Notes: generated from the sequence alone by a model not told the origin. A stretch of 64,000 bases of DNA from Parerythrobacter sp. (GCA_028289565.1 JANQPE010000110.1:2841-66840), one strand, 5' to 3'. Counted from the stretch's first letter, positions 1 to 64,000 are shown. Made by a program: numbers and translations.

Positions 1-3000
1 GTTCATTCCATCGGAATACCCGATAGGATCGGTCTGCATAAATCGGCCAAGCGTCGGCGAATACATACGCGCCTTGTAATTGTAGAGGCCGAGCTCATCG
101 AGCCATACCTGTCCAGTATACTGGAACCGCCCGAGGTTGCTCGCGTCGGGAATGCCGTACTCGTCATAGGAATTGACGGCTAAAACCGTTCCACTGCTAT
201 TGCTTACGCTGACGATGCTGCCTCGTTCATCTGCCATAAGATAACGCCGGTTCGACAGGTTCGCGCCTTCATACCAGACAATCGGGTTGTCGATTCCCGG
301 GCCATGCACATAACGCTGCAGAACCGACCCATTGGAGTCGTATTCTCCAATCATGTTAGCGCCATCATAAAGAAAGTTGGTGGTGCCACTCTTGGTTAAG
401 GCATTCAGCCGCCCCAAGGGACCATAAGCAAGAGTTGCACCGCCAGGGGCAGTCTTCATCATGTTCTCGGATGTGTAACTGAATACGTCGCTGCCTGAGT
501 TTGTGAGATTGCCTCGCGCATCGTAGCTGAGCGTAACACCGCCAGCATTGGTTAGCTGATTCAAGCCATTCGCAGTGTAGTTGCGATCTACGTTGTAGTG
601 ACCCGTCCATGCGTAAGTATCATTGCTGCGGGTCTGGCTCGCAATCTGGCCTGCGGGATTATACGCAAATGTCGTTGTGGTGTCGTGCGATGCACCAGAC
701 AGGTTGCTAGTCAGCGATGAGACGTATTGTTCTGCATTAACTGCATAGCTTTGTACAGCACCATTGCCGAACGTGATCGACGTTCCTCGCTGATGTGTAT
801 CATATGCGTAGGTAGCCAAAACACCCACGCCTGACGTCGCCCCATTTTCACGGATGTGAGTTACCTTGCCCGCCGCGTCATAATCATATTGAACATACAA
901 GCTCGACGCTCCCGAAGCAGTCGGATACGAGATCCGCGTGCGTTGTCCGGCACTATCATACTGGTAGGAGGTTGTTCCCAAACCGTTCACAGTTTGGCTT
1001 AGATTTCTGCCAAGAGCGTCGTGCGTAAAGCTAAGGGTTTGGCCGTTCGACACTGAAGTCGGGCGACCGAGCAGATCGTAAGCGTAGGTAACGTCCGGTT
1101 CTGAGCCAGGAAGGTTCTTCGATACTCGCCGCCCCAAATTATCATAAGCGTAGCTGATCGTTGTGCCATCGCGCAGACGGCTGCTTGTTACGTTGCTATT
1201 AGCATCGAAGGTCAATCGTATAAAATCTGTCGTCGAACTGCTATTTGCTCCCTTGGTAGGACTAGGGAAACGAACCTCGTATCCTCGGTCATGCCCGTCA
1301 TAGAGATAGGTTGTGCGGTTGTTCTCCGCGTCAACCACGTAGGATGATTGGCCATTGGGTGTGTAGACAACAGTAACTTCATCACTGACATCAGTTGTCC
1401 CGACGGCAGTCTGGACTTTGTTGATGCGCCCTGCAGTGTCGTAGAAGTTCTTGGTGATCCGATCCTTGCCATACGCATTGGCTCCAGTGCCTTCGGTGCC
1501 TAGCGAGCAAGCGCTGGCAGGCAGTGACCCGAAGGCTGACGGGTTCATACGTATGGCGGTGCAAGTAAGCCGATTTTCAGTGTCGTAGCTATACTGCGTT
1601 ACCTGAAAAGCGCTAGCACCCGAACCCGACAAGGTTTGTTTGATAACATTGCCATCGGCATCGTAAACCATATCGGCGGTTTGCAGGACAGTCATGGCAT
1701 TGAGTGCAACCTCTGTCGCCGCTGTGGCTGTGCCGGTTTCAACTTTCGTGACGCGGCCCGCGCTATCAAGCGTGTATTTTCGTGCCGACCGACGTTGCGC
1801 ACCGCTGCTATCAGGGTCCGGCCCTATTTCGCCTATTTTCCGGTCTAGATTATCGTAAAAATACGTTACCGTATCATCAGCACCTGGTAGAGGGCCATCG
1901 ATCGCTATCACATTATCTCGGTCATCGTAGGTATAAGATGTCGTTGAGCTAATCGCCCCGTCGCCCGATGCAACGGTTATACTGCTGACCAAAAGGTTTG
2001 GGTTATTGTAAGCGTAAGTGACTTTCGTTTCATTGGCTGATCCAGGGCAAGTCGCCGCAGTGCTACAAGCCGTGGCCTGTGTCAGCTTAACCTGGGGAAT
2101 ATTCGAGTTAACAAGCGTCCCTGATCCGCTCATCACCTGTGCATAGAGGTTGGAGTAGACATAGTTAATTTCAGGCCGAGGAGCGCCACTGGTCGGCGCA
2201 GGCAATCTTACGCGAGTGAGTTGGCCGTGCGTAGCGTCATATGTGAAATCTGTCCTGTTTCCTTTGCCGTCAATTACATAGTTGGGCTTGTTGCATGTAA
2301 GGACGTTTGAACAGGTCGCGTCGAAATTCGCGCTGGTAGTGATGTTGGGAGTTCCGCTGCCGGATTTGGCAACATTCAAGGTTTGCGTGATGTTCCCACG
2401 GGCATCTCGAGTATATTGAATGTAATTACCCTCAGGCTGGGTGATTCGTGTAACGCGGCCATTGGAGTCATATTGATAACTGACAGTTTGACCGACCCCA
2501 TTGGTAGCAGTCGAAGGCTGAGGGGTTGTAGGGCTGGTGTTCACGGTGGTTGTTGTGCCAACACCATCCGTGGCTGTCACAGTCGGCGCTCCGCCAGTTC
2601 CAGTTCCCCAATTATACGTTTCTGTCTCACCGTCATCGGTTATCGAAGTCACGCGCCAGGTGCTTGTATTGCGATTGATGATGGTCGTGTCGGTCGTCGC
2701 ACCCGGGCGGCGAAGTTTGATTTGACCGTTGGTTTTGTGCCTTGCAATCCGCCAGTCACCCGTTTGGCTGTTATTGATCTCCAGTACATATTCATTTGCG
2801 TTGCTGGCATTTACATAGCTGACGGTTGGCCAGTCGCCGGCAACATTATCGCAATTGTTCCCGAACTCTGGGCAAACGACCTGACTGACATCGAGAAACT
2901 TAAGGCCGGTTCTTTCGTACCATCCGGATGGCGGCAATGCGGTACCGCCAGTGCTGTCCTGATTGGAGGCGTACTTGATTTTCATGGCGTAGCTGGAATT

Positions 3001-3747
3001 GCTCCGCACGTCCTGTAATCGGTATGTTACGGTGCATGGGTCAGTCGAGCCGGGATCTCCGGGATTTCCGCCCTCGCCGGGAATACCTTCACCCCCACCA
3101 CCAATGGGAGGAAGCCCGCCACCACCGCCACCGCCAGAAGCGGGGCATTGCTTGGCCACATGCCAGTAGAGCGCATATCGCACATCATTGGGCCGAGTAA
3201 TCGAGACAGGTAGGCCGCATTGGATTGCGTTATCCTTCTCGCAATAGGTGCTCGGCATGATGATCATGTCTTGAGCACTGGCAAGCACCCGAATTTTCGG
3301 ATCTTGATACTCGATCACCGTTCCGTCTGGTGCGGTGTATATGAACTGTGGGGTCAGTTGAGTAGTGGAGCCTGTTTCCACCAGCGTAGCACCGTTCGCT
3401 TTGACGGCAACCCAGTTGGAACCGACCTTGTTGAAACGCTCGGTGAGGCTGCCCAAGGTGATGACAATTGTGTTCGAATCCGTTTTGCGAAGATCGCCCG
3501 ACCAATTATCGCGATAACCCGCCGAACCCAAATGGCGGACCATTGCAACGCCGCCCTCAGCAGGACCGATACTGCCCTCAACGATTTCCCGATTGAATGA
3601 ACCCGAAACAAGATCGACACCGTGTTCGTCAGTGCTTCGATATTCTTCCGGCGTATCAGTTTCTTGGGCAAACGCTGGACTGATTACACCAGTTAGAAGA
3701 GCGGTTGAGCAAAGAACCCTACAAAAGTGTCTTTTGGGGTTGGACAA
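1..3747 (-). CDS. RHS/YD-repeat family protein with an N-terminal Sec signal peptide. The 3' end (end of the RHS core and any toxin tip) runs off the left window edge.
   Basis: It is not in the ORF track because there is no stop inside the window. I phased forward triplets on position 1 and found no tta/cta/tca from 1 to 3915, so the minus frame is open. It has more than 15 YD repeats (YQYDSNGRVTRI, FTYDATHGQLTRV, YAYDNLGRRVSK, YAYDLLGRPTSV, YQYDSAGQRTRI, YDYDAAGKVTHI, LSYDARGNLTNS and others). At the edge lies the conserved RHS core end YNYKARMYSPTLGRFMQTDPIGYSDGMN. I set the start at TTG 3747, with GGAG 8 nt upstream, which gives the signal peptide MSNPKRHFCRVLCSTALLTGVISPAFA/QE. In-frame TTG 3777 and ATG 3912 are alternative starts. 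Confidence 0.85.
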   Translation of the reverse strand, partial: MSNPKRHFCRVLCSTALLTGVISPAFAQETDTPEEYRSTDEHGVDLVSGSFNREIVEGSIGPAEGGVAMVRHLGSAGYRDNWSGDLRKTDSNTIVITLGSLTERFNKVGSNWVAVKANGATLVETGSTTQLTPQFIYTAPDGTVIEYQDPKIRVLASAQDMIIMPSTYCEKDNAIQCGLPVSITRPNDVRYALYWHVAKQCPASGGGGGGGLPPIGGGGEGIPGEGGNPGDPGSTDPCTVTYRLQDVRSNSSYAMKIKYASNQDSTGGTALPPSGWYERTGLKFLDVSQVVCPEFGNNCDNVAGDWPTVSYVNASNANEYVLEINNSQTGDWRIARHKTNGQIKLRRPGATTDTTIINRNTSTWRVTSITDDGETETYNWGTGTGGAPTVTATDGVGTTTTVNTSPTTPQPSTATNGVGQTVSYQYDSNGRVTRITQPEGNYIQYTRDARGNITQTLNVAKSGSGTPNITTSANFDATCSNVLTCNKPNYVIDGKGNRTDFTYDATHGQLTRVRLPAPTSGAPRPEINYVYSNLYAQVMSGSGTLVNSNIPQVKLTQATACSTAATCPGSANETKVTYAYNNPNLLVSSITVASGDGAISSTTSYTYDDRDNVIAIDGPLPGADDTVTYFYDNLDRKIGEIGPDPDSSGAQRRSARKYTLDSAGRVTKVETGTATAATEVALNAMTVLQTADMVYDADGNVIKQTLSGSGASAFQVTQYSYDTENRLTCTAIRMNPSAFGSLPASACSLGTEGTGANAYGKDRITKNFYDTAGRINKVQTAVGTTDVSDEVTVVYTPNGQSSYVVDAENNRTTYLYDGHDRGYEVRFPSPTKGANSSSTTDFIRLTFDANSNVTSSRLRDGTTISYAYDNLGRRVSKNLPGSEPDVTYAYDLLGRPTSVSNGQTLSFTHDALGRNLSQTVNGLGTTSYQYDSAGQRTRISYPTASGASSLYVQYDYDAAGKVTHIRENGATSGVGVLATYAYDTHQRGTSITFGNGAVQSYAVNAEQYVSSLTSNLSGASHDTTTTFAYNPAGQIASQTRSNDTYAWTGHYNVDRNYTANGLNQLTNAGGVTLSYDARGNLTNSGSDVFSYTSENMMKTAPGGATLAYGPLGRLNALTKSGTTNFLYDGANMIGEYDSNGSVLQRYVHGPGIDNPIVWYEGANLSNRRYLMADERGSIVSVSNSSGTVLAVNSYDEYGIPDASNLGRFQYTGQVWLDELGLYNYKARMYSPTLGRFMQTDPIGYSDGMN

Positions 3748-3826
3748 GGTACGTACTCCGAAGCGAATGCAAGACAAGTGCGAAGCGGGGTCAATAAAGT
3801 TGGCCCGGCTCCATGAAAGCAACCTG

Positions 3827-4066
3827 CTATGGAGAATTGTTGGGAGACCCGGTGGTTTTGGCCTTCTTGCGATTATCTGCCTTGTCGTGCTCGTACTCGG
3901 TTTTGACGCCATTGTTCACTGAACCGCTGCGCTCGACTTTAACTAGGCGACCTTTGGCATCGTATGTGTACTTAATCGTTTCAGTTGCCAGAGCAGCACT
4001 GGAAAGGATGGAAAAAGTCACAAAAACGGATGCGCAAAGCATTGAAGTAAATTTTACATTTCGCAT
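3827..4066 (-). CDS. Small secreted protein with a single YD repeat
   Basis: 79-aa ORF. It has a signal peptide MRNVKFTSMLCASVFVTFSILSSAALA/TE, one YD repeat (YTYDAKGRLVKVE) and a charged Lys/Asp-rich tail. It lies on the same strand as the RHS gene, 80 nt upstream of its start. Confidence 0.55.
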   Translation of the reverse strand: MRNVKFTSMLCASVFVTFSILSSAALATETIKYTYDAKGRLVKVERSGSVNNGVKTEYEHDKADNRKKAKTTGSPNNSP

Positions 4067-4636
4067 AATGGCGGACTCTTAGAAGCACTTGGTGATTGCA
4101 TGGTATAGCCGTGATCATGTTCGTCAATACACTTGCTGATGGGACAGAGCTATCCAGAGGTTCGGTTCCGTAGATTAATCCCGGTTATGCTCTAAATCTA
4201 TAGGCAGTTTGGCTTAACGGAATGGCTATTTGTTACCAAACTGGTCCCCAATGAGAACAAACTTGTGTCATCACCTCTTTCCCTCACGCCCGGTTTGGGC
4301 TAGGAAATCCGCGTGAAACCAGTGCCTTTTCCGCCATTGAACGGTCGGGGTAGTGGTGGATCAGACCATGCACATATGGGGAACAACTTCGTGCACACCG
4401 TACGCAGCGGTGCCGCACCTTAACTAAATGAATTCGCCAAGGAAATTGGCAGTGTCCACTTCTGGACCATTTGCAGCACAGTCCTCTTTTGAGTGTGCCG
4501 AACTGGTATAGTTTGCTGTAAGGAACTGATAAACATTGGAATTTTTCCGGTTTCCTGCACCCCAACCACTGACATAGAGTGGCACTTGCCTTTCGAAGGG
4601 TGAGCCAGGTTCTTTGAACATCAAGGAGCTTGAATC

Positions 4637-4933
4637 ATGCGACGAGATTACACGTTCACAATGGCCAATCGGGACCAAACCGAAGGCCTATCAGATCAAT
4701 GCGAGTTTCCCTTTGAAGCTCAGCAACACCGGCGAGAAGCTGGACCCAATGAGAAGCCTATCCGGCGCTTCATTCGGCTCCGGGAGGTATTGCATCGGAC
4801 AGGTCTAGGCAGGTCCACGGTCTACCGCTGGATGGATGAAGGCCGGTTCCCGAGGTCGGTTCGCCTAGGCGGTCGTTCGGTCGCGTGGATCGAACACGAG
4901 ATCGACGAATGGCTTCAGGATCGATGCAGATGA
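4637..4933 (+). CDS. AlpA-family (prophage CP4-57-type) helix-turn-helix transcriptional regulator
   Basis: 98-aa ORF. The C-terminal IRLREVLHRTGLGRSTVYRWMDEGRFPRSVRLGGRSVAWIEHEIDEWL is the AlpA/MerR-like HTH pattern. AGGAG lies 8 nt upstream of ATG 4637. Confidence 0.8.
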   Translation: MRRDYTFTMANRDQTEGLSDQCEFPFEAQQHRREAGPNEKPIRRFIRLREVLHRTGLGRSTVYRWMDEGRFPRSVRLGGRSVAWIEHEIDEWLQDRCR

Positions 4934-4952
4934 GGCTAACTCCGGATTGCCT

Positions 4953-4982
4953 GACAGGGACAGAAATTTCGTGTTCCCTGTC
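4953..4982 (+). terminator. Hairpin 20 nt downstream of the alpA-like stop (no U-tract)
   Basis: gacaggga (4953-4960) and tccctgtc (4975-4982) are reverse complements, giving an 8-bp stem and a 14-nt loop. The hairpin is followed by ggcggatcc, so it is not a canonical intrinsic terminator. Confidence 0.3.
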
Positions 4983-5506
4983 GGCGGATCCGGTGCATAC
5001 TGGGGCTCCAAAATACCCTGTTCGAGTCACAATACCGGACTCACATTTCCACAAATTTTGGTGGGGGCATGGCGGGGGGCATGAGCAAATTGCACTCGTC
5101 GAACTCACTGATTTATCAGTATTTTAGACGGGAATTTTGGGTCCCGTAAGCGCACCAGAGCTTCCTCCCAAATAGTCTCAGGAAACACTGGCTTTCAGTG
5201 CTTCCTGGGGCATGGTCGGGTTTCTTATGTCCTTGTTCTGCCGCGCTCCGCATCCTCAGATCTCTGATGATTTGGAGGTATAATAAGGGGTATGGCGCAT
5301 AGCGAGCTTACGCGTTGCTCAAGGATATCAGCGGCAAACATCGGGCCGATCTTCCACCAGCCATGCTGCGACCCGCGCCATGGGTTCTGGCGGGAGACAG
5401 GCGGTTGTAGATAGCGCCCTTCAAGCCCCAGCACTTTTGACGATTATCGCCAGCAATTGCTTGGGTTAGAAACTTGGTTCTACAGTCGAACCAGGAGAAG
5501 GCGCCA

Positions 5507-6271
5507 ATGGATCTGGGATTGAAGGGCAAGAGGGTGATCATGAATGGCGGGGCGCATGGCTTGGGTCTTGCATCGCTAAAACTGTTCGCAGCGGAAGGCG
5601 CAGATGTCGCGTTCTTCAGCCGCAAGGAAGACAAGATTGAGGCCGCCAAGGCGGAAATCGACGCCGCCGGCCCGGGCAAGGTATTTGGCGAAGTCTTCGA
5701 CATGGCTTCGGGCGGGGGTGCTTATAAGGCCTGGCTGGAGAAGGCCGCTGGCGAACTCAGTGGATGCGATATCTTTGTTCACACCGCGAGCTCGTCGGGT
5801 ACTGGCGGCACTGCTGATTGGCAAAACGGACTCGACATGGACATTATGGGTGCCGTGAACGGGGTTGAAACACTTACGCCGCATCTCGCCAATTCGGAAT
5901 CAGGATCGATCGTGTTCATGAGTTCGACCGCCGCTCTTGAGACTTTTATTGCACCGCAAGCGTTCAATGCACTCAAGGCAGCGCTGATAACCTATGGCTC
6001 GCAGCTCAGCCAGGCGCTCGCCCCGCAAGGTATTCGCGTGAACTGTGTCTCTCCGGGTGCGATCTATTATCCGGGCGGCAATTGGGAAGTGATTGAAGGC
6101 GCCATGCCCGAGCTGTTCCAGGGCACGCTTGCGAAAATGCCCATGGGGCGTTTCGGCAATGACCAGGAAGTCGCGAATGCGATTGTCTTCACCGCCAGCC
6201 CCGCCGTGCCATACATGACGGGCGCGAACATCGTTGTCGATGGTGGCTTTACGCAACGCGTTCAATTCTAA
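5507..6271 (+). CDS. Short-chain dehydrogenase/reductase-fold protein, atypical (catalytic Tyr position is Phe)
   Basis: The C-terminal part of the ORF-track entry 5474..6271 carries the SDR layout: MNGGAHGLGLA Gly-rich loop, SST Ser, IRVNCVSPGAI. I moved the start to ATG 5507, behind AGGAGAAGG. The YxxxK position reads AFNALK. Confidence 0.8.
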   Translation: MDLGLKGKRVIMNGGAHGLGLASLKLFAAEGADVAFFSRKEDKIEAAKAEIDAAGPGKVFGEVFDMASGGGAYKAWLEKAAGELSGCDIFVHTASSSGTGGTADWQNGLDMDIMGAVNGVETLTPHLANSESGSIVFMSSTAALETFIAPQAFNALKAALITYGSQLSQALAPQGIRVNCVSPGAIYYPGGNWEVIEGAMPELFQGTLAKMPMGRFGNDQEVANAIVFTASPAVPYMTGANIVVDGGFTQRVQF

Positions 6272-6301
6272 GCGCATTCACCAACAGGAAGGCCCGACCC
6301 T

Positions 6302-7282
6302 ATGGCTGAAATCGCCAAAGAGATCGATCGTGATAAGCTGCTCGATATCTATACCCGCACGATGAAGGTGAACCGCACCGACGAGAAGTTCCGTGAGCTG
6401 TTGATGCAGGGCAAGGTCGCCGTCATGTATTATTGCGTGCGCGGGCAGGAGCTCGTTTCTGCCGCCGCCATGGCCGCGTTGGAGCAAGACGATTATGTTG
6501 TTTGTACCTATCGCGGGCAGGGCGAACAGACCGCCAAAGGTATTCCCATCGAGAAATGGTGGGGTGAATGCCTGGGCAAGGTAACCGGTACTTGCAAGGG
6601 CAAGGGCGGTACGATGCATATCACTGATCCGGATACCGGCATCATGGTGACAACCGGTGTGGTCGGATCGGGCCTTCCGATTGCCAACGGGTTGGCCATG
6701 GCGAGCCAGAATAATGGCGATGGGCGGGTGACGCTTGTGAGCTTTGGCGATGGCGCGGCCAATATTGGCGGCTTTCACGAAGCAATGAACATGGCCCAGC
6801 TATATAAATTGCCGGTCGTCTTCCTGTGCCAAAACAACAGATATGGTGAACATACTGCGTATGCCGATCATACCGATACCAGGCAGATAAGTGATCGTGC
6901 GGCGGGGTATGGCATGCGTGGTGTCACCGTTGACGGCAATGATGTGCGCCAAGTCTATCCCGCCATGAAAGAGGCGGTTGATCGTGCTCGTGCGGGTGAG
7001 GGACCGACTTTGGTCGAGGCGATGTGCTATCGCATGATGGGGCACTTCTTCGGATCGGACTTCTCATACATGCCCGACGAGCATTTGGCTGAAATGCAAG
7101 CTGAAGATCCATTGCCCAAGCTGCGCGAGGTCATGCTGGAGCATCAGTTCAGCGAAGAAGAACTCGACAAGATTGTAGCGGATATCAATGCTGAGATCGA
7201 TGCTGCGGCCCAGGCTGCACTCGATGCTGAACTGCCGAGCACCGATGAGATCTACAAGGATGTACTTGAGGAGACCGCGTGA
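6302..7282 (+). CDS. Thiamine-diphosphate-dependent 2-oxoacid/acetoin dehydrogenase E1 component, alpha subunit
   Basis: 326 aa. It has the TPP-binding motif GDGAANIGGFHEAMNMAQLYKLPVVFLCQNN and the E1alpha-type YRMMGH segment. Its stop overlaps the next start (7279-7282). Confidence 0.85.
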   Translation: MAEIAKEIDRDKLLDIYTRTMKVNRTDEKFRELLMQGKVAVMYYCVRGQELVSAAAMAALEQDDYVVCTYRGQGEQTAKGIPIEKWWGECLGKVTGTCKGKGGTMHITDPDTGIMVTTGVVGSGLPIANGLAMASQNNGDGRVTLVSFGDGAANIGGFHEAMNMAQLYKLPVVFLCQNNRYGEHTAYADHTDTRQISDRAAGYGMRGVTVDGNDVRQVYPAMKEAVDRARAGEGPTLVEAMCYRMMGHFFGSDFSYMPDEHLAEMQAEDPLPKLREVMLEHQFSEEELDKIVADINAEIDAAAQAALDAELPSTDEIYKDVLEETA

Positions 7283-8268
7283 TGGCCGAGATCACCATGA
7301 CAGAGGCCCTCAACAAGGCCATCGATGAAGCCATGGCTGAAGATGACGGTGTGTTCTGCCTGGGTGAGGATGTCGCTGCCAAGCAGGGGGGCGGTGTGTT
7401 CAAAATCACCTCTGGCCTGACCGAGAAATATGGTGAGCATCGCATCCGTGCGACACCGATTTCGGAAACCGCGATAATTGGTGCCGCGGTGGGCGCTGCG
7501 CTCGCCGGACAACGGCCGATCGCGGAAATCATGCTGATGAATTTTGTCGGCGTGTGCATGGATCAGATCGTCAATCACGCCGCCAAACTGCGTTTCATGT
7601 CTGGCGGACAAACCAATGTGCCGCTGGTCATTCGCACGACCACAGGTGTGGGTGTGGGTTTTGGCGGGCAGCATTCAGACATGCTCGAAGCCTGGTTCGC
7701 GCATGTTGCGGGCCTGCATGTTGTAACACCCAGCAATGCGGCGGATGCGCGCGGCCTGATGCGGGCATCGATCGACGCCAATGACCCGGTGATCTTCATC
7801 GAGAACATCCTTTGCTATGGCCTGACCTCGGAAGACCCGGGACCCGGCTATCGTGTGCCTCTGGGCAAAGCGGCGATTGCTCGGGAAGGTAGCGATGTCT
7901 CCATCATAACCTATGGTCGCACGGTACTCGATGCGCTCGAGGTCGCAGGCGAAATGGAAAAGGAAGGCATTTCCGTTGAAGTTGTCGATTTGAGGACCAT
8001 AGCTCCTTATGATGAAGAAACCGTGCTTGCCTCGGTTCGCAAGACGGGTCGCGCGATTACCCTGCACGAAGCGGTCCGTCCTTTCGGTACTGGCGCGGAG
8101 ATCGCGGCGAATATTCAGGAGAAATGCTGGAATGATCTTAAGGGACCGGTCAGGCGGATCGGCGGTACATTTTCTGCCGTGCCATTCGCCACCCATCTCG
8201 AGCAGGCCTGGATTCCGACCAAGGAAGAGATTGTTGGCCAGATCAAACTCAGCATGGGTGAAGATTAA
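7279..8268 (+). CDS. 2-oxoacid/acetoin dehydrogenase E1 component, beta subunit (transketolase-like)
   Basis: 329 aa. It has the typical E1beta N-terminus (MTEALNKAIDEAMAEDDGVFCLGEDV...RIRATPISETAIIGAAVGAAL) and C-terminal transketolase domain. It is translationally coupled on both sides. Confidence 0.85.
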   Translation: MMAEITMTEALNKAIDEAMAEDDGVFCLGEDVAAKQGGGVFKITSGLTEKYGEHRIRATPISETAIIGAAVGAALAGQRPIAEIMLMNFVGVCMDQIVNHAAKLRFMSGGQTNVPLVIRTTTGVGVGFGGQHSDMLEAWFAHVAGLHVVTPSNAADARGLMRASIDANDPVIFIENILCYGLTSEDPGPGYRVPLGKAAIAREGSDVSIITYGRTVLDALEVAGEMEKEGISVEVVDLRTIAPYDEETVLASVRKTGRAITLHEAVRPFGTGAEIAANIQEKCWNDLKGPVRRIGGTFSAVPFATHLEQAWIPTKEEIVGQIKLSMGED

Positions 8269-8498
8269 TGGCTGAAGAAATCCGTGTACCCAAGCTAGGG
8301 ATGAGTGCGACTGAAGTTGTCCTTGCCGAATGGATGTTTGGCGAAGGCGAAGTGGTCAACAAGGGCGACGTTATCTACACCGCTGAAACCGACAAGACGA
8401 CCGTCGAGATAGAGGCACAAGCCTCAGGCGTGATCCATCCGACCGGTGAAGAGGGCGCGACATATAAAGTCGGCGACCTTATCGGCACGATTGCATAG
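8268..8498 (+). CDS. Free-standing lipoyl-attachment domain protein (E2-type lipoyl domain only)
   Basis: 76 aa. It shows the biotin/lipoyl fold pattern with the lipoyl-lysine motif AETDKTTVEIEA. A TAATG overlap joins it to the E1beta stop. No peripheral-subunit-binding or acyltransferase domain follows. Confidence 0.75.
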   Translation: MAEEIRVPKLGMSATEVVLAEWMFGEGEVVNKGDVIYTAETDKTTVEIEAQASGVIHPTGEEGATYKVGDLIGTIA

Positions 8499-8507
8499 GA
8501 AAAAGAA

Positions 8508-8894
8508 TTGGCGACTCCGCGCGAATTGCTCTCCGCCGTATATGCAGCAGCGGGCGAAGGCGATTGGGACAGGGTGGAGGCGCTCCTGCATCCCGATTTC
8601 GTGCTTTACGAAGCCCAACATCTTCCATTTGGCGGTGAATGGCGTGGCAGGGACGCTCTGCAACGTTGTGCCGCCGCCATGCATGGCACATGGGCCGAGG
8701 CAAAGGTCGACGTCCACGATATCACAGGTAGCGATAGTTGGGCTGTGGTGGTGCTGACGCTTACCATGACGCCCAAGGATGGCGGTGAGCCCTTCAGCCA
8801 GACCGTGTGCGAAGCTGGCATTTTCGAAGACGATTTGTTGAAAGAGCTGCGGATTCACTATTTTGATGCCGCGGAAGTAACAGAACGAGCATAA
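8508..8894 (+). CDS. NTF2/SnoaL-like fold protein
   Basis: 128 aa with a TTG start. Its size and pattern (AAGEGDWDRVEALLHPDFVLYE...) fit SnoaL-like polyketide-cyclase-fold proteins. Its stop overlaps the next ATG (TAATG at 8892-8896). Confidence 0.55.
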   Translation: MATPRELLSAVYAAAGEGDWDRVEALLHPDFVLYEAQHLPFGGEWRGRDALQRCAAAMHGTWAEAKVDVHDITGSDSWAVVVLTLTMTPKDGGEPFSQTVCEAGIFEDDLLKELRIHYFDAAEVTERA

Positions 8895-9820
8895 TGGGAA
8901 CGGCAATCGAAAAGGTTTGCGTGCTTGGTGCGCCCGCGGATCAGGGGCAGCCGCTGGTACGGGAGCTATTGGAACAGGGCTTCGAGGTTACGGCTGGAGT
9001 ACGACGCATGGACGCGATGGAAGGGACACCGTTCGCCGATCTTCCCACGGTTCATGCGGATATCACGGATGCAAATGTGATGGCTGCTGCATTCGCCGGG
9101 CAGGATGCCGCGGCTTTCCACCTTCCATTCGAATTTGACCGACAAAAAGCGGCCGGCTTCGGGAAGGCAATAGCCGAAGGTGCGAAACGCGCGGATCTGA
9201 AAAAGATTGTATTCAACACTGCTTGTTTTGTCGCCGATCGGGACCTTGATCTTTCCGCGCATGACGGACGGCGTGATATCGAGCGGGCTCTCGCACAAAC
9301 GGGCATTCCCTGCGTTTTCATCGAACCGACTGTTTTCATGGATAACCAGTACCGTATCTGGACCCGACCATTGATCGTCCGCGAAGGGATTTTCGCTTAT
9401 CCGGCGAAACCCGACCTCAAGATCAGTTGGGTATGTCTTGAAGATGTTGCGCAAGCCATGGTCAGGGCGCTGCAGACGGATGCCGTCGATGGCCAGCATG
9501 TGCCGTTGGGCGGACCGCAGGCGCTAACCGGCTATGAAGTGGCGGAAAACCTTTCAATCGCGCTTAGCAAGCCCATGCGCTTTGAAAGTCTCGCGCCTGC
9601 GGAATTCGCAGCACGAATGAGCGAGCTTGTCACTGGATCGCGCGAAGTCCGGCCGTTGAGCCTCTATGATGGCATGGCCAAATTTTATACCTGGTACAAC
9701 ACGCAGGCCCAATCCCCGCTGGTGGTTGATCCTCAAAACGCACGTGAACTGTTAGGCATGAAACATACCGCCCATCTCGACTGGGCCCGATCGAAAGACT
9801 GGATGGAAGGCCTGGGTTAG
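8894..9820 (+). CDS. NmrA-like NAD(P)-binding atypical SDR
   Basis: 308 aa. It has an N-terminal Rossmann segment KVCVLGAPADQGQPLVRELLEQGFEV (degenerate GxxGxxG) and NmrA/isoflavone-reductase-like length and layout. Confidence 0.7.
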   Translation: MGTAIEKVCVLGAPADQGQPLVRELLEQGFEVTAGVRRMDAMEGTPFADLPTVHADITDANVMAAAFAGQDAAAFHLPFEFDRQKAAGFGKAIAEGAKRADLKKIVFNTACFVADRDLDLSAHDGRRDIERALAQTGIPCVFIEPTVFMDNQYRIWTRPLIVREGIFAYPAKPDLKISWVCLEDVAQAMVRALQTDAVDGQHVPLGGPQALTGYEVAENLSIALSKPMRFESLAPAEFAARMSELVTGSREVRPLSLYDGMAKFYTWYNTQAQSPLVVDPQNARELLGMKHTAHLDWARSKDWMEGLG

Positions 9821-9830
9821 AAGGTTTGCT

Positions 9831-11240
9831 CTAACCCGGTAGCTCACCGTCGATATATTTGCGCAGTGTCGTTTGGAAATGGCGCACGCGGCTATCCTGA
9901 TAGGCACCGAGTTCCATCAGACCACCTTTCATCGTCTTCATGCCGGTTTGGACATGCGGCAGATTACCCATGTCCTGATCGAACACGCCGGCAAGCGCCT
10001 CGCCCATCTTATCCTTGGCCCAGGCAAAAGGTTCATCGTCAGGGATATAGGTGCGTTCGACCGCGCGCGGACGCTTTTCCCCTTCAGGTGTTGGAAACAG
10101 AAGTCGGATTTCCATCACACACCAGTCTGGCGTGTCACCGGGCAACCAGCGATAGACCAGCGTTGGCAGGTATCCGATCCAGGGGCTGAAATTGGGGAAA
10201 ATATTATAGGTGAAATTGTCTAGAATCTCGGCGTCGGACGCCTCGGAATAATCACGCCCATATTGCTCGGTGAAGCCCTGGCGGCCAGCCTCCGCGAGCA
10301 CTTTGCGCGCCATCAGCGGGTCGTCTTCGTTAAAGCTCGCGCCAGCTTCGCTTGCGGCAAACCGGCGGTTGGTTTCCGCATCGCTGCCGCCGGAAAATTC
10401 ATTCATCTTTTTGAGAACATAGTGCTGGTCCTTGCCTGCGAGATGGGGAGAAAGAACGCCTGACGGGGTGATGGCGCGATTGAAATGATCGCCAATATGG
10501 TCGTAGCGGCTGTTTGCATCACCCAGGAATGGCAGCAATTGCGGATGCGTGGTGATCGAATGCCATGCCTCCATGAAGGCTTCCGCTGTTGTCTTCCAAT
10601 TGGCCGGTATTCGCTTGGCAACCCACATGCCGGTATAGCGATTTTCAAAATCGTATCTCTCGTAGTGACTTGCCGCTGGTCCCAGCCAGGTCTTGAAATC
10701 GGGCAGGTCGTGATTTTCGGTTATCATCACAAAGCCCTGCCACAGCTCGACACGAGCTTCGGGCAAGCTAATATCCTTGCCTTCGAGATGCTTGAAATCC
10801 CAGTCGCAGGGTATTTCTTTCAAACTGCCATCCGTTTTCCAGGTAAAGCCATGGAAAGGGCAGCGAAACTGGGCTGCCGTGCCTGACTTGGTGCGTAACT
10901 TTCGACCGCGATGGAGGCAGGCATTGTAGAATGCACGAACGCTCCCGTCATCTTGACGCGTAATGAGGAAGCTCTTGTCGTTTATTTCAAAGACAACCGT
11001 ATCGCCCGGGTCAGGCAATTCATCCTCGCGGGCGCCGAACAGCCAGACATTGGGCCACATCTTTTCGCGCTCGAGCCGGGCAAATTCTTCGCTGATATAG
11101 GGATCTACCGGAAGCGGGTCGTTGGACATTTCGACCGTAGTTTCTTCGAACAGGTAATCTGGCGGAGTGCGCGTATCCCCGTCCAGCATTTCGGTGTAAC
11201 TCATTGCGGGGCAACGATCCTGATTCTTGGCTTCGTTCAT
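9831..11240 (-). CDS. Rieske [2Fe-2S] non-heme-iron oxygenase, alpha (catalytic) subunit
   Basis: Rieske motif CLHRGRKL...CPFHGFTW and mononuclear-iron motif EAWHSITTH. I moved the start from the track's 11294 to ATG 11240 (MNEAKNQ...), behind GAGGAGAG. The start is uncertain. Confidence 0.85.
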   Translation of the reverse strand: MNEAKNQDRCPAMSYTEMLDGDTRTPPDYLFEETTVEMSNDPLPVDPYISEEFARLEREKMWPNVWLFGAREDELPDPGDTVVFEINDKSFLITRQDDGSVRAFYNACLHRGRKLRTKSGTAAQFRCPFHGFTWKTDGSLKEIPCDWDFKHLEGKDISLPEARVELWQGFVMITENHDLPDFKTWLGPAASHYERYDFENRYTGMWVAKRIPANWKTTAEAFMEAWHSITTHPQLLPFLGDANSRYDHIGDHFNRAITPSGVLSPHLAGKDQHYVLKKMNEFSGGSDAETNRRFAASEAGASFNEDDPLMARKVLAEAGRQGFTEQYGRDYSEASDAEILDNFTYNIFPNFSPWIGYLPTLVYRWLPGDTPDWCVMEIRLLFPTPEGEKRPRAVERTYIPDDEPFAWAKDKMGEALAGVFDQDMGNLPHVQTGMKTMKGGLMELGAYQDSRVRHFQTTLRKYIDGELPG

Positions 11241-11341
11241 TTGTCCGGTCTCTCCTCGCAAATTGCGCAGTGTTCGCTTGTCTTCGTATCGCACATGCTC
11301 TGCCCGCTAGTATCCTAGCGGATTGGAGAGGAGATTGAAGC

Positions 11342-11875
11342 ATGTCTCGAAGTGGATTCGTCGCCGACTTGGGCGAGGTGATGCAATTGGCCTTCGTTCC
11401 GAGTGATTTCGATGCCGCGTTACAGCATTGGACCGAAGTGATGGGGGTGGGCCCGTTCTTTATGATCGAGAACATCCATCTGGATGGAATGAAATATCGC
11501 GGTCTTGAAACCGATGCGATATTCACGCTCGCTCTCGCTTATTGGGGAGATGTGCAGATTGAACTGATCCGCGCGGAGAACGATGCACCGTCAATCTATT
11601 CGGGCGAATATGCGGCAACCGAGGGGCTGCATCATGTTTGCATTCTGGTCGATGACATCGCTCTGGCCCGGGAAGTTTGTGCCAACAGAGGGGCCGAAGT
11701 CGTTCTTGAAGGGAAATTCGGTGCTAGCGAGGTGATCTATGTCGATCCGGGGCTAGGCAGGGGGCATCTGGTCGAGCTTCTTCAGCAGGACAAGTCAGGT
11801 CCCGATCTGTTTGGCATAATCAAAGCCGCCAGCGAAGGTTGGGATGGCAACGATCCGGTGAGGAGGTTTGGATAA
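11342..11875 (+). CDS. VOC (glyoxalase/bleomycin-resistance/extradiol-dioxygenase) family protein
   Basis: 177 aa. It has a two-module VOC pattern (VMQLAFVPSDFDAALQHW...; GLHHVCILVDDIALAREV...). Confidence 0.65.
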   Translation: MSRSGFVADLGEVMQLAFVPSDFDAALQHWTEVMGVGPFFMIENIHLDGMKYRGLETDAIFTLALAYWGDVQIELIRAENDAPSIYSGEYAATEGLHHVCILVDDIALAREVCANRGAEVVLEGKFGASEVIYVDPGLGRGHLVELLQQDKSGPDLFGIIKAASEGWDGNDPVRRFG

Positions 11876-11887
11876 TGGTCCAGGCAG

Positions 11888-12697
11888 TCAATCGCTGGCA
11901 CCCAAATATCCAAGCTGGCCTGCCTTGAATATCGTTTGTGCACGGTTGACCGAATCCAGTTTTTCGCCTGAGCGATGGATGTGATAACGGATTGTCGCAT
12001 GGCTGCGATTAAGAATCATGCCGATTTCTCTATCGGTTTTGCCAATCGCGGCCCAGCGCAGGCATTCGACTTCGCGCTTCGATAACACACAATCCGAGGG
12101 AATCCGGCGCTTGGTCCGTATCGCCTGGACATAGCCAGCGATGAAGCGGCGCGTAATTTGAGAGAAGAAAGAGCCAAACGCGGCAAATTCCTCCGATAAA
12201 TCCTCTTTTTCACGATCCAGGCTAACGAAACTGTTGGCGGAGATTTGGCCAAAAGGCAGGTGGACCGGAATCACGATAGCTGCCTTGCAGAGCGATCTTT
12301 TCTTGAAATGGGTCAGGTCGATCTCCTGCAGGTACGAATTCGGCCAGCGCGTGTGAAATCCGTACTCGTTTACCCAGAATGGCTCGCTCTCATATCGGCA
12401 GGCGCGAGGGAGCGGTGAGTGCAAGGCCAGGCGGTGATCCTCCCACCAGCGTGAGCCGTCTTCCAACCAGTTGAAGATATCTGCGTTGAGAATCGTTCCT
12501 TCCGCATCGACCATCGGCTCTTTCGAGGAAATGTCTTCGCAAGTGGCAATTTGCATCCCGCGTTCTTGCGCAATACGCGCCATCACCACGGCCGCATCAT
12601 GAATATCGTCGACGCAGTGGATGGTGACCCGGTCAAGCAGCTGATCCAACTCTTCCCGCCCTTGCGGCGTACGTAGCTCAACGACATTGGCTGCCAT
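11888..12697 (-). CDS. LuxR-family transcriptional regulator, quorum-sensing-type architecture (ligand-binding N-domain plus C-terminal HTH)
   Basis: 269 aa. The C-terminal LSKREVECLRWAAIGKTDREIGMILNRSHATIRYHIHRSGEKL matches the TraR/LasR-type HTH_LuxR region. The N-terminal ~190 aa have W-rich segments (RWWEDH...EPFWVNEYGF). Confidence 0.8.
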   Translation of the reverse strand: MAANVVELRTPQGREELDQLLDRVTIHCVDDIHDAAVVMARIAQERGMQIATCEDISSKEPMVDAEGTILNADIFNWLEDGSRWWEDHRLALHSPLPRACRYESEPFWVNEYGFHTRWPNSYLQEIDLTHFKKRSLCKAAIVIPVHLPFGQISANSFVSLDREKEDLSEEFAAFGSFFSQITRRFIAGYVQAIRTKRRIPSDCVLSKREVECLRWAAIGKTDREIGMILNRSHATIRYHIHRSGEKLDSVNRAQTIFKAGQLGYLGASD

Positions 12698-12832
12698 GGA
12701 TCAATGCTCTCCTCTTTTCGAATCGCACAATATTCTATCAGAATTGCTAGCGAAGCGCCTCTCAATTTTGCGTAGGCGCGTTTCATGGGTGGAGATTCGT
12801 GAACAGGGCTTGGTGGAAGGTCGCAGACCGAG

Positions 12833-13729
12833 TTAGCCGCGCTCGGCCTTGTCCTTTTGGTTGGTCGCCTCGATCATATCGCGCATCCGTGTCCACTCTT
12901 CATCGCCAAGCGCCTGCAATGTTGCCCAGAAAGTCCCACCGGAGGCTTGATAGCCAGCGCCATCGATGGCGATGGTTTGTCCATTCACATATTCAGCACC
13001 CGGCCCCATCAGGAAGACGGCCAGATTGGCCAGCTCGTGCATCTCGCCATGTCGATTCATTGGATGCGCTTCCATCCTTGAATTCGCACCCTGACCATCT
13101 GGGGATAGGCGTGCACTCATCCCCTTGGTCGGGAAAAGGCCGGGGGCAATGGCGTTGAAGCGCATGTTGTAGCGACCCCATTCAACCGCCAGACTCTGCG
13201 TCATCGCGTTAATAGCGCTCTTGGACATGGCAGAAGGCACGACAAATGCCGATCCATTCCATACCCAGGTGGTTAGGATCGAGAGGAAATTGCATCTGCC
13301 CTTTTCCGCGATAATGCGCGTGCCGACATTGTGTGTGACATAAAAAGTTCCGCGAAACACGATATCCGCGATTGCATTGAAACCGTTGATCGACAAATCT
13401 TCTGTTCGGCTGATGAAGTTGCCCGCAGCGTTGTTGACTACGCCTGTCAAAGCTCCGCCGTCGGCCCAGATCGCATCGATCATGGCATTGATCGCCTCCG
13501 CGCTGCGGATATCACATGCATGAGCGACTACCTTGCCGCCATGAGCCTCCATCAACTCAGCGGCAGTTTCGTCCAGCTTTCCCTGCCTTCGACCGCAAAT
13601 ATAGACTGTGGCGCCCAGCTTGATGAAGGCCTCTGCCATTTCACGGCCAAGACCGGTGCCACCGCCCGTGACCAAGATGCGCTCACCTCGGAGAATGTCG
13701 TCGCGAAACATCAGTTGGGTAACGTCCAT
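12833..13729 (-). CDS. SDR of the 2,4-dienoyl-CoA-reductase-like subgroup
   Basis: VTGGGTGLGREMA Gly motif. PSAMSKSAINAM...YNMRFNAIAPGLFPT resembles the DECR-type active-site region, which lacks the classical YxxxK. I moved the start to ATG 13729, behind AGGAGGG. Confidence 0.8.
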   Translation of the reverse strand: MDVTQLMFRDDILRGERILVTGGGTGLGREMAEAFIKLGATVYICGRRQGKLDETAAELMEAHGGKVVAHACDIRSAEAINAMIDAIWADGGALTGVVNNAAGNFISRTEDLSINGFNAIADIVFRGTFYVTHNVGTRIIAEKGRCNFLSILTTWVWNGSAFVVPSAMSKSAINAMTQSLAVEWGRYNMRFNAIAPGLFPTKGMSARLSPDGQGANSRMEAHPMNRHGEMHELANLAVFLMGPGAEYVNGQTIAIDGAGYQASGGTFWATLQALGDEEWTRMRDMIEATNQKDKAERG

Positions 13730-13757
13730 CACTATCCCTCCTGCGAGAATTGTGTGG

Positions 13758-14966
13758 TCAGAGACCCAAGACTGTCTTGGCGATAATGTTCTTTTGCACT
13801 TCGTCCGAGCCGCCAAAAATCGTTGCCGCACGATTATTCAAATACCTGCCCATCGCGGTTTGCGCAGCTTGGCTGCCAACAGGCTCGGGCGCTTCGTTGC
13901 CGTATAATGGCCGCTCCATGGGCAATTGCAGTGCGTCGAACCCCAACAGTTCGAGCCGCAGTGTGTCAACTTGTTGACCAATGTTCGACCCCAGCATCTT
14001 GACGAGCGATGTCTGCGGGCCGGGTTGGCGTCCTTTGGCGAGGTCAGCCAGAATCCTGAGTTCTGTAAATTCAAGCGCCTCGGCATCCAGCTTTACGCGT
14101 GCGAGCTTGTCTCTGAAACGCGGGTCATGCGCCACGGCTCCATTCACGCCCGATGGCTGCTCTTTCGCTGCACTCTCCAACCATTCGATGTTTTTGAGCA
14201 ACCGTGGGGCGAAGCAGGAACCGCCCCTTTCGTTTTCGAGCAGGAACTTGGCGATAGTCCAGCCCTGGCCTTCTTCCCCGATGCGATTGTCAACTGACGA
14301 CACCGCATCGGAAAAGAACACCTGATTGACCTCATGGTCGCCTGACATGGAGAGGGTGGGTGTGACTTCCACCTCGTCCTGATCCATCGGGATCAGCAGG
14401 AATGTGATGCCTTGCTGCTTTTTGACACTGGCATCGGTGCGGACCAGCGCGAAGATCCAATTCGCATGGTGCGCGTGGGTCGTCCACATCTTTGATCCAT
14501 TGACCACATATCTGTCACCATCGAGCCGGGCCGATGTCTTGAGCGATGCAAGGTCTGAGCCAGAGCCGGGCTCGGAATAACCTTGGCACCAATAATCTTC
14601 GCCGGAGAGAATGCGCGGGAGAAAACGGGCCTTTTGTTCTGGTGTCCCGAATTTGCAGATCACCGGCCCGACCAGCCGCAATCCCAAAATGGATAGGGCA
14701 GGCGCGCCTGCAAGCGCCAATTCCTTTTCAAAGATGAATTTCTGTGTGGGAGTCCAGCCAGTGCCCCCATCTTCCACGGGCCAATGATAGGCTACCCAGC
14801 CTTTTTCATTGAGTATTCGGTGCCATTCAAGTCCTATGTCGGGTTCGACGAACACGCCTGGCGTGCGCTTCGCGCCATCGCGTAGCCTGTCTGGAAGATT
14901 GGCTCTCAGAAACTTACGAACTTCCTCTCTGAAGGCAAGATCTTCTTTCGAAAATTGCAGATCCAT
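13758..14966 (-). CDS. Acyl-CoA dehydrogenase family protein
   Basis: ACAD N/M/C layout with WCQGYSEPGSGSDLASL and a C-terminal IFGGSDEVQKNIIA segment. I moved the start to ATG 14966 (MDLQFSKEDLAFREEV). Confidence 0.88.
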   Translation of the reverse strand: MDLQFSKEDLAFREEVRKFLRANLPDRLRDGAKRTPGVFVEPDIGLEWHRILNEKGWVAYHWPVEDGGTGWTPTQKFIFEKELALAGAPALSILGLRLVGPVICKFGTPEQKARFLPRILSGEDYWCQGYSEPGSGSDLASLKTSARLDGDRYVVNGSKMWTTHAHHANWIFALVRTDASVKKQQGITFLLIPMDQDEVEVTPTLSMSGDHEVNQVFFSDAVSSVDNRIGEEGQGWTIAKFLLENERGGSCFAPRLLKNIEWLESAAKEQPSGVNGAVAHDPRFRDKLARVKLDAEALEFTELRILADLAKGRQPGPQTSLVKMLGSNIGQQVDTLRLELLGFDALQLPMERPLYGNEAPEPVGSQAAQTAMGRYLNNRAATIFGGSDEVQKNIIAKTVLGL

Positions 14967-14970
14967 TACC

Positions 14971-15726
14971 TCAGTTTCCCTCCCGCATTGCCCAGACAAT
15001 CGAGCGTCTCAGCAAGTCGTAATAGACATCATAGTTCCAGGCGCACATTTCCTTATGCGGATAGAAGTCGGCCATACCAGGTAAATCATAATGACCACGA
15101 CAATGACCAAGGGTGTTATAGACAATCCGACCCTCGCCAATGTCGCGTGTGTATAGGATAGGAACAGTGGTTCTATCCCATTTATCAGCAACGAAACCTG
15201 TTGCCTCGCCTTCAAATGTAGTCTGCATCAAGGTGTCAATCTTCGCAGTGATATTTGAAAGATAAAGCTCATCGACTATCTCGAAATTGTCGATGCCCTC
15301 GGTCAGTTCGTGATCTCGGCTCACGACTTCGACCTCAAACGGGCCGATCGGTGGGTGCGCCTTGAACTGCGTGCCGAGCATTTCCATCACATCTGGTCGA
15401 TCGTCGGGTGCATCGACCAGACCGCTTTCGGTGAAAACCAGAATGGAATTGGTGCCATGTAGCGCCAGCCATTTCCCACCGCCTTCGAGCCAGCTTCGTA
15501 ATTGTTGTGCTTGCTCCGCACTGGGCATCAGGTCGCAAGTATAGGTGATAAGAAAACGACAATCGTCGAGCCTTTCGAGGCCCGAATAATCGCAAGCCAC
15601 CGTGGTACGGATATGCGGATGCTCACCCAGCATCTTGAGCACTTCGAGCCGCGGATAATCTATGTCATGATATTTGCCCGCGGCGATGAAATGCGCATCG
15701 ATCCGTTTCGCTGGTTGTTTGCCCAT
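14971..15726 (-). CDS. ThuA-like (class-I glutamine-amidotransferase-like fold) protein, paralog 1
   Basis: ThuA-family signature blocks: GGKWLALHGTNS, FKAHPP, HELTEGI..F.IVDELY, GRIVYNTLGH, RRSIVWAM. I moved the start to ATG 15726 (MGKQPAKR), 4 nt after the upstream SDR stop. Confidence 0.7.
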   Translation of the reverse strand: MGKQPAKRIDAHFIAAGKYHDIDYPRLEVLKMLGEHPHIRTTVACDYSGLERLDDCRFLITYTCDLMPSAEQAQQLRSWLEGGGKWLALHGTNSILVFTESGLVDAPDDRPDVMEMLGTQFKAHPPIGPFEVEVVSRDHELTEGIDNFEIVDELYLSNITAKIDTLMQTTFEGEATGFVADKWDRTTVPILYTRDIGEGRIVYNTLGHCRGHYDLPGMADFYPHKEMCAWNYDVYYDLLRRSIVWAMREGN

Positions 15727-15730
15727 CTGA

Positions 15731-16501
15731 CTAGCTCCTGATCGATCCGCCGCCGTCGACCACAAAGTCGCATCCCGTGGTGAAACTGGCTTCATCGCTG
15801 GCCAGGAACACGACCGCACGCGCCACCTCTTCAGGCTCGCCAATGCGGTTCATTGGGTGCGTGGCCGCAAAATCCCGCTCGATATTCTCCGGTTCGTCCA
15901 TGCCTGAATATTTATAGCGATCATACATGGGGGTACGGATCGCGCCAGGATGAACCATGTTGGCGCGAATCGGCACGCCACGCTCTGCGCAGTCGAGGGC
16001 GATTGACCGTGTGAGGCCCAACAACCCGGCCTTCGAAGCACTGTAGGCGGCGACAAAGGCAGCCGCGCGAATTGCTATCATCGATCCGATGTTGACGATG
16101 GCACCCGGCTCTCCGCTTGCTTCCATTTCTGGGAGCGCAGCACGGCAGCCATAGAACGGGCCGTTGAGATTGATGTCGATGGTCCGTCCCCATGTGTCGA
16201 GCGATCCATCGACGACATTGCCAGGTTCCGAGATTCCCGCAATGTTGCAAAGCACGGTAAGCTTGCCAAAGCGCTCGACTGTCGCATTGACAGCCTTCTG
16301 CCATTGGCCAAGGTCGCGCACATCCAGTTCGAAGGCAGCGGCTTTCTCACCCAATTCCTCGGCCAGGGCATTGGCTTTGTCGAGTTGCACATCGCATAGC
16401 ATCACGCTGCCACCCTCGGCCACGATCAACCGGCCAACCGCCGCGCCGATGCCCTCGGCACCGCCCGTGACGAGGGCAACCTTGCCGCTCATGCGCCCCA
16501 T
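15731..16501 (-). CDS. Classical SDR (3-hydroxyacyl-CoA / hydroxysteroid dehydrogenase-like)
   Basis: 256 aa with TGGAEGIGAA, NIAG, the YSASK catalytic motif and HPGAIRTPM. AGGAGA lies 8 nt upstream of ATG 16501. Confidence 0.9.
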   Translation of the reverse strand: MGRMSGKVALVTGGAEGIGAAVGRLIVAEGGSVMLCDVQLDKANALAEELGEKAAAFELDVRDLGQWQKAVNATVERFGKLTVLCNIAGISEPGNVVDGSLDTWGRTIDINLNGPFYGCRAALPEMEASGEPGAIVNIGSMIAIRAAAFVAAYSASKAGLLGLTRSIALDCAERGVPIRANMVHPGAIRTPMYDRYKYSGMDEPENIERDFAATHPMNRIGEPEEVARAVVFLASDEASFTTGCDFVVDGGGSIRS

Positions 16502-16513
16502 CGACTGCTTCTC

Positions 16514-17662
16514 CTATCTTTCAAGAATGGCCACTGCGGAAAGGCCCGGCGCGCCATAAACATGGCTATAGCCCAGCTTGGGTGATCCCGGCACCTGCCG
16601 TTCGCCGGCGCGGCCACGCAATTGCTGCGTGTTTTCATAGATTTGCCTCAGGCCCGATGCACCGATTGGCTCGCCACAGGCAAGGCATCCCCCATCGGTG
16701 TTGATCGGCAGCTTGCCCCCGATTTCGCTCCAGCCTTGATCGAGCCATTCTTCCTGCTCGCCATCCTTGCAGAAGCCGTTTTCGGCCATATGCATAATCT
16801 CGGCGCCGCTTTCGGTGTCCTGCAATTGCGCTACATCGATATCTTGCGGACTGACACCAGCACCTTCGAATGCTGCTTGGGATGCAAGCACGGTTGGCTT
16901 GCCACCTTCCCTTATGCTTACGCCGGCCTGAAAAACCTCGAAACTGTCGGGCGGACGTGTCTTGACCGCAATCTTGGCAATGCGAACACCGTTAGCACCC
17001 AATTCACGCATCTTCTTTTCGCTGGCAAGGATCAAGGCCACGCCGCCTTCGGATGGCGAACAGAACATATATTTGGTCAGCGGATCGTTGATCATGGGGG
17101 CATTCATGATCGTATCGAGGTCAACCGGGCTTCGTCGCCACGCATGCGGTGTGACAGTGCCGTTGCGAAAGGCTTTCTCCGCCACACGGCCCAGTGCTTT
17201 GCGGCTGATTCCGTGCAACTGCATGTAACGCTGGATTTTGAGCGCAAAGAATTGCGTCGTAAGCATCATGCCGGTTTGCCCATACCATTCGGGCAAGCCA
17301 TAAGTGCTGGGCCGAGCGTTAAAGGCACCACGCGGATGCTTGTCGAAACCTACAGCGAGTGCGAGGTCATACATGCCGCTGGCAACTGCCATTTGCGCAG
17401 AGGCAAGCGCGCTGCCACCAGTGGCGCAGCCATTTGCAACATTAGTGAAGGGCAGGCTGGTAAGGCCCAACTCATTGACCATTATGTCGGCACTGCCTGC
17501 CGCTGCGGAACCGCCATAAGCGTATTCAATGTCGGGCCAATCGAGTCCGGCATCCTTCAAGGCTTCGCGAACCGCATAAACCCCCTGTTCGCGGCCCGAG
17601 CGGCCCTCAGTCCGTCCAAACGGATGAATGCCGGCACCGATGATATAGACATTTTCGCTCAT
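16514..17662 (-). CDS. Thiolase-fold protein of the SCP-x / lipid-transfer (Ltp) type
   Basis: MSENVYIIGAGIHPFGR..., the NVANGCATGGSAL active-site Cys region and a C-terminal GGCLACGEPIGASGLRQ segment. The ATG 17662 start overlaps the upstream DUF35 stop (ATGA). Confidence 0.85.
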   Translation of the reverse strand: MSENVYIIGAGIHPFGRTEGRSGREQGVYAVREALKDAGLDWPDIEYAYGGSAAAGSADIMVNELGLTSLPFTNVANGCATGGSALASAQMAVASGMYDLALAVGFDKHPRGAFNARPSTYGLPEWYGQTGMMLTTQFFALKIQRYMQLHGISRKALGRVAEKAFRNGTVTPHAWRRSPVDLDTIMNAPMINDPLTKYMFCSPSEGGVALILASEKKMRELGANGVRIAKIAVKTRPPDSFEVFQAGVSIREGGKPTVLASQAAFEGAGVSPQDIDVAQLQDTESGAEIMHMAENGFCKDGEQEEWLDQGWSEIGGKLPINTDGGCLACGEPIGASGLRQIYENTQQLRGRAGERQVPGSPKLGYSHVYGAPGLSAVAILER

Positions 17663-18075
17663 GCAGCGCGCTCCGGCTGGAAGGCAAAGGTTGAATATTG
17701 CTGGTTGAACGGGACCACGCAAAACTCCATCGGCATACCCAATTTCAATTGTTCGAGCGTGGCCCCAACGATTCTACTTTCAACGATCACCTCGCCTGGA
17801 AGCTCGACATATCCGAGAAGGAAGGGAACAAAGTCTTGCGGTCCTTCGCCATCACCGTTGCCGGGTCCTTCATAGGGTTCCTTGGGCAGGAAGCCCTGAC
17901 TCGTCCAACTCCAAAGCCTGCCTTTGCGTGCTAGCTTGTAAGGTTCGACATCGCTTGCGGCATCTCCTTGCGGCATGGGAAAGACGATCTCACCCGATGG
18001 CAACTTTCCCCCCATCAGGTGCGGTTCGGGACCATCGCTCCACAGATCGGGATCAATTGGCGTGAGCGTGGTCAT
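17659..18075 (-). CDS. DUF35-type OB-fold protein (thiolase/aldolase partner)
   Basis: 138 aa. Its size, its position directly upstream of an Ltp-type thiolase and the OB-fold segment (GRLWSWTS...FLLGYVELPGEVIVESRIVG) fit DUF35. The usual N-terminal Zn-ribbon cysteines are absent. Confidence 0.7.
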   Translation of the reverse strand: MTTLTPIDPDLWSDGPEPHLMGGKLPSGEIVFPMPQGDAASDVEPYKLARKGRLWSWTSQGFLPKEPYEGPGNGDGEGPQDFVPFLLGYVELPGEVIVESRIVGATLEQLKLGMPMEFCVVPFNQQYSTFAFQPERAA

Positions 18076-19148
18076 GCCGCCTCCGCATATTTTGAGATAT
18101 TGCTGTCAACGTCTCCGAAAAGGCGTGTGAGCACAAGCATGCGCTTCATTGCATGGCCAACTGCCAATTCATCGGTGATGCCCATTCCTCCATGCATCTG
18201 CACCGCCTCGCGAGCGATATGATCGACATTCTGCGACACAAAGGCTTTGGCACCGGCTGTTACACGCTGCCAATTCGCGGCATCTGCCCGGTCGCTAAGC
18301 GTGGCGCGATAGAGCATCGAACGCGATTGCTCGAGCAGTGCATAGCAATCGACCAGCCGGTGCTGCAGCGACTGGAATGAGCCGATGGGAACGCCAAATT
18401 GTTCGCGTTCCTTGACATATGCCAGCGTATCATCAAGCAACCTTTGCCCCAGCCCAACCAGTTCTGCTGCGGCAAGCAGGCGCACATCAGCAGCGCTTTG
18501 CACCAAGGCTTCACCTGACGCGTTGAGCCTGTGTTCGCTCGCTATTTTCACGTGGTTGAAACGTAGCTCACCCGCTATGCTTCCATCGGCCATCCGATAG
18601 TGGCGCAGGTCCAGACCCTCGATCTCGCGCGGGAGGCAAAGGAGTGCAATTTCCCCTCCTTCGTTTGCGGTCACGATGAATTGATCAGCGAGTCCCGCAC
18701 CCAGAACAAAGGTTTTCTCGCCGGTCACGACATTTGCATCGATCCGCGTTTGCTGCGGCTGGACATTGTAACGCTGGCTACGCTCAGCCCAGGCCAGGGC
18801 GAACAGAGTTTCGCCAGACATGGCGGCTTCCAGCCTGTCTCCCGCACCTGCCTGCGCCAGCAGCGTTGCCGGCAGGGCACCGTTTTCCAGCCATGGATCA
18901 GGCGATATCATTTTGCCGATCGCTTCGCTGATCAGGGTCAGATCGACAGGCGAACCGCCCATTCCTCCCTGGCCTTCGCCAACAGCCAGCGCAATCAGGC
19001 CCAGCCCTGCCAGTTCTTTCCAGCGTGCGCGATCATATCCGCCTTCCAGGGAACGCAATTTGCGTCGCGCTTCCACGTCGATCGGCGCGGCAAATCGCTC
19101 TATAGTCGCCGTGAATAATTTCTGTTCTTCGGTTAGATCGAAATTCAT
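18072..19148 (-). CDS. Acyl-CoA dehydrogenase family protein (short, 358 aa)
   Basis: ACAD pattern: MNFDLTEEQKLF..., LGLIALAV.E..GG.G, and a C-terminal REAVQMHGGMGITDELAVGHAMKR segment. ATGA overlaps on both sides. Confidence 0.85.
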   Translation of the reverse strand: MNFDLTEEQKLFTATIERFAAPIDVEARRKLRSLEGGYDRARWKELAGLGLIALAVGEGQGGMGGSPVDLTLISEAIGKMISPDPWLENGALPATLLAQAGAGDRLEAAMSGETLFALAWAERSQRYNVQPQQTRIDANVVTGEKTFVLGAGLADQFIVTANEGGEIALLCLPREIEGLDLRHYRMADGSIAGELRFNHVKIASEHRLNASGEALVQSAADVRLLAAAELVGLGQRLLDDTLAYVKEREQFGVPIGSFQSLQHRLVDCYALLEQSRSMLYRATLSDRADAANWQRVTAGAKAFVSQNVDHIAREAVQMHGGMGITDELAVGHAMKRMLVLTRLFGDVDSNISKYAEAA

Positions 19149-20383
19149 GAAACACGTTCGTAGGTTATCGGCAGTTTGGTGACGCCACGCAGAAGAATAT
19201 TGGGAAGAATCGCAATTCCGCCTTCATCGGCAAGCGCGAAATTATCCAGCCGTTCCAACAGTTCATCAAATGCGACGAACATCTCTTTACGGCTAAGCAT
19301 ATTACCCACGCACATATGCGGGCCTTTGCCGAAGGCGAGATGTGCGCGGGCATTCTTTCGCTCGATATCGAATTTGTCTGGCTCTTCAAACTTGCTGGGA
19401 TCGCGGTTGGCCGCAGCATAGCGAAGCTGCACCATCGCGCCCGCCGCTATGGCCTGGCCACCCAGTTGCGTGTCTTCCTTTACCAGCCGCCACATGCCTG
19501 CCGTAGGCGTTTCATAACGCAGCGCCTCTTCAACCATGTTCTGAATGAGCTTGGGGTCGCGCCCGCCTGCCGCTGCCCTGGCTTTTTCCATCTGCTCCGG
19601 GTTGCGGATCAGTTGCAGCATGCAGCCCGCAATGGTCGAAGTCGTCGTTTCGTTACCCGCAACCATGAATTGCTGCATGATCGACATGATCTCTTCATCG
19701 GTTAGCGGAGTCTCGCCTTCGACGCGCGCTTCTACGAGGTCGGTGAGCAAATCGTCGCCCCCTTCCTTCCGACACTCGTCGATCTTTGCCTTCATGTATT
19801 TCTGATAATCGACAAAGGCGTGGGCGCATTCGAGCTGACGTTCGCGGTCCACCATCTGACTGAACCGGTCGACTGCCGCATCGGACCACTCTTTCACCTG
19901 TTTCGGGTCATTATCCAGCCCGATCTGTTGGGCGATCATTGCAACCGGTAGCGGTATTGAAAAATCCTCGACGAAATCGCCTTCGCTTTTGCTTGCCATC
20001 GCATCGATCAGTTCGATCGATTTAGCGCGCATGTCTTCTTCGATTGCATTCACTCGAGGAGCAGAAAACGCGAGATTGACCAGCTTGCGATTGCGCGTGT
20101 GAACCGGGTGATCCGCAGTCAGCAGCGTAGGGGGATTATCCCATCCTTCGGCCAAAATTTCACGAATTTCCTCATCATCGGCACCCATCAGCGCGGTGAA
20201 ATCGCTGGAGTATATTTCAGGCTTGGCGGTCGCTTCTGAACACAGGTCGTAACTGTATACGATGTAGGTGTTCATCTCAGGCAGATGCTCGATCTTGACC
20301 CTGGCATCGTGCATGGCGCGATAGTGATCAAAGGGGTTTACCAGTGTCTCCGGGGCAAACATGTTCCCTTGTGGCTTATTCAT
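19145..20383 (-). CDS. Cytochrome P450
   Basis: 412 aa with the ExxR motif (EEALRYETP) and the heme-thiolate loop FGKGPHMCVGNMLSRKE. Confidence 0.92.
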   Translation of the reverse strand: MNKPQGNMFAPETLVNPFDHYRAMHDARVKIEHLPEMNTYIVYSYDLCSEATAKPEIYSSDFTALMGADDEEIREILAEGWDNPPTLLTADHPVHTRNRKLVNLAFSAPRVNAIEEDMRAKSIELIDAMASKSEGDFVEDFSIPLPVAMIAQQIGLDNDPKQVKEWSDAAVDRFSQMVDRERQLECAHAFVDYQKYMKAKIDECRKEGGDDLLTDLVEARVEGETPLTDEEIMSIMQQFMVAGNETTTSTIAGCMLQLIRNPEQMEKARAAAGGRDPKLIQNMVEEALRYETPTAGMWRLVKEDTQLGGQAIAAGAMVQLRYAAANRDPSKFEEPDKFDIERKNARAHLAFGKGPHMCVGNMLSRKEMFVAFDELLERLDNFALADEGGIAILPNILLRGVTKLPITYERVS

Positions 20384-20482
20384 TGCGGGCTCCGGTCAGA
20401 GATTGCATATTGGCAAACTAGCCACCCAACCCCCCATAGGGCGATGCGTCAAAGTGCTAGGGCGTAACCAAATTAGCGAGTA

Positions 20483-20863
20483 TTACAGCGCAAATTCGTG
20501 CTGAAATTGCGCCATGTCGAAATAATCACGCCAGGCGGCAATCTTACCCTCGCGGTTGATCTGAAAAATACCCATCACCGGGAGAGCCGCACGCCGCCCG
20601 TCCTTGAGCAGGAATGCATCGGTTCGTTCGGTCAAGACCATGTCTTGATTGGCAGCGATGGCATGAATTTCCCACTCGCATTTTTCGACTGGCTCCATGA
20701 ATCCGTCGACGGCTTCGCGCATTGCAGCCAAGCCCTTAATCGGCTCCATCGGGATATTGTGCCACGTAATGTCTTGTGCGCACATGGAATACATCGCCTC
20801 CAGATTACCGCTGTTCCAATGTTCAACGAAAGTGCTCACGGCTTCACTGGGTGTCATCATCAT
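20483..20863 (-). CDS. Limonene-1,2-epoxide-hydrolase-like NTF2-fold protein
   Basis: 126 aa. It aligns by eye to my recollection of Rhodococcus LEH: WHNIPMEP, VLTERTDAF and PVMGIFQINREGKIAAWRDYFD. The Arg/Asp of TERxD and the Asp of WRDYFD are retained. Confidence 0.7.
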   Translation of the reverse strand: MMMTPSEAVSTFVEHWNSGNLEAMYSMCAQDITWHNIPMEPIKGLAAMREAVDGFMEPVEKCEWEIHAIAANQDMVLTERTDAFLLKDGRRAALPVMGIFQINREGKIAAWRDYFDMAQFQHEFAL

Positions 20864-21642
20864 GCTCCTGTAGTGAATGTTAGTGCATTGCCGATCAGGC
20901 GTCGCACATTTGGATCAGCATAGGTTTGCGGGCCATCACCGAATTGCAGATAGACCAGCGGCGCATCGCCTGCTTTGCGCCACCACGCTACCAGATTTGA
21001 CCCCTCCGAATGGTTCCAGCCTGCATTGGAATACATCTGCCCTGAAACGGCGAGTGCTGCCGAGTAAAAGTTGTCGCTCGTAAATTTATGGCTGGCGCGG
21101 ATCAGCGGATGGACCGCCGACTCATCGATTTGGCAAAGATAAAGCTCGTCGCGCAACGGAAAGGTGGAAGGCAGTCCATCGGTTACCGGGTGAGAGGCAA
21201 TGACCTCGGCGTCATATTCGACATCATGACGATAGCCGGAATCGGATACGTCTTGGCCTTTCCATCTGCCCGCCTGGTAAAGGAAGCGCCCGCCCAACAT
21301 CTCGGCCCATTCGGGCCAATCGGCCCAACCGGCAAGCGCATGGTGCATCGCCACCGCCCCCTTTCCCGCAGCGAAACGGCGGCGAATTGCCGATCTGAAT
21401 CCTTCTGAGGGTCGACATGAAGTCACCCCGCCATCGGCAAAGCTGTAGCCACCCATGTCATAGAACAACAAAGCATCGGCATGATCGGCGGCGCCATCGG
21501 CCACGGCCTCTTCGGCTCGTGGATGGACAAGATGGGTAACATTCCAATCGCCTAGAGAATGGATCAGTTCGTCGAACGGTTCAGCTTCGTAAGGGTGTCC
21601 GCCCGACAGGACGAGCAGGCTTCTTTGAAGCGTTCTTGCCAT
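20860..21642 (-). CDS. ThuA-like protein, paralog 2
   Basis: 260 aa with the blocks GKGAVAMHHALAGW..W.EMLGGRF, SHPVTDGLPSTFPLRDELY and PLVYLQFGDGPQTYADPNVRRLIGNAL. The start shares 1 nt with the upstream stop, and the stop overlaps the next ATG. Confidence 0.7.
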   Translation of the reverse strand: MARTLQRSLLVLSGGHPYEAEPFDELIHSLGDWNVTHLVHPRAEEAVADGAADHADALLFYDMGGYSFADGGVTSCRPSEGFRSAIRRRFAAGKGAVAMHHALAGWADWPEWAEMLGGRFLYQAGRWKGQDVSDSGYRHDVEYDAEVIASHPVTDGLPSTFPLRDELYLCQIDESAVHPLIRASHKFTSDNFYSAALAVSGQMYSNAGWNHSEGSNLVAWWRKAGDAPLVYLQFGDGPQTYADPNVRRLIGNALTFTTGA

Positions 21643-22655
21643 CAGGCGATCTTCAGAATCATCTTGCCCTGATTGGACCCGGCAAAGAGGCGCATGAATG
21701 CATCATAGGCATTCTCCAGACCTTCATCGACGTGCTCATCGACGACCAGCTTTCCGGCTGCTGCCCATTCACCCATTTGGACTGTGCCCTCGGCAAAGCG
21801 TTCAACATAGTCAGCCACGAGCAACCCTTCGATCTTCGCGCGCTTGACGATCAGGCGCCACAAGTTGCGCGCGCCAACCGGAGTGGGCGAATTGTACTCG
21901 CTTATCAGTCCGCATAAGCCGACGCGCCCTTTCATCGCCAAGTTTGTGAGGCTCGCATCAAGAATGATGCCCCCGACATTCTCAAAGATCACGTCTACAC
22001 CATCGGGTGCCGCAGCTGCTATTTCCACCGCGAGCGTTGCCTCGTCTTTGCCGCGGTAATCAATCGCGACATCATAGCCATAGCGATCAACCAGTTTGGC
22101 GCATTTTGCAGCCCCGCCCGCGATGCCGATGACCTTGCAGCCCGCGATCTTGGCCAATTGACCCACGATTGAGCCCACCGCGCCAGCGGCCCCTGTGACA
22201 AGTACGGTCTCCCCCTCTTTCGGATCGCACACGTCCAAGAGCCCAAAATAGGCGGTCATCCCTACCGCGCCAAACAGCGAGAGATAGTTGGTGACGTTGG
22301 GCACCAACCCGGGATCGATCGGCTGAGTAAACCCGCCCGCCTGACTGACCGAATAGTCTTCCAGCGCATGCAGGCCCATCACCCATTGGCCTTTCTCAAA
22401 GCCGTCGGCGCGGCTCTGTTCGACAATGCCGATCGTGCTCGCACGAACGGGAGCATTGAGAGGTATGGGCGGCATATAGCTGTCGGCATCGTCCATCCAT
22501 CCCCGCATGGCCGGATCAAGCGAGGCGTAGTGATTGCGGATGAGGAACTGACCTTCCGCAAGTTCAGGCACCGGCTCGCTCACCAGCTCGAAGTCTTCAG
22601 CAACAGGTTCACCATCAGGTCGGCGGCGCAGCAGGAAACGGCGATTTTCGCTCAT
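21642..22655 (-). CDS. NADP-dependent medium-chain oxidoreductase of the YncB/CurA/PTGR1-like (alkenal/enone double-bond reductase) type, paralog 1
   Basis: Cofactor loop VTGAAGAVGSIVGQLAKIAGCKVIGIAGG and a C-terminal LFAGSNQGKMILKI segment. I moved the start to ATG 22655 (MSENRRFLL). Confidence 0.82.
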   Translation of the reverse strand: MSENRRFLLRRRPDGEPVAEDFELVSEPVPELAEGQFLIRNHYASLDPAMRGWMDDADSYMPPIPLNAPVRASTIGIVEQSRADGFEKGQWVMGLHALEDYSVSQAGGFTQPIDPGLVPNVTNYLSLFGAVGMTAYFGLLDVCDPKEGETVLVTGAAGAVGSIVGQLAKIAGCKVIGIAGGAAKCAKLVDRYGYDVAIDYRGKDEATLAVEIAAAAPDGVDVIFENVGGIILDASLTNLAMKGRVGLCGLISEYNSPTPVGARNLWRLIVKRAKIEGLLVADYVERFAEGTVQMGEWAAAGKLVVDEHVDEGLENAYDAFMRLFAGSNQGKMILKIA

Positions 22656-22681
22656 TATTCGGTCCTTTGAATTCCGGGGTT

Positions 22682-24820
22682 TCAAGCAGCTTCTATTTTG
22701 ACCGGGATTGCACTTTGAAGTGCTTGGCCTGTGATAGGATCATAATCGACCTCCTCGCTGGTCAGGCGATTCGTCGATCCGCCCATCTCGCGGACATTGT
22801 GCTTACCAGCCTCGCTGTCGCCAAAGGCGTGAGCCATTGAGATCAATCCGCGTCGCACGCGATCACTGCCCTGTGCCACTCCATGAATGGAGGCATGCGG
22901 CGAAGAAATCTCGATCACATCGCCGTCCTTGATCTCTCGTGCTGCCATATCCTCCGGATGGATATAGGCCGGATTGGTGGTGATCTTTTTGCCCAGTTTC
23001 TTGAGTGGTTGGCCAATCGAGTTGAAGCGCGCTTTCGAGCGGCGCGAGATCAACTTGAAATCAAAGCCTGCTGTCCGTGCTTCATCAGCGCCGTATTTTT
23101 CCAACTGCTTGGGCATGCCGCCCGCTGCAAGCTGGAAGCGATAATGCTGTTCGGGGTCAGCCGCCTTGATCACTGGATGGAGATCGTCATAGATGACCGC
23201 AGCGCCACCAGCTTGTTGCGCATCTTCGCGCACCGTGCTGGGAGGCACAATGCATCCAGCCACCATCAGATCGAGAAATTCCTCCTTGGTAGGGCGTTTG
23301 TCCATTGGAACATCGCCCCCGGGCAGTTGCATCTGTACACCCAGATTGCTCCCGATCTGCCAAAGCATCTCAAATTCGTCGATCACATCGCCTGGCGCTT
23401 CCGCCAGCGCTTCGGTGTATCGTGCATATGCACGCTCATGCCACCATTCCGACAGATTGGTTATGTCTTCGCGTTCAAGGCATTGCTTGGGCGCAAGCAC
23501 CACATCGGCACGCTTGGCGCTGGCACTCATCCATGGGTCGATCTGGACGAATAGCTCCAGATCATCGAGTGCGCGGCGCATTTTGAGCTGATTGGGGAAG
23601 CCGACTTCGGGATTGCCGCCGACCGAAATCAGCGCACGGATTTGCCCTTCGCCAGGAGTGAGAATCTCGTCCGCCATGACATTGCAGGGCATTTCGAACA
23701 GTAATTGGCCTAGCCCGCGAAAGCGCGATTTGGCCATTCCGTCGACTCCGAACAACGGTGCGGGCGGTGCAACCTGGGCACGCCTTTCGCCCATTTGCAC
23801 CGTAAATACCCCGGGCACACCGCACTTTTCGCCTTCTTGTTTGAACCGTGCACAAACAGTGTTGAGGCAGGTGACGAGGTATTCAGTGAGTGTGCCATTG
23901 CCAGCCATTTCGGGCCCGGTTCCGGTAACGGCACATCCCTGTGAACCGCCTGCGAACATACGAGCTGCGGCTACAAGCTGGTCTTTTTCGACCCCCGCGC
24001 GTTGTGCGGCAACATCAGGTGTAAAGGCAGCGACGGCTTCTCGCAGTTCATCCAATCCGTCGACATGAGCGGCAACGAAGTTGCGGTCGTAAAGTTCCTC
24101 TTCGAATATTACATTGAGCATGCCTGCAAGCAGCGCGGGATCCTCACCCGGTTTAACAGGCAGGTAGATATCGGCAAGTTGGCCGACTTCCGCCAGGCGC
24201 GGATCGGCAACAATCAGCTTCAACCCGTCCTTCTGTCTGTCGCGGATGCGCTTGGATGGGCTGAATGGTGGCACCCCGCCGACAGGCGCATAGTGCGAGA
24301 CAATAGGATTATTACCGATGAATAGGGCAACATCGGCATCGGAAAAATTGTTCACGCCCCCCATCCACTTGCCATAACGCTCCGTCGTGAAAACCTTGGC
24401 TGGCTGATCGAGGGTGACCGAGGTGAAAAAGTGCTTGGTTCCGATTGCCTGCGCGAGGCTGAGCGTTGCCATCATTGCGGAGCTGTTTTGGTAACCGCCT
24501 GATCCCATGAACAATGCGATGGAATCCGGACCATGTTTATCGATGATTCGGCGGAATTCGTCGCTGACATGGGCCAGCGCGTCTTGCATCGGCGTCGACT
24601 GAAATTTCCCTTGCTCATCGCGCACCAAACTCATGTGCAGGCGATCTTCGGAATTGTGTGAGTCGGGCAGTTCTCGTCCCTTCATGCAGGTATAACCACC
24701 ATATTCCGGATCATCCGGATCCCCCCGCACCGCTTTGACTTTACCATCCTCGATATCGACCAGCATGGCGCAATTGGCGTGGCAGAAGCGGCAAAATGTA
24801 CGGTGTGTTTGAACGCCCAT
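22682..24820 (-). CDS. Molybdopterin (bis-MGD) oxidoreductase family protein, single subunit, no Tat signal
   Basis: It has the N-terminal 4Fe-4S Mo/W bis-MGD-type motif C-x2-C-x3-C-x27-C (CRFCHANCAMLV...GGYTCMKG), followed by the long molybdopterin-binding and C-terminal beta-barrel regions. I moved the start to ATG 24820 (MGVQTHRTF). There is no twin-arginine leader. Confidence 0.85.
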   Translation of the reverse strand: MGVQTHRTFCRFCHANCAMLVDIEDGKVKAVRGDPDDPEYGGYTCMKGRELPDSHNSEDRLHMSLVRDEQGKFQSTPMQDALAHVSDEFRRIIDKHGPDSIALFMGSGGYQNSSAMMATLSLAQAIGTKHFFTSVTLDQPAKVFTTERYGKWMGGVNNFSDADVALFIGNNPIVSHYAPVGGVPPFSPSKRIRDRQKDGLKLIVADPRLAEVGQLADIYLPVKPGEDPALLAGMLNVIFEEELYDRNFVAAHVDGLDELREAVAAFTPDVAAQRAGVEKDQLVAAARMFAGGSQGCAVTGTGPEMAGNGTLTEYLVTCLNTVCARFKQEGEKCGVPGVFTVQMGERRAQVAPPAPLFGVDGMAKSRFRGLGQLLFEMPCNVMADEILTPGEGQIRALISVGGNPEVGFPNQLKMRRALDDLELFVQIDPWMSASAKRADVVLAPKQCLEREDITNLSEWWHERAYARYTEALAEAPGDVIDEFEMLWQIGSNLGVQMQLPGGDVPMDKRPTKEEFLDLMVAGCIVPPSTVREDAQQAGGAAVIYDDLHPVIKAADPEQHYRFQLAAGGMPKQLEKYGADEARTAGFDFKLISRRSKARFNSIGQPLKKLGKKITTNPAYIHPEDMAAREIKDGDVIEISSPHASIHGVAQGSDRVRRGLISMAHAFGDSEAGKHNVREMGGSTNRLTSEEVDYDPITGQALQSAIPVKIEAA

Positions 24821-24960
24821 AACGCAAGATCCCTCTAATGTCGGTCGGCGCAAAGATACCAAAAATCCATAATTCCTCGACTGACATTTTTGGCCGTGGC
24901 TTGGATCGTCTGGAGGGCGCATTAGCCCGGTTGAAACAGATATCGATAAGGAGCTCGACC

Positions 24961-25962
24961 ATGCCATTCACAACCCGCCAGTGGCTGCTGAACGGACACC
25001 CGCGTGGCCGGGGAATCGAAGATGGGGATTTCAAGCTGGTGGAGACCGAACTGCCCGATCCCAGAGATGGTGAGATGCTGCTTGCGACACGTTATCTCGG
25101 ATTTGATCCCGCGCAAAAAGGGTGGATGGAAAACATCGCGGATTATGTTGCTCCGATGCAGATCGGCGAGGTTATGCGTGGCAGCGGGATTTGCGAAGTT
25201 CTCGAAAGCCGCAATGATGCGTTCAAGCCGGGCGATATGGTTTTTGGCACGACCGGCTGGACCGAGCATCTCGTTCACAATGGGCATGATCTCAACAAGA
25301 TCGAAACCGATCTGCCGGTGACAACGGTACTGTCCGTGCTCGGAACGACAGGCGTGACTGCCTATTGCGGGCTGTTCAAGGTTGGCAATCCAGTTGCTGG
25401 TGACACGGTGCTGGTTTCGGGCGCAGCGGGTGCGACGGGCTCAATCGTGGGGCAACTGGCCAGGATTGCTGGCTGCCGGGCCGTCGGCATCGCCGGCGGA
25501 CCCGATAAATGTCGATGGCTGGTAGAAGAAGCGGGCTATGATGCGGCGATCGATTACAAGGCAGGTGGCGTGGGCGATCAGATCAAGGAACACTGCCCGC
25601 ACGGTGTTGATGTGATCTTTGACAATATCGGCGGGTCGATCCTCGATGATATGCTGGCGCGGATCTCCACCGGGGCGCGTGTCGTGATTTGCGGTGGGAT
25701 TAGCCGTTATGAAACGGGCACTCTCCCTGCGGGGCCGCAAAATTACTTCAATCTGGTGTTCCGTCGCGCGAGCATGGCCGGATTTATCGTACTCGACTGG
25801 GCAGCGGAATTTCCGCTCATTCGCAAGCGTCTGGAGGGCTTCGTGAAGGATGGCAGACTGAGCTATCGCGAAGATATCCAGCATGGCTTCGAGAATGCGC
25901 CCGAGACCCTCAAACGCCTTTTCAGCGGTAAGAATAAAGGCAAGCAATTGCTGGAGTTGTGA
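24961..25962 (+). CDS. NADP-dependent MDR enone/alkenal reductase-type oxidoreductase, paralog 2
   Basis: VSGAAGATGSIVGQLARIAGCRAVGIAGG and LFSGKNKGKQLLEL. ATG 24961 lies behind AAGGAG. It is divergent from the molybdoenzyme gene. Confidence 0.85.
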   Translation: MPFTTRQWLLNGHPRGRGIEDGDFKLVETELPDPRDGEMLLATRYLGFDPAQKGWMENIADYVAPMQIGEVMRGSGICEVLESRNDAFKPGDMVFGTTGWTEHLVHNGHDLNKIETDLPVTTVLSVLGTTGVTAYCGLFKVGNPVAGDTVLVSGAAGATGSIVGQLARIAGCRAVGIAGGPDKCRWLVEEAGYDAAIDYKAGGVGDQIKEHCPHGVDVIFDNIGGSILDDMLARISTGARVVICGGISRYETGTLPAGPQNYFNLVFRRASMAGFIVLDWAAEFPLIRKRLEGFVKDGRLSYREDIQHGFENAPETLKRLFSGKNKGKQLLEL

Positions 25963-25991
25963 AAGCGACGGTCAGGGCCCGGACAGGCAGG

Positions 25992-26333
25992 TCAGTCAAA
26001 CGCTTCGGTCGCTTGTCCGTCAGGTCCATAAACCGGACCTTCGCGATCAACCCGATATTTCTTGCTGGTCGCGCCAGTCAGACCGAAACGACCGATATGA
26101 TCGCGCATTCCGGCATATTGCGGCCCCGCGAAGTGGCTCGCCAATGCTTCTTCGCTTTCCCATTCCTCAAACACGTTGACACGGGCAGGATTGTTGAGAT
26201 CGGCACTCCAATCGTAATGGATACAGCCTGCTTGCAACAAGGCACCGTCAATCCATTTCTGTGCCGATTTCAAGGCCTCTTCGCGTTGTGCGGGATCAAG
26301 GTCAATCTGCGCGGAAATAACAACCTTTGCCAT
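25992..26333 (-). CDS. ABM (antibiotic-biosynthesis-monooxygenase-like, ferredoxin-fold) domain protein
   Basis: 113 aa with the typical ABM pattern (CIHYDWSADLNNPARVNVFEEWESEEALASHF). Confidence 0.6.
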   Translation of the reverse strand: MAKVVISAQIDLDPAQREEALKSAQKWIDGALLQAGCIHYDWSADLNNPARVNVFEEWESEEALASHFAGPQYAGMRDHIGRFGLTGATSKKYRVDREGPVYGPDGQATEAFD

Positions 26334-26336
26334 TTT

Positions 26337-26750
26337 TTACCCCTCTTGCGGATTATATTCAGCAACAATCTGAAAGGTGCGTTTGGAATAAAGCCAGGCC
26401 CCGTCGCGTTTCACTAACTCATCGCGATAGAGCCCGCCTACCATGCGGGTCGATCCGTCCTTGGCCTTGAGCACTTCTTGCGTTTGACAGCGCGCCACTG
26501 CCCGATTGCCGTCTATTTCTATTGAGGAGGGCACACAGCTAAAGCTTACTGCATCAAAATTGCTCATTGCCTGTTTCCAGAAGTCGACGATTGCCTTGCG
26601 GCCCTTGAATTCCATGCCCATGAAATCCCATTCGGCATCGTCTGCCCAAACCGAGCTCCAGATATCGGCATCGAAAAGAAGGACCCCGTCACCATAGAGA
26701 TCGTTTAGCTCGCGGATTGCCAGCCGGTCTTCGATCGGTCCTGAAAACAT
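26337..26750 (-). CDS. NTF2/SnoaL-like fold protein
   Basis: Only the C-terminal 137 aa of track ORF 26337..27005 look protein-like (MFSGPIEDRLAIRELNDLYGDG...GAWLYSKRTF). ATG 26750 lies behind GGAGA. The N-terminal extension overlaps the divergent SDR gene. Confidence 0.6.
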   Translation of the reverse strand: MFSGPIEDRLAIRELNDLYGDGVLLFDADIWSSVWADDAEWDFMGMEFKGRKAIVDFWKQAMSNFDAVSFSCVPSSIEIDGNRAVARCQTQEVLKAKDGSTRMVGGLYRDELVKRDGAWLYSKRTFQIVAEYNPQEG

Positions 26751-26883
26751 CGAGTTCTCCCAAGTGTTGCAGATGCCACTTGGCCGATTTGGATTGTCAG
26801 GGGCAATGAACACTTTTGGGAAGGGCACACGCCCGGGATTGGGGGTATTGGTGAAGTCAATGACCAAACACGAGGAAGAATCG

Positions 26884-27696
26884 ATGGGACAGCTCGCCGG
26901 AAAGAAGGCCGTCATCCTGGGGGCCGCCAGCAAGGGAAATATGGGGCAGGTAATCGCTCGTCTATTCGCGAAGGAGGGAGCCGAAGTGTTGGTGGCTGGG
27001 CGCAAGGAAGCGGATTTGTCCGAACTCGCTTCAGAAATCGGTGGTCATTACGGTCTTTGCGACATTACCAAACTCGATGAGGTCGAAGCCCTTGCGGCCA
27101 ATGCAGTGAGCAAGATGGGGCGGGTCGATGCCGCGATAAACACATCGGGTTGGGCGCTACTGGCCAATCTGCTCGAAACCACCGAAGATCAGCTCGATCA
27201 GATCGTTGATCTCCAATTCAAGGGTGTGCATCACTTCTTGCAGGCCTTTGTGCGCGTGATGAAAGATCAGGCCCCGCAGGGTGGTTCGCTCATCTCCCTT
27301 TCCTCGGCGACCACAGCGGCGCTCATCAACAACCATGCGGCTTACATCGGGACGAAGACGGGCAGTGAGGCGTTGATCCGCTGTGTCGCCAATGATTTCG
27401 GCCAATATGGGATCAAGGCAAACACGGTGTCTCCAGCTTTCACCGAAAGCCCCATGACGGCTGAAAGCTTTCAAGTGCCAGGCCTGGTTGATGCCTTTCT
27501 GCCCAAATATCCATTGGGGCGGCTTAATACGTCTGAAGATGTGGCCAATGCCTGTCTTTGGTTGTGCAGCGATGCCGCCTTTGTAAGCGGCCAGAACATT
27601 CAACCCAATGGTGGCCTGACCTTGCGCGGCAACCCGCAGGCGACCGACATCGAAGCGTCGGTCGGAGCTGCGATGGCAAAAATGCAGGACGAGTAG
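26884..27696 (+). CDS. Classical SDR
   Basis: LGAASKGNMGQ Gly loop, the YIGTK catalytic motif and NTVSPAFTESPM. I chose ATG 26884, behind GAGGAAGAA. ATG 26860 is an alternative. Confidence 0.82.
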   Translation: MGQLAGKKAVILGAASKGNMGQVIARLFAKEGAEVLVAGRKEADLSELASEIGGHYGLCDITKLDEVEALAANAVSKMGRVDAAINTSGWALLANLLETTEDQLDQIVDLQFKGVHHFLQAFVRVMKDQAPQGGSLISLSSATTAALINNHAAYIGTKTGSEALIRCVANDFGQYGIKANTVSPAFTESPMTAESFQVPGLVDAFLPKYPLGRLNTSEDVANACLWLCSDAAFVSGQNIQPNGGLTLRGNPQATDIEASVGAAMAKMQDE

Positions 27697-27705
27697 ATCT
27701 ACCGC

Positions 27706-28482
27706 CTAATACTGCGCTGTTCCCCCGTCGACGCTGATGGCCGCACCCGTGATGCCAGCACCGTCCTCGCTTGCCAGGAGCAGTGCCACGGCCGCGATTT
27801 CTTCGATCTTGTTCGGACGCTTGATGGCCGCTTCCTGAGCAAACATCGTGATCATCTCGTCGAATTCCATGCCCATTGTCTTGGCGGTAGCAGGCCCGTT
27901 GGTCTTGATGATATCGGTGACCACCAGGCCAGGGCAGATTGCGTTGACGGTGATGCCCAATTCCCCGACTTCACGTGCGAGCGATTTGGTCATGCCATTC
28001 ACTGCATGCTTCGCGGCTGTATAGGCAGTAAACACTGGCTTGCCGTGCTTGCCCTCCATCGATGACATATTGATCACCCGACCGCTCTTGTTCGCTATCA
28101 TGGTCTTGAGCGCGCGGCGTGTCGCCCAAAATGTGGAATAGACATTCCACTTCATCGCTTCATCGAATGCGTCGTCAGACAGATCCACCATGGGCTGAAG
28201 ATCGCCCGCGCCACCTGCATTGTTTACGAGTATGTCGATAGTGCCAAGGTCTTCGACGGTTTGGTCCACAAACCCTTCGACATCGCCTTGTTCCATCGCA
28301 TCGCCCGACACAAATATCGCGCGTTCGCCCACATCCAGCTCTTCCAGCACTCTTTGTCCCTTTTCTGGATTGCGTGCGAAAAGGGCGACCCTGGCTCCTT
28401 CGTCGAGAAAGGTCTCTGCAATTCCGCGGCCTAGCCCTGCCGTACCGCCTGTGATTGCCGCAACCTTGCCTGCTAGCTTCAT
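27706..28482 (-). CDS. Classical SDR (3-hydroxybutyrate/hydroxyacyl dehydrogenase-like)
   Basis: TGGTAGLGRGIA, NNAG, YTAAKHAV and ICPGLVVT. I moved the start to ATG 28482 (MKLAGKVAAITGG). Confidence 0.9.
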   Translation of the reverse strand: MKLAGKVAAITGGTAGLGRGIAETFLDEGARVALFARNPEKGQRVLEELDVGERAIFVSGDAMEQGDVEGFVDQTVEDLGTIDILVNNAGGAGDLQPMVDLSDDAFDEAMKWNVYSTFWATRRALKTMIANKSGRVINMSSMEGKHGKPVFTAYTAAKHAVNGMTKSLAREVGELGITVNAICPGLVVTDIIKTNGPATAKTMGMEFDEMITMFAQEAAIKRPNKIEEIAAVALLLASEDGAGITGAAISVDGGTAQY

Positions 28483-28589
28483 GTCCTTCTCCGTCTGCTT
28501 CGGTGCGATGCTAGACCGGATTTCGCCGTTGCGCACCTCGCCAAAATGAAGGGTTGCGCAGTTGAAGCGCGGCGCAGCAAATGGGAAGC

Positions 28590-30212
28590 ATGAGCACAAT
28601 CGATGTGATCATCCTCGGTACAGGTGCCGCGGGCCTTACAGCCGCTCTTGCAGCACATGAAGCAGGCGCAGAAGTTGCGCTGATCGAGCGATTTGATCGT
28701 ATCGGAGGAACTTCGGCGGTTTCGGGCGGAGTTATTTGGGTGGCCAATAACCCGCCAATGCAGCGCGCTGGCCTAGCAGATGGTCGTGAGGAAGCGCTGG
28801 CCTATTTCCGCGCACTGGACCATGGTGACTTGATCGATGAGACGCTGGAGGCGTTTGTCGATAGCGGGCCGGAAGCTCTGGCCTTTCTTGAAAGTATCGA
28901 CGCGCTAAGTGTGTCGGTGCTGACCGGCTATCCTGACTATTACCTCGACCGCAGCGGAGCAAAGCCAGGCGGTGGGCGCGCACTTGACCATGATCTGTTC
29001 GCGCTGGGCGAGCTGGGTGATTGGGCCGCACGCATCTATGCCATTGAAGAACCAAAACCAATGATGCTGCGTGAAACCCCGCTGGGTGGCGGGACGGGCG
29101 TGGTTGAACCAGAAGAAATGGCTCGGCGTATCGCCAATGATGAGCGCGGCTTCGGTCAGGCCATGGTCGCGCGATTGCTCAAGGCTTGTCTCGACCGAAA
29201 GATCGAACCGATGCTGAATATCGAGACTCGCGAATTGCTGCGAGAACATGGACGCATCGTGGGAATCTCCGCTTTCCATGAAGGGGAAGGGCTCGAACTG
29301 CGCGCGCGGCAAGGCGTGGTGATCGCGACCGGCGGTTTCGAGTGGGATCAGGAAATGCGTCAGGCGTTTTTGCGCGGACCGATGGACGCGCCTGCAAGCC
29401 CGCCAACCGCGCGCGGGGAAGGATTGGCCTTGGCCATGTCACGCGGGGCCAAGCTCGGCAATATGACGCAGGCTTGGTGGGCCCCCACTCTGGTTGTGCC
29501 TGATATGCCCTGGGCAGATGGCAATACGCGTGCCATGCCCGTTTTGATTGAGCGTACGGTACCGCATTCGGTTATGGTTAATCGTGCCGGGGAGAGGTTT
29601 TGCAACGAAGCCGCCAATTACTCAGCATTGGCTGGTGCGTTCCATGCCTTTGATCCGCAGAGCTATGATTATCCGAATCTACCAGCCTGGCTGATTTTCG
29701 ATCAGACCTATGCAGATCGTTATCCCATCGGGCCGCGACTACCCGGGCAGCCCGTTCCCGCGTGGGTCGAGCGTGCCGGTTTTGTCGAGGCACTGGCCGA
29801 CAAGCTTGGCATCGATGCGACTGCGCTCGGCACGACACTTGCGCGTTTCAACAGAGCTGCCGAGAACGGTGAAGATCCAGATTTCCAGCGTGGTACCAGC
29901 GCCTACGACCATTTCTACGGTGATCGAACCCGCAGTGGCGCGGCGGTAACGCTTGGTGCGATCAGGCAAGCACCATTTTATGCTGTCAGGATCGAAATGG
30001 GTCTGCTCGGCACTAACGGTGGTCCGCGCACGGATGGGCAGGCACGTATTTTGGGGCATGATGATCAGCCGATCCGCGGGCTTTTCGGTGCGGGTAACGC
30101 GATCGCTTGTCCTACCGGTGGCATCTATGCTGGCGCCGGGGGAACCTTGGGGCCTGCTCTAGCATTTGGCTATATTGCCGGTCGTAGTGCCGCGCAGCGT
30201 GGCAATGGCTAG
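28590..30212 (+). CDS. FAD-dependent oxidoreductase of the 3-ketosteroid-delta1-dehydrogenase / fumarate-reductase flavoprotein type
   Basis: Dinucleotide fold DVIILGTGAAGLTAALAAHEAGAEVALIER and a C-terminal GLFGAGNAI...GGTLGPALAFGYIAGRSAA segment. The start is ATG 28590 or 28581. Confidence 0.85.
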   Translation: MSTIDVIILGTGAAGLTAALAAHEAGAEVALIERFDRIGGTSAVSGGVIWVANNPPMQRAGLADGREEALAYFRALDHGDLIDETLEAFVDSGPEALAFLESIDALSVSVLTGYPDYYLDRSGAKPGGGRALDHDLFALGELGDWAARIYAIEEPKPMMLRETPLGGGTGVVEPEEMARRIANDERGFGQAMVARLLKACLDRKIEPMLNIETRELLREHGRIVGISAFHEGEGLELRARQGVVIATGGFEWDQEMRQAFLRGPMDAPASPPTARGEGLALAMSRGAKLGNMTQAWWAPTLVVPDMPWADGNTRAMPVLIERTVPHSVMVNRAGERFCNEAANYSALAGAFHAFDPQSYDYPNLPAWLIFDQTYADRYPIGPRLPGQPVPAWVERAGFVEALADKLGIDATALGTTLARFNRAAENGEDPDFQRGTSAYDHFYGDRTRSGAAVTLGAIRQAPFYAVRIEMGLLGTNGGPRTDGQARILGHDDQPIRGLFGAGNAIACPTGGIYAGAGGTLGPALAFGYIAGRSAAQRGNG

Positions 30213-30254
30213 ATTATCGGCGTTTCTTCGGTTCGAACTCGATACGCAGTTCCT

Positions 30255-31856
30255 TCAGGTTGCGGAGTCTTTCCGCATGCCGCTGCCTTCCCAATAGGGT
30301 GCGCGTAGCTTGCGCCTGAGAATTTTGCCTGAAGGATTGCGGGGTAATTCTTCGATGAAATCGACCGATTTGGGGCATTTATACCCTGCTATATGTTCGC
30401 GCGCATGGGCGATAATTTCTGCCTCACTCAGTTCGGCATCACGCTTGAGCACGATGCAGGCCTTCACAGCTTCGCCCCATTTCTCATGCGGCACCCCGAT
30501 CACTGCTACATCTGCAACTTTGGGGTGGGTGTAGATTGCGTTCTCGACCTCTGCTGGATAGACATTCTCCCCGCCAGAGATGATCATGTCTTTCACGCGA
30601 TCATGGATATAGAGATATCCGTCTTCATCGAAATATCCGGCATCGCCTGTTCTGAGCCAGCCATCGCAGTCAATTGTTTCTTTGGTTGCTTGCGGATTGT
30701 TCCAATAGCCGCGCATGTTCTTGCTTGATCGCGTGGCAATTTCACCCACGGTTCGGGTGGGTACTTCGCTGCCTGTTTCGTCAATAATCTTGATCTCAAC
30801 GCCCGGCAGGGGGGTGCCGACCGAGCGCATCTTTTCGCTGCCTTCGGGGACATGATCTTCCGGATCGAGCGCGACGATCGTTCCCGACGTTTCCGTCATT
30901 CCGTACATTTGCACAAAACCGCAGCCCAAAACGTCCATTGCCTGCTTCATCAACTCAAGCGGGATGGGCGACGCACCATAGGTAATATATTTGAGACGGC
31001 TGAAATCGACTTCATCAATGCGCGGATGGTTGAGCAAGATCCGGATTGCGGCGGGCACCAGAAATATCTTGGAAATATTATAATTCTCGATCAGTTCGAG
31101 CGCGCGCGATGGATCGTATTCGGGCAAGACAATCGAATTCGCCCCCGCCATCATCGTTTCGATCCCGGTGCCTGTTCCTGAAATATGAAAGCATGGCATG
31201 GCAAGCAGCGTGACATTGCCTTCGATCGGCTCTTGCCAGCTTCGCATTTCGTCCTCCCTGCCCGAGGTGGCGCGGCTAGACTGGATGGATCCGTGTGTCA
31301 TGATCGCACCCTTGGGACGGCCCGTGGTTCCAGAGGTATAAAGCTGCAGCGCTTCATCATCTGCACCAACCGCAATGTCGGGTAGTTCATCGCTGTGACG
31401 GCTGCGCCATTTGCGATAATCGGTTCCGCTGCAATCTTGTGCGTCGATCCCGATTATGTGCCTGACTCGCGGAGTTTGATCTGCGATCTTGTCAAGCAAT
31501 GGGCTAAATCCCTCGCCCACAAAAACGACCTCTGCACCACAATCATCGACAATATAAGCCACTTCGGGCGGGGCCAGGCGCCAATTTACCGGGGTCATCA
31601 CTGCACCGAGCTTCGCAGCACCCAATAATGCTTCAAAATAGAGCGGATGATTCTTGCCCAGATAGGAAACACGATCACCCTTCATCACGCCGAGCGCGGC
31701 GAGTGCGTTCGCCGCGCGATTGCTGCCTGCTTCCAATTCAGCAAAACTGATGACTTCATCGCCGAACGTGAAAGCGGGCGTATCACCTTGCGTTTGCGCA
31801 TGTCCGCGCACGATTGAGGCAAGTGTTTCTGCCGCCTGAACCGCTTGTTCTGTCAT
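30255..31856 (-). CDS. AMP-forming acyl-CoA synthetase/ligase (ANL superfamily)
   Basis: AMP-binding motif LYTSGTTGRPKGA, plus GEI...GYWN and a C-terminal SGKILRRKLR segment. I moved the start to ATG 31856 (MTEQAVQ). Confidence 0.9.
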   Translation of the reverse strand: MTEQAVQAAETLASIVRGHAQTQGDTPAFTFGDEVISFAELEAGSNRAANALAALGVMKGDRVSYLGKNHPLYFEALLGAAKLGAVMTPVNWRLAPPEVAYIVDDCGAEVVFVGEGFSPLLDKIADQTPRVRHIIGIDAQDCSGTDYRKWRSRHSDELPDIAVGADDEALQLYTSGTTGRPKGAIMTHGSIQSSRATSGREDEMRSWQEPIEGNVTLLAMPCFHISGTGTGIETMMAGANSIVLPEYDPSRALELIENYNISKIFLVPAAIRILLNHPRIDEVDFSRLKYITYGASPIPLELMKQAMDVLGCGFVQMYGMTETSGTIVALDPEDHVPEGSEKMRSVGTPLPGVEIKIIDETGSEVPTRTVGEIATRSSKNMRGYWNNPQATKETIDCDGWLRTGDAGYFDEDGYLYIHDRVKDMIISGGENVYPAEVENAIYTHPKVADVAVIGVPHEKWGEAVKACIVLKRDAELSEAEIIAHAREHIAGYKCPKSVDFIEELPRNPSGKILRRKLRAPYWEGSGMRKDSAT

Positions 31857-31904
31857 TACCTGTCCTTGTTCAAGATCGCCTCTCATGGCTCTGTGAGAAT
31901 ATGC

Positions 31905-32444
31905 TCACCCGAGCCATCTTGCGGCTACCACGGTCGAAGGATCGCGTTCGTTGTGAAATCCACTAGATCCCTCGGGCATCGAGGAAAGGTCAACGCCTTC
32001 GACTTCGCGAAACTCGCGCCAATCGTACAGCCCGGTGCGATGCGCTATCCGCCAATCGCCATCGCGCAATTCGAACCGATCAACGTAACGTCCGGCAATG
32101 ACAGCGGAATAGATGACGCCTTTGTCGGGAAAGACCTCCGGCACTGGATACCCGGATGGGATCGTGTGCATCGCGGTCATATAAGTTTCAGTATGACAGG
32201 TAGCCTCATCTTCGAAGCCGAACATGACCTGCCCGAGTTGATGTTGAGTCGCCATGCAAGGATCAATGATGGCACGTGCCTGATCGACAAAGCCGCGCCA
32301 GTCACCACTGACTGCGCCAAACTGAAATTGCGCGTCATGGTGAAACAGGTGTTCCATCATGCTCCAGCGACGCCGGTCAATGGCATGGGCATAGGCTGTG
32401 ATGACATCGCGAATTGCCTCTCGGTCATCCAAGCGCATATTCAT
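31905..32444 (-). CDS. NTF2-fold protein (SnoaL_4 / ring-hydroxylating dioxygenase beta-subunit-like)
   Basis: 179 aa with DREAIRDVITAYAHAIDRRRW...HQLGQV...RYVDRFELRDGDWRIAHR. Its start overlaps the upstream stop (ATGA 32441-32444). Confidence 0.65.
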   Translation of the reverse strand: MNMRLDDREAIRDVITAYAHAIDRRRWSMMEHLFHHDAQFQFGAVSGDWRGFVDQARAIIDPCMATQHQLGQVMFGFEDEATCHTETYMTAMHTIPSGYPVPEVFPDKGVIYSAVIAGRYVDRFELRDGDWRIAHRTGLYDWREFREVEGVDLSSMPEGSSGFHNERDPSTVVAARWLG

Positions 32445-33442
32445 TGATCAAGCTCCACTATGACTTTGCCGATATTGCCGCCGGTAAATAGCTTGGCATA
32501 GGCGGAAAGGAGGTTCTCGATACCGTGGGTTGCGTCATAGGGCATTTGCAACTCCCCGCGTTCGAACCAGCCATGGAGTCTTGCAGTCAACTTCTCGCCC
32601 TGATCCATGAAATCGGGTGAGAAGAACCCTTCTACCCGCAACCTGCGCATCAATATCTGATCGAACTCTTGTGGCGCGGTGCGCTGGCCGGTCGAATAGT
32701 CGGAAACAAGACCGCAGATCGCGATGCGTCCGTAGTGGTTCATCCGCTTTATCACTGCATCGAGGATAGGCCCGCCAACATTGTCAAAATAGACATCGAT
32801 GCCACCTATCGCATCCAGTCCTTCGTCCAGGGCGCCGGATTTGTAGTCGATTGCGCCTGCGGCACCCATTTTCTCTGTTAGGAAGCGGCACTTATCTTGT
32901 CCTCCGGCGATGCCATAAGCTTCGCAGCCGAGCAGTCCCGCGATCTGAAGCGCCAATATTCCGGTGGCGCCCGCCGCTGCTGAAACAACGACATTTTCTC
33001 CCGGCTTCGCATTTCCCGTGACTTCGACACCCCAAAGTGCGGTCCAGCCGTTCATTCCGAGCGGTCCCAGCCATGCACGCCGGTCCGAAACGGCGGGATC
33101 AAGCTTCACCGCGCCGGCCAAGATGGGGTCAACTATGCTATAATCCCCCCAAATGCCGAAAACCCTGACCAGGTCGCCTTCGTCAAAAGCACTGTTTCTC
33201 GATTGGATGACTTGGCCGATACCGAGGCCGGTCATCGGTGCGCCATCTTCGATAGGGGGCTGATATCCGTCGGTGCGGTCGGTCAACCACATGCGCGTAC
33301 CCGCATCCATCGAAAGAATGGAATTGCGGACAACAATCTCGCCTTCAACCGGTTCTCGCACAATGTCTTCGATCAACTCGAATGCATCGGTGAATGCATT
33401 GCCTTGCGGGCGTGATTTGATTCGCCAGTATCGGTTCTTCAT
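32441..33442 (-). CDS. NADP-dependent MDR enone/alkenal reductase-type oxidoreductase, paralog 3
   Basis: 333 aa with VSAAAGATGILALQIAGLLGCEAYGIAGG and LFTGGNIGKVIVEL. Confidence 0.85.
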   Translation of the reverse strand: MKNRYWRIKSRPQGNAFTDAFELIEDIVREPVEGEIVVRNSILSMDAGTRMWLTDRTDGYQPPIEDGAPMTGLGIGQVIQSRNSAFDEGDLVRVFGIWGDYSIVDPILAGAVKLDPAVSDRRAWLGPLGMNGWTALWGVEVTGNAKPGENVVVSAAAGATGILALQIAGLLGCEAYGIAGGQDKCRFLTEKMGAAGAIDYKSGALDEGLDAIGGIDVYFDNVGGPILDAVIKRMNHYGRIAICGLVSDYSTGQRTAPQEFDQILMRRLRVEGFFSPDFMDQGEKLTARLHGWFERGELQMPYDATHGIENLLSAYAKLFTGGNIGKVIVELDQ

Positions 33443-33600
33443 TCTTCCTTTTTCAGCACCTAGCTTTCAAACGGCAATGCCCCATTTCACTAGGGACTGG
33501 AACTCATGAAATGGACTGTCGCGTGCGCTATCAAAATGGGGCGGCGCTCCACGTGATGACATGCCCTATTGTTGGGTCAGGTCACCAAAGGGATAAGCAG

Positions 33601-34548
33601 ATGGCATTGGTCACGGTAATCGGAGCATCTGGACGGCAGGGGATGGCGCAGGTGCGTCAGGCGTTGAAGGCCGGCTATCGGGTCAGGGCCATTTCGAGGC
33701 AGGCGGAACCTTTCGCCGGGGCCAGGATCGAGGGTGTGGAGGACATCGAAATCCGCCTGATGGACCTCTATGATGTCTCATCATACCGCAAGGCGCTCGA
33801 AGGATCCGATTACGTTTTTTATACACACCCATTGCAGGCGCGCGCAGACCGTGCCGTCGTGGTAGGTGATGTCGGCAAATGTGCGGCCGAACTGGGCGTA
33901 AAGCGCGTTGTCTGGAACACATCCAGTTGGATTCCCGACAAACCCGGCGATGCCTTCACCTATGCGGGCAATACGGCGGGCATCAACGCCTTGTGGCGGT
34001 CTGGTGTACCCGGGACGGTGTTCGGCAGTGTTTTGTTCATGGACAATTTGCTTACCGATTGGGCACGCCCCTTCATTGTGAATGAGGGGCGCTATGTCTA
34101 TCCGCACAATCCCGAACTCGAGGCGAATTGGATTAGCCTGGACGATGTTGCGAAGTTCATGCTCGCATCGCTGGAGCGGCCCGATATGGAAGGTGCCTGG
34201 CTGAATATCGGTGGGCCCAAACGCATGCGCGGCCCGGAGGTTGCGCAAGTGCTGAGTGACATATTGAGTAAGCCAATCAAATACGATCCATGCACACCGC
34301 GGGAGTTTGGCGATTATCTGGTGCGTGCAGCGGGGGACGACATGCCTGAAGAGATGCGGGCCGATTTCGCCGCTGGGATCGCGGCCTTTTACGAGTATAA
34401 CAATACTTCCCCGACAAAGCCTTTCGCGGTTGATATGGATCACGTCTACGAGCGCTTTCCAGAGCTGGAAGGCAAGCTTGAAGACATGGCCGAATGGGCA
34501 CCCAAGCAGCATTGGGGTGACAGCAATTTCAGGCCCGCCTTCGGGTAG
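33601..34548 (+). CDS. NmrA-like NAD(P)-binding atypical SDR, paralog 2
   Basis: VTVIGASGRQGMAQVRQALKAGYRVRAISR is the canonical NmrA N-terminus. I moved the start to ATG 33601. Confidence 0.75.
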   Translation: MALVTVIGASGRQGMAQVRQALKAGYRVRAISRQAEPFAGARIEGVEDIEIRLMDLYDVSSYRKALEGSDYVFYTHPLQARADRAVVVGDVGKCAAELGVKRVVWNTSSWIPDKPGDAFTYAGNTAGINALWRSGVPGTVFGSVLFMDNLLTDWARPFIVNEGRYVYPHNPELEANWISLDDVAKFMLASLERPDMEGAWLNIGGPKRMRGPEVAQVLSDILSKPIKYDPCTPREFGDYLVRAAGDDMPEEMRADFAAGIAAFYEYNNTSPTKPFAVDMDHVYERFPELEGKLEDMAEWAPKQHWGDSNFRPAFG

Positions 34549-34554
34549 TTGAGA

Positions 34555-35784
34555 CTACTCGGCAGCCTCGCGGCATTCCGCGGCGAAGATTTCCATTAGT
34601 TCGTCATCACTCGCGTCGGTGAGTTTCTCGACCCATTGGTGGAACACCTGTCCGCCGCGCTCGTTTCGACCAAACAGCACTTTATCCAGCAGGCCGCTTT
34701 GTAGTGCCTGATGCTGGCGTTTGCCTGTCTTATAGTCTTCATCGCGGACCACGATTTCGAGAAAATCAAACTGCTCATGCGCAGCCTTGATCTTTTCGTC
34801 ATCATCAGGCTCGTGTTCCATCACATAGAACTGCGTGGTGTAGCTTTCGCCTACCGTTTCGCCAGGAAATAACTGACTGATCATCGCACCGCGCAAACCA
34901 CCGCCATAGAAGCTCGCTATCGAGACATGCGGGAATATCGTCCAGACACCTTGCACCAAAGCCTCATAAGAAAGGTCGTCGTCGGCAATCTCGGTGAGGT
35001 CGATTTGCAAGTCATCGTCACTCGAAACCCTGACCGCGAATTTGGTTGGTGTGGAGAGTCGTTGATGTGGCCCCCAGGCGAAAAAGTTCGCGCGATTGTA
35101 GAAGTCCGCGCCAAATGTGTCCTTGTGCAGGACCGGCAGGTGGTAGAAATCGAGATAGCCATCATAGGCTGTCTTCCAGTTCGGGCCGGGAAGCGTGCGC
35201 TGGCTGAACAAATGCCAGCTTTCCAAGCCGAAAGCTTCGAGTAAGCCTTCATAGCCGCACAGATAATCCTCAATTTCGAGCTTGGAGTCCGGATCGAGCG
35301 TCACCCAGATCAGCCCGGCACTTTCATAAACCGGAAAACGCCTGAGGCAATGCGCTGCCTTGTCGATCTTGCCAAAATCCTGCGGTGACGCCACGCCCAG
35401 CAAGTCGCCGTCATTTTTGAACGTCCAGCCATGATAGCCGCAGGTGAAACGGCTGGCATTGCCGCATCCATCTGCAAGTGGATTACCGCGATGGGTACAC
35501 ATGTTGAGGAAGGCAGCGATGGTTCCGTCTTTCTGCCGCGCCAAGAGCAGCGGCACACCGCAAATATCCATTGCCTTGTAGTCGCCGGGTTCCGGAATCT
35601 CGCAAGAAGGCGCCACCATCAGCGGCAGACGGCGAAAGATTTGCTTCTTTTCGCGTTCGAACAGTGCCTCGTCAGTATAGGCGCTGGCGGGAACACTCAC
35701 CACTTCGTCGGCATATTCCATGGTACCCGCTGTACCGTGCGCAACGAGGGAACGGGTCATATCGATCAATTGTTGGCGCGACAT
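34555..35784 (-). CDS. Rieske [2Fe-2S] non-heme-iron oxygenase, alpha subunit
   Basis: 409 aa with CTHRGNPL...CGYHGWTF and the iron motif DFYHLPVLH. Confidence 0.9.
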   Translation of the reverse strand: MSRQQLIDMTRSLVAHGTAGTMEYADEVVSVPASAYTDEALFEREKKQIFRRLPLMVAPSCEIPEPGDYKAMDICGVPLLLARQKDGTIAAFLNMCTHRGNPLADGCGNASRFTCGYHGWTFKNDGDLLGVASPQDFGKIDKAAHCLRRFPVYESAGLIWVTLDPDSKLEIEDYLCGYEGLLEAFGLESWHLFSQRTLPGPNWKTAYDGYLDFYHLPVLHKDTFGADFYNRANFFAWGPHQRLSTPTKFAVRVSSDDDLQIDLTEIADDDLSYEALVQGVWTIFPHVSIASFYGGGLRGAMISQLFPGETVGESYTTQFYVMEHEPDDDEKIKAAHEQFDFLEIVVRDEDYKTGKRQHQALQSGLLDKVLFGRNERGGQVFHQWVEKLTDASDDELMEIFAAECREAAE

Positions 35785-35921
35785 TGTGTGTTCCTTGGGT
35801 GGGTTGTTGGGCAGGCCATGATTGCATGTTCACGACCTCGCAATCCTCACTTATGGACATAGGCGGCGACTGCAAAGGGGGCAGGTTGGCCAGCTTGCCC
35901 CACCTTGCAGTCGTGCCCGGT

Positions 35922-38492
35922 TTAAAAGCGAAAGCTGGCCTGGATCGAAACCTGCCTGCCTCGATTGAGTGTAACGGTCTGATCGTCACCCGTTGGCGGG
36001 AGGAAGGGGCGTGGACCTGCCGAGGTGACAATCTGTTTATCGGTCAAATTGGTGCCGAATACCGACAATTCCCAAGCGCCATCTTCCGCCCCAATCGAGA
36101 TGCGCGCATCGAGCGTTACGAAGGAATCCTGGACAATGTCCCGGGTAACGGTGTTTTGGCCGGCAAAGTAGGAGTCGCTATATTGGACATTGCCACTCAG
36201 CCCCAATTCGAGATTGTTACCCACCGGAATAAACCAGTCGGCTGCGAAATTCCCTGAGAAGTCGGGTGCACGCGGTGCGGCACGACCATCCAGGTTTGAG
36301 CCATCCAGTCCGATGAAAGTGTCGGTAAACTCAGAGTTGAGGAACGAGAACGCACCTGAAAAGCTTAACCCATCGACCGGGGTAAACCAGGACCAGTCGA
36401 CATCAATACCCTGCGTGGTCAGTTCGCCAGCGTTGAATGTGTTGAACTGAATGGCCACGGCGTCGAACAACTGCACTTGCAAGTTATCGAACACATAGTG
36501 GAATACCGTGGCATTGATCGTGACCGAGCGGTTGGCGAATTGCGATTTGATGCCGATCTCGCCGCCTATGGTCTCCTCGGAGTCAAATATCAGGCTTGCG
36601 GTTGCATCCGCATCAAAAGTGTTGCCTGTCGCCGGATTGATGGCGGTATTCCCGATACCGGCAAGACCGACACCGGGCAGGGCGCTGTTATCGATCCCGC
36701 CCGATTTGAAGCCGGTCTTGAAAGCAGCGAAAATGTTAACGTCGTCGCTCACTTCATAGGTTACTGAAACTTCAGGCGAGAAATTATCATCGCTGAAATT
36801 AATGGGACGGGAGAAGAAACCACTCGAAACAAATTCAGGGTTTCCATCTCCGTCCAAATCCAGGCCGGAGATGATCGGGTTGATGAAAGGGATCGAAATC
36901 GTGTTGGTTTTGGTTTCATCGGTCCAGCGCAGGCCGGCCGTGACATTCAACCTTTCGGTCAAATCGATATCGACACTGCCGAAGACCGAGAAAGCTTCCG
37001 TATCGGTCGCATGCTCACGCTGATAGTCGAAGCCTATGCCACCGCTTGCTGCCGTGCCAAAAGCAAGTGGCACATTGAACGCTTGTTCAGCCGTATTGAA
37101 CTCGATTTCACGAGTTTCGTAAAAAGCGCCTATTTGAAAGTTGACCGGACCGTCGAAATCCGAAGCGATGCGAAGCTCTTGACTGAATTGGCGTGTCTGA
37201 TTGTCGGCCAGATTACTTCCGAGCCCAAGCGCCACACCAGGCCCGTTAACCGCAGCAAGTCCAGGTGCCAATGGAGCAGTGGGATCCAGTGGAACAGCTG
37301 GCCCCACGCCGACGAAGCTAAAGGCATCGCGATCCAACGATGCGAAATCGAGATAGCCTGAGGTCGATGTGAGAGTCAGATAATCAGACAAATCGAGATC
37401 AAACTTCAGGCGGCCAAAATAAATCTCGGTAAGGCCGAAGGCGAGGCCATTATTGTCGAGAAAACGCTGCGCCCCTCTGTTGGTTGGAGGGGCAATGCTG
37501 CCGGTTGTGACCGGATCGGAATCAACCTGAGTGAACAGACTGTCATTGATGTTGCAGTTTGCATTTGAGGGAATGACTGCATTGCCAAAGGCGAAGATCA
37601 CGGGATCTGCCACGCCGTTGGGTCCGCAGTCGATATCGCGTAACTGGTTTGCGCCGTCATTTTCGTGGCGGACGTAGGTGAACTTCAGGTTTGCGTTAAA
37701 CCGGTCATCCGGTTCCCATGCAAGCGTCGCGCGACCAACGAAGTTCTGTTGCCCTCGAGGATTGATTGTCGCCGGAGTGCCTGGCTGGACAAGCTGGAAT
37801 TCATCGACGTCATTGAATTGCGCGGCTAACCGGATGCCCAGCGTGTCGGAAATCGGTCCCGAAATATAGCCGCTGATTGTATAACCCTCTTCTTCGAACT
37901 CGTAGGACGCTTTCCCGCCGACCTCCCAGGTTGGGGTCGGATCGATGGAACGCAATGCGAGCACGCCGGCGGACGAACTTTTACCGAAGAAAAGTGATTG
38001 CGGGCCCTTCAGGACGTCAATCTGCGCCGTGTCGAAAAATCCAGCCTGCACCAGACGTGCGGTGCTTACCTGCACGCCGTCAATGTCAAAGGCGACCGCT
38101 GAATCGAAGGAAGCCGAAATTGCCGAAGATCCGACACCTCGCAGATTGACCGAACCACCAGCACCCGAGCCACCTACCTGAATCGTCAGGGAAGGCACTC
38201 GGCTCTGCACGTCGGCTACCTGGTCAATTTGATAACGATCGAGTGTTTCGCCACCAATCGCGGTCACCGTTACCGGGACTTCCTGCAAGGTCTCTGTTTG
38301 CCGACGAGCCTGAACCAGGATTACTCGATCGCGAAAGCCGTCACTAGCTTCGTCTTCTCCGCCCTCAGCCTCCTGCGCCAGCGCTGTGCCGGGAAATCCC
38401 GCCGTTGCCATGCACACGGCACTGCTCAAGAGTGTGCCTTTGAGCCAGTTCCTGCTTTTTGCTGCAGGAGTTCTAGGATATCCGGTTGTCAT
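35922..38492 (-). CDS. TonB-dependent outer-membrane receptor
   Basis: 856 aa. It has a signal peptide ending ALA/QE, a plug region (QEVPVTVTAIGGETLDRYQI...RVPSL), a long beta-barrel and a C-terminal aromatic end ...SIQASFRF. Confidence 0.92.
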   Translation of the reverse strand: MTTGYPRTPAAKSRNWLKGTLLSSAVCMATAGFPGTALAQEAEGGEDEASDGFRDRVILVQARRQTETLQEVPVTVTAIGGETLDRYQIDQVADVQSRVPSLTIQVGGSGAGGSVNLRGVGSSAISASFDSAVAFDIDGVQVSTARLVQAGFFDTAQIDVLKGPQSLFFGKSSSAGVLALRSIDPTPTWEVGGKASYEFEEEGYTISGYISGPISDTLGIRLAAQFNDVDEFQLVQPGTPATINPRGQQNFVGRATLAWEPDDRFNANLKFTYVRHENDGANQLRDIDCGPNGVADPVIFAFGNAVIPSNANCNINDSLFTQVDSDPVTTGSIAPPTNRGAQRFLDNNGLAFGLTEIYFGRLKFDLDLSDYLTLTSTSGYLDFASLDRDAFSFVGVGPAVPLDPTAPLAPGLAAVNGPGVALGLGSNLADNQTRQFSQELRIASDFDGPVNFQIGAFYETREIEFNTAEQAFNVPLAFGTAASGGIGFDYQREHATDTEAFSVFGSVDIDLTERLNVTAGLRWTDETKTNTISIPFINPIISGLDLDGDGNPEFVSSGFFSRPINFSDDNFSPEVSVTYEVSDDVNIFAAFKTGFKSGGIDNSALPGVGLAGIGNTAINPATGNTFDADATASLIFDSEETIGGEIGIKSQFANRSVTINATVFHYVFDNLQVQLFDAVAIQFNTFNAGELTTQGIDVDWSWFTPVDGLSFSGAFSFLNSEFTDTFIGLDGSNLDGRAAPRAPDFSGNFAADWFIPVGNNLELGLSGNVQYSDSYFAGQNTVTRDIVQDSFVTLDARISIGAEDGAWELSVFGTNLTDKQIVTSAGPRPFLPPTGDDQTVTLNRGRQVSIQASFRF

Positions 38493-38659
38493 GCTTGTTC
38501 TCCCAATATGCCGGGCAAAGATTATGCTCTTTTGTCGTCCCTGACCCTACGGCATAGCGCCACCGGGTATTGTGCAATCCTATGCCGAAGAAGAACGCGA
38601 GACATTTAGCAAAAGCGATAGTGAGACGATATTGCCTCACTCGCACACGTTGAAAATGC

Positions 38660-39952
38660 CTATCTGTCAGTTGCCATTTGTGCCGGGCGCGGATCATTGG
38701 GCCAGATCCAGTCATCGGCAATGACCTGCTTGACCGCGAGCTGCGGGGGGACCCTGTCAAGGCCAATGGCGTGATCGCAATATTGGTGAAAGCTGTAGAT
38801 TCTGGCTTCCTGGTAGCTCAATGGCACGCTCTTGAACCCTTTGCTTTCCATGGATTTCTGGATTGCTTCACCAAATTGCGTGTCTTCCAGGATAATCCGG
38901 CTCATCTGCCGTCCGTCCGGCTGAGTCTCATCGGGGACAGTCCAGAGGTCGGGCGCGGGGCCATCGCCCCAATCGAGCGCCATCGTTATCAATTCCAACC
39001 GTGTTGTGTTGAGCGATGTCGGCCAGAAGATCAGTGGCGGCACAAAATAGTTCGATAATGGTGAAACCCAGTTGGGAAAGAGCGTGTAGCTTTGCGTGCA
39101 GGTACGGCCTAGCTCGCCTACGGTATCGATTTGCCGCCATTCCTGCGGAGAGTCGATGGCGCGGACATGCGCGCGATCCGTCTCCTGCGGCGGAGGGGCC
39201 ATCATTCTGGCATGACCATTGGGATAAAACGTATTGAAATTGCGCTTGCTATCTACAAGCGGAGCAACGGTTTCCGGGTGAATGAAGGGCACATGGTAGA
39301 CTTCCATGTTGGCTTCCATTGCAACTTTCCAGTTGCAGTTGAGATCGAAAGAATATCGCGCTGCCAATTTGATCCGGTCAAAGGCGAACTCCTCCCATTC
39401 CGCTGCGATTGGGCCCAGCCAATCAGTTAAACTGCAGGCCCCATCGTCAAAGTTCACAAAGATAAGATTGCCAAACGTTTCGCAGCGTACCGGGATGAGA
39501 GCCTTGCATGTCAGGTCAAAATCATCCGGAAAATCCCTGCGTTCAGGCAATCCCGCGAGAGATCCATCGGTTTTGTAGGTCCAGTTGTGATAGCCGCAGA
39601 TGAGGCGGCTTGATTTGCCCCGATCCTCGGTGACTACGGGTGCGCCCCTGTGCCTGCAGGTGTTGTAGAAGGCGCGGACCCTGCCATCCATGCCGTGCAC
39701 AATGACGATGGGATCGCCGGCATTGTGCCAGCGCATGAAGCAACCAGGCTCCGGGACTTCGTCGATATGGGCGGCGAATAGCCAGCTTTTTCCAAAAACA
39801 TGCTCGATTTCGAGATCGAACAGCTCGGCATCGGTGTATCGCGCGGCCGGCAGATCGGGTAAATTAGGAAATCCCTCCGGCGGGGACGTGCGCCTTCCTT
39901 CCCACTCCATAAGCGATTTGATCCGGTCGATTTCAGCTTGTTCCATTGCCAT
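38660..39952 (-). CDS. Rieske [2Fe-2S] non-heme-iron oxygenase, alpha subunit
   Basis: 430 aa with CRHRGAPV...CGYHNWTY and the iron motif EVYHVPFIH. Confidence 0.9.
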   Translation of the reverse strand: MAMEQAEIDRIKSLMEWEGRRTSPPEGFPNLPDLPAARYTDAELFDLEIEHVFGKSWLFAAHIDEVPEPGCFMRWHNAGDPIVIVHGMDGRVRAFYNTCRHRGAPVVTEDRGKSSRLICGYHNWTYKTDGSLAGLPERRDFPDDFDLTCKALIPVRCETFGNLIFVNFDDGACSLTDWLGPIAAEWEEFAFDRIKLAARYSFDLNCNWKVAMEANMEVYHVPFIHPETVAPLVDSKRNFNTFYPNGHARMMAPPPQETDRAHVRAIDSPQEWRQIDTVGELGRTCTQSYTLFPNWVSPLSNYFVPPLIFWPTSLNTTRLELITMALDWGDGPAPDLWTVPDETQPDGRQMSRIILEDTQFGEAIQKSMESKGFKSVPLSYQEARIYSFHQYCDHAIGLDRVPPQLAVKQVIADDWIWPNDPRPAQMATDR

Positions 39953-40099
39953 CCGATTCCTTCACACGGAAATCTAGCGTCGGAAGAGAAATAGGCGACT
40001 GGCAATTTTGGCGGAATCTCCCGCCGCCCATCGCTTTCGACAGTAGTTTCAACTACGCGCACGGTTAGGTTGCAGGCGTAGTTGTTAGGGAGTGGAAGC

Positions 40100-40861
40100 A
40101 TGGCGGGACGAGTCAAAGACAAAATCGCCCTGGTTACAGGCGGTGCCATGGGTTTGGGCAAGGCCGATTGTCAGCTTTTGGCAAAAGAAGGGGCGCAGGT
40201 CATTGTGACCGACCGCGAGGTAGAGCTTGCGCACAAGGTAGCTGACGAAATCCAGGGTGATGCCTTTGCCTTGGATGTTACGCAGGAGGATCAATGGAAA
40301 GAGGTATTTGGCGCTATTGAGGAGCGACATGGCGGGCTGGACATATTGGTCAACAATGCCGGTAATGTGATTTTCGAGGATATCCTCGACTGTTCGATAG
40401 AGAATTTTCGGTTGCATATGGCGATTCATGTCGAAGGCACATTCCTGGGTTGCAAATATGCCATCCCCCTCATGGCCATGTCCGGCGGTGGTTCGATCGT
40501 CAACATGTCGTCGACCGCCTCGTTGATGGGATATGGGAACATCCCGGCTTACACGGCAGCGAAGGGTGCGATCCGGTCGATGACCAAATCCATCGCCATG
40601 TTTTGCCAGGATGAGGCCAACAAGGTTCGCTGCAATGTCCTGATGCCGGGGGGGATTGAAACACCTATGGTGCGCGACGTTACCGGCAGGACGGGGCAGG
40701 AATTGATGGAAATCCCCGATGGAATCTTGCCCAAGGACTCGCTTGGCGCCCCATCCGATGTTGCCAATGCGGTTCTTTATCTTGCAAGCGATGAGTCGCG
40801 CTTTTTGACAGGGGTTGAAATTCCGGTGGACAATGGCCTCTTTGCCCGACCCGAACGCTGA
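40100..40861 (+). CDS. Classical SDR
   Basis: TGGAMGLGKA, NNAG, YTAAKGAI and LMPGGIETPM. ATG 40100 lies behind GGAGTGGAAG. Confidence 0.9.
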   Translation: MAGRVKDKIALVTGGAMGLGKADCQLLAKEGAQVIVTDREVELAHKVADEIQGDAFALDVTQEDQWKEVFGAIEERHGGLDILVNNAGNVIFEDILDCSIENFRLHMAIHVEGTFLGCKYAIPLMAMSGGGSIVNMSSTASLMGYGNIPAYTAAKGAIRSMTKSIAMFCQDEANKVRCNVLMPGGIETPMVRDVTGRTGQELMEIPDGILPKDSLGAPSDVANAVLYLASDESRFLTGVEIPVDNGLFARPER

Positions 40862-42140
40862 GGAACCCATAAGGCGAAGCGCATACCGTTGGTATGTGCT
40901 TGCACTATTGACGCTTACAAGCCTGTTCAGCGTGGCAGACAGATTGGTGTTCTCGATCCTGCTGGAAGATATCAAGGCTGAATTTGCTTTTACCGATTTT
41001 GAGCTGGGCCTGCTCGGCGGGCTGGCCTTCACCGCCACCTATGTAATAATCGGGTTTCCGGCCGCGCGTCTTGCCGATCGCTCCATACGCAAGAACATCA
41101 TCGCATCTGCGATAGTTTTTTGGAGCCTGATGACAGCGCTATGCGGTGCTGCGGTTGGGTTTTTCACACTCTTCCTCGCGCGGACCGGCGTGGGAGTGGG
41201 AGAAGGGTGCAGCGGGCCAGCATCGCAGTCAATGCTTGCCGATTATTTCCGGCGGGAAGAGCTTGCGAAAGCCATGGGGTTTCTCACCTGGGGGGCGACA
41301 CTTGGGACCGTAACCGGACTTATGGCCGGGGGCTTGTTGGCAGAGGCGTTGGGCTGGCGGATGGCCTTCGTTCTGATGGCCATTCCGGGTATCATCATCG
41401 GCGTCTTGCTCTATCTCACCGTGCGCGAGCCTCTGCGCGGCCGATACGCCCCGGCAGGCGCGAGCATCGAACAGGCGTCACTAGCGCAAACTGCTTCGTC
41501 ATTGTTGCGCAACCGCGTCTTCATGGGGCTGGCGACCGGTTGGGCGGCCCAGATCATGATTGGTTATGCTCTCGCTTTCTGGATGGCAGCGGTGATGCTG
41601 CGCAACTTCGATGTTTCCACTGGCGATGTTGCAATCTATCTTGGCCTGGCTTTTCTGTTGGGGGGTATTCCCGGACCGGTTATGGGTGGTTTCCTGACCG
41701 ATTGGCTCACCAGGTTCGATGAGCGTTGGCGGGCCTGGTTGCCCGGTGCGGTAAGCCTGCTTTGCGTGGCTCCGTTGGCTTTTAGCCTTTCGTCTTCATC
41801 GCTTTGGACGTTTCTTGGTTTCTTCGCGTTGGCCTATGGCATTTATGTTGCTAGCCAAGCACCTATCCTCTCCGGCATACAAAACGCCGTGGGGCCCGCA
41901 CAACGCGGTTTTGCTGTTGCGATCGCCTTGTTTTTCAACAATTTGATTGGGCAGGCACTCGGACTAGCCGTGATCGGCTGGGTAAGTGACTGGCTCCAAC
42001 CCAGCCAGGGTGCGATCTCGCTTGGCATTGCGGTATTCGCCGTGTGCCTGGTTTCGGGAATAGTCGCGATGGCGATATTCGCCTGGACTGCAGCTCGGAT
42101 GCGTTCGAGCGGTTACCTTTCCAGGATCGGCCGTCAATAA
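40833..42140 (+). CDS. MFS transporter
   Basis: About 12 predicted hydrophobic helices, with MFS loop motifs (GFPAARLADRSIRKN; LARTGVGVGEG). The start is uncertain (TTG 40815 or ATG 40833) and overlaps the end of the SDR gene. Confidence 0.8.
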   Translation: MASLPDPNAEEPIRRSAYRWYVLALLTLTSLFSVADRLVFSILLEDIKAEFAFTDFELGLLGGLAFTATYVIIGFPAARLADRSIRKNIIASAIVFWSLMTALCGAAVGFFTLFLARTGVGVGEGCSGPASQSMLADYFRREELAKAMGFLTWGATLGTVTGLMAGGLLAEALGWRMAFVLMAIPGIIIGVLLYLTVREPLRGRYAPAGASIEQASLAQTASSLLRNRVFMGLATGWAAQIMIGYALAFWMAAVMLRNFDVSTGDVAIYLGLAFLLGGIPGPVMGGFLTDWLTRFDERWRAWLPGAVSLLCVAPLAFSLSSSSLWTFLGFFALAYGIYVASQAPILSGIQNAVGPAQRGFAVAIALFFNNLIGQALGLAVIGWVSDWLQPSQGAISLGIAVFAVCLVSGIVAMAIFAWTAARMRSSGYLSRIGRQ

Positions 42141-42150
42141 GGCTTCGGAT

Positions 42151-42918
42151 CTAAAACCCGGGGTGGATTGACAATGCGCCACCATCAACCAGCAATTCCG
42201 CCCCTGTCATGAAGGGGCATTCGTCCGATGCCAGAAAGGCGATGGCCGCCGCCGTCTCGGCCGGATTGGCGAGCCGGTTCATGGGCGAGGTGGCTGCAAC
42301 CGCTGCCTTCAAACCCGGTGTTATTTCCTCGGCATTGTCAAGAATACCGGTTTCGGTGGCACCCGGGATCACTGTGTTGCAGCGGATGTCAAAGCCTTGT
42401 TGTGCGCACCATGTCGCGACCGATTTGGACAAGACACGCACGCCGCCCTTGCTCGCCGAGTAACCGACATCATTGGGCAACGGAGCGATGGCCGTTGTCG
42501 AAGCTATATTGATGATCGAGCCTTTGGCTCCGCCGGGATTGTTCTTCATAACTGCAATCGCGGCGCGGCATCCCGCCATGGTCCCTGTGAGGTTTATCGC
42601 GATGACCTGGTCCCAAATGTCATCGTCGACATCGCCGATCGATGCTCCAGAAACGATCCCGGCATTGTTGACGAGAATATCGAGGCGCCCAAAACTACTA
42701 ACTGCCTCTCCGACGATACGAGACCAGCATGCCCGGTCAGAGACGTCCTGTTCTGCAAACCTCGCGCCCGTATCCTCACAAAGTTTGGAACCTGCCGCCG
42801 CATCAATATCAGTCCCGAGCACTTCGGCCCCATCTTGTCGCAAGCGTCGCAGCGTCGCCGCGCCAATGCCCGAAGCGCATCCGGTGACGATCGCCGATTT
42901 CCCCGAAAGATCGGGCAT
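42151..42918 (-). CDS. Classical SDR
   Basis: 255 aa with TGCASGIGAA, NNAG, YSASKGGV and IPGATETG. Its start shares 1 nt with the GST stop. Confidence 0.9.
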   Translation of the reverse strand: MPDLSGKSAIVTGCASGIGAATLRRLRQDGAEVLGTDIDAAAGSKLCEDTGARFAEQDVSDRACWSRIVGEAVSSFGRLDILVNNAGIVSGASIGDVDDDIWDQVIAINLTGTMAGCRAAIAVMKNNPGGAKGSIINIASTTAIAPLPNDVGYSASKGGVRVLSKSVATWCAQQGFDIRCNTVIPGATETGILDNAEEITPGLKAAVAATSPMNRLANPAETAAAIAFLASDECPFMTGAELLVDGGALSIHPGF

Positions 42919-43559
42919 TATTCGGCTTGTTGCCAGATGCCAGCACTATCGCGTTGATTGTGGGTTGCGATGAACCGCTCGAGATTGTCAGTGCCTTCGG
43001 GCAGCTTCCAACCGACAGTGAACCCGAAATTCGCAAAGCAGAATATGATCAAGTCGGCGAAGGTGAAACGATCAAGCGCAATATGGTTGCGTTCGCCTAG
43101 TGCCTGATCGAACCAGCGCCATTTCTCGTCCGACATTGCGCTAAGCTCGGCACCTGCCTCTTGACTGACAACTGCCATCCGGGGTTCGAACATGGGGCGA
43201 CCGCCCGTGGCGCGAAAGCCCATGGTCATGGGTACGACCACTTCCTGATCGAACAAGCGTGCCCATTTGCGCACTTCGGCCCGCTCGACAGAAGTGTTTC
43301 CAAACAAGTTTGGCTCCGGATGGTTTTCCTCGATGAACTCGCAAATCGGCCAACTTTCGGTAAGACAAGTGCCATCATCAAGCTCGAAGACAGGCAGCGT
43401 CTGTAGCGGGTTCTTGTCAGTCAGATCGTCATTGCTGCGGTTTTCGCCTGTAACGATGTCGTAATGGACACGCGGCACCTGATCTTCGCCTATGCCCTTT
43501 TCGATCAGGAACATGCGTACCAATCGCGGATTCGGCCCGAGGCTGGAATGGAGTTTCAT
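42918..43559 (-). CDS. Glutathione S-transferase family protein
   Basis: 213 aa. It has a thioredoxin-like N-domain (NPLQTLPVFELDDGTCLTESWPICEFIEE) and a helical C-domain. Confidence 0.78.
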   Translation of the reverse strand: MKLHSSLGPNPRLVRMFLIEKGIGEDQVPRVHYDIVTGENRSNDDLTDKNPLQTLPVFELDDGTCLTESWPICEFIEENHPEPNLFGNTSVERAEVRKWARLFDQEVVVPMTMGFRATGGRPMFEPRMAVVSQEAGAELSAMSDEKWRWFDQALGERNHIALDRFTFADLIIFCFANFGFTVGWKLPEGTDNLERFIATHNQRDSAGIWQQAE

Positions 43560-43608
43560 TGTTCAAGCTTCCTCAAATTATATGGCGCCTTTAGCGTTTG
43601 ATTCTGCG

Positions 43609-44373
43609 TCAAACCGTTCCGGCAATTCTCAAACATTGTCCGGTCACCCATTCGCTGGCCGGTGCGACCAGATAGAGCACGCAAGAGCCAATATCCTGCG
43701 GTGTTCCCAGCCTGCCTACAGGCAGATTAAGCTGTTCGAGCAAGGGGCCAAAATCCTCATCCTTCATTGAAAGGGCTTCTTTCACCGTTTCGGTCGGAAC
43801 GAAGCCGGGAAGCACGGCATTGACGCGGATTTTTTGGGGTCCGAGCTCATGCGCAAGTGTCTTGGTCAGCATGTTTACGCCGGCCTTCGCGGCACTGTAG
43901 TGGCCACTGCCGGGGAAGGGGTCCTGGCTTGCGAGTGACGAAATGTTCACGATCGAACCGCCATCTCTCATGTGCTTGGCGGCCGCTCTCACGCCAAAGA
44001 AAATGGAAGTGAGATTGACTGCAAGCGTCTTGTTCCACTCTTCCAGCGGCAATTCGATAAGCGGGGCCGAGACCAGTGAGCCACCCGCATTGTTGACCCA
44101 GATGTCGAGTCGCCCGAATTCATCAACTGCCCGTTGGGCAAGCGCTTCCATATCGTCCTCGCGCGAAACATCGGTCGCCTGGGCGACCGCCTGACCGCCG
44201 GAATTCGAGCTGTTGATTGCGGCTGCCGTTTGGTCAATCTGATCTGTTGACCGCGCCGCGCAAACCACATTGGCGCCAGCGGAGGCCAATAGAGTGGCGA
44301 TGCCCTCGCCAATGCCTCGGCCGGCCCCAGTGACTACCGCGACTTTTCCCTCGATGTTGAATAGGTCCGTCAT
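43609..44373 (-). CDS. Classical SDR
   Basis: TGAGRGIGEGIA, NNAG, YSAAKAGV and LPGFVPT. The start is ATG 44373 or GTG 44385. Confidence 0.9.
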   Translation of the reverse strand: MTDLFNIEGKVAVVTGAGRGIGEGIATLLASAGANVVCAARSTDQIDQTAAAINSSNSGGQAVAQATDVSREDDMEALAQRAVDEFGRLDIWVNNAGGSLVSAPLIELPLEEWNKTLAVNLTSIFFGVRAAAKHMRDGGSIVNISSLASQDPFPGSGHYSAAKAGVNMLTKTLAHELGPQKIRVNAVLPGFVPTETVKEALSMKDEDFGPLLEQLNLPVGRLGTPQDIGSCVLYLVAPASEWVTGQCLRIAGTV

Positions 44374-44470
44374 AAGATGTCTCACTCTTTACGGTTCGAG
44401 GGCTAAGGCCGGAATGGTCGTTGGTCCACTTCTCAAAATGGTCAGGGGAAGCCGCCAGATGGCGATCTGT

Positions 44471-44491
44471 CCCCCCCCCCCCCCCCCCCCC
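44471..44491 (+). repeat. Perfect homopolymeric tract C21 (G21 on the coding strand of the flanking genes)
   Basis: Read directly: ...ggcgatctgt + 21 x c + gagggttcc.... The tract is intergenic. It lies 55 nt downstream of the flavin-reductase stop (44546) and 80-98 nt upstream of the SDR start (44385/44373). Confidence 0.95.
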
Positions 44492-44545
44492 GAGGGTTCC
44501 AGTGCGATGCTTCTTCTGTGGCGTCACATACACCGCATTTCGTGC

Positions 44546-45256
44546 CTAATCGCCATCCGCCGTTGTCAGGTCAACGATGCTCTTCAGGATGCGGCGTGCC
44601 GCCGTCAGGTCCTTATCGCTGAAGCTTTCGGCCAGTTCGCACTCCAGTATCTTTGCCTGTTGCACGCTCATCTCTCCCCCCGAGAGATGTGCATTCGCAT
44701 GGGCGATCAGGGTGAAGAGCGAGTCCTTGCCGAAATACCCGGAGGATTTGCCAGGCGAACTACCGGGTGCGCTGGGGCTACGCTCGGCATAACCGCCACC
44801 ATGGAACAGCAGCGGGGCCTCGTCGCGGGCTTCGTAGGCGACGACTTCACCAACCATGATGATGTGATCGCCGCCGTCATATTGGTGGCGCGTACGGCAT
44901 TCGAACAAGGCTGCATGATCGGTGAAGACAGGCGAACCGAGTTCGCCGGAGCACCAATCCATGCCATCGAACTTGTCCTCGCCCGATATTGCGAAACGGT
45001 TGGACAGGTGGATTTGCGAAGCCGTCAGGACATGCACGGCAAAATGCCCGCTCTCGCTGAAAGCGGTGAGCGAGCGGGCATCCTTGGCCAGGGACCACAG
45101 GACGAGCGGCGGGTCGAGGCTGACCGAGTTGAAGCTGCTGGCAGTGACTCCTACCGGCATGCCGTTGTTATCGGTAGTGGTCGCGATCGTTACCCCGGTA
45201 GCGAATGACCCCAAGGCCCGGCGAAAGGCCAGCTTCTCTGTATCGTCAAGGCTCAT
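44546..45256 (-). CDS. Flavin reductase (FMN-binding split-barrel) domain protein with a ~75-aa C-terminal extension
   Basis: 236 aa with FRRALGSFATGVTIATT...GVTASSFNSVSLDPPLVLWSL...DHIIMVGEV, typical of HpaC/flavin-reductase-like proteins. A Ser/Pro/Gly linker and a helical tail follow. Confidence 0.8.
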   Translation of the reverse strand: MSLDDTEKLAFRRALGSFATGVTIATTTDNNGMPVGVTASSFNSVSLDPPLVLWSLAKDARSLTAFSESGHFAVHVLTASQIHLSNRFAISGEDKFDGMDWCSGELGSPVFTDHAALFECRTRHQYDGGDHIIMVGEVVAYEARDEAPLLFHGGGYAERSPSAPGSSPGKSSGYFGKDSLFTLIAHANAHLSGGEMSVQQAKILECELAESFSDKDLTAARRILKSIVDLTTADGD

Positions 45257-45371
45257 GATCGTGCCGGTGCTCCGGTTGTGCGCAAGTTCGCGATATGGGG
45301 CATGTGGCGCCGAACGGCGTATTTCTCAAGCACAGTCGGCATGGAGTGCCGGGTGCCCGGCGACAGTGCGC

Positions 45372-45575
45372 CTATCCGGTCCGCTTCCGGCATGTCCCGG
45401 CATGGCATGCTTGCATATCGCACGGCGTCCCAGGATCTTGCTCGTCATCCTCGATCGGGATGGTGATCGTACCGCCATTGCATAGCCGGGCGACTATCGA
45501 ACGCTCGCTACTTTCAGGCAGGGGCCCCGTGATCAGCGGCATGAGGGCGAGAAAGGAAATTGGCGAGCCAGTCAT
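45372..45575 (-). CDS. Hypothetical 67-aa protein (N-terminal hydrophobic helix, Cys/His-rich C-terminus), translationally coupled to ccoS
   Basis: The ORF-track entry is MTGSPISFLALMPLITGPL...PCDMQACHAGTCRKRTG. Its ATG overlaps the ccoS stop as ATGA (45572-45575). My hand count puts third-position G+C at roughly two thirds, which is not decisive. Confidence 0.3.
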   Translation of the reverse strand: MTGSPISFLALMPLITGPLPESSERSIVARLCNGGTITIPIEDDEQDPGTPCDMQACHAGTCRKRTG

Positions 45576-45721
45576 TCGTCGTCTTCCTCGTCGATCAATA
45601 TCCGGTTGGCCGCGCCATCGAGGTCATCGAACTGGCCGTGGCGCATCGCCCAGAAGAAGCAAGCCAGTCCCACGGCTCCCATTCCCAGCGCAATCGGGAT
45701 GAGGAAGGCAAGCCCGGTCAT
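45572..45721 (-). CDS. ccoS: cbb3 oxidase maturation protein CcoS/FixS
   Basis: Not in the track (49 aa). My translation is MTGLAFLIPIALGMGAVGLACFFWAMRHGQFDDLDGAANRILIDEEDDE, which carries the FixS signature FFWA.R.GQFDDLD. Its ATG overlaps the ccoI stop (ATGA). Confidence 0.85.
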   Translation of the reverse strand: MTGLAFLIPIALGMGAVGLACFFWAMRHGQFDDLDGAANRILIDEEDDE

Positions 45722-47841
45722 TTCGCAGCCCTGGAGAGACGAAGCGAATTGGCGATCACCACAAGCGAACTGCCCGACATGGCAATCGCGGCGATCAGCG
45801 GAGTGACCATCCCGGCCAGCGCCAGCGGAACGGCCAGGATGTTGTAGCCGATGGCGAAGGTGAAATTCTGTCTCACGATCCGCATCGTCGAGCGTGCGAC
45901 CCGCACTGCCAGTGCAACAGGCGCAAGTTCCTCTCCGATGAAAACGGCATCGGCGGCCTGCTGGCTGACATCGCTGGCTGTGCCCGGTGCGATCGAGGCA
46001 TGGGCCGCCGCCAGGGCGGGGCCATCATTAAGTCCGTCGCCAACCATCATCGGACGATGACCGGCGCGTTTGAGCCGTTCGATCCGATCGATCTTGCCTG
46101 CCGGAGTAACGGCAGCGTGGCTTTCGACGCCGAATTCGCGCGCCGTGGCCGCCACGGCCGTTTCCCGGTCCCCCGACAGGATTATCGATTCCAGGCCGAG
46201 GAGGCGCAAATCGGCAAGTGTCTCCCGTGCATCAAGGCGCATGGGATCGGCGAACGAGATCGTCTGCCTGCGACTGCCGATTACCAATTCGCTGGACAGG
46301 CATTGCGAACCTTCGGCAGGACGAATCAAGGCAACGCCGATGTCTTCGCAACGACCGGTCAGTCCGAAGCCTGCCCGTTCTTCCACCCTTTCGATTTGCG
46401 AGGGCCGTATGCCCTGAAGGCGCAAGCTTGTGGCCAACCCCTTGCTGAGCGGGTGACTGCTTTCCTGAGCGAGTCCTAGCGCAATCGATTTGGCGTGCGG
46501 ATCAAGGCCGGTGAGATCCGGGCGTGGTTCTCCCACTGTCAGCGTGCCTGTCTTGTCGAACAGGGCAATATCGACGTCTGCCAGCCTTTCCAGCGCGCTA
46601 CCATCCTTGACCAGAAGCCCGCGCCTGATCAGCGCATTGCTTGCAGTGACCTGCGCGGCGGGGACGGCCAGCCCCATGGCGCAGGGGCAGGTGATAATCA
46701 GTACTGCGATGGCAATGACGAGGGACTGATGCCATCCGGCCCCGGCAAGCATCCAGCCGATGAAGGCAAGCGCTGCAAGCGAGTGAACCGCAGGTGCGTA
46801 GAGACGTGCTGCGCGGTCCGCGATACGCACATAACGCGAACGGGACTGTCCCGCTTCGTCCATCAGCCTGGCGATTTCGGCGATCGCGGTATCGCCTGCG
46901 CTGGCGGTGATTTCCACACGGACCGGGCCGAGCAGGTTTATCGCACCGGCATGTACTTCGGAGCCGACCGTTACCGGGAAGGGGCGGCTTTCCCCTGTCA
47001 GCATCGAATTGTCGATCGTGCTGTCGCCGGAGATGACGGTGCCATCGGCAGCGAATGCTTCGCCCGCAGGAACCAACATGATCATCCCTGTTTCCAGGTC
47101 TTCGGCTGCAATTCGCGATGTTTGTCCTTCCTCGCCTACCACTTGTGCGCTCTTGCCCATTCGGCCAAGCAAGGCGCCGATCCCGGCCCGTGTTCGGTTG
47201 CGCATGGTTGCATCGAGCGCGCGGCCGCACAAAAGGAAGAACAGCAGCATTACAGCGCCATCGAAATAGGCATGCTCGCCTCCGGTCATCGTCTCGTAGA
47301 GGCTGAGTCCGGTCGCGAGCAGGACGCCGATCGAAATCGGTACGTCCATATTCGTCCGGCGATAACGCAATGCCATGAGGGCCGAGGAGAAAAACGGGCG
47401 TCCCGAATAGACGACTACCGGTAAGGCAATCAGCGCGGATAGCCAGTGAAACAGGTCCTTGGTTACCCCGCCTGCACCCGACCATACGCTGATCGATAAC
47501 AGCATGATGTTCATCATACCGAAGCCCGCTACGGCGAGCGCACGTAACAGCATTCTGCTATCGGCATCATCCTGCGCAAGGGGATTGGCCATGGCTGGCT
47601 GGGCCTCGAAACCCAACTGTCGCAGCCGGCCGACCAGCTCGTCTTCGGCAAGGAATCCCTCATGCCGAACGGCGACTCGCTTGGCGGAGAAATTCACCCG
47701 TGCCGCTTCGACACCCGGCATTTCGGCCAGGCCTCGCTCGATCTTTGCAATGCAGCCGGCGCAACGCATACCCGGTACGGTAAACCGGCTGTCCACCAGC
47801 TCGATCGCTTGATCGGGTAGAATTCCGGCGCGTGCGTTCAT
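45718..47841 (-). CDS. ccoI: Copper-translocating P1B-type ATPase CcoI/FixI
   Basis: HMA domain GMRCAGC, the CPC motif (ITCPCAMGL), the phosphorylation site DKTGTLT and the GDGLND hinge. ATG 47841 overlaps the ccoH stop (ATGA). Confidence 0.9.
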   Translation of the reverse strand: MNARAGILPDQAIELVDSRFTVPGMRCAGCIAKIERGLAEMPGVEAARVNFSAKRVAVRHEGFLAEDELVGRLRQLGFEAQPAMANPLAQDDADSRMLLRALAVAGFGMMNIMLLSISVWSGAGGVTKDLFHWLSALIALPVVVYSGRPFFSSALMALRYRRTNMDVPISIGVLLATGLSLYETMTGGEHAYFDGAVMLLFFLLCGRALDATMRNRTRAGIGALLGRMGKSAQVVGEEGQTSRIAAEDLETGMIMLVPAGEAFAADGTVISGDSTIDNSMLTGESRPFPVTVGSEVHAGAINLLGPVRVEITASAGDTAIAEIARLMDEAGQSRSRYVRIADRAARLYAPAVHSLAALAFIGWMLAGAGWHQSLVIAIAVLIITCPCAMGLAVPAAQVTASNALIRRGLLVKDGSALERLADVDIALFDKTGTLTVGEPRPDLTGLDPHAKSIALGLAQESSHPLSKGLATSLRLQGIRPSQIERVEERAGFGLTGRCEDIGVALIRPAEGSQCLSSELVIGSRRQTISFADPMRLDARETLADLRLLGLESIILSGDRETAVAATAREFGVESHAAVTPAGKIDRIERLKRAGHRPMMVGDGLNDGPALAAAHASIAPGTASDVSQQAADAVFIGEELAPVALAVRVARSTMRIVRQNFTFAIGYNILAVPLALAGMVTPLIAAIAMSGSSLVVIANSLRLSRAAK

Positions 47842-48284
47842 CGCAACTCGCTTTCCGACTTCCATTGCCGACCGCCTGATTCGATGGTTAAGCGGACAAG
47901 CCACCGGCCCGCGGGAAGAGGATTCGGAGATCGATAGAGGTTCGGCGCGTTACGAAGCAGCGACAGCTCCCTGTATTCGGCTTGTCCCAGCGGTCTGCGC
48001 AGCTTGGCGTTGACCACTGCACCTGCCGGGACACCTTCGGTCTCCACTTCCAGCCAGCCATCCTCCGTACGCTTAGTCGCAGCTTGCCAGCCAAGGCCCT
48101 CCTGTCGCTCGGCTTCTTCGAGCCAACCGTTGAATTTCTGGCTCGCGATATAGGAATTCTCGACCACCACCCCGCCGAAACCGCTAGTGGCTACCGCAGC
48201 CATCGAGAAGTTGACGGCCATGACGATACCGAACCCGCCGACCAGCACCATCGCCATATGCTTTCCGGTGAATTCGTTACGCAT
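47838..48284 (-). CDS. ccoH: cbb3 oxidase assembly protein CcoH/FixH
   Basis: Only the C-terminal 148 aa of the track ORF are used: MRNEFTGKHMAMVLVGGFGIVMAVNFSMA..., one TM helix plus a FixH domain. The start lies 3 nt after the ccoG stop. Confidence 0.8.
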   Translation of the reverse strand: MRNEFTGKHMAMVLVGGFGIVMAVNFSMAAVATSGFGGVVVENSYIASQKFNGWLEEAERQEGLGWQAATKRTEDGWLEVETEGVPAGAVVNAKLRRPLGQAEYRELSLLRNAPNLYRSPNPLPAGRWLVRLTIESGGRQWKSESELR

Positions 48285-48286
48285 CG

Positions 48287-49735
48287 CTATTCTCCCACGG
48301 GTGCGCTGAAGAGCGTTTCGGTACGGTCCTGCTCGCGTTGTTCGTCGAGCGAGGTCAGGCGGAAGGAGAACTTTTGCGAACCCGCTTCCGGCGCAGCCGT
48401 AACATAGGCCCGTACTGTGCGGGTAGCGTCGGCTGGAACCATGACAGTCTGTGTCCGCGCTGCATCGTTCCGTCCGATCGCATCGGTCCACATCACGGCT
48501 TCCGGCAGGTCTTCGAGAGCGATTTCCATGTCGCGCGGGCGGCTTTCCATGTTGCGCAGCTTGAGCGTGTAGGCATTGCGTACCGAGCCATCGCTCATCA
48601 GCATATAGGGCGGGTTGCGATCGGGCGATACGGTAAGCTCCGTATGATTGCGCGTACCCAGGGCGAATAACAGAGCCAGGCCGATTCCGCCCCAGACGGT
48701 AAAATAGATCAGCGTGCGCGGGCGCAGCAGCGTCTTCCAGACAGTCTTCGGTTCCTCGCCTGCAGCCTCGTGTTCGCAATCTTCGAGCGTTGCATAGTCG
48801 ATCAACCCGCGCGGCCTGCCCACTTCGCCCATGACCCTGTCACAGGCATCGATGCATAAGGCACAGGTTATGCAGCCGATTTGCGCACCTTCGCGGATAT
48901 CGATCCCGGTGGGGCATACCGCGACACACTGATTGCAGTCGATGCAATCGCCGAAATGTCCGGGATCCCTGCGCGCTTTCTTCACGCTGCCACGCGGTTC
49001 GCCACGCCAGTCCTTGTAGGTGACGATCAGAGATTTTTCATCGAGCATGGCCGACTGGATGCGCGGCCAGGGGCACATATAGATACACACCTGCTCGCGC
49101 ATGAATCCACCAAGGACGAAGGTCGTCAGCGTCAGAATCGCGACGGTGATATAGGCGATCGGCAGTGCCTGTCCGGTCCAAAAATCCACTGTCAAGGTCG
49201 GCGCATCGGCGAAATACATGATCCATGCACCGCCAGTCCAGAATGCAATGACGAGGTAGATCAGCCACTTGAAGGAACGTCGGGCGATCTTGCCCGCTGC
49301 CCACGGTGCCTTGTCCAGTCGCATGCGCTTGTTGCGGTCGCCGTCGACGAAACGGTCGACATGCTGAAACAGGTCGGTCCACACTGTCTGCGGGCAGGCA
49401 TAGCCGCACCATGCCCGACCGACCGCACTGGTAACCAGAAACAGGCCGATACCGGCCATGATCAACAGGCCGGCAACGAAATAGAATTCGTGCGGCCAAA
49501 TCTCGATCCCAAACATGTAAAAGCGGCGATTGGCGAGATCGACCAGCACGGCCTGATCGGGAGCATAGGGACCTCGATCCCAGCGTATCCATGGTGTGCC
49601 GTAATAGATGCCGAGAGTGACGAGCATCACCAGCCATTTGAACCGGCGGAAAGGCCCGTCGATCCGCTGTGGGTGAACCGCTTTGCGTTTTTCGTATAGT
49701 GCTTCGGTTACGGTTGATGCGTCAGGGCTGTTCAT
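48287..49735 (-). CDS. ccoG: cbb3 oxidase accessory 4Fe-4S protein CcoG/FixG
   Basis: TM helices plus two ferredoxin-type clusters (CIDCNQCVAVCP, CITCALCIDACD). I moved the start to ATG 49735 (MNSPDAS). Confidence 0.9.
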   Translation of the reverse strand: MNSPDASTVTEALYEKRKAVHPQRIDGPFRRFKWLVMLVTLGIYYGTPWIRWDRGPYAPDQAVLVDLANRRFYMFGIEIWPHEFYFVAGLLIMAGIGLFLVTSAVGRAWCGYACPQTVWTDLFQHVDRFVDGDRNKRMRLDKAPWAAGKIARRSFKWLIYLVIAFWTGGAWIMYFADAPTLTVDFWTGQALPIAYITVAILTLTTFVLGGFMREQVCIYMCPWPRIQSAMLDEKSLIVTYKDWRGEPRGSVKKARRDPGHFGDCIDCNQCVAVCPTGIDIREGAQIGCITCALCIDACDRVMGEVGRPRGLIDYATLEDCEHEAAGEEPKTVWKTLLRPRTLIYFTVWGGIGLALLFALGTRNHTELTVSPDRNPPYMLMSDGSVRNAYTLKLRNMESRPRDMEIALEDLPEAVMWTDAIGRNDAARTQTVMVPADATRTVRAYVTAAPEAGSQKFSFRLTSLDEQREQDRTETLFSAPVGE

Positions 49736-50636
49736 CTGCCTTTGCCGCCGGGTCCTCGGCGACCTCCACGAAGTCTTCGCCTCCCCCGCGTGAATGGACA
49801 TAAGCGGCCAGCATCTTGATCGTAGCCGGGTCGAGCCTGCTTTCCCAACTGGGCATCATGCCCATGCGGGGCTGCAGAATTTGCCGTCTGACCTCTTCGC
49901 GCGAGCTGCCATAAAGCCAGATTGCGTCGTTCAGCTTCGGTGATCCCTGCGCCCGATCGCCTTCCCCGTTTGCGCCATGGCAGGCCACGCAATTGTCGGC
50001 ATAGATTTGCGCACCGACAGGATTGCTTTCGGCCTTGCCGCTCAGCGACAGCACATGCTGGACCAGCGCATTCGTCTGGGCCGGCTCGAACACGCCTTCA
50101 TAGGGTGGCATGGAACTCAGCCGGGCTCCGTCGTTGCCCTGTTCGCGGATACCGTGGGTAATGGTATATTCGATTGCCTTGAGATCGCCGCCCCAAAGCC
50201 AGTCGTCGTCGTTGAGGTTCGGATAGCCTGGGCTGCCTGCGGCGCCCGACCCGTGGCACTGCACGCAATTGACCTTGAATGCCGCATTGCCCCCGGCCAC
50301 TGCCTGCTGCATCAGCTCTTCATTGGCCGGCAGTTGCTCGATTGGTACACGGGCGAGGGCATTGCGAAAGGACATGCGCGCTTGGTCGGCAATGTCCAGT
50401 TCCTTGGCCAGTTCGCCACGGCTGGTCCAGCCAAGGACACCTTCGGTACCCTTGTTGATCAACGGCCAGGCAGGATAAAGGACGACATAGACGATGCCCC
50501 AAGCGATAGTCAGGTAGAAGGTCCACAGCCACCAGCGCGGCATCGGGGTGTCGAGTTCTTCGATTCCATCCCACTCATGGCCGACGAATTCTGTCCCGGT
50601 CGGTTCGTCGATGCGCTTATCTGCCATCGTCTTCAT
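49722..50636 (-). CDS. ccoP: cbb3-type cytochrome c oxidase subunit III (diheme c) CcoP
   Basis: 304 aa with an N-terminal TM helix and two CxxCH sites (CVQCHG, CVACHG). Confidence 0.92.
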   Translation of the reverse strand: MKTMADKRIDEPTGTEFVGHEWDGIEELDTPMPRWWLWTFYLTIAWGIVYVVLYPAWPLINKGTEGVLGWTSRGELAKELDIADQARMSFRNALARVPIEQLPANEELMQQAVAGGNAAFKVNCVQCHGSGAAGSPGYPNLNDDDWLWGGDLKAIEYTITHGIREQGNDGARLSSMPPYEGVFEPAQTNALVQHVLSLSGKAESNPVGAQIYADNCVACHGANGEGDRAQGSPKLNDAIWLYGSSREEVRRQILQPRMGMMPSWESRLDPATIKMLAAYVHSRGGGEDFVEVAEDPAAKADEQP

Positions 50637-50781
50637 CCTTGAAAATCATCGTCGCGGCATTGCGGTTATATTGCTTCGATCCGGGCCGGAACGGCCATGC
50701 ACAGAGCAGAAGGAAGAGCGCTATCATCACGACCAGCCCATAGCTGTCGGCAAAATGGCGAAGGGTGTCGTACAGGCTCAT
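50617..50781 (-). CDS. ccoQ: cbb3-type oxidase small subunit CcoQ
   Basis: Not in the track (54 aa). My translation is [54 protein letters not shown], a single TM helix. Its ATG overlaps the ccoO stop (ATGA 50778-50781), and its position between ccoO and ccoP is the expected one. Confidence 0.65.
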
Positions 50782-51524
50782 CGACCTTTCTCCTCCGCCA
50801 GTTCTTCCTGCGCGGCAGCGCTGTCCACATCGACCAGTGTGCCGAGCATCTGGAGATAGGCGACCAGCGCATCCATTTCGGTCAAACGCCCTGGTTTCCC
50901 GTCGAAATCGCGAATCTGCGCCTTGGGATAGCGCTCGACGAAATCCTCCGGATTGCGGAATGGATCGGCCTGGGCCAGCAAGTCTTCCTCGGCCCGTTCG
51001 ATATCGCGGTCGCTATACGGTACGCCAACTCGACGCAGCGCGATCAGCCGGGCCGAAGGATCGCCGATCTTCAACGAGGTTTCGCTGAGGAAGGAATATT
51101 GCGGCATGATGCTTTCGGGCACGACGCTTTGCGGATCCTCGAGATGCTGGACATGCCATTCGTCCGAGTAGCGCCCACCGACGCGTGCGAGATCGGGACC
51201 GGTGCGTTTGGAGCCCCATTGGAAAGGATGGTCGTACATGCTTTCCGCAGCGAGGCTGTAATGACCGTAACGCTCCACCTCGTCCCGGAACGGGCGGATC
51301 ATCTGACTGTGGCACGTATAACAGCCCTCGCGAATGTAAATGTCGCGCCCGGCCTGTTCCAGTGGAGTGTAGGGACGCATTCCATCCACCTTCTCGACCG
51401 TGTTGTCGATCCAGAATAGCGGGGCGATCTCGACGATGCCGCCGATCGCAACTGTCACGAAGGTTGCTACCGCCAGCAGGGTAACATTGCGTTCGAGCTT
51501 CTTGTGGTTTTCCGTCATGCTCAT
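50778..51524 (-). CDS. ccoO: cbb3-type cytochrome c oxidase subunit II (monoheme c) CcoO
   Basis: 248 aa with a TM anchor, CYTCHS heme site and the conserved GPDL.RVG..Y...W segment. Confidence 0.95.
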
Positions 51525-51535
51525 CGGTCGGCTCC

Positions 51536-53191
51536 CTATTCAGCCGGCACGGCGGTGATCGGACGGTCTTTTTCGGCGTCGTGAGGAGCGTTGCGCAATG
51601 ATGCCTCCTCGCGCACCTTGCCGGCCAGCGTCATCCACACATTGTAGGTCATGATCACTGCGCCAGCGAGGTAGAGCAACCCGCCGAAAGCACGCATCAT
51701 GTACATTGGCTCCAGGGCGGCAACGGTATCGACGAAGCTGTTAACGAGATAGCCGTCGGGTCCGTATTCGCGCCACATCAAGCCCTGGGTGACGCCTGCC
51801 ACCCACATGCTTGCGGCGTAAAACACGATACCCAGAGTCGCGAGCCAGAAATGCCAGTTGATCATCCGCAAGGAATAGAGTCGCTCGCGCCGCCACAGGC
51901 GCGGTACGAGATAGTAAACGGCGGCGAAAGTGATCAGGCCGTTCCATCCCAGCGCGCCGGAATGCACATGACCGATGGTCCAGTCGGTGTAATGCGACAG
52001 GCTGTTAACGCTCTTGATCGACATCATCGGCCCTTCGAATGTGCTCATCCCGTAGAAGGCGAGCGACATCGCCATCATTCGGATGATCGGATCAGTGCGG
52101 ATCTTGTCCCAGGCGCCGTTCAGTGTCATCAGGCCGTTGATCATACCGCCCCAACTGGGCATCCACAGGATCACCGAAAAGACCATGCCCAGCGTCTGCG
52201 CCCAGTCGGGCAGAGCGGTGTAATGGAGATGGTGGGGGCCGGCCCAGATATAAAGGAAGATCAGCGACCAGAAGTGGATGATCGAGAGGCGATAGGAATA
52301 GACCGGCCGGTCCGCCTGCTTCGGTACGAAGTAATACATCATCGCCAGGAAGCCAGCGGTCAGGAAGAATCCGACTGCGTTATGGCCATACCACCACTGA
52401 GTCAGTGCATCCTGCACGCCCGCGAACGCACTGTAACTGCGCGAACCGAGCAGGCTGACCGGCATGGCCAAATTGTTGACCACATGCAGCATCGCAATGG
52501 TGACGATAAAGGCCAGGAAGAACCAGTTTGCGACATAGATATGCGGTTCGCGACGCTTAACTATGGTTCCGATGAAGACGGCGGCGTAGCAGAGCCAGAC
52601 GATAGTCAGCCACAGATCGACATACCATTCGGGCTCGGCATATTCCTTCGACTGGGTGATGCCGAGCAGATAGCCGGTCGCGGCCAGCACGATAAACAGC
52701 TGGTACCCCCAGAAGACGAAGCGTGCGAGTCCGGGGAAAGCAAGCTGGGTACGGCAGGTTCGCTGGACGATGTAGAAGCTGGTAGCGATGAGCGCATTGC
52801 CGCCGAACGCGAAGATTACCGCTGATGTATGCAGCGGCCGTACGCGCCCGAAGCTGAGATAAGGTTCGAAGTTGAGCTCGGGAAAGACGAGCTGCAGGGC
52901 GATGAACACACCAGCGAGAAAACCAGCCATTCCCCAGAAAATCGTTGCTAGTACCCCCCAGCGTATAGGGTCGTCGTCATAGCGCGAAGGCCCCTCGGGC
53001 ATGCGGAACATGCCCTGTGCTTTCGCCAGCGGATCATAACATGCGGCGGTGATCCAAATCAGAATGAGCGCAACGATCGCAATGATCGTCATATGGGCGG
53101 CGAAACCGCTATCCTGCGCACTTACAATTGCTACTATCGAGAGCAACAGCAGTGCGAACCAAAGGCCGATCCGGCCGAGAACAGCTTCCAT
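51536..53191 (-). CDS. ccoN: cbb3-type cytochrome c oxidase subunit I CcoN
   Basis: 12+ TM heme-copper oxidase pattern with the conserved His ligands ([28 protein letters not shown]). I chose ATG 53191, behind AAGGAGG, rather than the track's GTG 53200. Confidence 0.95.
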
Positions 53192-53245
53192 GGAATTCAC
53201 GCCTCCTTAGCACCGCCGCGTTAGGCGAGCGCCTGTATCGCTTCA

Positions 53246-53259
53246 TTGATTTGGCTCAA
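53246..53259. promoter_or_regulatory. FNR/FixK-type box upstream of ccoN
   Basis: TTGATTTGGCTCAA matches the consensus TTGAT-N4-ATCAA at 9 of 10 positions. It is centred about 61 nt upstream of the ccoN ATG. Confidence 0.6.
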
Positions 53260-53268
53260 ATTTGAAAA

Positions 53269-53970
53269 TTAATCCACCGTATCGGAAAAATGACCCGCGC
53301 AACCTGCCAGTGCGACCGGGTCGAGAATATCGACGGTCGACCTGCCGGTCGTTTCGATCAGGCCCGAGGCACGCAATTCTCCGAATTGCCTGCTGATGGT
53401 TTCGATCGTCAGGCCCAGGCTATCTCCTATATCGCGACGTGACATGGGAAGGTCGAGCCGCAGCCTGTCTCTGTGCCGGGTTCCGATGCGTTCGCACATC
53501 GCGGTCAGGAAGCTGGCAACGCGCTCTCGAGCGCTCTTCCGGCCCAGCCCCACCGCCTTGTCGCGGCAGCGGTGCAAAGCTGCCATCGACCGTTCGAGAA
53601 CCTCTGTGAGCAAGAGCGGCGCATCCACAGCGGCTCCGACGAGTGAAGCGGCCGGAAATGCGAGCACCTGAGTGTTCATCAGCCCCGTCAGGGCGTAGGA
53701 ATGCAGGGCGCGCGCGGGAACTGAAACCAAATCTCCTGCAAAATGAAATGCGACAACCTGCTCCCGCCCGCCGGATGCCTGCGCGACAAGCTTGGTTGCG
53801 CCCTCGAAAACATAGACGATCTGGTCGCAATCCCGGTCCAGCTTGGCAATTCGACCCTTTTCGATCGACAGCGTTCGTCCGAGGCCGCGCAATCTTGCAG
53901 TCAGCGCTCTGGAAGGTGAGCCTGGAACCACTGCTTCCATGAACTGCTGAAAAGGATTGGGTTCGTGCAT
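53269..53970 (-). CDS. Crp/Fnr-family transcriptional regulator, FixK-like (no N-terminal Cys cluster)
   Basis: 233 aa with a cNMP-binding-like beta-roll and the C-terminal HTH MSRRDIGDSLGLTIETISRQFGELR. There are no cysteines in the first ~45 residues. Confidence 0.85.
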   Translation of the reverse strand: MHEPNPFQQFMEAVVPGSPSRALTARLRGLGRTLSIEKGRIAKLDRDCDQIVYVFEGATKLVAQASGGREQVVAFHFAGDLVSVPARALHSYALTGLMNTQVLAFPAASLVGAAVDAPLLLTEVLERSMAALHRCRDKAVGLGRKSARERVASFLTAMCERIGTRHRDRLRLDLPMSRRDIGDSLGLTIETISRQFGELRASGLIETTGRSTVDILDPVALAGCAGHFSDTVD

Positions 53971-54036
53971 CGGCCGGTGATCTTGAATGAAAGGCTATCG
54001 TGGGATTGCAAATCTATCGAACCTGCAATGAAGTCA

Positions 54037-54050
54037 TTGACCTGGGTCAA
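54037..54050. promoter_or_regulatory. Palindromic FNR/FixK-like box in the divergent fixK-like / ompW intergenic region
   Basis: TTGACCTGGGTCAA is a perfect 5-4-5 palindrome matching TTGAT-N4-ATCAA at 8 of 10 positions. It is centred ~73 nt from the regulator ATG and ~100 nt from the ompW ATG. Confidence 0.5.
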
Positions 54051-54142
54051 TGAAACCACTTCCATGATGGCACTACCGGCGCGGTGCACTGCAACAACCT
54101 GGGCTGCACAGTGCGGCCACTGCAGTGCGGGGAAGAGAAATC

Positions 54143-54811
54143 ATGAAGTCTATCCTTGCCGCCGGTCTCGGTGTGCTCGCTCTTGCCGCAACGCCGGTTG
54201 CGGCACAGGATCGCGCAGGCTCGGTCCAGGCCAAATTGCTTGCAACCGGGGTCTTCCCCGATGGCCAGATCGAACGTGTCGAAACCGACATCGTCGGCCT
54301 GCCGGCTAACACGCAGACCAGAACGAACGACAACGTCGTGCCGACCGTGGCGATCGAATATTTCGTTGCCGACAATATCTCGCTCGAGACGATCTGTTGC
54401 CTTACCCAGCATGATGTTGACGGAACAACCGGTTTGCCCGGGGCCGAGCTGGTTTCGGATGCCAAGCTGATTCCCGCGACGTTGACGGTGAAGTATCATT
54501 TCGATGTCGGCGGGGCGAAGCCGTATGTCGGCGCCGGCCCTGCCTATTTCATGTTTATCGATGACGAGCCGGGTGCCGCCACTATTCCCCTGGGCGTAAC
54601 CGATTTCAGCCTGTCGGACGAACTTGGCTTGGCCTTGCAGGCCGGAATCGACGTGCGTTTGAATGACGACGGTTTTGGTTTCAGCGTCGATGCCAAGCGC
54701 TACTTCATTGATACGACTGCGCGTTGGTTCGCCGGGAATGCCATTGCCATTCAGACCGAGCACAAGCTCGATCCATGGGTTGTGAGCGCCGGCTTGTCTT
54801 ACAGTTTTTGA
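54143..54811 (+). CDS. ompW: OmpW-family outer-membrane beta-barrel protein
   Basis: Signal peptide MKSILAAGLGVLALAATPVAA/QD, the OmpW blocks (IEYFVADNISLE, KPYVGAGPAY) and a C-terminal ...GLSYSF end. I moved the start to ATG 54143. Confidence 0.85.
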   Translation: MKSILAAGLGVLALAATPVAAQDRAGSVQAKLLATGVFPDGQIERVETDIVGLPANTQTRTNDNVVPTVAIEYFVADNISLETICCLTQHDVDGTTGLPGAELVSDAKLIPATLTVKYHFDVGGAKPYVGAGPAYFMFIDDEPGAATIPLGVTDFSLSDELGLALQAGIDVRLNDDGFGFSVDAKRYFIDTTARWFAGNAIAIQTEHKLDPWVVSAGLSYSF

Positions 54812-54824
54812 CGTTATCGAAGGT

Positions 54825-54866
54825 GGCCGGACGCGTGAGCATGCGCGTCCGGCCGGATATATTCGG
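54825..54866 (+). terminator. Intrinsic-terminator-like hairpin after ompW
   Basis: ggccggacgcg (54825-54835) pairs with cgcgtccggcc (54844-54854), giving an 11-bp GC-rich stem and an 8-nt loop. A T-containing tail ggatatattcgg follows. Confidence 0.6.
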
Positions 54867-54933
54867 TATTAGCTGTGGCATGATTTGCATCCGCTGGTAG
54901 GATTGGGTCCCGTCCCGCTTGCAAGAAGGCCCG

Positions 54934-57900
54934 ATGAGCGCACCCGGATTCTGGCGATTCGCAATTGATCGGGGCGGCACATTCACCGATGTCGTCGCGA
55001 CGACGCCTGACGGCCGGCTGGTTACCGACAAGCTGTTATCGGTCGATCCGGGGCGATATCCGGATGCCGCGAGCGAAGCCGTATTGCGGTTGATGAATCG
55101 GTATGGGGAAGGGCCGATCGACGAAGTACGGATTGGCACGACCGTCGCCACCAATGCCCTGCTCGAACGGAAAGGCGAGCCGCTTGCTTTGGCAATTACC
55201 AAGGGGTTCGGCGATGCCTTGCGGATCGGCACGCAGGCGCGGCCCCATATCTTTGCGCGCCATATCGTACTGCCCGAACAGCTCCCTTCACACGTGATCG
55301 AGATCGATGAGCGTGCGGCCGCGGACGGCGCGATATTGCAGCCCCTCGATGAAGATTCTGCACGCGAACGGTTGGTTGCTATCCATGGAACGGGGATCGA
55401 TGCCATTGCGATCGTCTTGCTCCATGGCTGGCAATATCCTGCGCACGAGGAACGATTGGCCGAGATAGCAGGCGAGGTCGGTTTCTCGCAGGTTAGCGTA
55501 AGCCATCGGGTTTCCCCGCTGATCAAGCTTGTGCCGCGCGGCGACACCACGGTGGTCGATGCCTATCTGTCGCCAGTGATTCGATGTTATATCGAACAGG
55601 TCGAGGCGTTGATCCCGGGCGACCCTCGGTTGCGGTTCATGCAATCGAACGGCGGACTGACCGAGGCGAGTTCTTTCCAAGGCAAGGATGCGATCCTGTC
55701 TGGTCCGGCGGGTGGGGTGGTTGGTATGGTGGCGGCTTCGAAGCCGCTTGGCCATGAACGGCTGATCGGCTTCGATATGGGTGGGACCTCGACCGATGTG
55801 GCGCATTTCGCGGGTGAGTTCGAACTTACCGGTGACGGTGTGATCGCGGGCGTCCGGATTGCTGCCCCCGCGATGCAGATCAACACCGTGGCAGCGGGTG
55901 GCGGTTCGATCTGCCGCTTCGACGGATCCCGGTTCAGGGTCGGCCCCGAAAGCGCGGGCGCCGATCCGGGGCCGGCCTGCTATGGCAAGGGCGGCCCGCT
56001 GGCGGTGACCGACTGCAACCTGTTTCTCGGACGGCTCGATCCGGCCTTTTTCCCTGCCGTGTTCGGGCCGCATGGAGACCGGCCGCTCGATCCGGATGCG
56101 TCGCGAGCAAGGCTCGAGGAGATCGCTGCGCAGATGCCTTCACCCGTGCCGCCCGAGGAAATCGCTGAAGGCTTTCTGGCGATCGCAGTCGACAATATGG
56201 CGAATGCGATTCGCAAGATCAGCGTGGCACGCGGCTACGACGTGACCCGCTATGCGCTCGCCTGTTTCGGAGGGGCAGGTGGGCAGCATGCTTGCCGGGT
56301 GGCCGACGAGCTGGGGATCGAAACGGTCCTGGTCCATCCGCTTGCGGGTATCCTCTCGGCCTATGGGATAGGACTCGCACCGGTGAAAGCCATCCGTGAA
56401 CAAAGCGTAGTCCGTCCGCTGGGCGAGCCGGTGAGTGAAGAGCTGGCCTTGCTGGTGAACGCCGCGCGCGATGCCTTGACGAAACAGGGCATCGCCAGGA
56501 GCGAGATCGTGCTGGCGCGCAAGGCACGGCTTCGTTTCGACGGAAGCGACAGCACGCTGACGCTCGATTGGGGCGATGCGGCGGCAATGGCGGAAGAATT
56601 TCGCATACTGCACCGCAAGCGGTTCGGTTATTCGAGCGAGGATTCGATGATCGTCCTTGAAGCGCTGAGCGTCGAGGCGACGGGAAGCGTCGATGGGCTG
56701 GCTGGATTACAGCCTGAGCCGGTGCCCGTCCGCGGAGAGGTATCGGGCAGTTGGACAACGTGCCACCGATCCGCGCTGTCTCCCGAGGAGAGCGTGTGCG
56801 GGCCTGCGCTTATCGTCGATCCCGATTCCACGACTGTGATCGAGCCGGGTTGGCAGGCCGTTCTGGAAGGAGAGGGTTCGTTGGTGCTAACTCGCTGCGA
56901 ACCGCTTGAAACGCGACTGGCTGCCGGCACCGAGGTCGATCCGATCCGGCTCGAAATTTTCAACAATCTGTTCATGACCATTGCCGAAGAAATGGGCGTG
57001 GTGCTGCAATCGACCGCGACTTCGGTGAACATCAAGGAGCGGCTCGATTTCTCCTGCGCGATCTTCGATTCAGAAGGAGCCTTGATCGCCAACGCACCGC
57101 ATATCCCGGTTCATCTCGGTTCCATGGCGGACAGTATCCAGCGGGTCGTGGAGGCCCGCGGCTGCAATGACGACGGGGTGCCACGCGATGAACGCGGGAT
57201 CAGGCGCGGTGATGCCTACGTCCTGAACGATCCCTATCGTGGCGGCACTCACTTGCCCGATGTGACAGTGATCGTTCCGGTCTTTTATTCCGATGCGAGC
57301 AAAGAGCCCGATGGCTTCGTCGCGGCGCGTGGCCACCATGCCGACATTGGCGGTATCGCGCCTGGCTCGATGCCGCCTGACAGCCATGCCATTGATGAGG
57401 AAGGCGTACTGATCGACAACCTCCTGATGGTTGATGAAGGACACTTTTGCGAAACCGAAGTCCGCACGGCTCTGACCGACAGCCAATGGCCTGCCCGCAA
57501 TCCGGATCGCAACCTGTCCGACCTTCGGGCCCAACTCGCCGCCTGTATACGGGGTGCTGAATTGCTGCTGCAGGCCGCGGACGAGCAGGGCGAGGATGTG
57601 CTGCAAGCCTATATGGGCCATGTTCTCGCCAATGCCGAGGAATCGGTCCGCCGCTTGCTCGATCGGCTGGAGGACGGTGCATTCACTTATGAAATGGATA
57701 GCGGCGCGGTCGTGAAAGTAGCGATCGGGATCGATCGCGAACACCGCTCGGCTGTATTCGACTTTACCGGCACCAGCGCGCAATCGGACGACAATTTCAA
57801 TGCCCCTCGTTCGATCACTCGCGCAGCGGCGCTGTATGTGCTGCGCACGCTGATCGATGATGCCATCCCGATGAACGATGGCTGCTTGCGTCCGGTCGAA

Positions 57901-58503
57901 CTGATCGTGCCCAAGGGATCGATGCTCAATCCCGTACCGCCTGCTGCCGTGGTGGCGGGCAATGTCGAGACAAGCCAGGTCGTCACCGATGCGTTGTTCG
58001 CGGCAACCGGCCGGCTGGCGCCGAGCCAGGGCACAATGAACAATTTCACATTCGGCAATGACCGCTATCAATATTACGAGACGATTGCGGGCGGTTCGGG
58101 GGCGGGACCCGACCATGACGGAACCAGCGCGGTACAGACGCATATGACCAACAGTCGCCTGACCGATCCGGAAATCCTCGAAACGCGATTGCCGGTACGG
58201 GTCGACCGCTTCGCCATCCGTCACGGTTCGGGCGGGGATGGCTTGCACAAGGGTGGCGACGGGGTGGAACGTCGTGTGACGTTCCTCGAAACCATGCGTG
58301 CCAACATGCTTGCCAATCGCCGCAGGGTCGCTCCATGCGGCTTGGCAGGCGGTAAGAATGCCGAACCGGGGCGCAACTGGGTCGAGCGGGCAGACGGGAC
58401 CGTCGAGGAACTGGCTGCATCGGCTGCGGCCGATATGCGACCGGGTGATGCCTTCGTGGTCCTGACGCCCGGTGGTGGTGGGTTTGGGGAGGAGCAGGAA
58501 TGA
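54934..58503 (+). CDS. Fused hydantoinase A / hydantoinase B (ATP-dependent 5-oxoprolinase OPLAH-type) protein
   Basis: About 1190 aa. The N-terminal [13 protein letters not shown] and DMGGTSTDV are actin-like ATPase motifs of HyuA. The C-terminal half has the HyuB pattern ([18 protein letters not shown]). I moved the start to ATG 54934. Confidence 0.9.
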
Positions 58504-59183
58504 ACTATTGGCCACTGGCCGGCATCGCGCTGGTCGTGCTCGGCTTCGCGCTGCGTTTCAATCCGCTGCTGGTGGTGGCCGTGGCTGCGATCGCTACCGG
58601 TCTGCTGGCCGGTCTCGATGTCGTCGCGGTAATCGAGGCATTGGGCAAGACATTCAACGACAATCGCTATATCAGCGTGACCTGGATCATCCTGCCTGTG
58701 ATTGGCCTGCTCGAACGGTACGGCCTGCAGCAACGCGCCCGGGCCCTGATCGAGGGCGTGCGGGGGGCGACGATGGGGCGACTGCTGGTGCTTTACCTGT
58801 TGTTCCGGCAAGTCACTGCAGCGCTTGGCATGAAGGATATCGGTGGCCATCCCCAGACCGTTCGCCCACTGGTCGCGCCGATGGCGGAGGCTGCGGCGCT
58901 CAAGACGCATGGCGAACTCGACGAGGACAGTCGCGAGAAAGTGAAAGGCATGTCGGCCGCGACCGACAATGTCGGGTTGTTTTTCGGCGAAGACATCTTC
59001 TTCGCCATCGCTTCGATCCTGCTGATCCAGGGTGTTTTCGAAAGCTACGGCTATCCGCTTACTCCGCTGCAACTATCGCTCTGGGCGATACCGACTGCGA
59101 TCTGCGCATTCCTGATCCATGGCGGCCGCCTGTTGGCCTTCGACCGCCGGCTGGGGCGACCCGCCGGGAAGGAGAGGACATGA
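58500..59183 (+). CDS. DUF969-family integral membrane protein (putative 5-oxoproline transporter subunit)
   Basis: 227 aa, polytopic. Its ATG overlaps the upstream stop (ATGA 58500-58503). The family call rests on sequence recollection and on the canonical DUF969-DUF979 pairing. Confidence 0.75.
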   Translation: MNYWPLAGIALVVLGFALRFNPLLVVAVAAIATGLLAGLDVVAVIEALGKTFNDNRYISVTWIILPVIGLLERYGLQQRARALIEGVRGATMGRLLVLYLLFRQVTAALGMKDIGGHPQTVRPLVAPMAEAAALKTHGELDEDSREKVKGMSAATDNVGLFFGEDIFFAIASILLIQGVFESYGYPLTPLQLSLWAIPTAICAFLIHGGRLLAFDRRLGRPAGKERT

Positions 59184-60142
59184 TTACCCTTGAATGGCTG
59201 TACGTCCTTGCCGGGATCGTCTTCGCGATGTGGGCGATATTGAGCTTGCGTGACATTACGAATGGCAAGCGGTTCGGCAATGCCGCTTTTTGGGGATTGT
59301 TGTCGGTGAGCTTTTTTCTGGGCGGTCAACTATCGGATTTCGCCAACGGTGTGCTGGTGCTCGCGCTGGTAGGGATAGCCGGTGCCGGATGGCTGGGCCG
59401 CAGCGATCCGCCGACCACCGGCCTGACCGAGCGGCTGGGGTTGTCGGAAGCTCTGGGCAACCGTCTGTTCCTGCCGGCGCTTATCATCCCGCTTACAGCC
59501 GTGATTGGCACAGTGCTCTACAATTACACTCCGTTGGGTGAGACCGGCTTGTTCGAAGATCGGCGCGAGACGCTGATCCTGTTCGGAATCGGTGTCCTGT
59601 TTGCACTCGGCGTGTGCCTAGCGTGGCTCCGGCCGCCGCTGCTTGCGCCGATAGAAGAGGGCCGGAGGCTGATGGATTCGATTGGCTGGGCCGCCGTGCT
59701 GCCGCAAATGCTGGCGGCATTGGGCGGCGTCTTCGCTCTGGCGGGTGTGGGCGAAGTGATCGGGGAGATCGCCGGCGGCGTGATTCCGGAAAACAGCATT
59801 TTCATTGCGGTGGTGATCTTCGCGCTGGGCATGGCGTTCTTTACGATCATAATGGGTAATGCCTTCGCCGCCTTTCCGGTCATGGCCGCGGCGATCGGCA
59901 TTCCGGTGCTGGTGGAGCAGTATGGCGGCAATCCGGCCGTGATCGGCGCAGTCGGCATGCTGGCCGGTTTCTGCGGCACGCTGTGCACGCCGATGGCGGC
60001 GAATTTCAACATCGTGCCGGCGGCCTTGCTGGAGTTGAAGGACCAGTATGGCGTCATCCGCCAGCAGATCGGTACAGCGATGCCACTGTGGCTGTGCAAT
60101 GTCGCAATCATCTATATCGCGGGGTTCCTGCTATGGAGCTGA
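59180..60142 (+). CDS. DUF979-family integral membrane protein (putative 5-oxoproline transporter subunit)
   Basis: 320 aa, polytopic (MITLEWLYVLAGIVFAMW...). ATG 59180 lies behind GGAGAGG and overlaps the DUF969 stop (ATGA). The track ORF 58472..60142 carries a spurious N-terminal extension. Confidence 0.75.
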   Translation: MITLEWLYVLAGIVFAMWAILSLRDITNGKRFGNAAFWGLLSVSFFLGGQLSDFANGVLVLALVGIAGAGWLGRSDPPTTGLTERLGLSEALGNRLFLPALIIPLTAVIGTVLYNYTPLGETGLFEDRRETLILFGIGVLFALGVCLAWLRPPLLAPIEEGRRLMDSIGWAAVLPQMLAALGGVFALAGVGEVIGEIAGGVIPENSIFIAVVIFALGMAFFTIIMGNAFAAFPVMAAAIGIPVLVEQYGGNPAVIGAVGMLAGFCGTLCTPMAANFNIVPAALLELKDQYGVIRQQIGTAMPLWLCNVAIIYIAGFLLWS

Positions 60143-61146
60143 CCGGAGAAACCGCGGCCCTGTTCGCGCGCACTGCGCTGGGCCACGTCGCGAGGGAGTA
60201 TCCGCACAAGCTCGACCATGTACTTGATGGCGACGAAGATGCCCTTCCGCCACGCGTGCTCCATCCGGTCTTCTTCGGCAGCTTCGACTGGCATAGCTGT
60301 GTTCATGGTTGGTGGACCTTGCTGACATTGCGCCGGTTGTTTCCCGAAATGGCGGAAGCTGCCCAGATCGAGAGTCTGGCCGAAACGACTTTCACATCCG
60401 AGAAGCTGGCCGTCGAACACGCTTATCTCGAACGGCCCGGTTCGGCGGGGTTCGAGCGGCCCTATGGCTGGGCGTGGCTATTGTATCTCCATCTCGAAGC
60501 GACCCGGGACAGGGACCGGGAATGGGCTGCGCGGCTCGAACCGCTGGCACGTGCTTTCGCGGCCCGGCTGGTGCATTATCTGACGATCCTGACATACCCG
60601 ATCCGTACAGGAACACATTTCAATTCGGCTTTTGCCCTGACGCTATCGCTGGAATGGGCCGACACCTTCGATATCCGGCTGGCAGGAACGATCCGCGAGA
60701 CTGCATTAGGCTGGTTTTCCGAAGATCGCGGGTGCCAGGCCTGGGAACCAGGTGGTGACGAGTTCCTCAGCCCTGCGCTGAGCGAAGCATTGTTGATGCG
60801 ACGTGTGCTCGATCCGGCCGGTTTTCGCAGATGGTTTACCGCTTTCCTGCCGGAATTGATGAAGGGAAGACCGGAGACTTTGTTAGACCCGGCAACGGTA
60901 AGCGAGCGGAGCGATGGGAAGATCGCCCATCTCGACGGTCTCAATCTCAGCCGTGCATGGGCGTGGCGGTCGATCGCGCCTTCACTGGAGCAAGGAGGAG
61001 ACCTTGTCGACGAAGCCGTTCGTCGACATCTTGCCACCGCACTGCCGCATGTCACAGGCGATTACATGGGAGAACACTGGCTGGCGAGCTTCGCTCTTCT
61101 GGCCTTGCTTGCCCCGGTGAGGGACAAACGCCCGCAGGCGGAATAA
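60133..61146 (+). CDS. DUF2891-family protein (function unknown)
   Basis: 337 aa from ATG 60133 (MELTGETAALFART...), with the motif HPVFFGSFDWHSCVHGWW that I associate with DUF2891. It overlaps the end of DUF979 by 10 nt. Confidence 0.65.
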   Translation: MELTGETAALFARTALGHVAREYPHKLDHVLDGDEDALPPRVLHPVFFGSFDWHSCVHGWWTLLTLRRLFPEMAEAAQIESLAETTFTSEKLAVEHAYLERPGSAGFERPYGWAWLLYLHLEATRDRDREWAARLEPLARAFAARLVHYLTILTYPIRTGTHFNSAFALTLSLEWADTFDIRLAGTIRETALGWFSEDRGCQAWEPGGDEFLSPALSEALLMRRVLDPAGFRRWFTAFLPELMKGRPETLLDPATVSERSDGKIAHLDGLNLSRAWAWRSIAPSLEQGGDLVDEAVRRHLATALPHVTGDYMGEHWLASFALLALLAPVRDKRPQAE

Positions 61147-61295
61147 GCTCACCTGCATTCAAGGGAACAACCTTGCCCTCGGCCCCTTCGGGGACATTCG
61201 TCGATTCGGAATATCGCTTGGACGAAACCGGATCGCTATTTTCACCATGCCGGTGCATGTGGAAATTGCATGATTCCAAGGCTCAAAGGGTGAAA

Positions 61296-62447
61296 ATGAC
61301 GAACCATATCTTCAAAGCGGTCAGCTTGCCGGTCCTGTTGTGCGTGGGTGCACCGGTTTCGGCTCAGCCTGCTGCCATCCCGGTTGCGGAAGCGCCGGTG
61401 GATGCCCGGTTCCAGCAATTCGCTCCGAAGGCCGATCCGATCGCGACGAAGATCGACTACACAGTGTGGGACGAGGCCTTGAAATACTTCGTGTTCCGGA
61501 TGGGCAAGTCGATCCGCGAAGGTGTGCCCCGGCCGGAGCCGGGTCTCGGCACAAGGCAGGTCTACGGACATGATTCCCGCTATCGCCTCGAAGGAAACCG
61601 GGTCATCTTCTCCTATCTGACCGACGAAATAGTGACTTCGCTGACGGAATACCGGGAAGATCTGGAGCGGACAGCCGATCTCGTCGATATCCAGCAGCTC
61701 AGCAGGAACGAGCAGCTCGCCTATTGGATGAATTTGCACAACGTTGCGATCATCGAACAGATTGCCAGGGAGTATCCGCTTAGCCAGCCATCGCGCCTCA
61801 AGGTGGGCGACAGTGGATTGCCGCTGGACGAGGCTCCGTTCATTACGGTTTCGGGGGTGAGGATGAGTCCTCGCGATATCCGCACCAGGATCGTATATCC
61901 CAACTGGAAGAATCCGATGGTCGTTTACGGGTTTTTCCGTGGCGATATCGGTGGGCCGTCGATCCAGACCAAGGCTTTCACCGCAGACAATGTTGCCGAC
62001 GAATTGGAAGATTCGGCACGTGAGTTCGTGAATTCGCTACGCGGTGTACAGAAAGTCGGCGGCAGGGCATCGGTATCCGAAATCTATTCCGAGGCACGCC
62101 CTTACTATTTCCCCGAATGGCCGACTGATTTGCGAGAGCACCTGCGCAAATATGCCGAGGAGGAAGTCACCTCGATCCTCGACCGGACGGACGAATTGCG
62201 GGCCGATGTCTACGAACACGACATCGCGGACATGTCCAAGGGCGAGCGCGATCCGAGTTACGGTTTTGTCTATTCGGACGGTAATCTGCAAGGGACGCGC
62301 ATACCCGCCGCGATCGCCCGGCTCCTGACCGAGCATACCCAGAAGACCCGGAAGCTTATTCGCCGCGAAGGACCTCGCGGGAGAGTGATTTTCATCGATA
62401 TCGACCTGCCGGGCGAAGAACCCAAGGCGACCGAGGAAGTCGAATAG
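61296..62447 (+). CDS. Secreted DUF547-domain protein
   Basis: ATG 61296 gives the signal peptide MTNHIFKAVSLPVLLCVGAPVSA/QP. The DUF547-type block is QLAYWMNLHNVAIIEQI. The long N-terminal extension in the track (60831) overlaps DUF2891. Confidence 0.7.
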   Translation: MTNHIFKAVSLPVLLCVGAPVSAQPAAIPVAEAPVDARFQQFAPKADPIATKIDYTVWDEALKYFVFRMGKSIREGVPRPEPGLGTRQVYGHDSRYRLEGNRVIFSYLTDEIVTSLTEYREDLERTADLVDIQQLSRNEQLAYWMNLHNVAIIEQIAREYPLSQPSRLKVGDSGLPLDEAPFITVSGVRMSPRDIRTRIVYPNWKNPMVVYGFFRGDIGGPSIQTKAFTADNVADELEDSAREFVNSLRGVQKVGGRASVSEIYSEARPYYFPEWPTDLREHLRKYAEEEVTSILDRTDELRADVYEHDIADMSKGERDPSYGFVYSDGNLQGTRIPAAIARLLTEHTQKTRKLIRREGPRGRVIFIDIDLPGEEPKATEEVE

Positions 62448-62639
62448 CAAGTCCGCGACGGATGACCGGGTGTGTGCGGACCGCGAACTTCGCTGATTTC
62501 GTCCCTGTGCAATGCCTGCTCGCGGAGCCTCGTTATTGAATGTGTCCGTAACTCCAACTAATCGACGGATCGAGTTGCAAGCCGCCGCGACGACGGCACG
62601 GCAGAGCGATGCGGATGCCGGATCGATGGAGAACGACCG

Positions 62640-63665
62640 ATGAAATGCCTTGTGAAGGCAAAGCCCGAAGTGGGGTTGTGGCTGGAGGATCGGCCAAAGC
62701 CCGAGACCGGCATAAACGATGTGTTGATCAAGGTACGTCGCACGGCAATCTGCGGCACGGACGTACATATCTGGAAATGGGACGAATGGGCTCAAAAGAC
62801 CATTCCCGTGCCCATGATCGTGGGTCACGAATTCGTCGGTGAGATCGTGGAAACCGGTTCGAATGTAAGCGACCTTAACGCCGGGCAGATTGTGTCGGGT
62901 GAGGGACATGTCGTATGCGGCTGTTGTCGAAACTGCATGGCCGGACGGCGGCATATGTGTGCCGACGCGAAGGGTATCGGCGTCAATCGACCGGGGGCCT
63001 TTGCGGAGTATCTGTCATTACCCGCAGCCAATGTCTGGGTGCACGATCCCGAGATCGATCTCGATATCGCGTCGCTGTTCGACCCCTACGGGAACGCGGT
63101 GCATACGGCTCTCCAGTTCGATGTGCTGGGCGAGGACGTGCTGGTTGTAGGGGCCGGCCCGATCGGGATCATGGCTGCGGCGGTCTGTCGTCATGCCGGT
63201 GCCCGACAGGTCGTTGTGACGGACCTGAATGACGAGCGTCTCGCACTGGCGGAAAAGATGGGCGCGACCCGCACGGTCAATGTCGGCAACGAAAAACTCG
63301 AAGACGTCCAGACCGAGCTGGGCATGACGGAAGGATTCGATATCGGTCTCGAAATGTCGGGCAGCGAAGCCGGTTTCGCCTCGTTGATCGACAATATGTG
63401 TCACGGAGGGAAGGTGGCCATCCTGGGTCTTCCGGCCGGCGATGTACGAATTGACTGGCACAAGGTGATTTTCAACATGCTCACCTTGAAAGGCGTTTAT
63501 GGCCGCGAGATTTTCGAGACCTGGTACAAGATGCAGGTTTTCATCCAGAGCGGGCTGGAGCTCTCGCCGGTCATCACGCATCGCTTGCTGGCGGACGATT
63601 TCGCGCAGGGGTTCGATGCCATGCTTTCGGGTGATGCGTGCAAGGTTGTCCTGAACTGGGAGTAA
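62640..63665 (+). CDS. tdh: L-threonine 3-dehydrogenase
   Basis: 341 aa with the Zn-ADH motifs [17 protein letters not shown] and [15 protein letters not shown], and [12 protein letters not shown]. It lies immediately upstream of kbl, as in the canonical tdh-kbl pair. Confidence 0.95.
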
Positions 63666-63672
63666 CGCGGCA

Positions 63673-64000
63673 ATGTACGGTAATTTTCAGTCATATCTTC
63701 AATCCGAGCTCGATGCCATCGAAGCGCAGAACCTGACAAAGAACGAGCGTTTCATCGCCTCGCAGCAGGATGCCCATGTCGAGGTCGACGGGCAAAAACT
63801 GATCAATCTGTGCGCCAATAACTACCTCGGACTGGCAAACCATCCGGAGATCATGGCTGCGGCGCGCGAGGGTCTCGATAGTCGTGGTTTCGGCATGGCG
63901 TCCGTCCGGTTCATTTGTGGAACGCTGGACATTCACAAACAGCTAGAGGCCGAGTTGTCGGATTTTCTGGGGATGGAGGACACGATCCTCTATCCGTCGT
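63673..64000 (+). CDS. kbl: Glycine C-acetyltransferase (2-amino-3-ketobutyrate CoA ligase), 5' partial
   Basis: Not in the track because it runs off the right edge. My translation from ATG 63673 is MYGNFQSYLQSELDAIEAQNLTKNERFIASQQDAHVEVDGQKLINLCANNYLGLANHPEIMAAAREGLDSRGFGMASVRFICGT..., the typical Kbl N-terminus. Confidence 0.9.
   Translation, partial: MYGNFQSYLQSELDAIEAQNLTKNERFIASQQDAHVEVDGQKLINLCANNYLGLANHPEIMAAAREGLDSRGFGMASVRFICGTLDIHKQLEAELSDFLGMEDTILYPS

Follow-up and report, generated by a model that had tools for sequence, protein, structure and literature searches.

Twelve genes packed closely on one strand of DNA from Parerythrobacter sp., a marine bacterium of the Erythrobacter type, raise the question of whether they form a single catabolic unit and, if so, what that unit degrades. 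The block spans positions 12833-24820 of the window, the whole stretch of 64,000 nucleotides that was analysed. It sits in an island of approximately 40 kb, together with genes for a TonB receptor, an MFS transporter, a CoA ligase, a KstD-like desaturase, three Rieske oxygenases, and TPP-dependent E1 subunits. The anatomy of the block, its gene families, their conservation, and the altered active-site residues could be observed directly (Table 1).

Table 1. Features of the block and the surrounding island, with the evidence for each assignment
Feature	Coordinates	Strand	Evidence
LuxR/GerE-type regulator, 135 nt downstream of block	11888..12697	-	PF00196
2,4-dienoyl-CoA-reductase (DECR)-like SDR, 298 aa	12833..13729	-	NF005811 231 bits, below 318 cutoff
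Acyl-CoA dehydrogenase (ACAD), large PimC-like subunit, 402 aa	13758..14966	-	TIGR03204 389 bits, below 624 cutoff
ThuA-fold protein 1 (ThuA1), 251 aa	14971..15726	-	PF06283
Classical SDR, 256 aa	15731..16501	-	Profile matches (Pfam, NCBIfam)
SCP2/Ltp-type thiolase-superfamily protein, 382 aa	16514..17662	-	PDB 6hsj 3e-47; BbsB 7pxp 1e-45
DUF35 OB-fold protein, stand-alone, 138 aa	17659..18075	-	PF01796 only
ACAD, small PimD-like subunit, 358 aa	18072..19148	-	TIGR03203 198 bits, below 653 cutoff
Cytochrome P450, 412 aa	19145..20383	-	Pfam; nearest solved relatives CYP142, CYP125, CYP124
LEH-P450 gap with conserved element	20384..20482	-	Alignment of relatives
Limonene-1,2-epoxide hydrolase (LEH) family enzyme, 126 aa	20483..20863	-	PDB 5AIF Tomsk-LEH E 4.6e-52, full length
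ThuA-fold protein 2 (ThuA2), 260 aa	20860..21642	-	PF06283 66.5 bits, cutoff 33.4
MDR-type NADPH double-bond (enone) reductase, CurA/LTB4-12HD-like, 337 aa	21642..22655	-	PF16884 + PF00107
Mo/W-bisMGD enzyme, cytoplasmic, single-subunit, 712 aa	22682..24820	-	PF04879 + PF00384 + PF01568
Divergent control region, 140 nt, between Mo and divergent MDR genes	24821..24960	.	Upstream alignment, 25 loci
Second CurA-like MDR enone reductase, divergent, 333 aa	24961..25962	+	NF058644 333 bits
ABM monooxygenase-like gene	25992..26333	-	Orthology to Pfam-annotated L001 and L004 genes
SnoaL_4 gene	26337..26750	-	Pfam
KstD/4-oxocyclohexanecarboxylate-dehydrogenase-like flavoprotein	28581-30212	+	Profile matches and synteny
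Acyl-CoA ligase	30255-31886	-	Profile matches and synteny
RHO3, alpha-only Rieske oxygenase	38660-39952	-	PF00848-type; Mo-promoter motif upstream

Anatomy and control elements of the block

All twelve genes lie on the minus strand, and ORF listing, translation, and a direct junction check reproduced every junction described in an earlier note on this DNA; its gene order and family assignments also hold, each family call being backed by Pfam. The Mo and MDR genes are separated by 26 nt, and the MDR and ThuA2 genes overlap by 1 nt at 21642 (TGATG). ATGA overlaps link ThuA2 to LEH (20860-63), P450 to the small ACAD (19145-48), the small ACAD to DUF35 (18072-75), and DUF35 to the thiolase-like gene (17659-62), after which the genes are spaced by 12, 4, 4, and 28 nt. 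The single large intergenic gap, 99 nt long, is located between the LEH and P450 genes. The gene lengths sum to 11832 coding bases, with overlaps counted twice, in a span of 11988. The length of 413 residues previously given for the large ACAD is that of the longest ORF only; as in the orthologues, the protein has 402 residues from ATG 14966, with the SD sequence GGGAGGG, a start implied by the note's own 4-nt gap.

The minus strand of the control region preceding the Mo gene contains the motif CAAAAATGTCAGTCG at 24878-24892, followed by TGGTATCTT, which resembles an extended -10 element. The motif precedes the Mo gene in 37 loci and has two copies in the window, where 0.14 are expected. The second copy (39996-40010) is positioned 44 nt upstream of the RHO3 gene, and the motif is common to this gene and the Mo operon. 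In Parasphingorhabdus loci, the Mo gene is followed immediately downstream by orthologues of RHO3. The divergent CurA-like MDR gene is a conserved neighbour of the Mo gene, the ABM-like and SnoaL_4 genes are conserved upstream neighbours of the block, and a MobA-like gene adjoins the cluster in 12 relatives. The LuxR/GerE-type protein is a candidate regulator of the cluster, and its gene directly follows that of the large ACAD, the last of the operon, in L001, L004, L033, and Sphingopyxis loci.

The gap between the LEH and P450 genes contains the element CCTAGCAC-TTTGAC-GCATCGC (20441-20461), with GCTAG approximately 19 nt further on. It is kept in 19/19 aligned loci, in which the flanks vary, and has one match in the whole window. 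The element is probably an internal promoter or operator preceding the P450 gene and suggests that the block comprises at least two transcription units, which counts against the explanation that we favour. The single operon with stoichiometric complexes envisaged in the earlier note is hypothetical.

The molybdenum enzyme

The N-terminal 4Fe-4S site of the Mo enzyme is formed by C10, C13, C17, and C45. Because the first of these cysteines is residue 10, there is no space for a Tat leader, in agreement with the earlier description of a leaderless, single-subunit enzyme. The start at 24820 is confirmed by the lengths of the homologues, 708-718 residues. Asp138, at the metal-ligand position, and the FeS cysteines show no variation down to 28% identity. 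In a comparison with four enzymes of solved structure, Asp138 aligns with Cys141 of acetylene hydratase (AH), the corresponding Cys of FdhF, and the Sec of FdhH and of F420-FDH; whereas Fdh and AH have Sec or Cys at this position, the Asp of the block's enzyme is invariant. AH is both the top full-length and the top structural match, with PDB 2e7z leading the Foldseek results at a TM of 0.76 for a model of mediocre quality (pLDDT 67.6). No NCBIfam model attains its cutoff, and no curated family or paper in open-access text covers the enzyme, which belongs to an uncharacterised Asp-type, AH-like clade of cytoplasmic bis-MGD enzymes.

The best NCBIfam and PDB sequence matches are Fdh-alpha, NasC, and PhsA, all far under the cutoffs, as would suit a housekeeping Fdh, assimilatory nitrate reductase, or S/N-oxide reductase with an accidental adjacency to catabolic genes. 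We find this scarcely credible. The scores are 212 against a cutoff of 666 and 153 against 1100, and the Sec/Cys-His and Arg333 of Fdh are replaced by Asp-Gln and Gly. Furthermore, the promoter motif is common to the Mo gene and a Rieske gene, and at least five phyla retain the link to oxygenase and CoA genes.

The characterised clade closest to AH is that of the catechol dehydroxylases. Leaderless AH-related Mo enzymes have been described before, namely soluble catechol dehydroxylases of Gordonibacter that are devoid of a TAT signal, and a homologue, the cellular location of which is not stated, in Streptomyces CC-1065/yatakemycin clusters (PMC7028382). The Mo enzyme could be a similar reductive dehydroxylase acting on a phenolic from plants or algae, of the lignan, stilbenoid, or diarylheptanoid type, in which case the Rieske enzymes would be O-demethylases and the CurA-like and NmrA-like proteins enone or benzyl-ether reductases. 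The island holds three CurA-like MDRs and two NmrA-like genes, its Rieske enzymes are closest to CntA/GbcA-type monooxygenases, and genes of stilbene-cleaving-type RPE65 oxygenases occur near the Mo gene in eight loci. These RPE65, NmrA-like, CurA-like, and demethylase-like Rieske neighbours point to phenolic substrates and count against our favoured explanation. However, genes for a small 4Fe-4S partner or any other electron donor are missing, a ring-cleavage dioxygenase was not identified in the operon, and membership of the enzyme in the dehydroxylase clade is only putative. The LEH, CYP142/125/124-like P450, PimCD-like ACADs, DECR-like SDR, and KstD/ChcC1-like flavoprotein suit aliphatic or alicyclic chemistry better. 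A phenolic substrate is improbable.

Accessory enzymes, the CoA module, and their conservation

The 337-residue MDR reaches 331 bits with the CurA model NF058644, below the cutoff of 440. The two ThuA-fold proteins are 22% identical, and the top Foldseek matches of the AlphaFold2 model of ThuA1 (pLDDT 85.5) are the structural-genomics ThuA-like proteins 4jqs and 4e5v. The TERTD and WRDYFD stretches of the LEH, which, from the Rhodococcus enzyme, we take to carry the catalytic Arg and Asp residues, are identical to those of Tomsk-LEH in the alignment. The protein, called LEH-like before, is to judge from this alignment a close homologue of Tomsk-LEH, a characterised and biochemically active limonene-1,2-epoxide hydrolase (PMC5408032). 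The nearest solved relatives of the P450 hydroxylate sterol or methyl-branched chains at the terminus.

In the CoA module, the DUF35 protein lacks Zn-ribbon cysteines in its translated sequence, and its expected partner is the thiolase-like protein; the gene pair is conserved across loci. The thiolase-like protein retains the nucleophilic Cys79, with HDCF changed to QDTE and GHP to GEP, and 30 of the 31 sequences aligned share these motifs. The earlier designation as an Ltp-type thiolase is right for the superfamily, but two canonical catalytic motifs are lost. The 256-residue SDR is a candidate hydroxyacyl-CoA or ring-alcohol dehydrogenase, and the operon encodes no enoyl-CoA hydratase. The DECR-like SDR, the variable last gene, belongs to the block in this genome but is not a constant part of it, being present in 10/17 close relatives.

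We defined close relatives as the 17 loci with a Mo enzyme at least 70% identical. The gene order is kept in 14 of them, which excludes chance assembly of the block and shows that the Mo and ThuA genes are conserved together with the CoA module, a check suggested in the earlier note; the full set is also present in named isolates and MAGs. Cultured carriers include Parerythrobacter jejuensis, Erythrobacter sp. GH1-10, Porphyrobacter sp. AAP82, and Blastomonas natatoria. Pseudomonadales MAGs with 42-44% Mo identity have a core of Mo, ThuA1, ThuA2, LEH, P450, MDR, and Rieske genes. Myxococcota combine Mo, ThuA, and Rieske genes, Actinomycetota have P450-Mo-LEH, Gammaproteobacteria have a Mo/ThuA/LEH/P450 core without ACAD, DUF35, or thiolase genes, and in other sphingomonads the Mo gene stands alone beside Rieske genes. 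In most of the distant loci, no CoA module adjoins the Mo core. The proposed coupling to this module thus holds in close relatives but not in Gammaproteobacteria and some sphingomonads, where the arrangement is modular. The placement of the Mo enzyme beside O2-dependent enzymes is borne out, with an oxygenase within approximately 10 kb in 45/55 loci. Any CoA-module gene is found within this distance in 33/55 loci only, which counts against the favoured explanation.

The block could be a mosaic of independent modules, Mo-MDR-ThuA2-LEH and P450-ACAD-DUF35-thiolase-SDR-ThuA1-ACAD(-SDR), the latter with its own promoter, which would serve different steps or even substrates. They would then be neighbours only through the shuffling and compaction of genes in sphingomonad catabolic islands, and close spacing would not imply one pathway or physical complexes. 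Besides the element in the 99-nt gap, such a mosaic is consistent with the Mo gene lacking a CoA module in Thermaurantiacus, Parasphingorhabdus, and Gammaproteobacteria, with the thiolase/DUF35/ACAD set of N. aromaticivorans pNL2, which has no Mo gene within 14 kb, and with the dispensability of LEH, ThuA2, ThuA1, and SDR2, each of which is lost in some close relatives. We nevertheless consider it unlikely, as the halves are adjacent in the same order in most close relatives, as well as in variants from Sphingopyxis and Blastomonas, and ThuA paralogues are present in both. Moreover, very distant Mo paralogues (28-37% identity) also reside in acyl-CoA operons of Deinococcus, Massilia, and sphingomonad plasmids: a CoA ligase gene overlaps the start of the paralogue in Sphingopyxis macrogoltabida, ECH is directly downstream of it in N. 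pentaromativorans pLA3, and in Deinococcus it is part of an ACAD/MaoC/PaaI/kinase operon.

Proposed pathway and comparison with known systems

In the explanation that we favour, and hold with about even confidence, Erythrobacteraceae and other Sphingomonadales share the block as a genuine, conserved unit of catabolism. The probable substrate of the island is a hydrophobic carboxylic acid of an alicyclic or isoprenoid type, similar to a terpenoid or steroid; our best guess is an alicyclic or isoprenoid acid. We infer the substrate class, the sequence of steps, and the parts played by the Mo enzyme and ThuA proteins as follows. The P450 and Rieske oxygenases would hydroxylate or epoxidise the substrate, and a diol would form when the LEH opens an epoxide on a methyl-substituted ring. 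Enones would come from the SDRs and the KstD-like enzyme, the CurA-like MDRs would reduce C=C bonds, and the acid would be activated by the CoA ligase. Likely sources are the KstD-like flavoprotein for the enone ring and the ligase for the CoA ester. The PimCD-like heteromeric ACAD would perform desaturation, the DECR-like SDR would handle dienoyl-CoA, and the DUF35/thiolase-like pair would remove an acyl-CoA fragment. Since the HDCF and GHP residues are absent, this pair may catalyse a retro-aldol or retro-Claisen reaction rather than classical thiolysis. For the Mo enzyme we propose a reaction that involves an oxygen atom or water, needs no O2, and acts on an intermediate bound to CoA or destined for it, possibly hydration or water-derived hydroxylation at a carbon inaccessible to the ordinary hydratase route, with the two ThuA-fold proteins as accessory partners. 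No ferredoxin or reductase for the P450, Rieske, or Mo enzymes is encoded in the window, which counts against this proposal.

The steroid side-chain analogy drawn previously is one possible reading among several. The block would be a sterol or bile-acid side-chain variant in which the terminal acid arises through the P450 and side-chain shortening falls to the ACAD/SDR/thiolase-DUF35 module, with the cytoplasmic Mo enzyme as a functional analogue, in an aerobe, of the steroid C25/C26 dehydrogenases. Type II enzymes also have Asp as the ligand. The relatives of the P450, the KstD-like flavoprotein, and the SnoaL/KSI-like proteins of the island agree with this reading, as does the heteromeric ACAD with a DUF35-thiolase pair, known from steroid side-chain systems (PMC8399759). 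A phosphotransferase gene adjoining the Mo gene in gammaproteobacterial and Deinococcus relatives recalls the 25-hydroxysteroid kinase step, but the kinase/ACAD context is equally compatible with 4-hydroxyacyl-CoA chemistry of the Lva/ACAD10 type. The Mo enzyme is AH/Fdh-like, not type II, and has no beta and gamma subunits; the Rieske enzymes match PF00848 and not KshA models; and KshA-type (KshA_C) oxygenase, Hsa, Ipd, and other core steroid genes were not seen in the annotated part of the window (~5.4-64 kb). A steroid side chain is therefore a doubtful substrate.

The bile-salt cluster of the sphingomonad Sphingobium Chol11 also has a gene set different from that of the block. The earlier note knew of no characterised pathway with this combination, and no characterised pathway, curated family, or paper in open-access text matches the block. 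As a variant of a catabolic cluster that is as yet uncharacterised, it is worth experimental study. The combination of Mo enzyme, ThuA proteins, and breakdown enzymes recurs across many aerobic bacteria and therefore probably marks an undescribed degradation pathway.

Layout of the block and the surrounding catabolic island

The twelve minus-strand genes run from 24820 down to 12833, as the earlier note had described. The table of open reading frames, the translations and a check of the junctions reproduced the four ATGA start/stop overlaps (20860–63, 19145–48, 18072–75 and 17659–62), the 1-nt overlap at 21642, the gaps of 26, 12, 4, 4 and 28 nt, and the single 99-nt gap at 20384–20482. The family calls were all supported by Pfam. 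The 4-nt gap before the ACAD described as having 413 aa was reproduced, whereas that length is the one of the longest open reading frame; the start consistent with the gap gives 402 aa, which is the length of the orthologues. A Shine-Dalgarno-like purine run is present at most starts of the block genes, and none of the twelve genes encodes an enoyl-CoA hydratase.

The block is part of a larger catabolic island, which spans about 40 kb of the window (roughly 5.4–44.4 kb). The island also encodes three alpha-only Rieske oxygenases, a TonB-dependent receptor, an MFS transporter, an acyl-CoA ligase, a flavoprotein resembling KstD and 4-oxocyclohexanecarboxylate dehydrogenase, three CurA-like double-bond reductases (MDRs), several SDRs, SnoaL-like and ABM proteins, two NmrA-like proteins, the alpha and beta subunits of a TPP-dependent E1, a VOC protein, and a LuxR-type regulator. 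The E1 subunits may cleave an alpha-hydroxyketone arising from the diol formed by the limonene-epoxide-hydrolase-like protein (LEH). The same E1 pair, together with an E2, directly follows the thiolase-ACAD genes on plasmid pNL2 of Novosphingobium aromaticivorans (locus L090). No BVMO is present alongside LEH, and the search of the window for ferredoxin and reductase genes gave spurious matches only. Ten unannotated open reading frames had no match in PHROGs or Pfam, and the window contains no Rfam family and no tRNA gene.

The left end of the window is occupied by what, from its repeats, is predicted to be an incomplete RHS/toxin-type gene bordering the island, in the region of lowest GC content (about 52–53%). 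To the right of the island is a complete cbb3-type oxidase locus, which indicates that the host is able to respire at low O2. This capacity may be relevant to an O2-independent step proposed for the predicted molybdenum (Mo) enzyme of the block.

Two conserved non-coding elements were found by aligning the upstream regions of related loci. Element 1, CAAAA(A/G)TG(T/C)CAGTCG followed by the extended -10-like TGGTATCTT, precedes the Mo gene in 37 loci. Its second copy in the window (CAAAATTGCCAGTCG) is located 44 nt upstream of a Rieske gene, the orthologues of which lie directly 3' of the Mo gene in Parasphingorhabdus. The presence of element 1 before both genes suggests co-regulation within a shared regulon. 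Element 2, CCTA(A/G)CAC...GCATCGC followed after about 19 nt by GCTAG, is positioned in the 99-nt gap between the LEH and P450 genes. It is kept in 19 of 19 aligned loci, in which the surrounding bases are not, and has no Rfam family. Judged by its position and conservation, element 2 is likely an internal promoter or operator before the P450 gene, so that transcription of the block as one operon is not established. A scan of the window for consensus promoters and terminators gave fewer sites than, or no more than, shuffled sequences.

Coordinates of features in the window and in related loci
Feature	Sequence	Position	Strand	Remark
RHS-repeat gene	window	1–3915	-	PF05593, 5 stretches; >1305 stop-free codons, running off the left window end
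TPP-dependent E1 alpha and beta subunits	window	6302–8268		without adjacent E2
ThuA1	window	14971–15726	-	
Element 2, core	window	20441–20461	-	
ThuA2	window	20860–21642	-	
MDR paralogue, CurA/LTB4-dehydrogenase type	window	21642–22655	-	CurA model NF058644, 331 bits (cutoff 440)
Mo enzyme	window	22682–24820	-	
MDR paralogue, CurA/LTB4-dehydrogenase type	window	24961–25962		CurA model NF058644, 333 bits (cutoff 440)
MDR paralogue, CurA/LTB4-dehydrogenase type	window	32441–33442		
Rieske gene preceded by element 1	window	38660–39952		
Element 1, second copy	window	39996–40010	-	
cbb3-type oxidase locus	window	45718–53970		complete; beside the island on the right
P-type ATPase	window	45718–47904		cbb3 locus
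ccoG-like FixG	window	48287–49801		cbb3 locus
ccoN	window	51536–53200		cbb3 locus, with ccoO and ccoP
Crp/Fnr-type regulator	window	53269–53970		directly beside the island
MobA-like NTP_transf_3 gene	L001	8338–8856		between ABM and divergent MDR
RPE65-family oxygenase gene	L004	8426–9880		near Mo gene
Overlapping ThuA-domain and Rieske alpha-subunit genes	L090	4619–6834		N. aromaticivorans pNL2
Histidine phosphatase and EcKL/APH-type phosphotransferase	L064	12158–13974		beside Mo gene
Histidine phosphatase and EcKL/APH-type phosphotransferase	L070	13668–15471		beside Mo gene
Histidine phosphatase and EcKL/APH-type phosphotransferase	L089	4604–6431		beside Mo gene

The molybdenum enzyme and its relatives

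The Mo enzyme is a leaderless protein of 712 aa, in which the first iron–sulfur cysteine is residue 10. All three domains of the bis-MGD superfamily scored above their Pfam cutoffs (PF00384, 97 bits; PF01568, 66 bits; PF04879, 51 bits), and together with the N-terminal CxxCxxxC...C 4Fe-4S motif they place the protein in the Mo/W-bisMGD (DMSO reductase) superfamily. Residues C10, C13, C17, C45, and Asp138 are invariant in an alignment of 41 sequences with identities down to 28%. In pairwise and profile alignments, Asp138 is aligned with Sec140 in FdhH, with the Sec residue in F420-dependent FDH, and with the ligand cysteines in FdhF and acetylene hydratase (AH), the latter being Cys141. Where Fdh has His141 and Arg333, the Mo enzyme has Gln139 and Gly337, respectively. 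The catalytic Asp13 of AH, positioned beside the second iron–sulfur cysteine, corresponds to His14, a residue that is variable within the family.

AH (PDB: 2E7Z) is the only solved enzyme that could be aligned end to end with the Mo enzyme (E 8e-91, residues 5–694), and it ranked first when the AlphaFold2 model was searched with Foldseek (TM 0.76). The model, built from a shallow alignment, is mediocre (pLDDT 67.6), and the Foldseek ranking therefore serves as support for the sequence-profile result. No NCBIfam model came near its cutoff; the best was the Fdh-alpha model TIGR01591 (212 bits versus 666), and the EbdA model reached 28 bits versus a cutoff of 2000. The active-site residues and the scores led us to reject a formate dehydrogenase or a nitrate reductase, and a housekeeping Mo enzyme was rejected on the same two grounds. 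NarG, EBDH, and S25DH are Asp-type enzymes, in which we take an Asp to be the ligand to Mo. As far as the sequence allows prediction, the Mo enzyme is an AH-like monomer in architecture and Asp-type in its putative ligand, and by sequence it is a member of neither group.

Proteins from Altererythrobacter, Erythrobacter, and Parerythrobacter share 88–90% identity with the Mo enzyme, which assigns the window to a chromosome of the Erythrobacteraceae. A homologue search covered 1.84 billion cluster representatives, and on the order of 100 of the best 150 matches are roughly full-length (~700–750 aa) with 29–54% identity. The ten cluster representatives that were looked up bear generic names or no name. 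When one genome per species was scanned with a 10-sequence alignment as the query, at least 588 species genomes proved to contain relatives, of which the best 80 loci were retrieved. The hosts among those examined are aerobes from marine, freshwater, and soil habitats, and belong to Sphingomonadales, OM60/Halioglobus-type Gammaproteobacteria, Ilumatobacteraceae, Dehalococcoidia, Myxococcota, and Deinococcus.

Seventeen loci had a Mo enzyme with at least 70% identity and sufficient flanking sequence. Searched by tblastn with the window proteins, 14 of them contain the series MDR-ThuA2-LEH-P450-ACAD-DUF35-thiolase-SDR-ThuA1-ACAD 3' of the Mo gene, and 10 of the 17 also have the DECR-like SDR. 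A rival explanation is that the block is a mosaic of separate modules, and it has to be weighed against this series. Trimmed variants of the block occur in Sphingopyxis and Blastomonas, and in Thermaurantiacus and Parasphingorhabdus the Mo gene adjoins Rieske genes only. In Pseudomonadales MAGs (Mo enzyme identity 42–44%), the order is ThuA2-SDR-SDR-ThuA1-SDR-LEH-Mo-CoA ligase, followed by a histidine phosphatase, an EcKL/APH-type kinase, and a P450; an MDR and a Rieske gene are nearby, and the ACAD, DUF35, and thiolase genes are absent. The Myxococcota locus has the order ABM-SnoaL-Mo-Rieske-ThuA, and Actinomycetota loci have P450-Mo-LEH. Conversely, pNL2 carries a related thiolase/DUF35/ACAD/E1 island with no Mo gene within 14 kb. 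Of the 55 loci with both flanks, 45 have an oxygenase gene nearby, 33 a gene of the CoA module (the ACAD, DUF35, and thiolase-like genes), and 30 a ThuA gene.

Paralogues of the Mo enzyme with 28–37% identity are encoded in CoA-ester operons on annotated plasmids. In Sphingopyxis macrogoltabida, a CoA ligase gene overlaps the start of the Mo gene, and 2-hydroxyacyl-CoA dehydratase, OB-fold/thiolase, and ACAD genes are nearby. An enoyl-CoA hydratase gene is located directly 3' of the Mo paralogue on pLA3 of Novosphingobium pentaromativorans, an ETF-QO gene is divergent from it in Massilia, and an FMN reductase gene is downstream in Sphingobium JS3065. The Deinococcus operon has the order SDR-MaoC-PaaI-ACAD-SDR-kinase-phosphatase-Mo. 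Together with the conserved loci, these paralogues indicate that the link between this family of Mo enzymes and acyl-CoA catabolism in aerobes is recurrent and not an accident of the window.

Other neighbours of the Mo gene are restricted to subsets of the loci. Mo genes flanked by a phosphatase and a phosphotransferase were found in Gammaproteobacterial MAGs and on a Deinococcus plasmid, and the window contains no such pair. The pair recalls the dehydration steps driven by a kinase in the case of 25-hydroxysteroid kinase and of Lva/ACAD10. The MobA-like gene of locus L001 is present in 11 other Erythrobacteraceae-type loci and absent from the ABM-MDR position in the window and in the Novosphingobium locus L004; it bears only indirectly on whether the Mo enzyme binds Mo or W with two MGD cofactors. 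RPE65-family oxygenase genes lie near the Mo gene in eight loci (L004, L024, L038, L042, L054, L079, L080, and L083) and are missing from the window. Their recurrence prompted us to consider the degradation of apocarotenoids or acetylenic carotenoids, a possibility that was downgraded because the RPE65 protein that was checked, from L004, is of the stilbene-cleaving NOV1/LsdA type.

Companion enzymes of the block

The LEH protein matches Tomsk-LEH (PDB: 5AIF), which is biochemically active and was crystallised, over its whole length (E 4.6e-52). It has a SnoaL/NTF2 fold and scored 65.7 bits against the PF07858 cutoff of 24. The stretches TERTD and WRDYFD, which presumably hold the catalytic residues (Arg-x-Asp and the C-terminal Asp), are identical in the two proteins. 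5AIF is an active limonene-1,2-epoxide hydrolase (PMC5408032). The window protein is thus more than LEH-like and belongs to the limonene-1,2-epoxide hydrolase family.

The nearest relatives of the block P450 are CYP142, a CYP125 ancestor, and CYP124, a type comprising terminal hydroxylases of sterol or methyl-branched chains. The two ACADs appear to be related to the large and small subunits of the pimeloyl-CoA dehydrogenase PimCD without being equivalogs (large, TIGR03204, 389 bits versus a cutoff of 624; small, TIGR03203, 198 bits versus 653). The last SDR of the block resembles 2,4-dienoyl-CoA reductase. From their scores, the MDRs probably belong to the same MDR subfamily as CurA and are not CurA equivalogs. 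The presence of three MDR double-bond reductases within 12 kb is an unusual density, suggesting that the substrate contains several conjugated C=C bonds.

The thiolase-like protein is nearest to SCP2-thiolase and BbsB (BbsB 7pxp, E 1e-45), and its match to Ltp 6ok1 has an E-value of 1.5e-26. The nucleophilic Cys79 is present, the HDCF acid/base motif is changed to QDTE, and the GHP histidine motif to GEP; on these two motifs the protein departs from SCP2 type-1 thiolases. The Cys79/QDTE/GEP pattern is common to the window protein and 29 orthologues, 30 of the 31 sequences aligned, with identities as low as about 60%, which indicates a distinct thiolase-like subfamily and not a decayed gene. 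Judged by these motifs, classical thiolysis by the protein is doubtful. The DUF35 partner, the gene of which is translationally coupled to that of the thiolase-like protein, consists of the OB fold only and lacks the Zn ribbon (Pfam and sequence).

The two ThuA proteins scored 70.9 bits (ThuA1) and 66.5 bits (ThuA2) against the PF06283 cutoff of 33.4, and share only 22% identity. Both are predicted to have the ThuA-like fold, which is similar to class I glutamine amidotransferases. The model of ThuA1 is confident (pLDDT 85.5), and its Foldseek matches are only structural-genomics ThuA-like proteins (4jqs, E 3e-11, TM 0.69). No established ThuA chemistry was found in the open-access literature, only an unproven 'oxidase' statement. 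On pNL2, a ThuA-domain gene overlaps the stop codon of a Rieske alpha-subunit gene by 4 nt, which hints that ThuA-fold proteins may act together with Rieske oxygenases in sphingomonad islands.

Proposed pathway and comparison with known systems

The anatomy, conservation, and active-site features of the block were observed directly. We read it as a conserved and so far uncharacterised unit of catabolism, the substrate of which is probably a hydrophobic acid of alicyclic or isoprenoid type. We infer the substrate and the order of the reactions. The P450 and Rieske enzymes would oxygenate or epoxidise the substrate, LEH would hydrolyse the epoxide, and the SDRs, the KstD-like flavoprotein, and the CurA-like MDRs would perform the alcohol and enone redox steps. 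CoA activation, desaturation by the PimCD-like ACADs, and dienoyl reduction would follow, and the atypical thiolase-like/DUF35 pair would remove an acyl-CoA fragment. The Mo enzyme would carry out an O2-independent step with water or an oxygen atom on a CoA-linked intermediate, and the ThuA proteins would be accessory.

No curated family, solved structure or paper describing this gene combination was found in the open-access literature. Every component fold is known. What is new is the AH-like Mo clade of the Asp type, the conserved association of this clade with ThuA, LEH, P450, and CoA enzymes in aerobic bacteria, and the thiolase-like family with its altered motifs. Tentatively, the Mo enzyme might represent a new class of O2-independent, water-using hydroxylase or hydratase (or oxo-transferase). 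Its substrates would be acyl-CoA-linked intermediates of terpenoid- or steroid-like structure, and it would act in the cytoplasm of strictly aerobic bacteria, alongside P450 and Rieske enzymes and with dedicated ThuA partners. If so, this would be the first defined biochemical role for the ThuA fold. To our knowledge, bis-MGD enzymes that attack carbon skeletons are hardly known outside anaerobes. An Asp-type enzyme with one subunit and no leader, placed in oxygenase- and CoA-dependent operons, would widen molybdenum chemistry in aerobic carbon turnover, and the family could account for the way in which abundant heterotrophs deal with recalcitrant matter of alicyclic or isoprenoid type. The block would offer a first handle on the function of the ThuA fold and of a thiolase-like family without canonical catalytic residues, and several cultured carriers give good experimental access for direct testing, among them Parerythrobacter jejuensis, Altererythrobacter arenosus, Erythrobacter sp. 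GH1-10, Porphyrobacter sp. AAP82, and Blastomonas natatoria DSM 3183.

AH from Pelobacter acetylenicus and the Mo enzyme are both cytoplasmic monomers of ~720–730 aa with one N-terminal 4Fe-4S cluster, no Tat leader, and no partner subunits. They share about 20% identity, and differ in that the Mo enzyme has Asp138 in place of Cys141, the W ligand of AH, and His14 in place of Asp13, and is encoded inside a multi-enzyme catabolic operon of an aerobic host. In comparison with FdhH/FdhF, the Sec/Cys140-His141 pair and Arg333 are replaced by Asp138-Gln139 and Gly337.

The relationship to AH also bears on a rival explanation, in which the substrate is phenolic and the Mo enzyme is of the dehydroxylase type. 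Catechol dehydroxylases, compared here by description, come mainly from anaerobes, where they are respiratory or biosynthetic reductases; Streptomyces, which has a homologue, is an aerobe. The enzymes Dadh, Cldh, and Dodh form an AH-related bis-MGD clade, those of Gordonibacter are soluble and leaderless and encoded near MFS transporters, and the Streptomyces homologue belongs to the CC-1065/yatakemycin gene clusters (PMC7028382). However, catechol dehydroxylases use a co-encoded small 4Fe-4S protein or a membrane anchor, and neither was found in the window.

A second rival, a variant of sterol side-chain degradation, is brought up by the steroid C25/C26 dehydrogenases, which, like ethylbenzene dehydrogenase, are type II DMSOR enzymes that hydroxylate hydrocarbon carbons with water. 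In these hydroxylases an Asp side chain ligates Mo; in the Mo enzyme the invariant Asp138, a putative ligand, occupies the place that the metal ligand has in scaffolds of the Fdh and AH types. The type II enzymes are alpha-beta-gamma complexes of anaerobes, with a Tat leader, a haem b subunit, and an alpha subunit of ~900–1000 aa (target lengths of 892–912 for 2ivf and 4ydd), whereas the Mo enzyme has no leader and only marginal similarity, and the window contains no gene for an FeS beta or haem gamma subunit. The phosphotransferase beside the Mo gene in Gammaproteobacteria and Deinococcus recalls the 25-HSK kinase step associated with steroid C25/C26 dehydrogenases (PMC8449060).

The DUF35/thiolase-like pair is similar to the benzoylsuccinyl-CoA thiolase BbsAB and the aldolase Ltp2-ChsH2, in which a DUF35 protein and an SCP2/Ltp-type protein take an acyl-CoA unit off a bulky substrate; we also liken it to IpfD/IpfE of Sphingomonas Ibu-2. 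The catalytic Cys is kept in the window protein and absent in Ltp2, a Tyr-based retro-aldolase that docks to DUF35, whereas the QDTE and GEP motifs set the protein apart from true thiolases, which have HDCF and GHP. The nearest sphingomonad system, cluster 2 of Sphingobium sp. Chol11 (nov2c218-232), was compared by its described gene set. Like the island, it encodes a CoA ligase, a heteromeric ACAD, and a Rieske monooxygenase, and its mechanism of side-chain cleavage is likewise obscure. Identity with this bile-salt cluster was rejected on account of its hotdog-fold proteins and amidases, its lack of thiolase or aldolase homologues, and the absence of the words 'molybd', 'P450', and 'ThuA' from the main text of the cluster paper.

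In the limonene pathway of Rhodococcus erythropolis DCL14, an oxygenase and LEH are followed by a diol dehydrogenase, opening of the ring, a CoA ligase, and finally beta-oxidation. The catabolic unit proposed here for an alicyclic or isoprenoid-type acid would follow the same logic, with Mo, ThuA, and MDR components that have no counterpart in the limonene pathway. The epoxidising enzyme would be the P450 or a Rieske oxygenase, and the ring may be opened by the TPP-dependent E1 subunits or by other enzymes.
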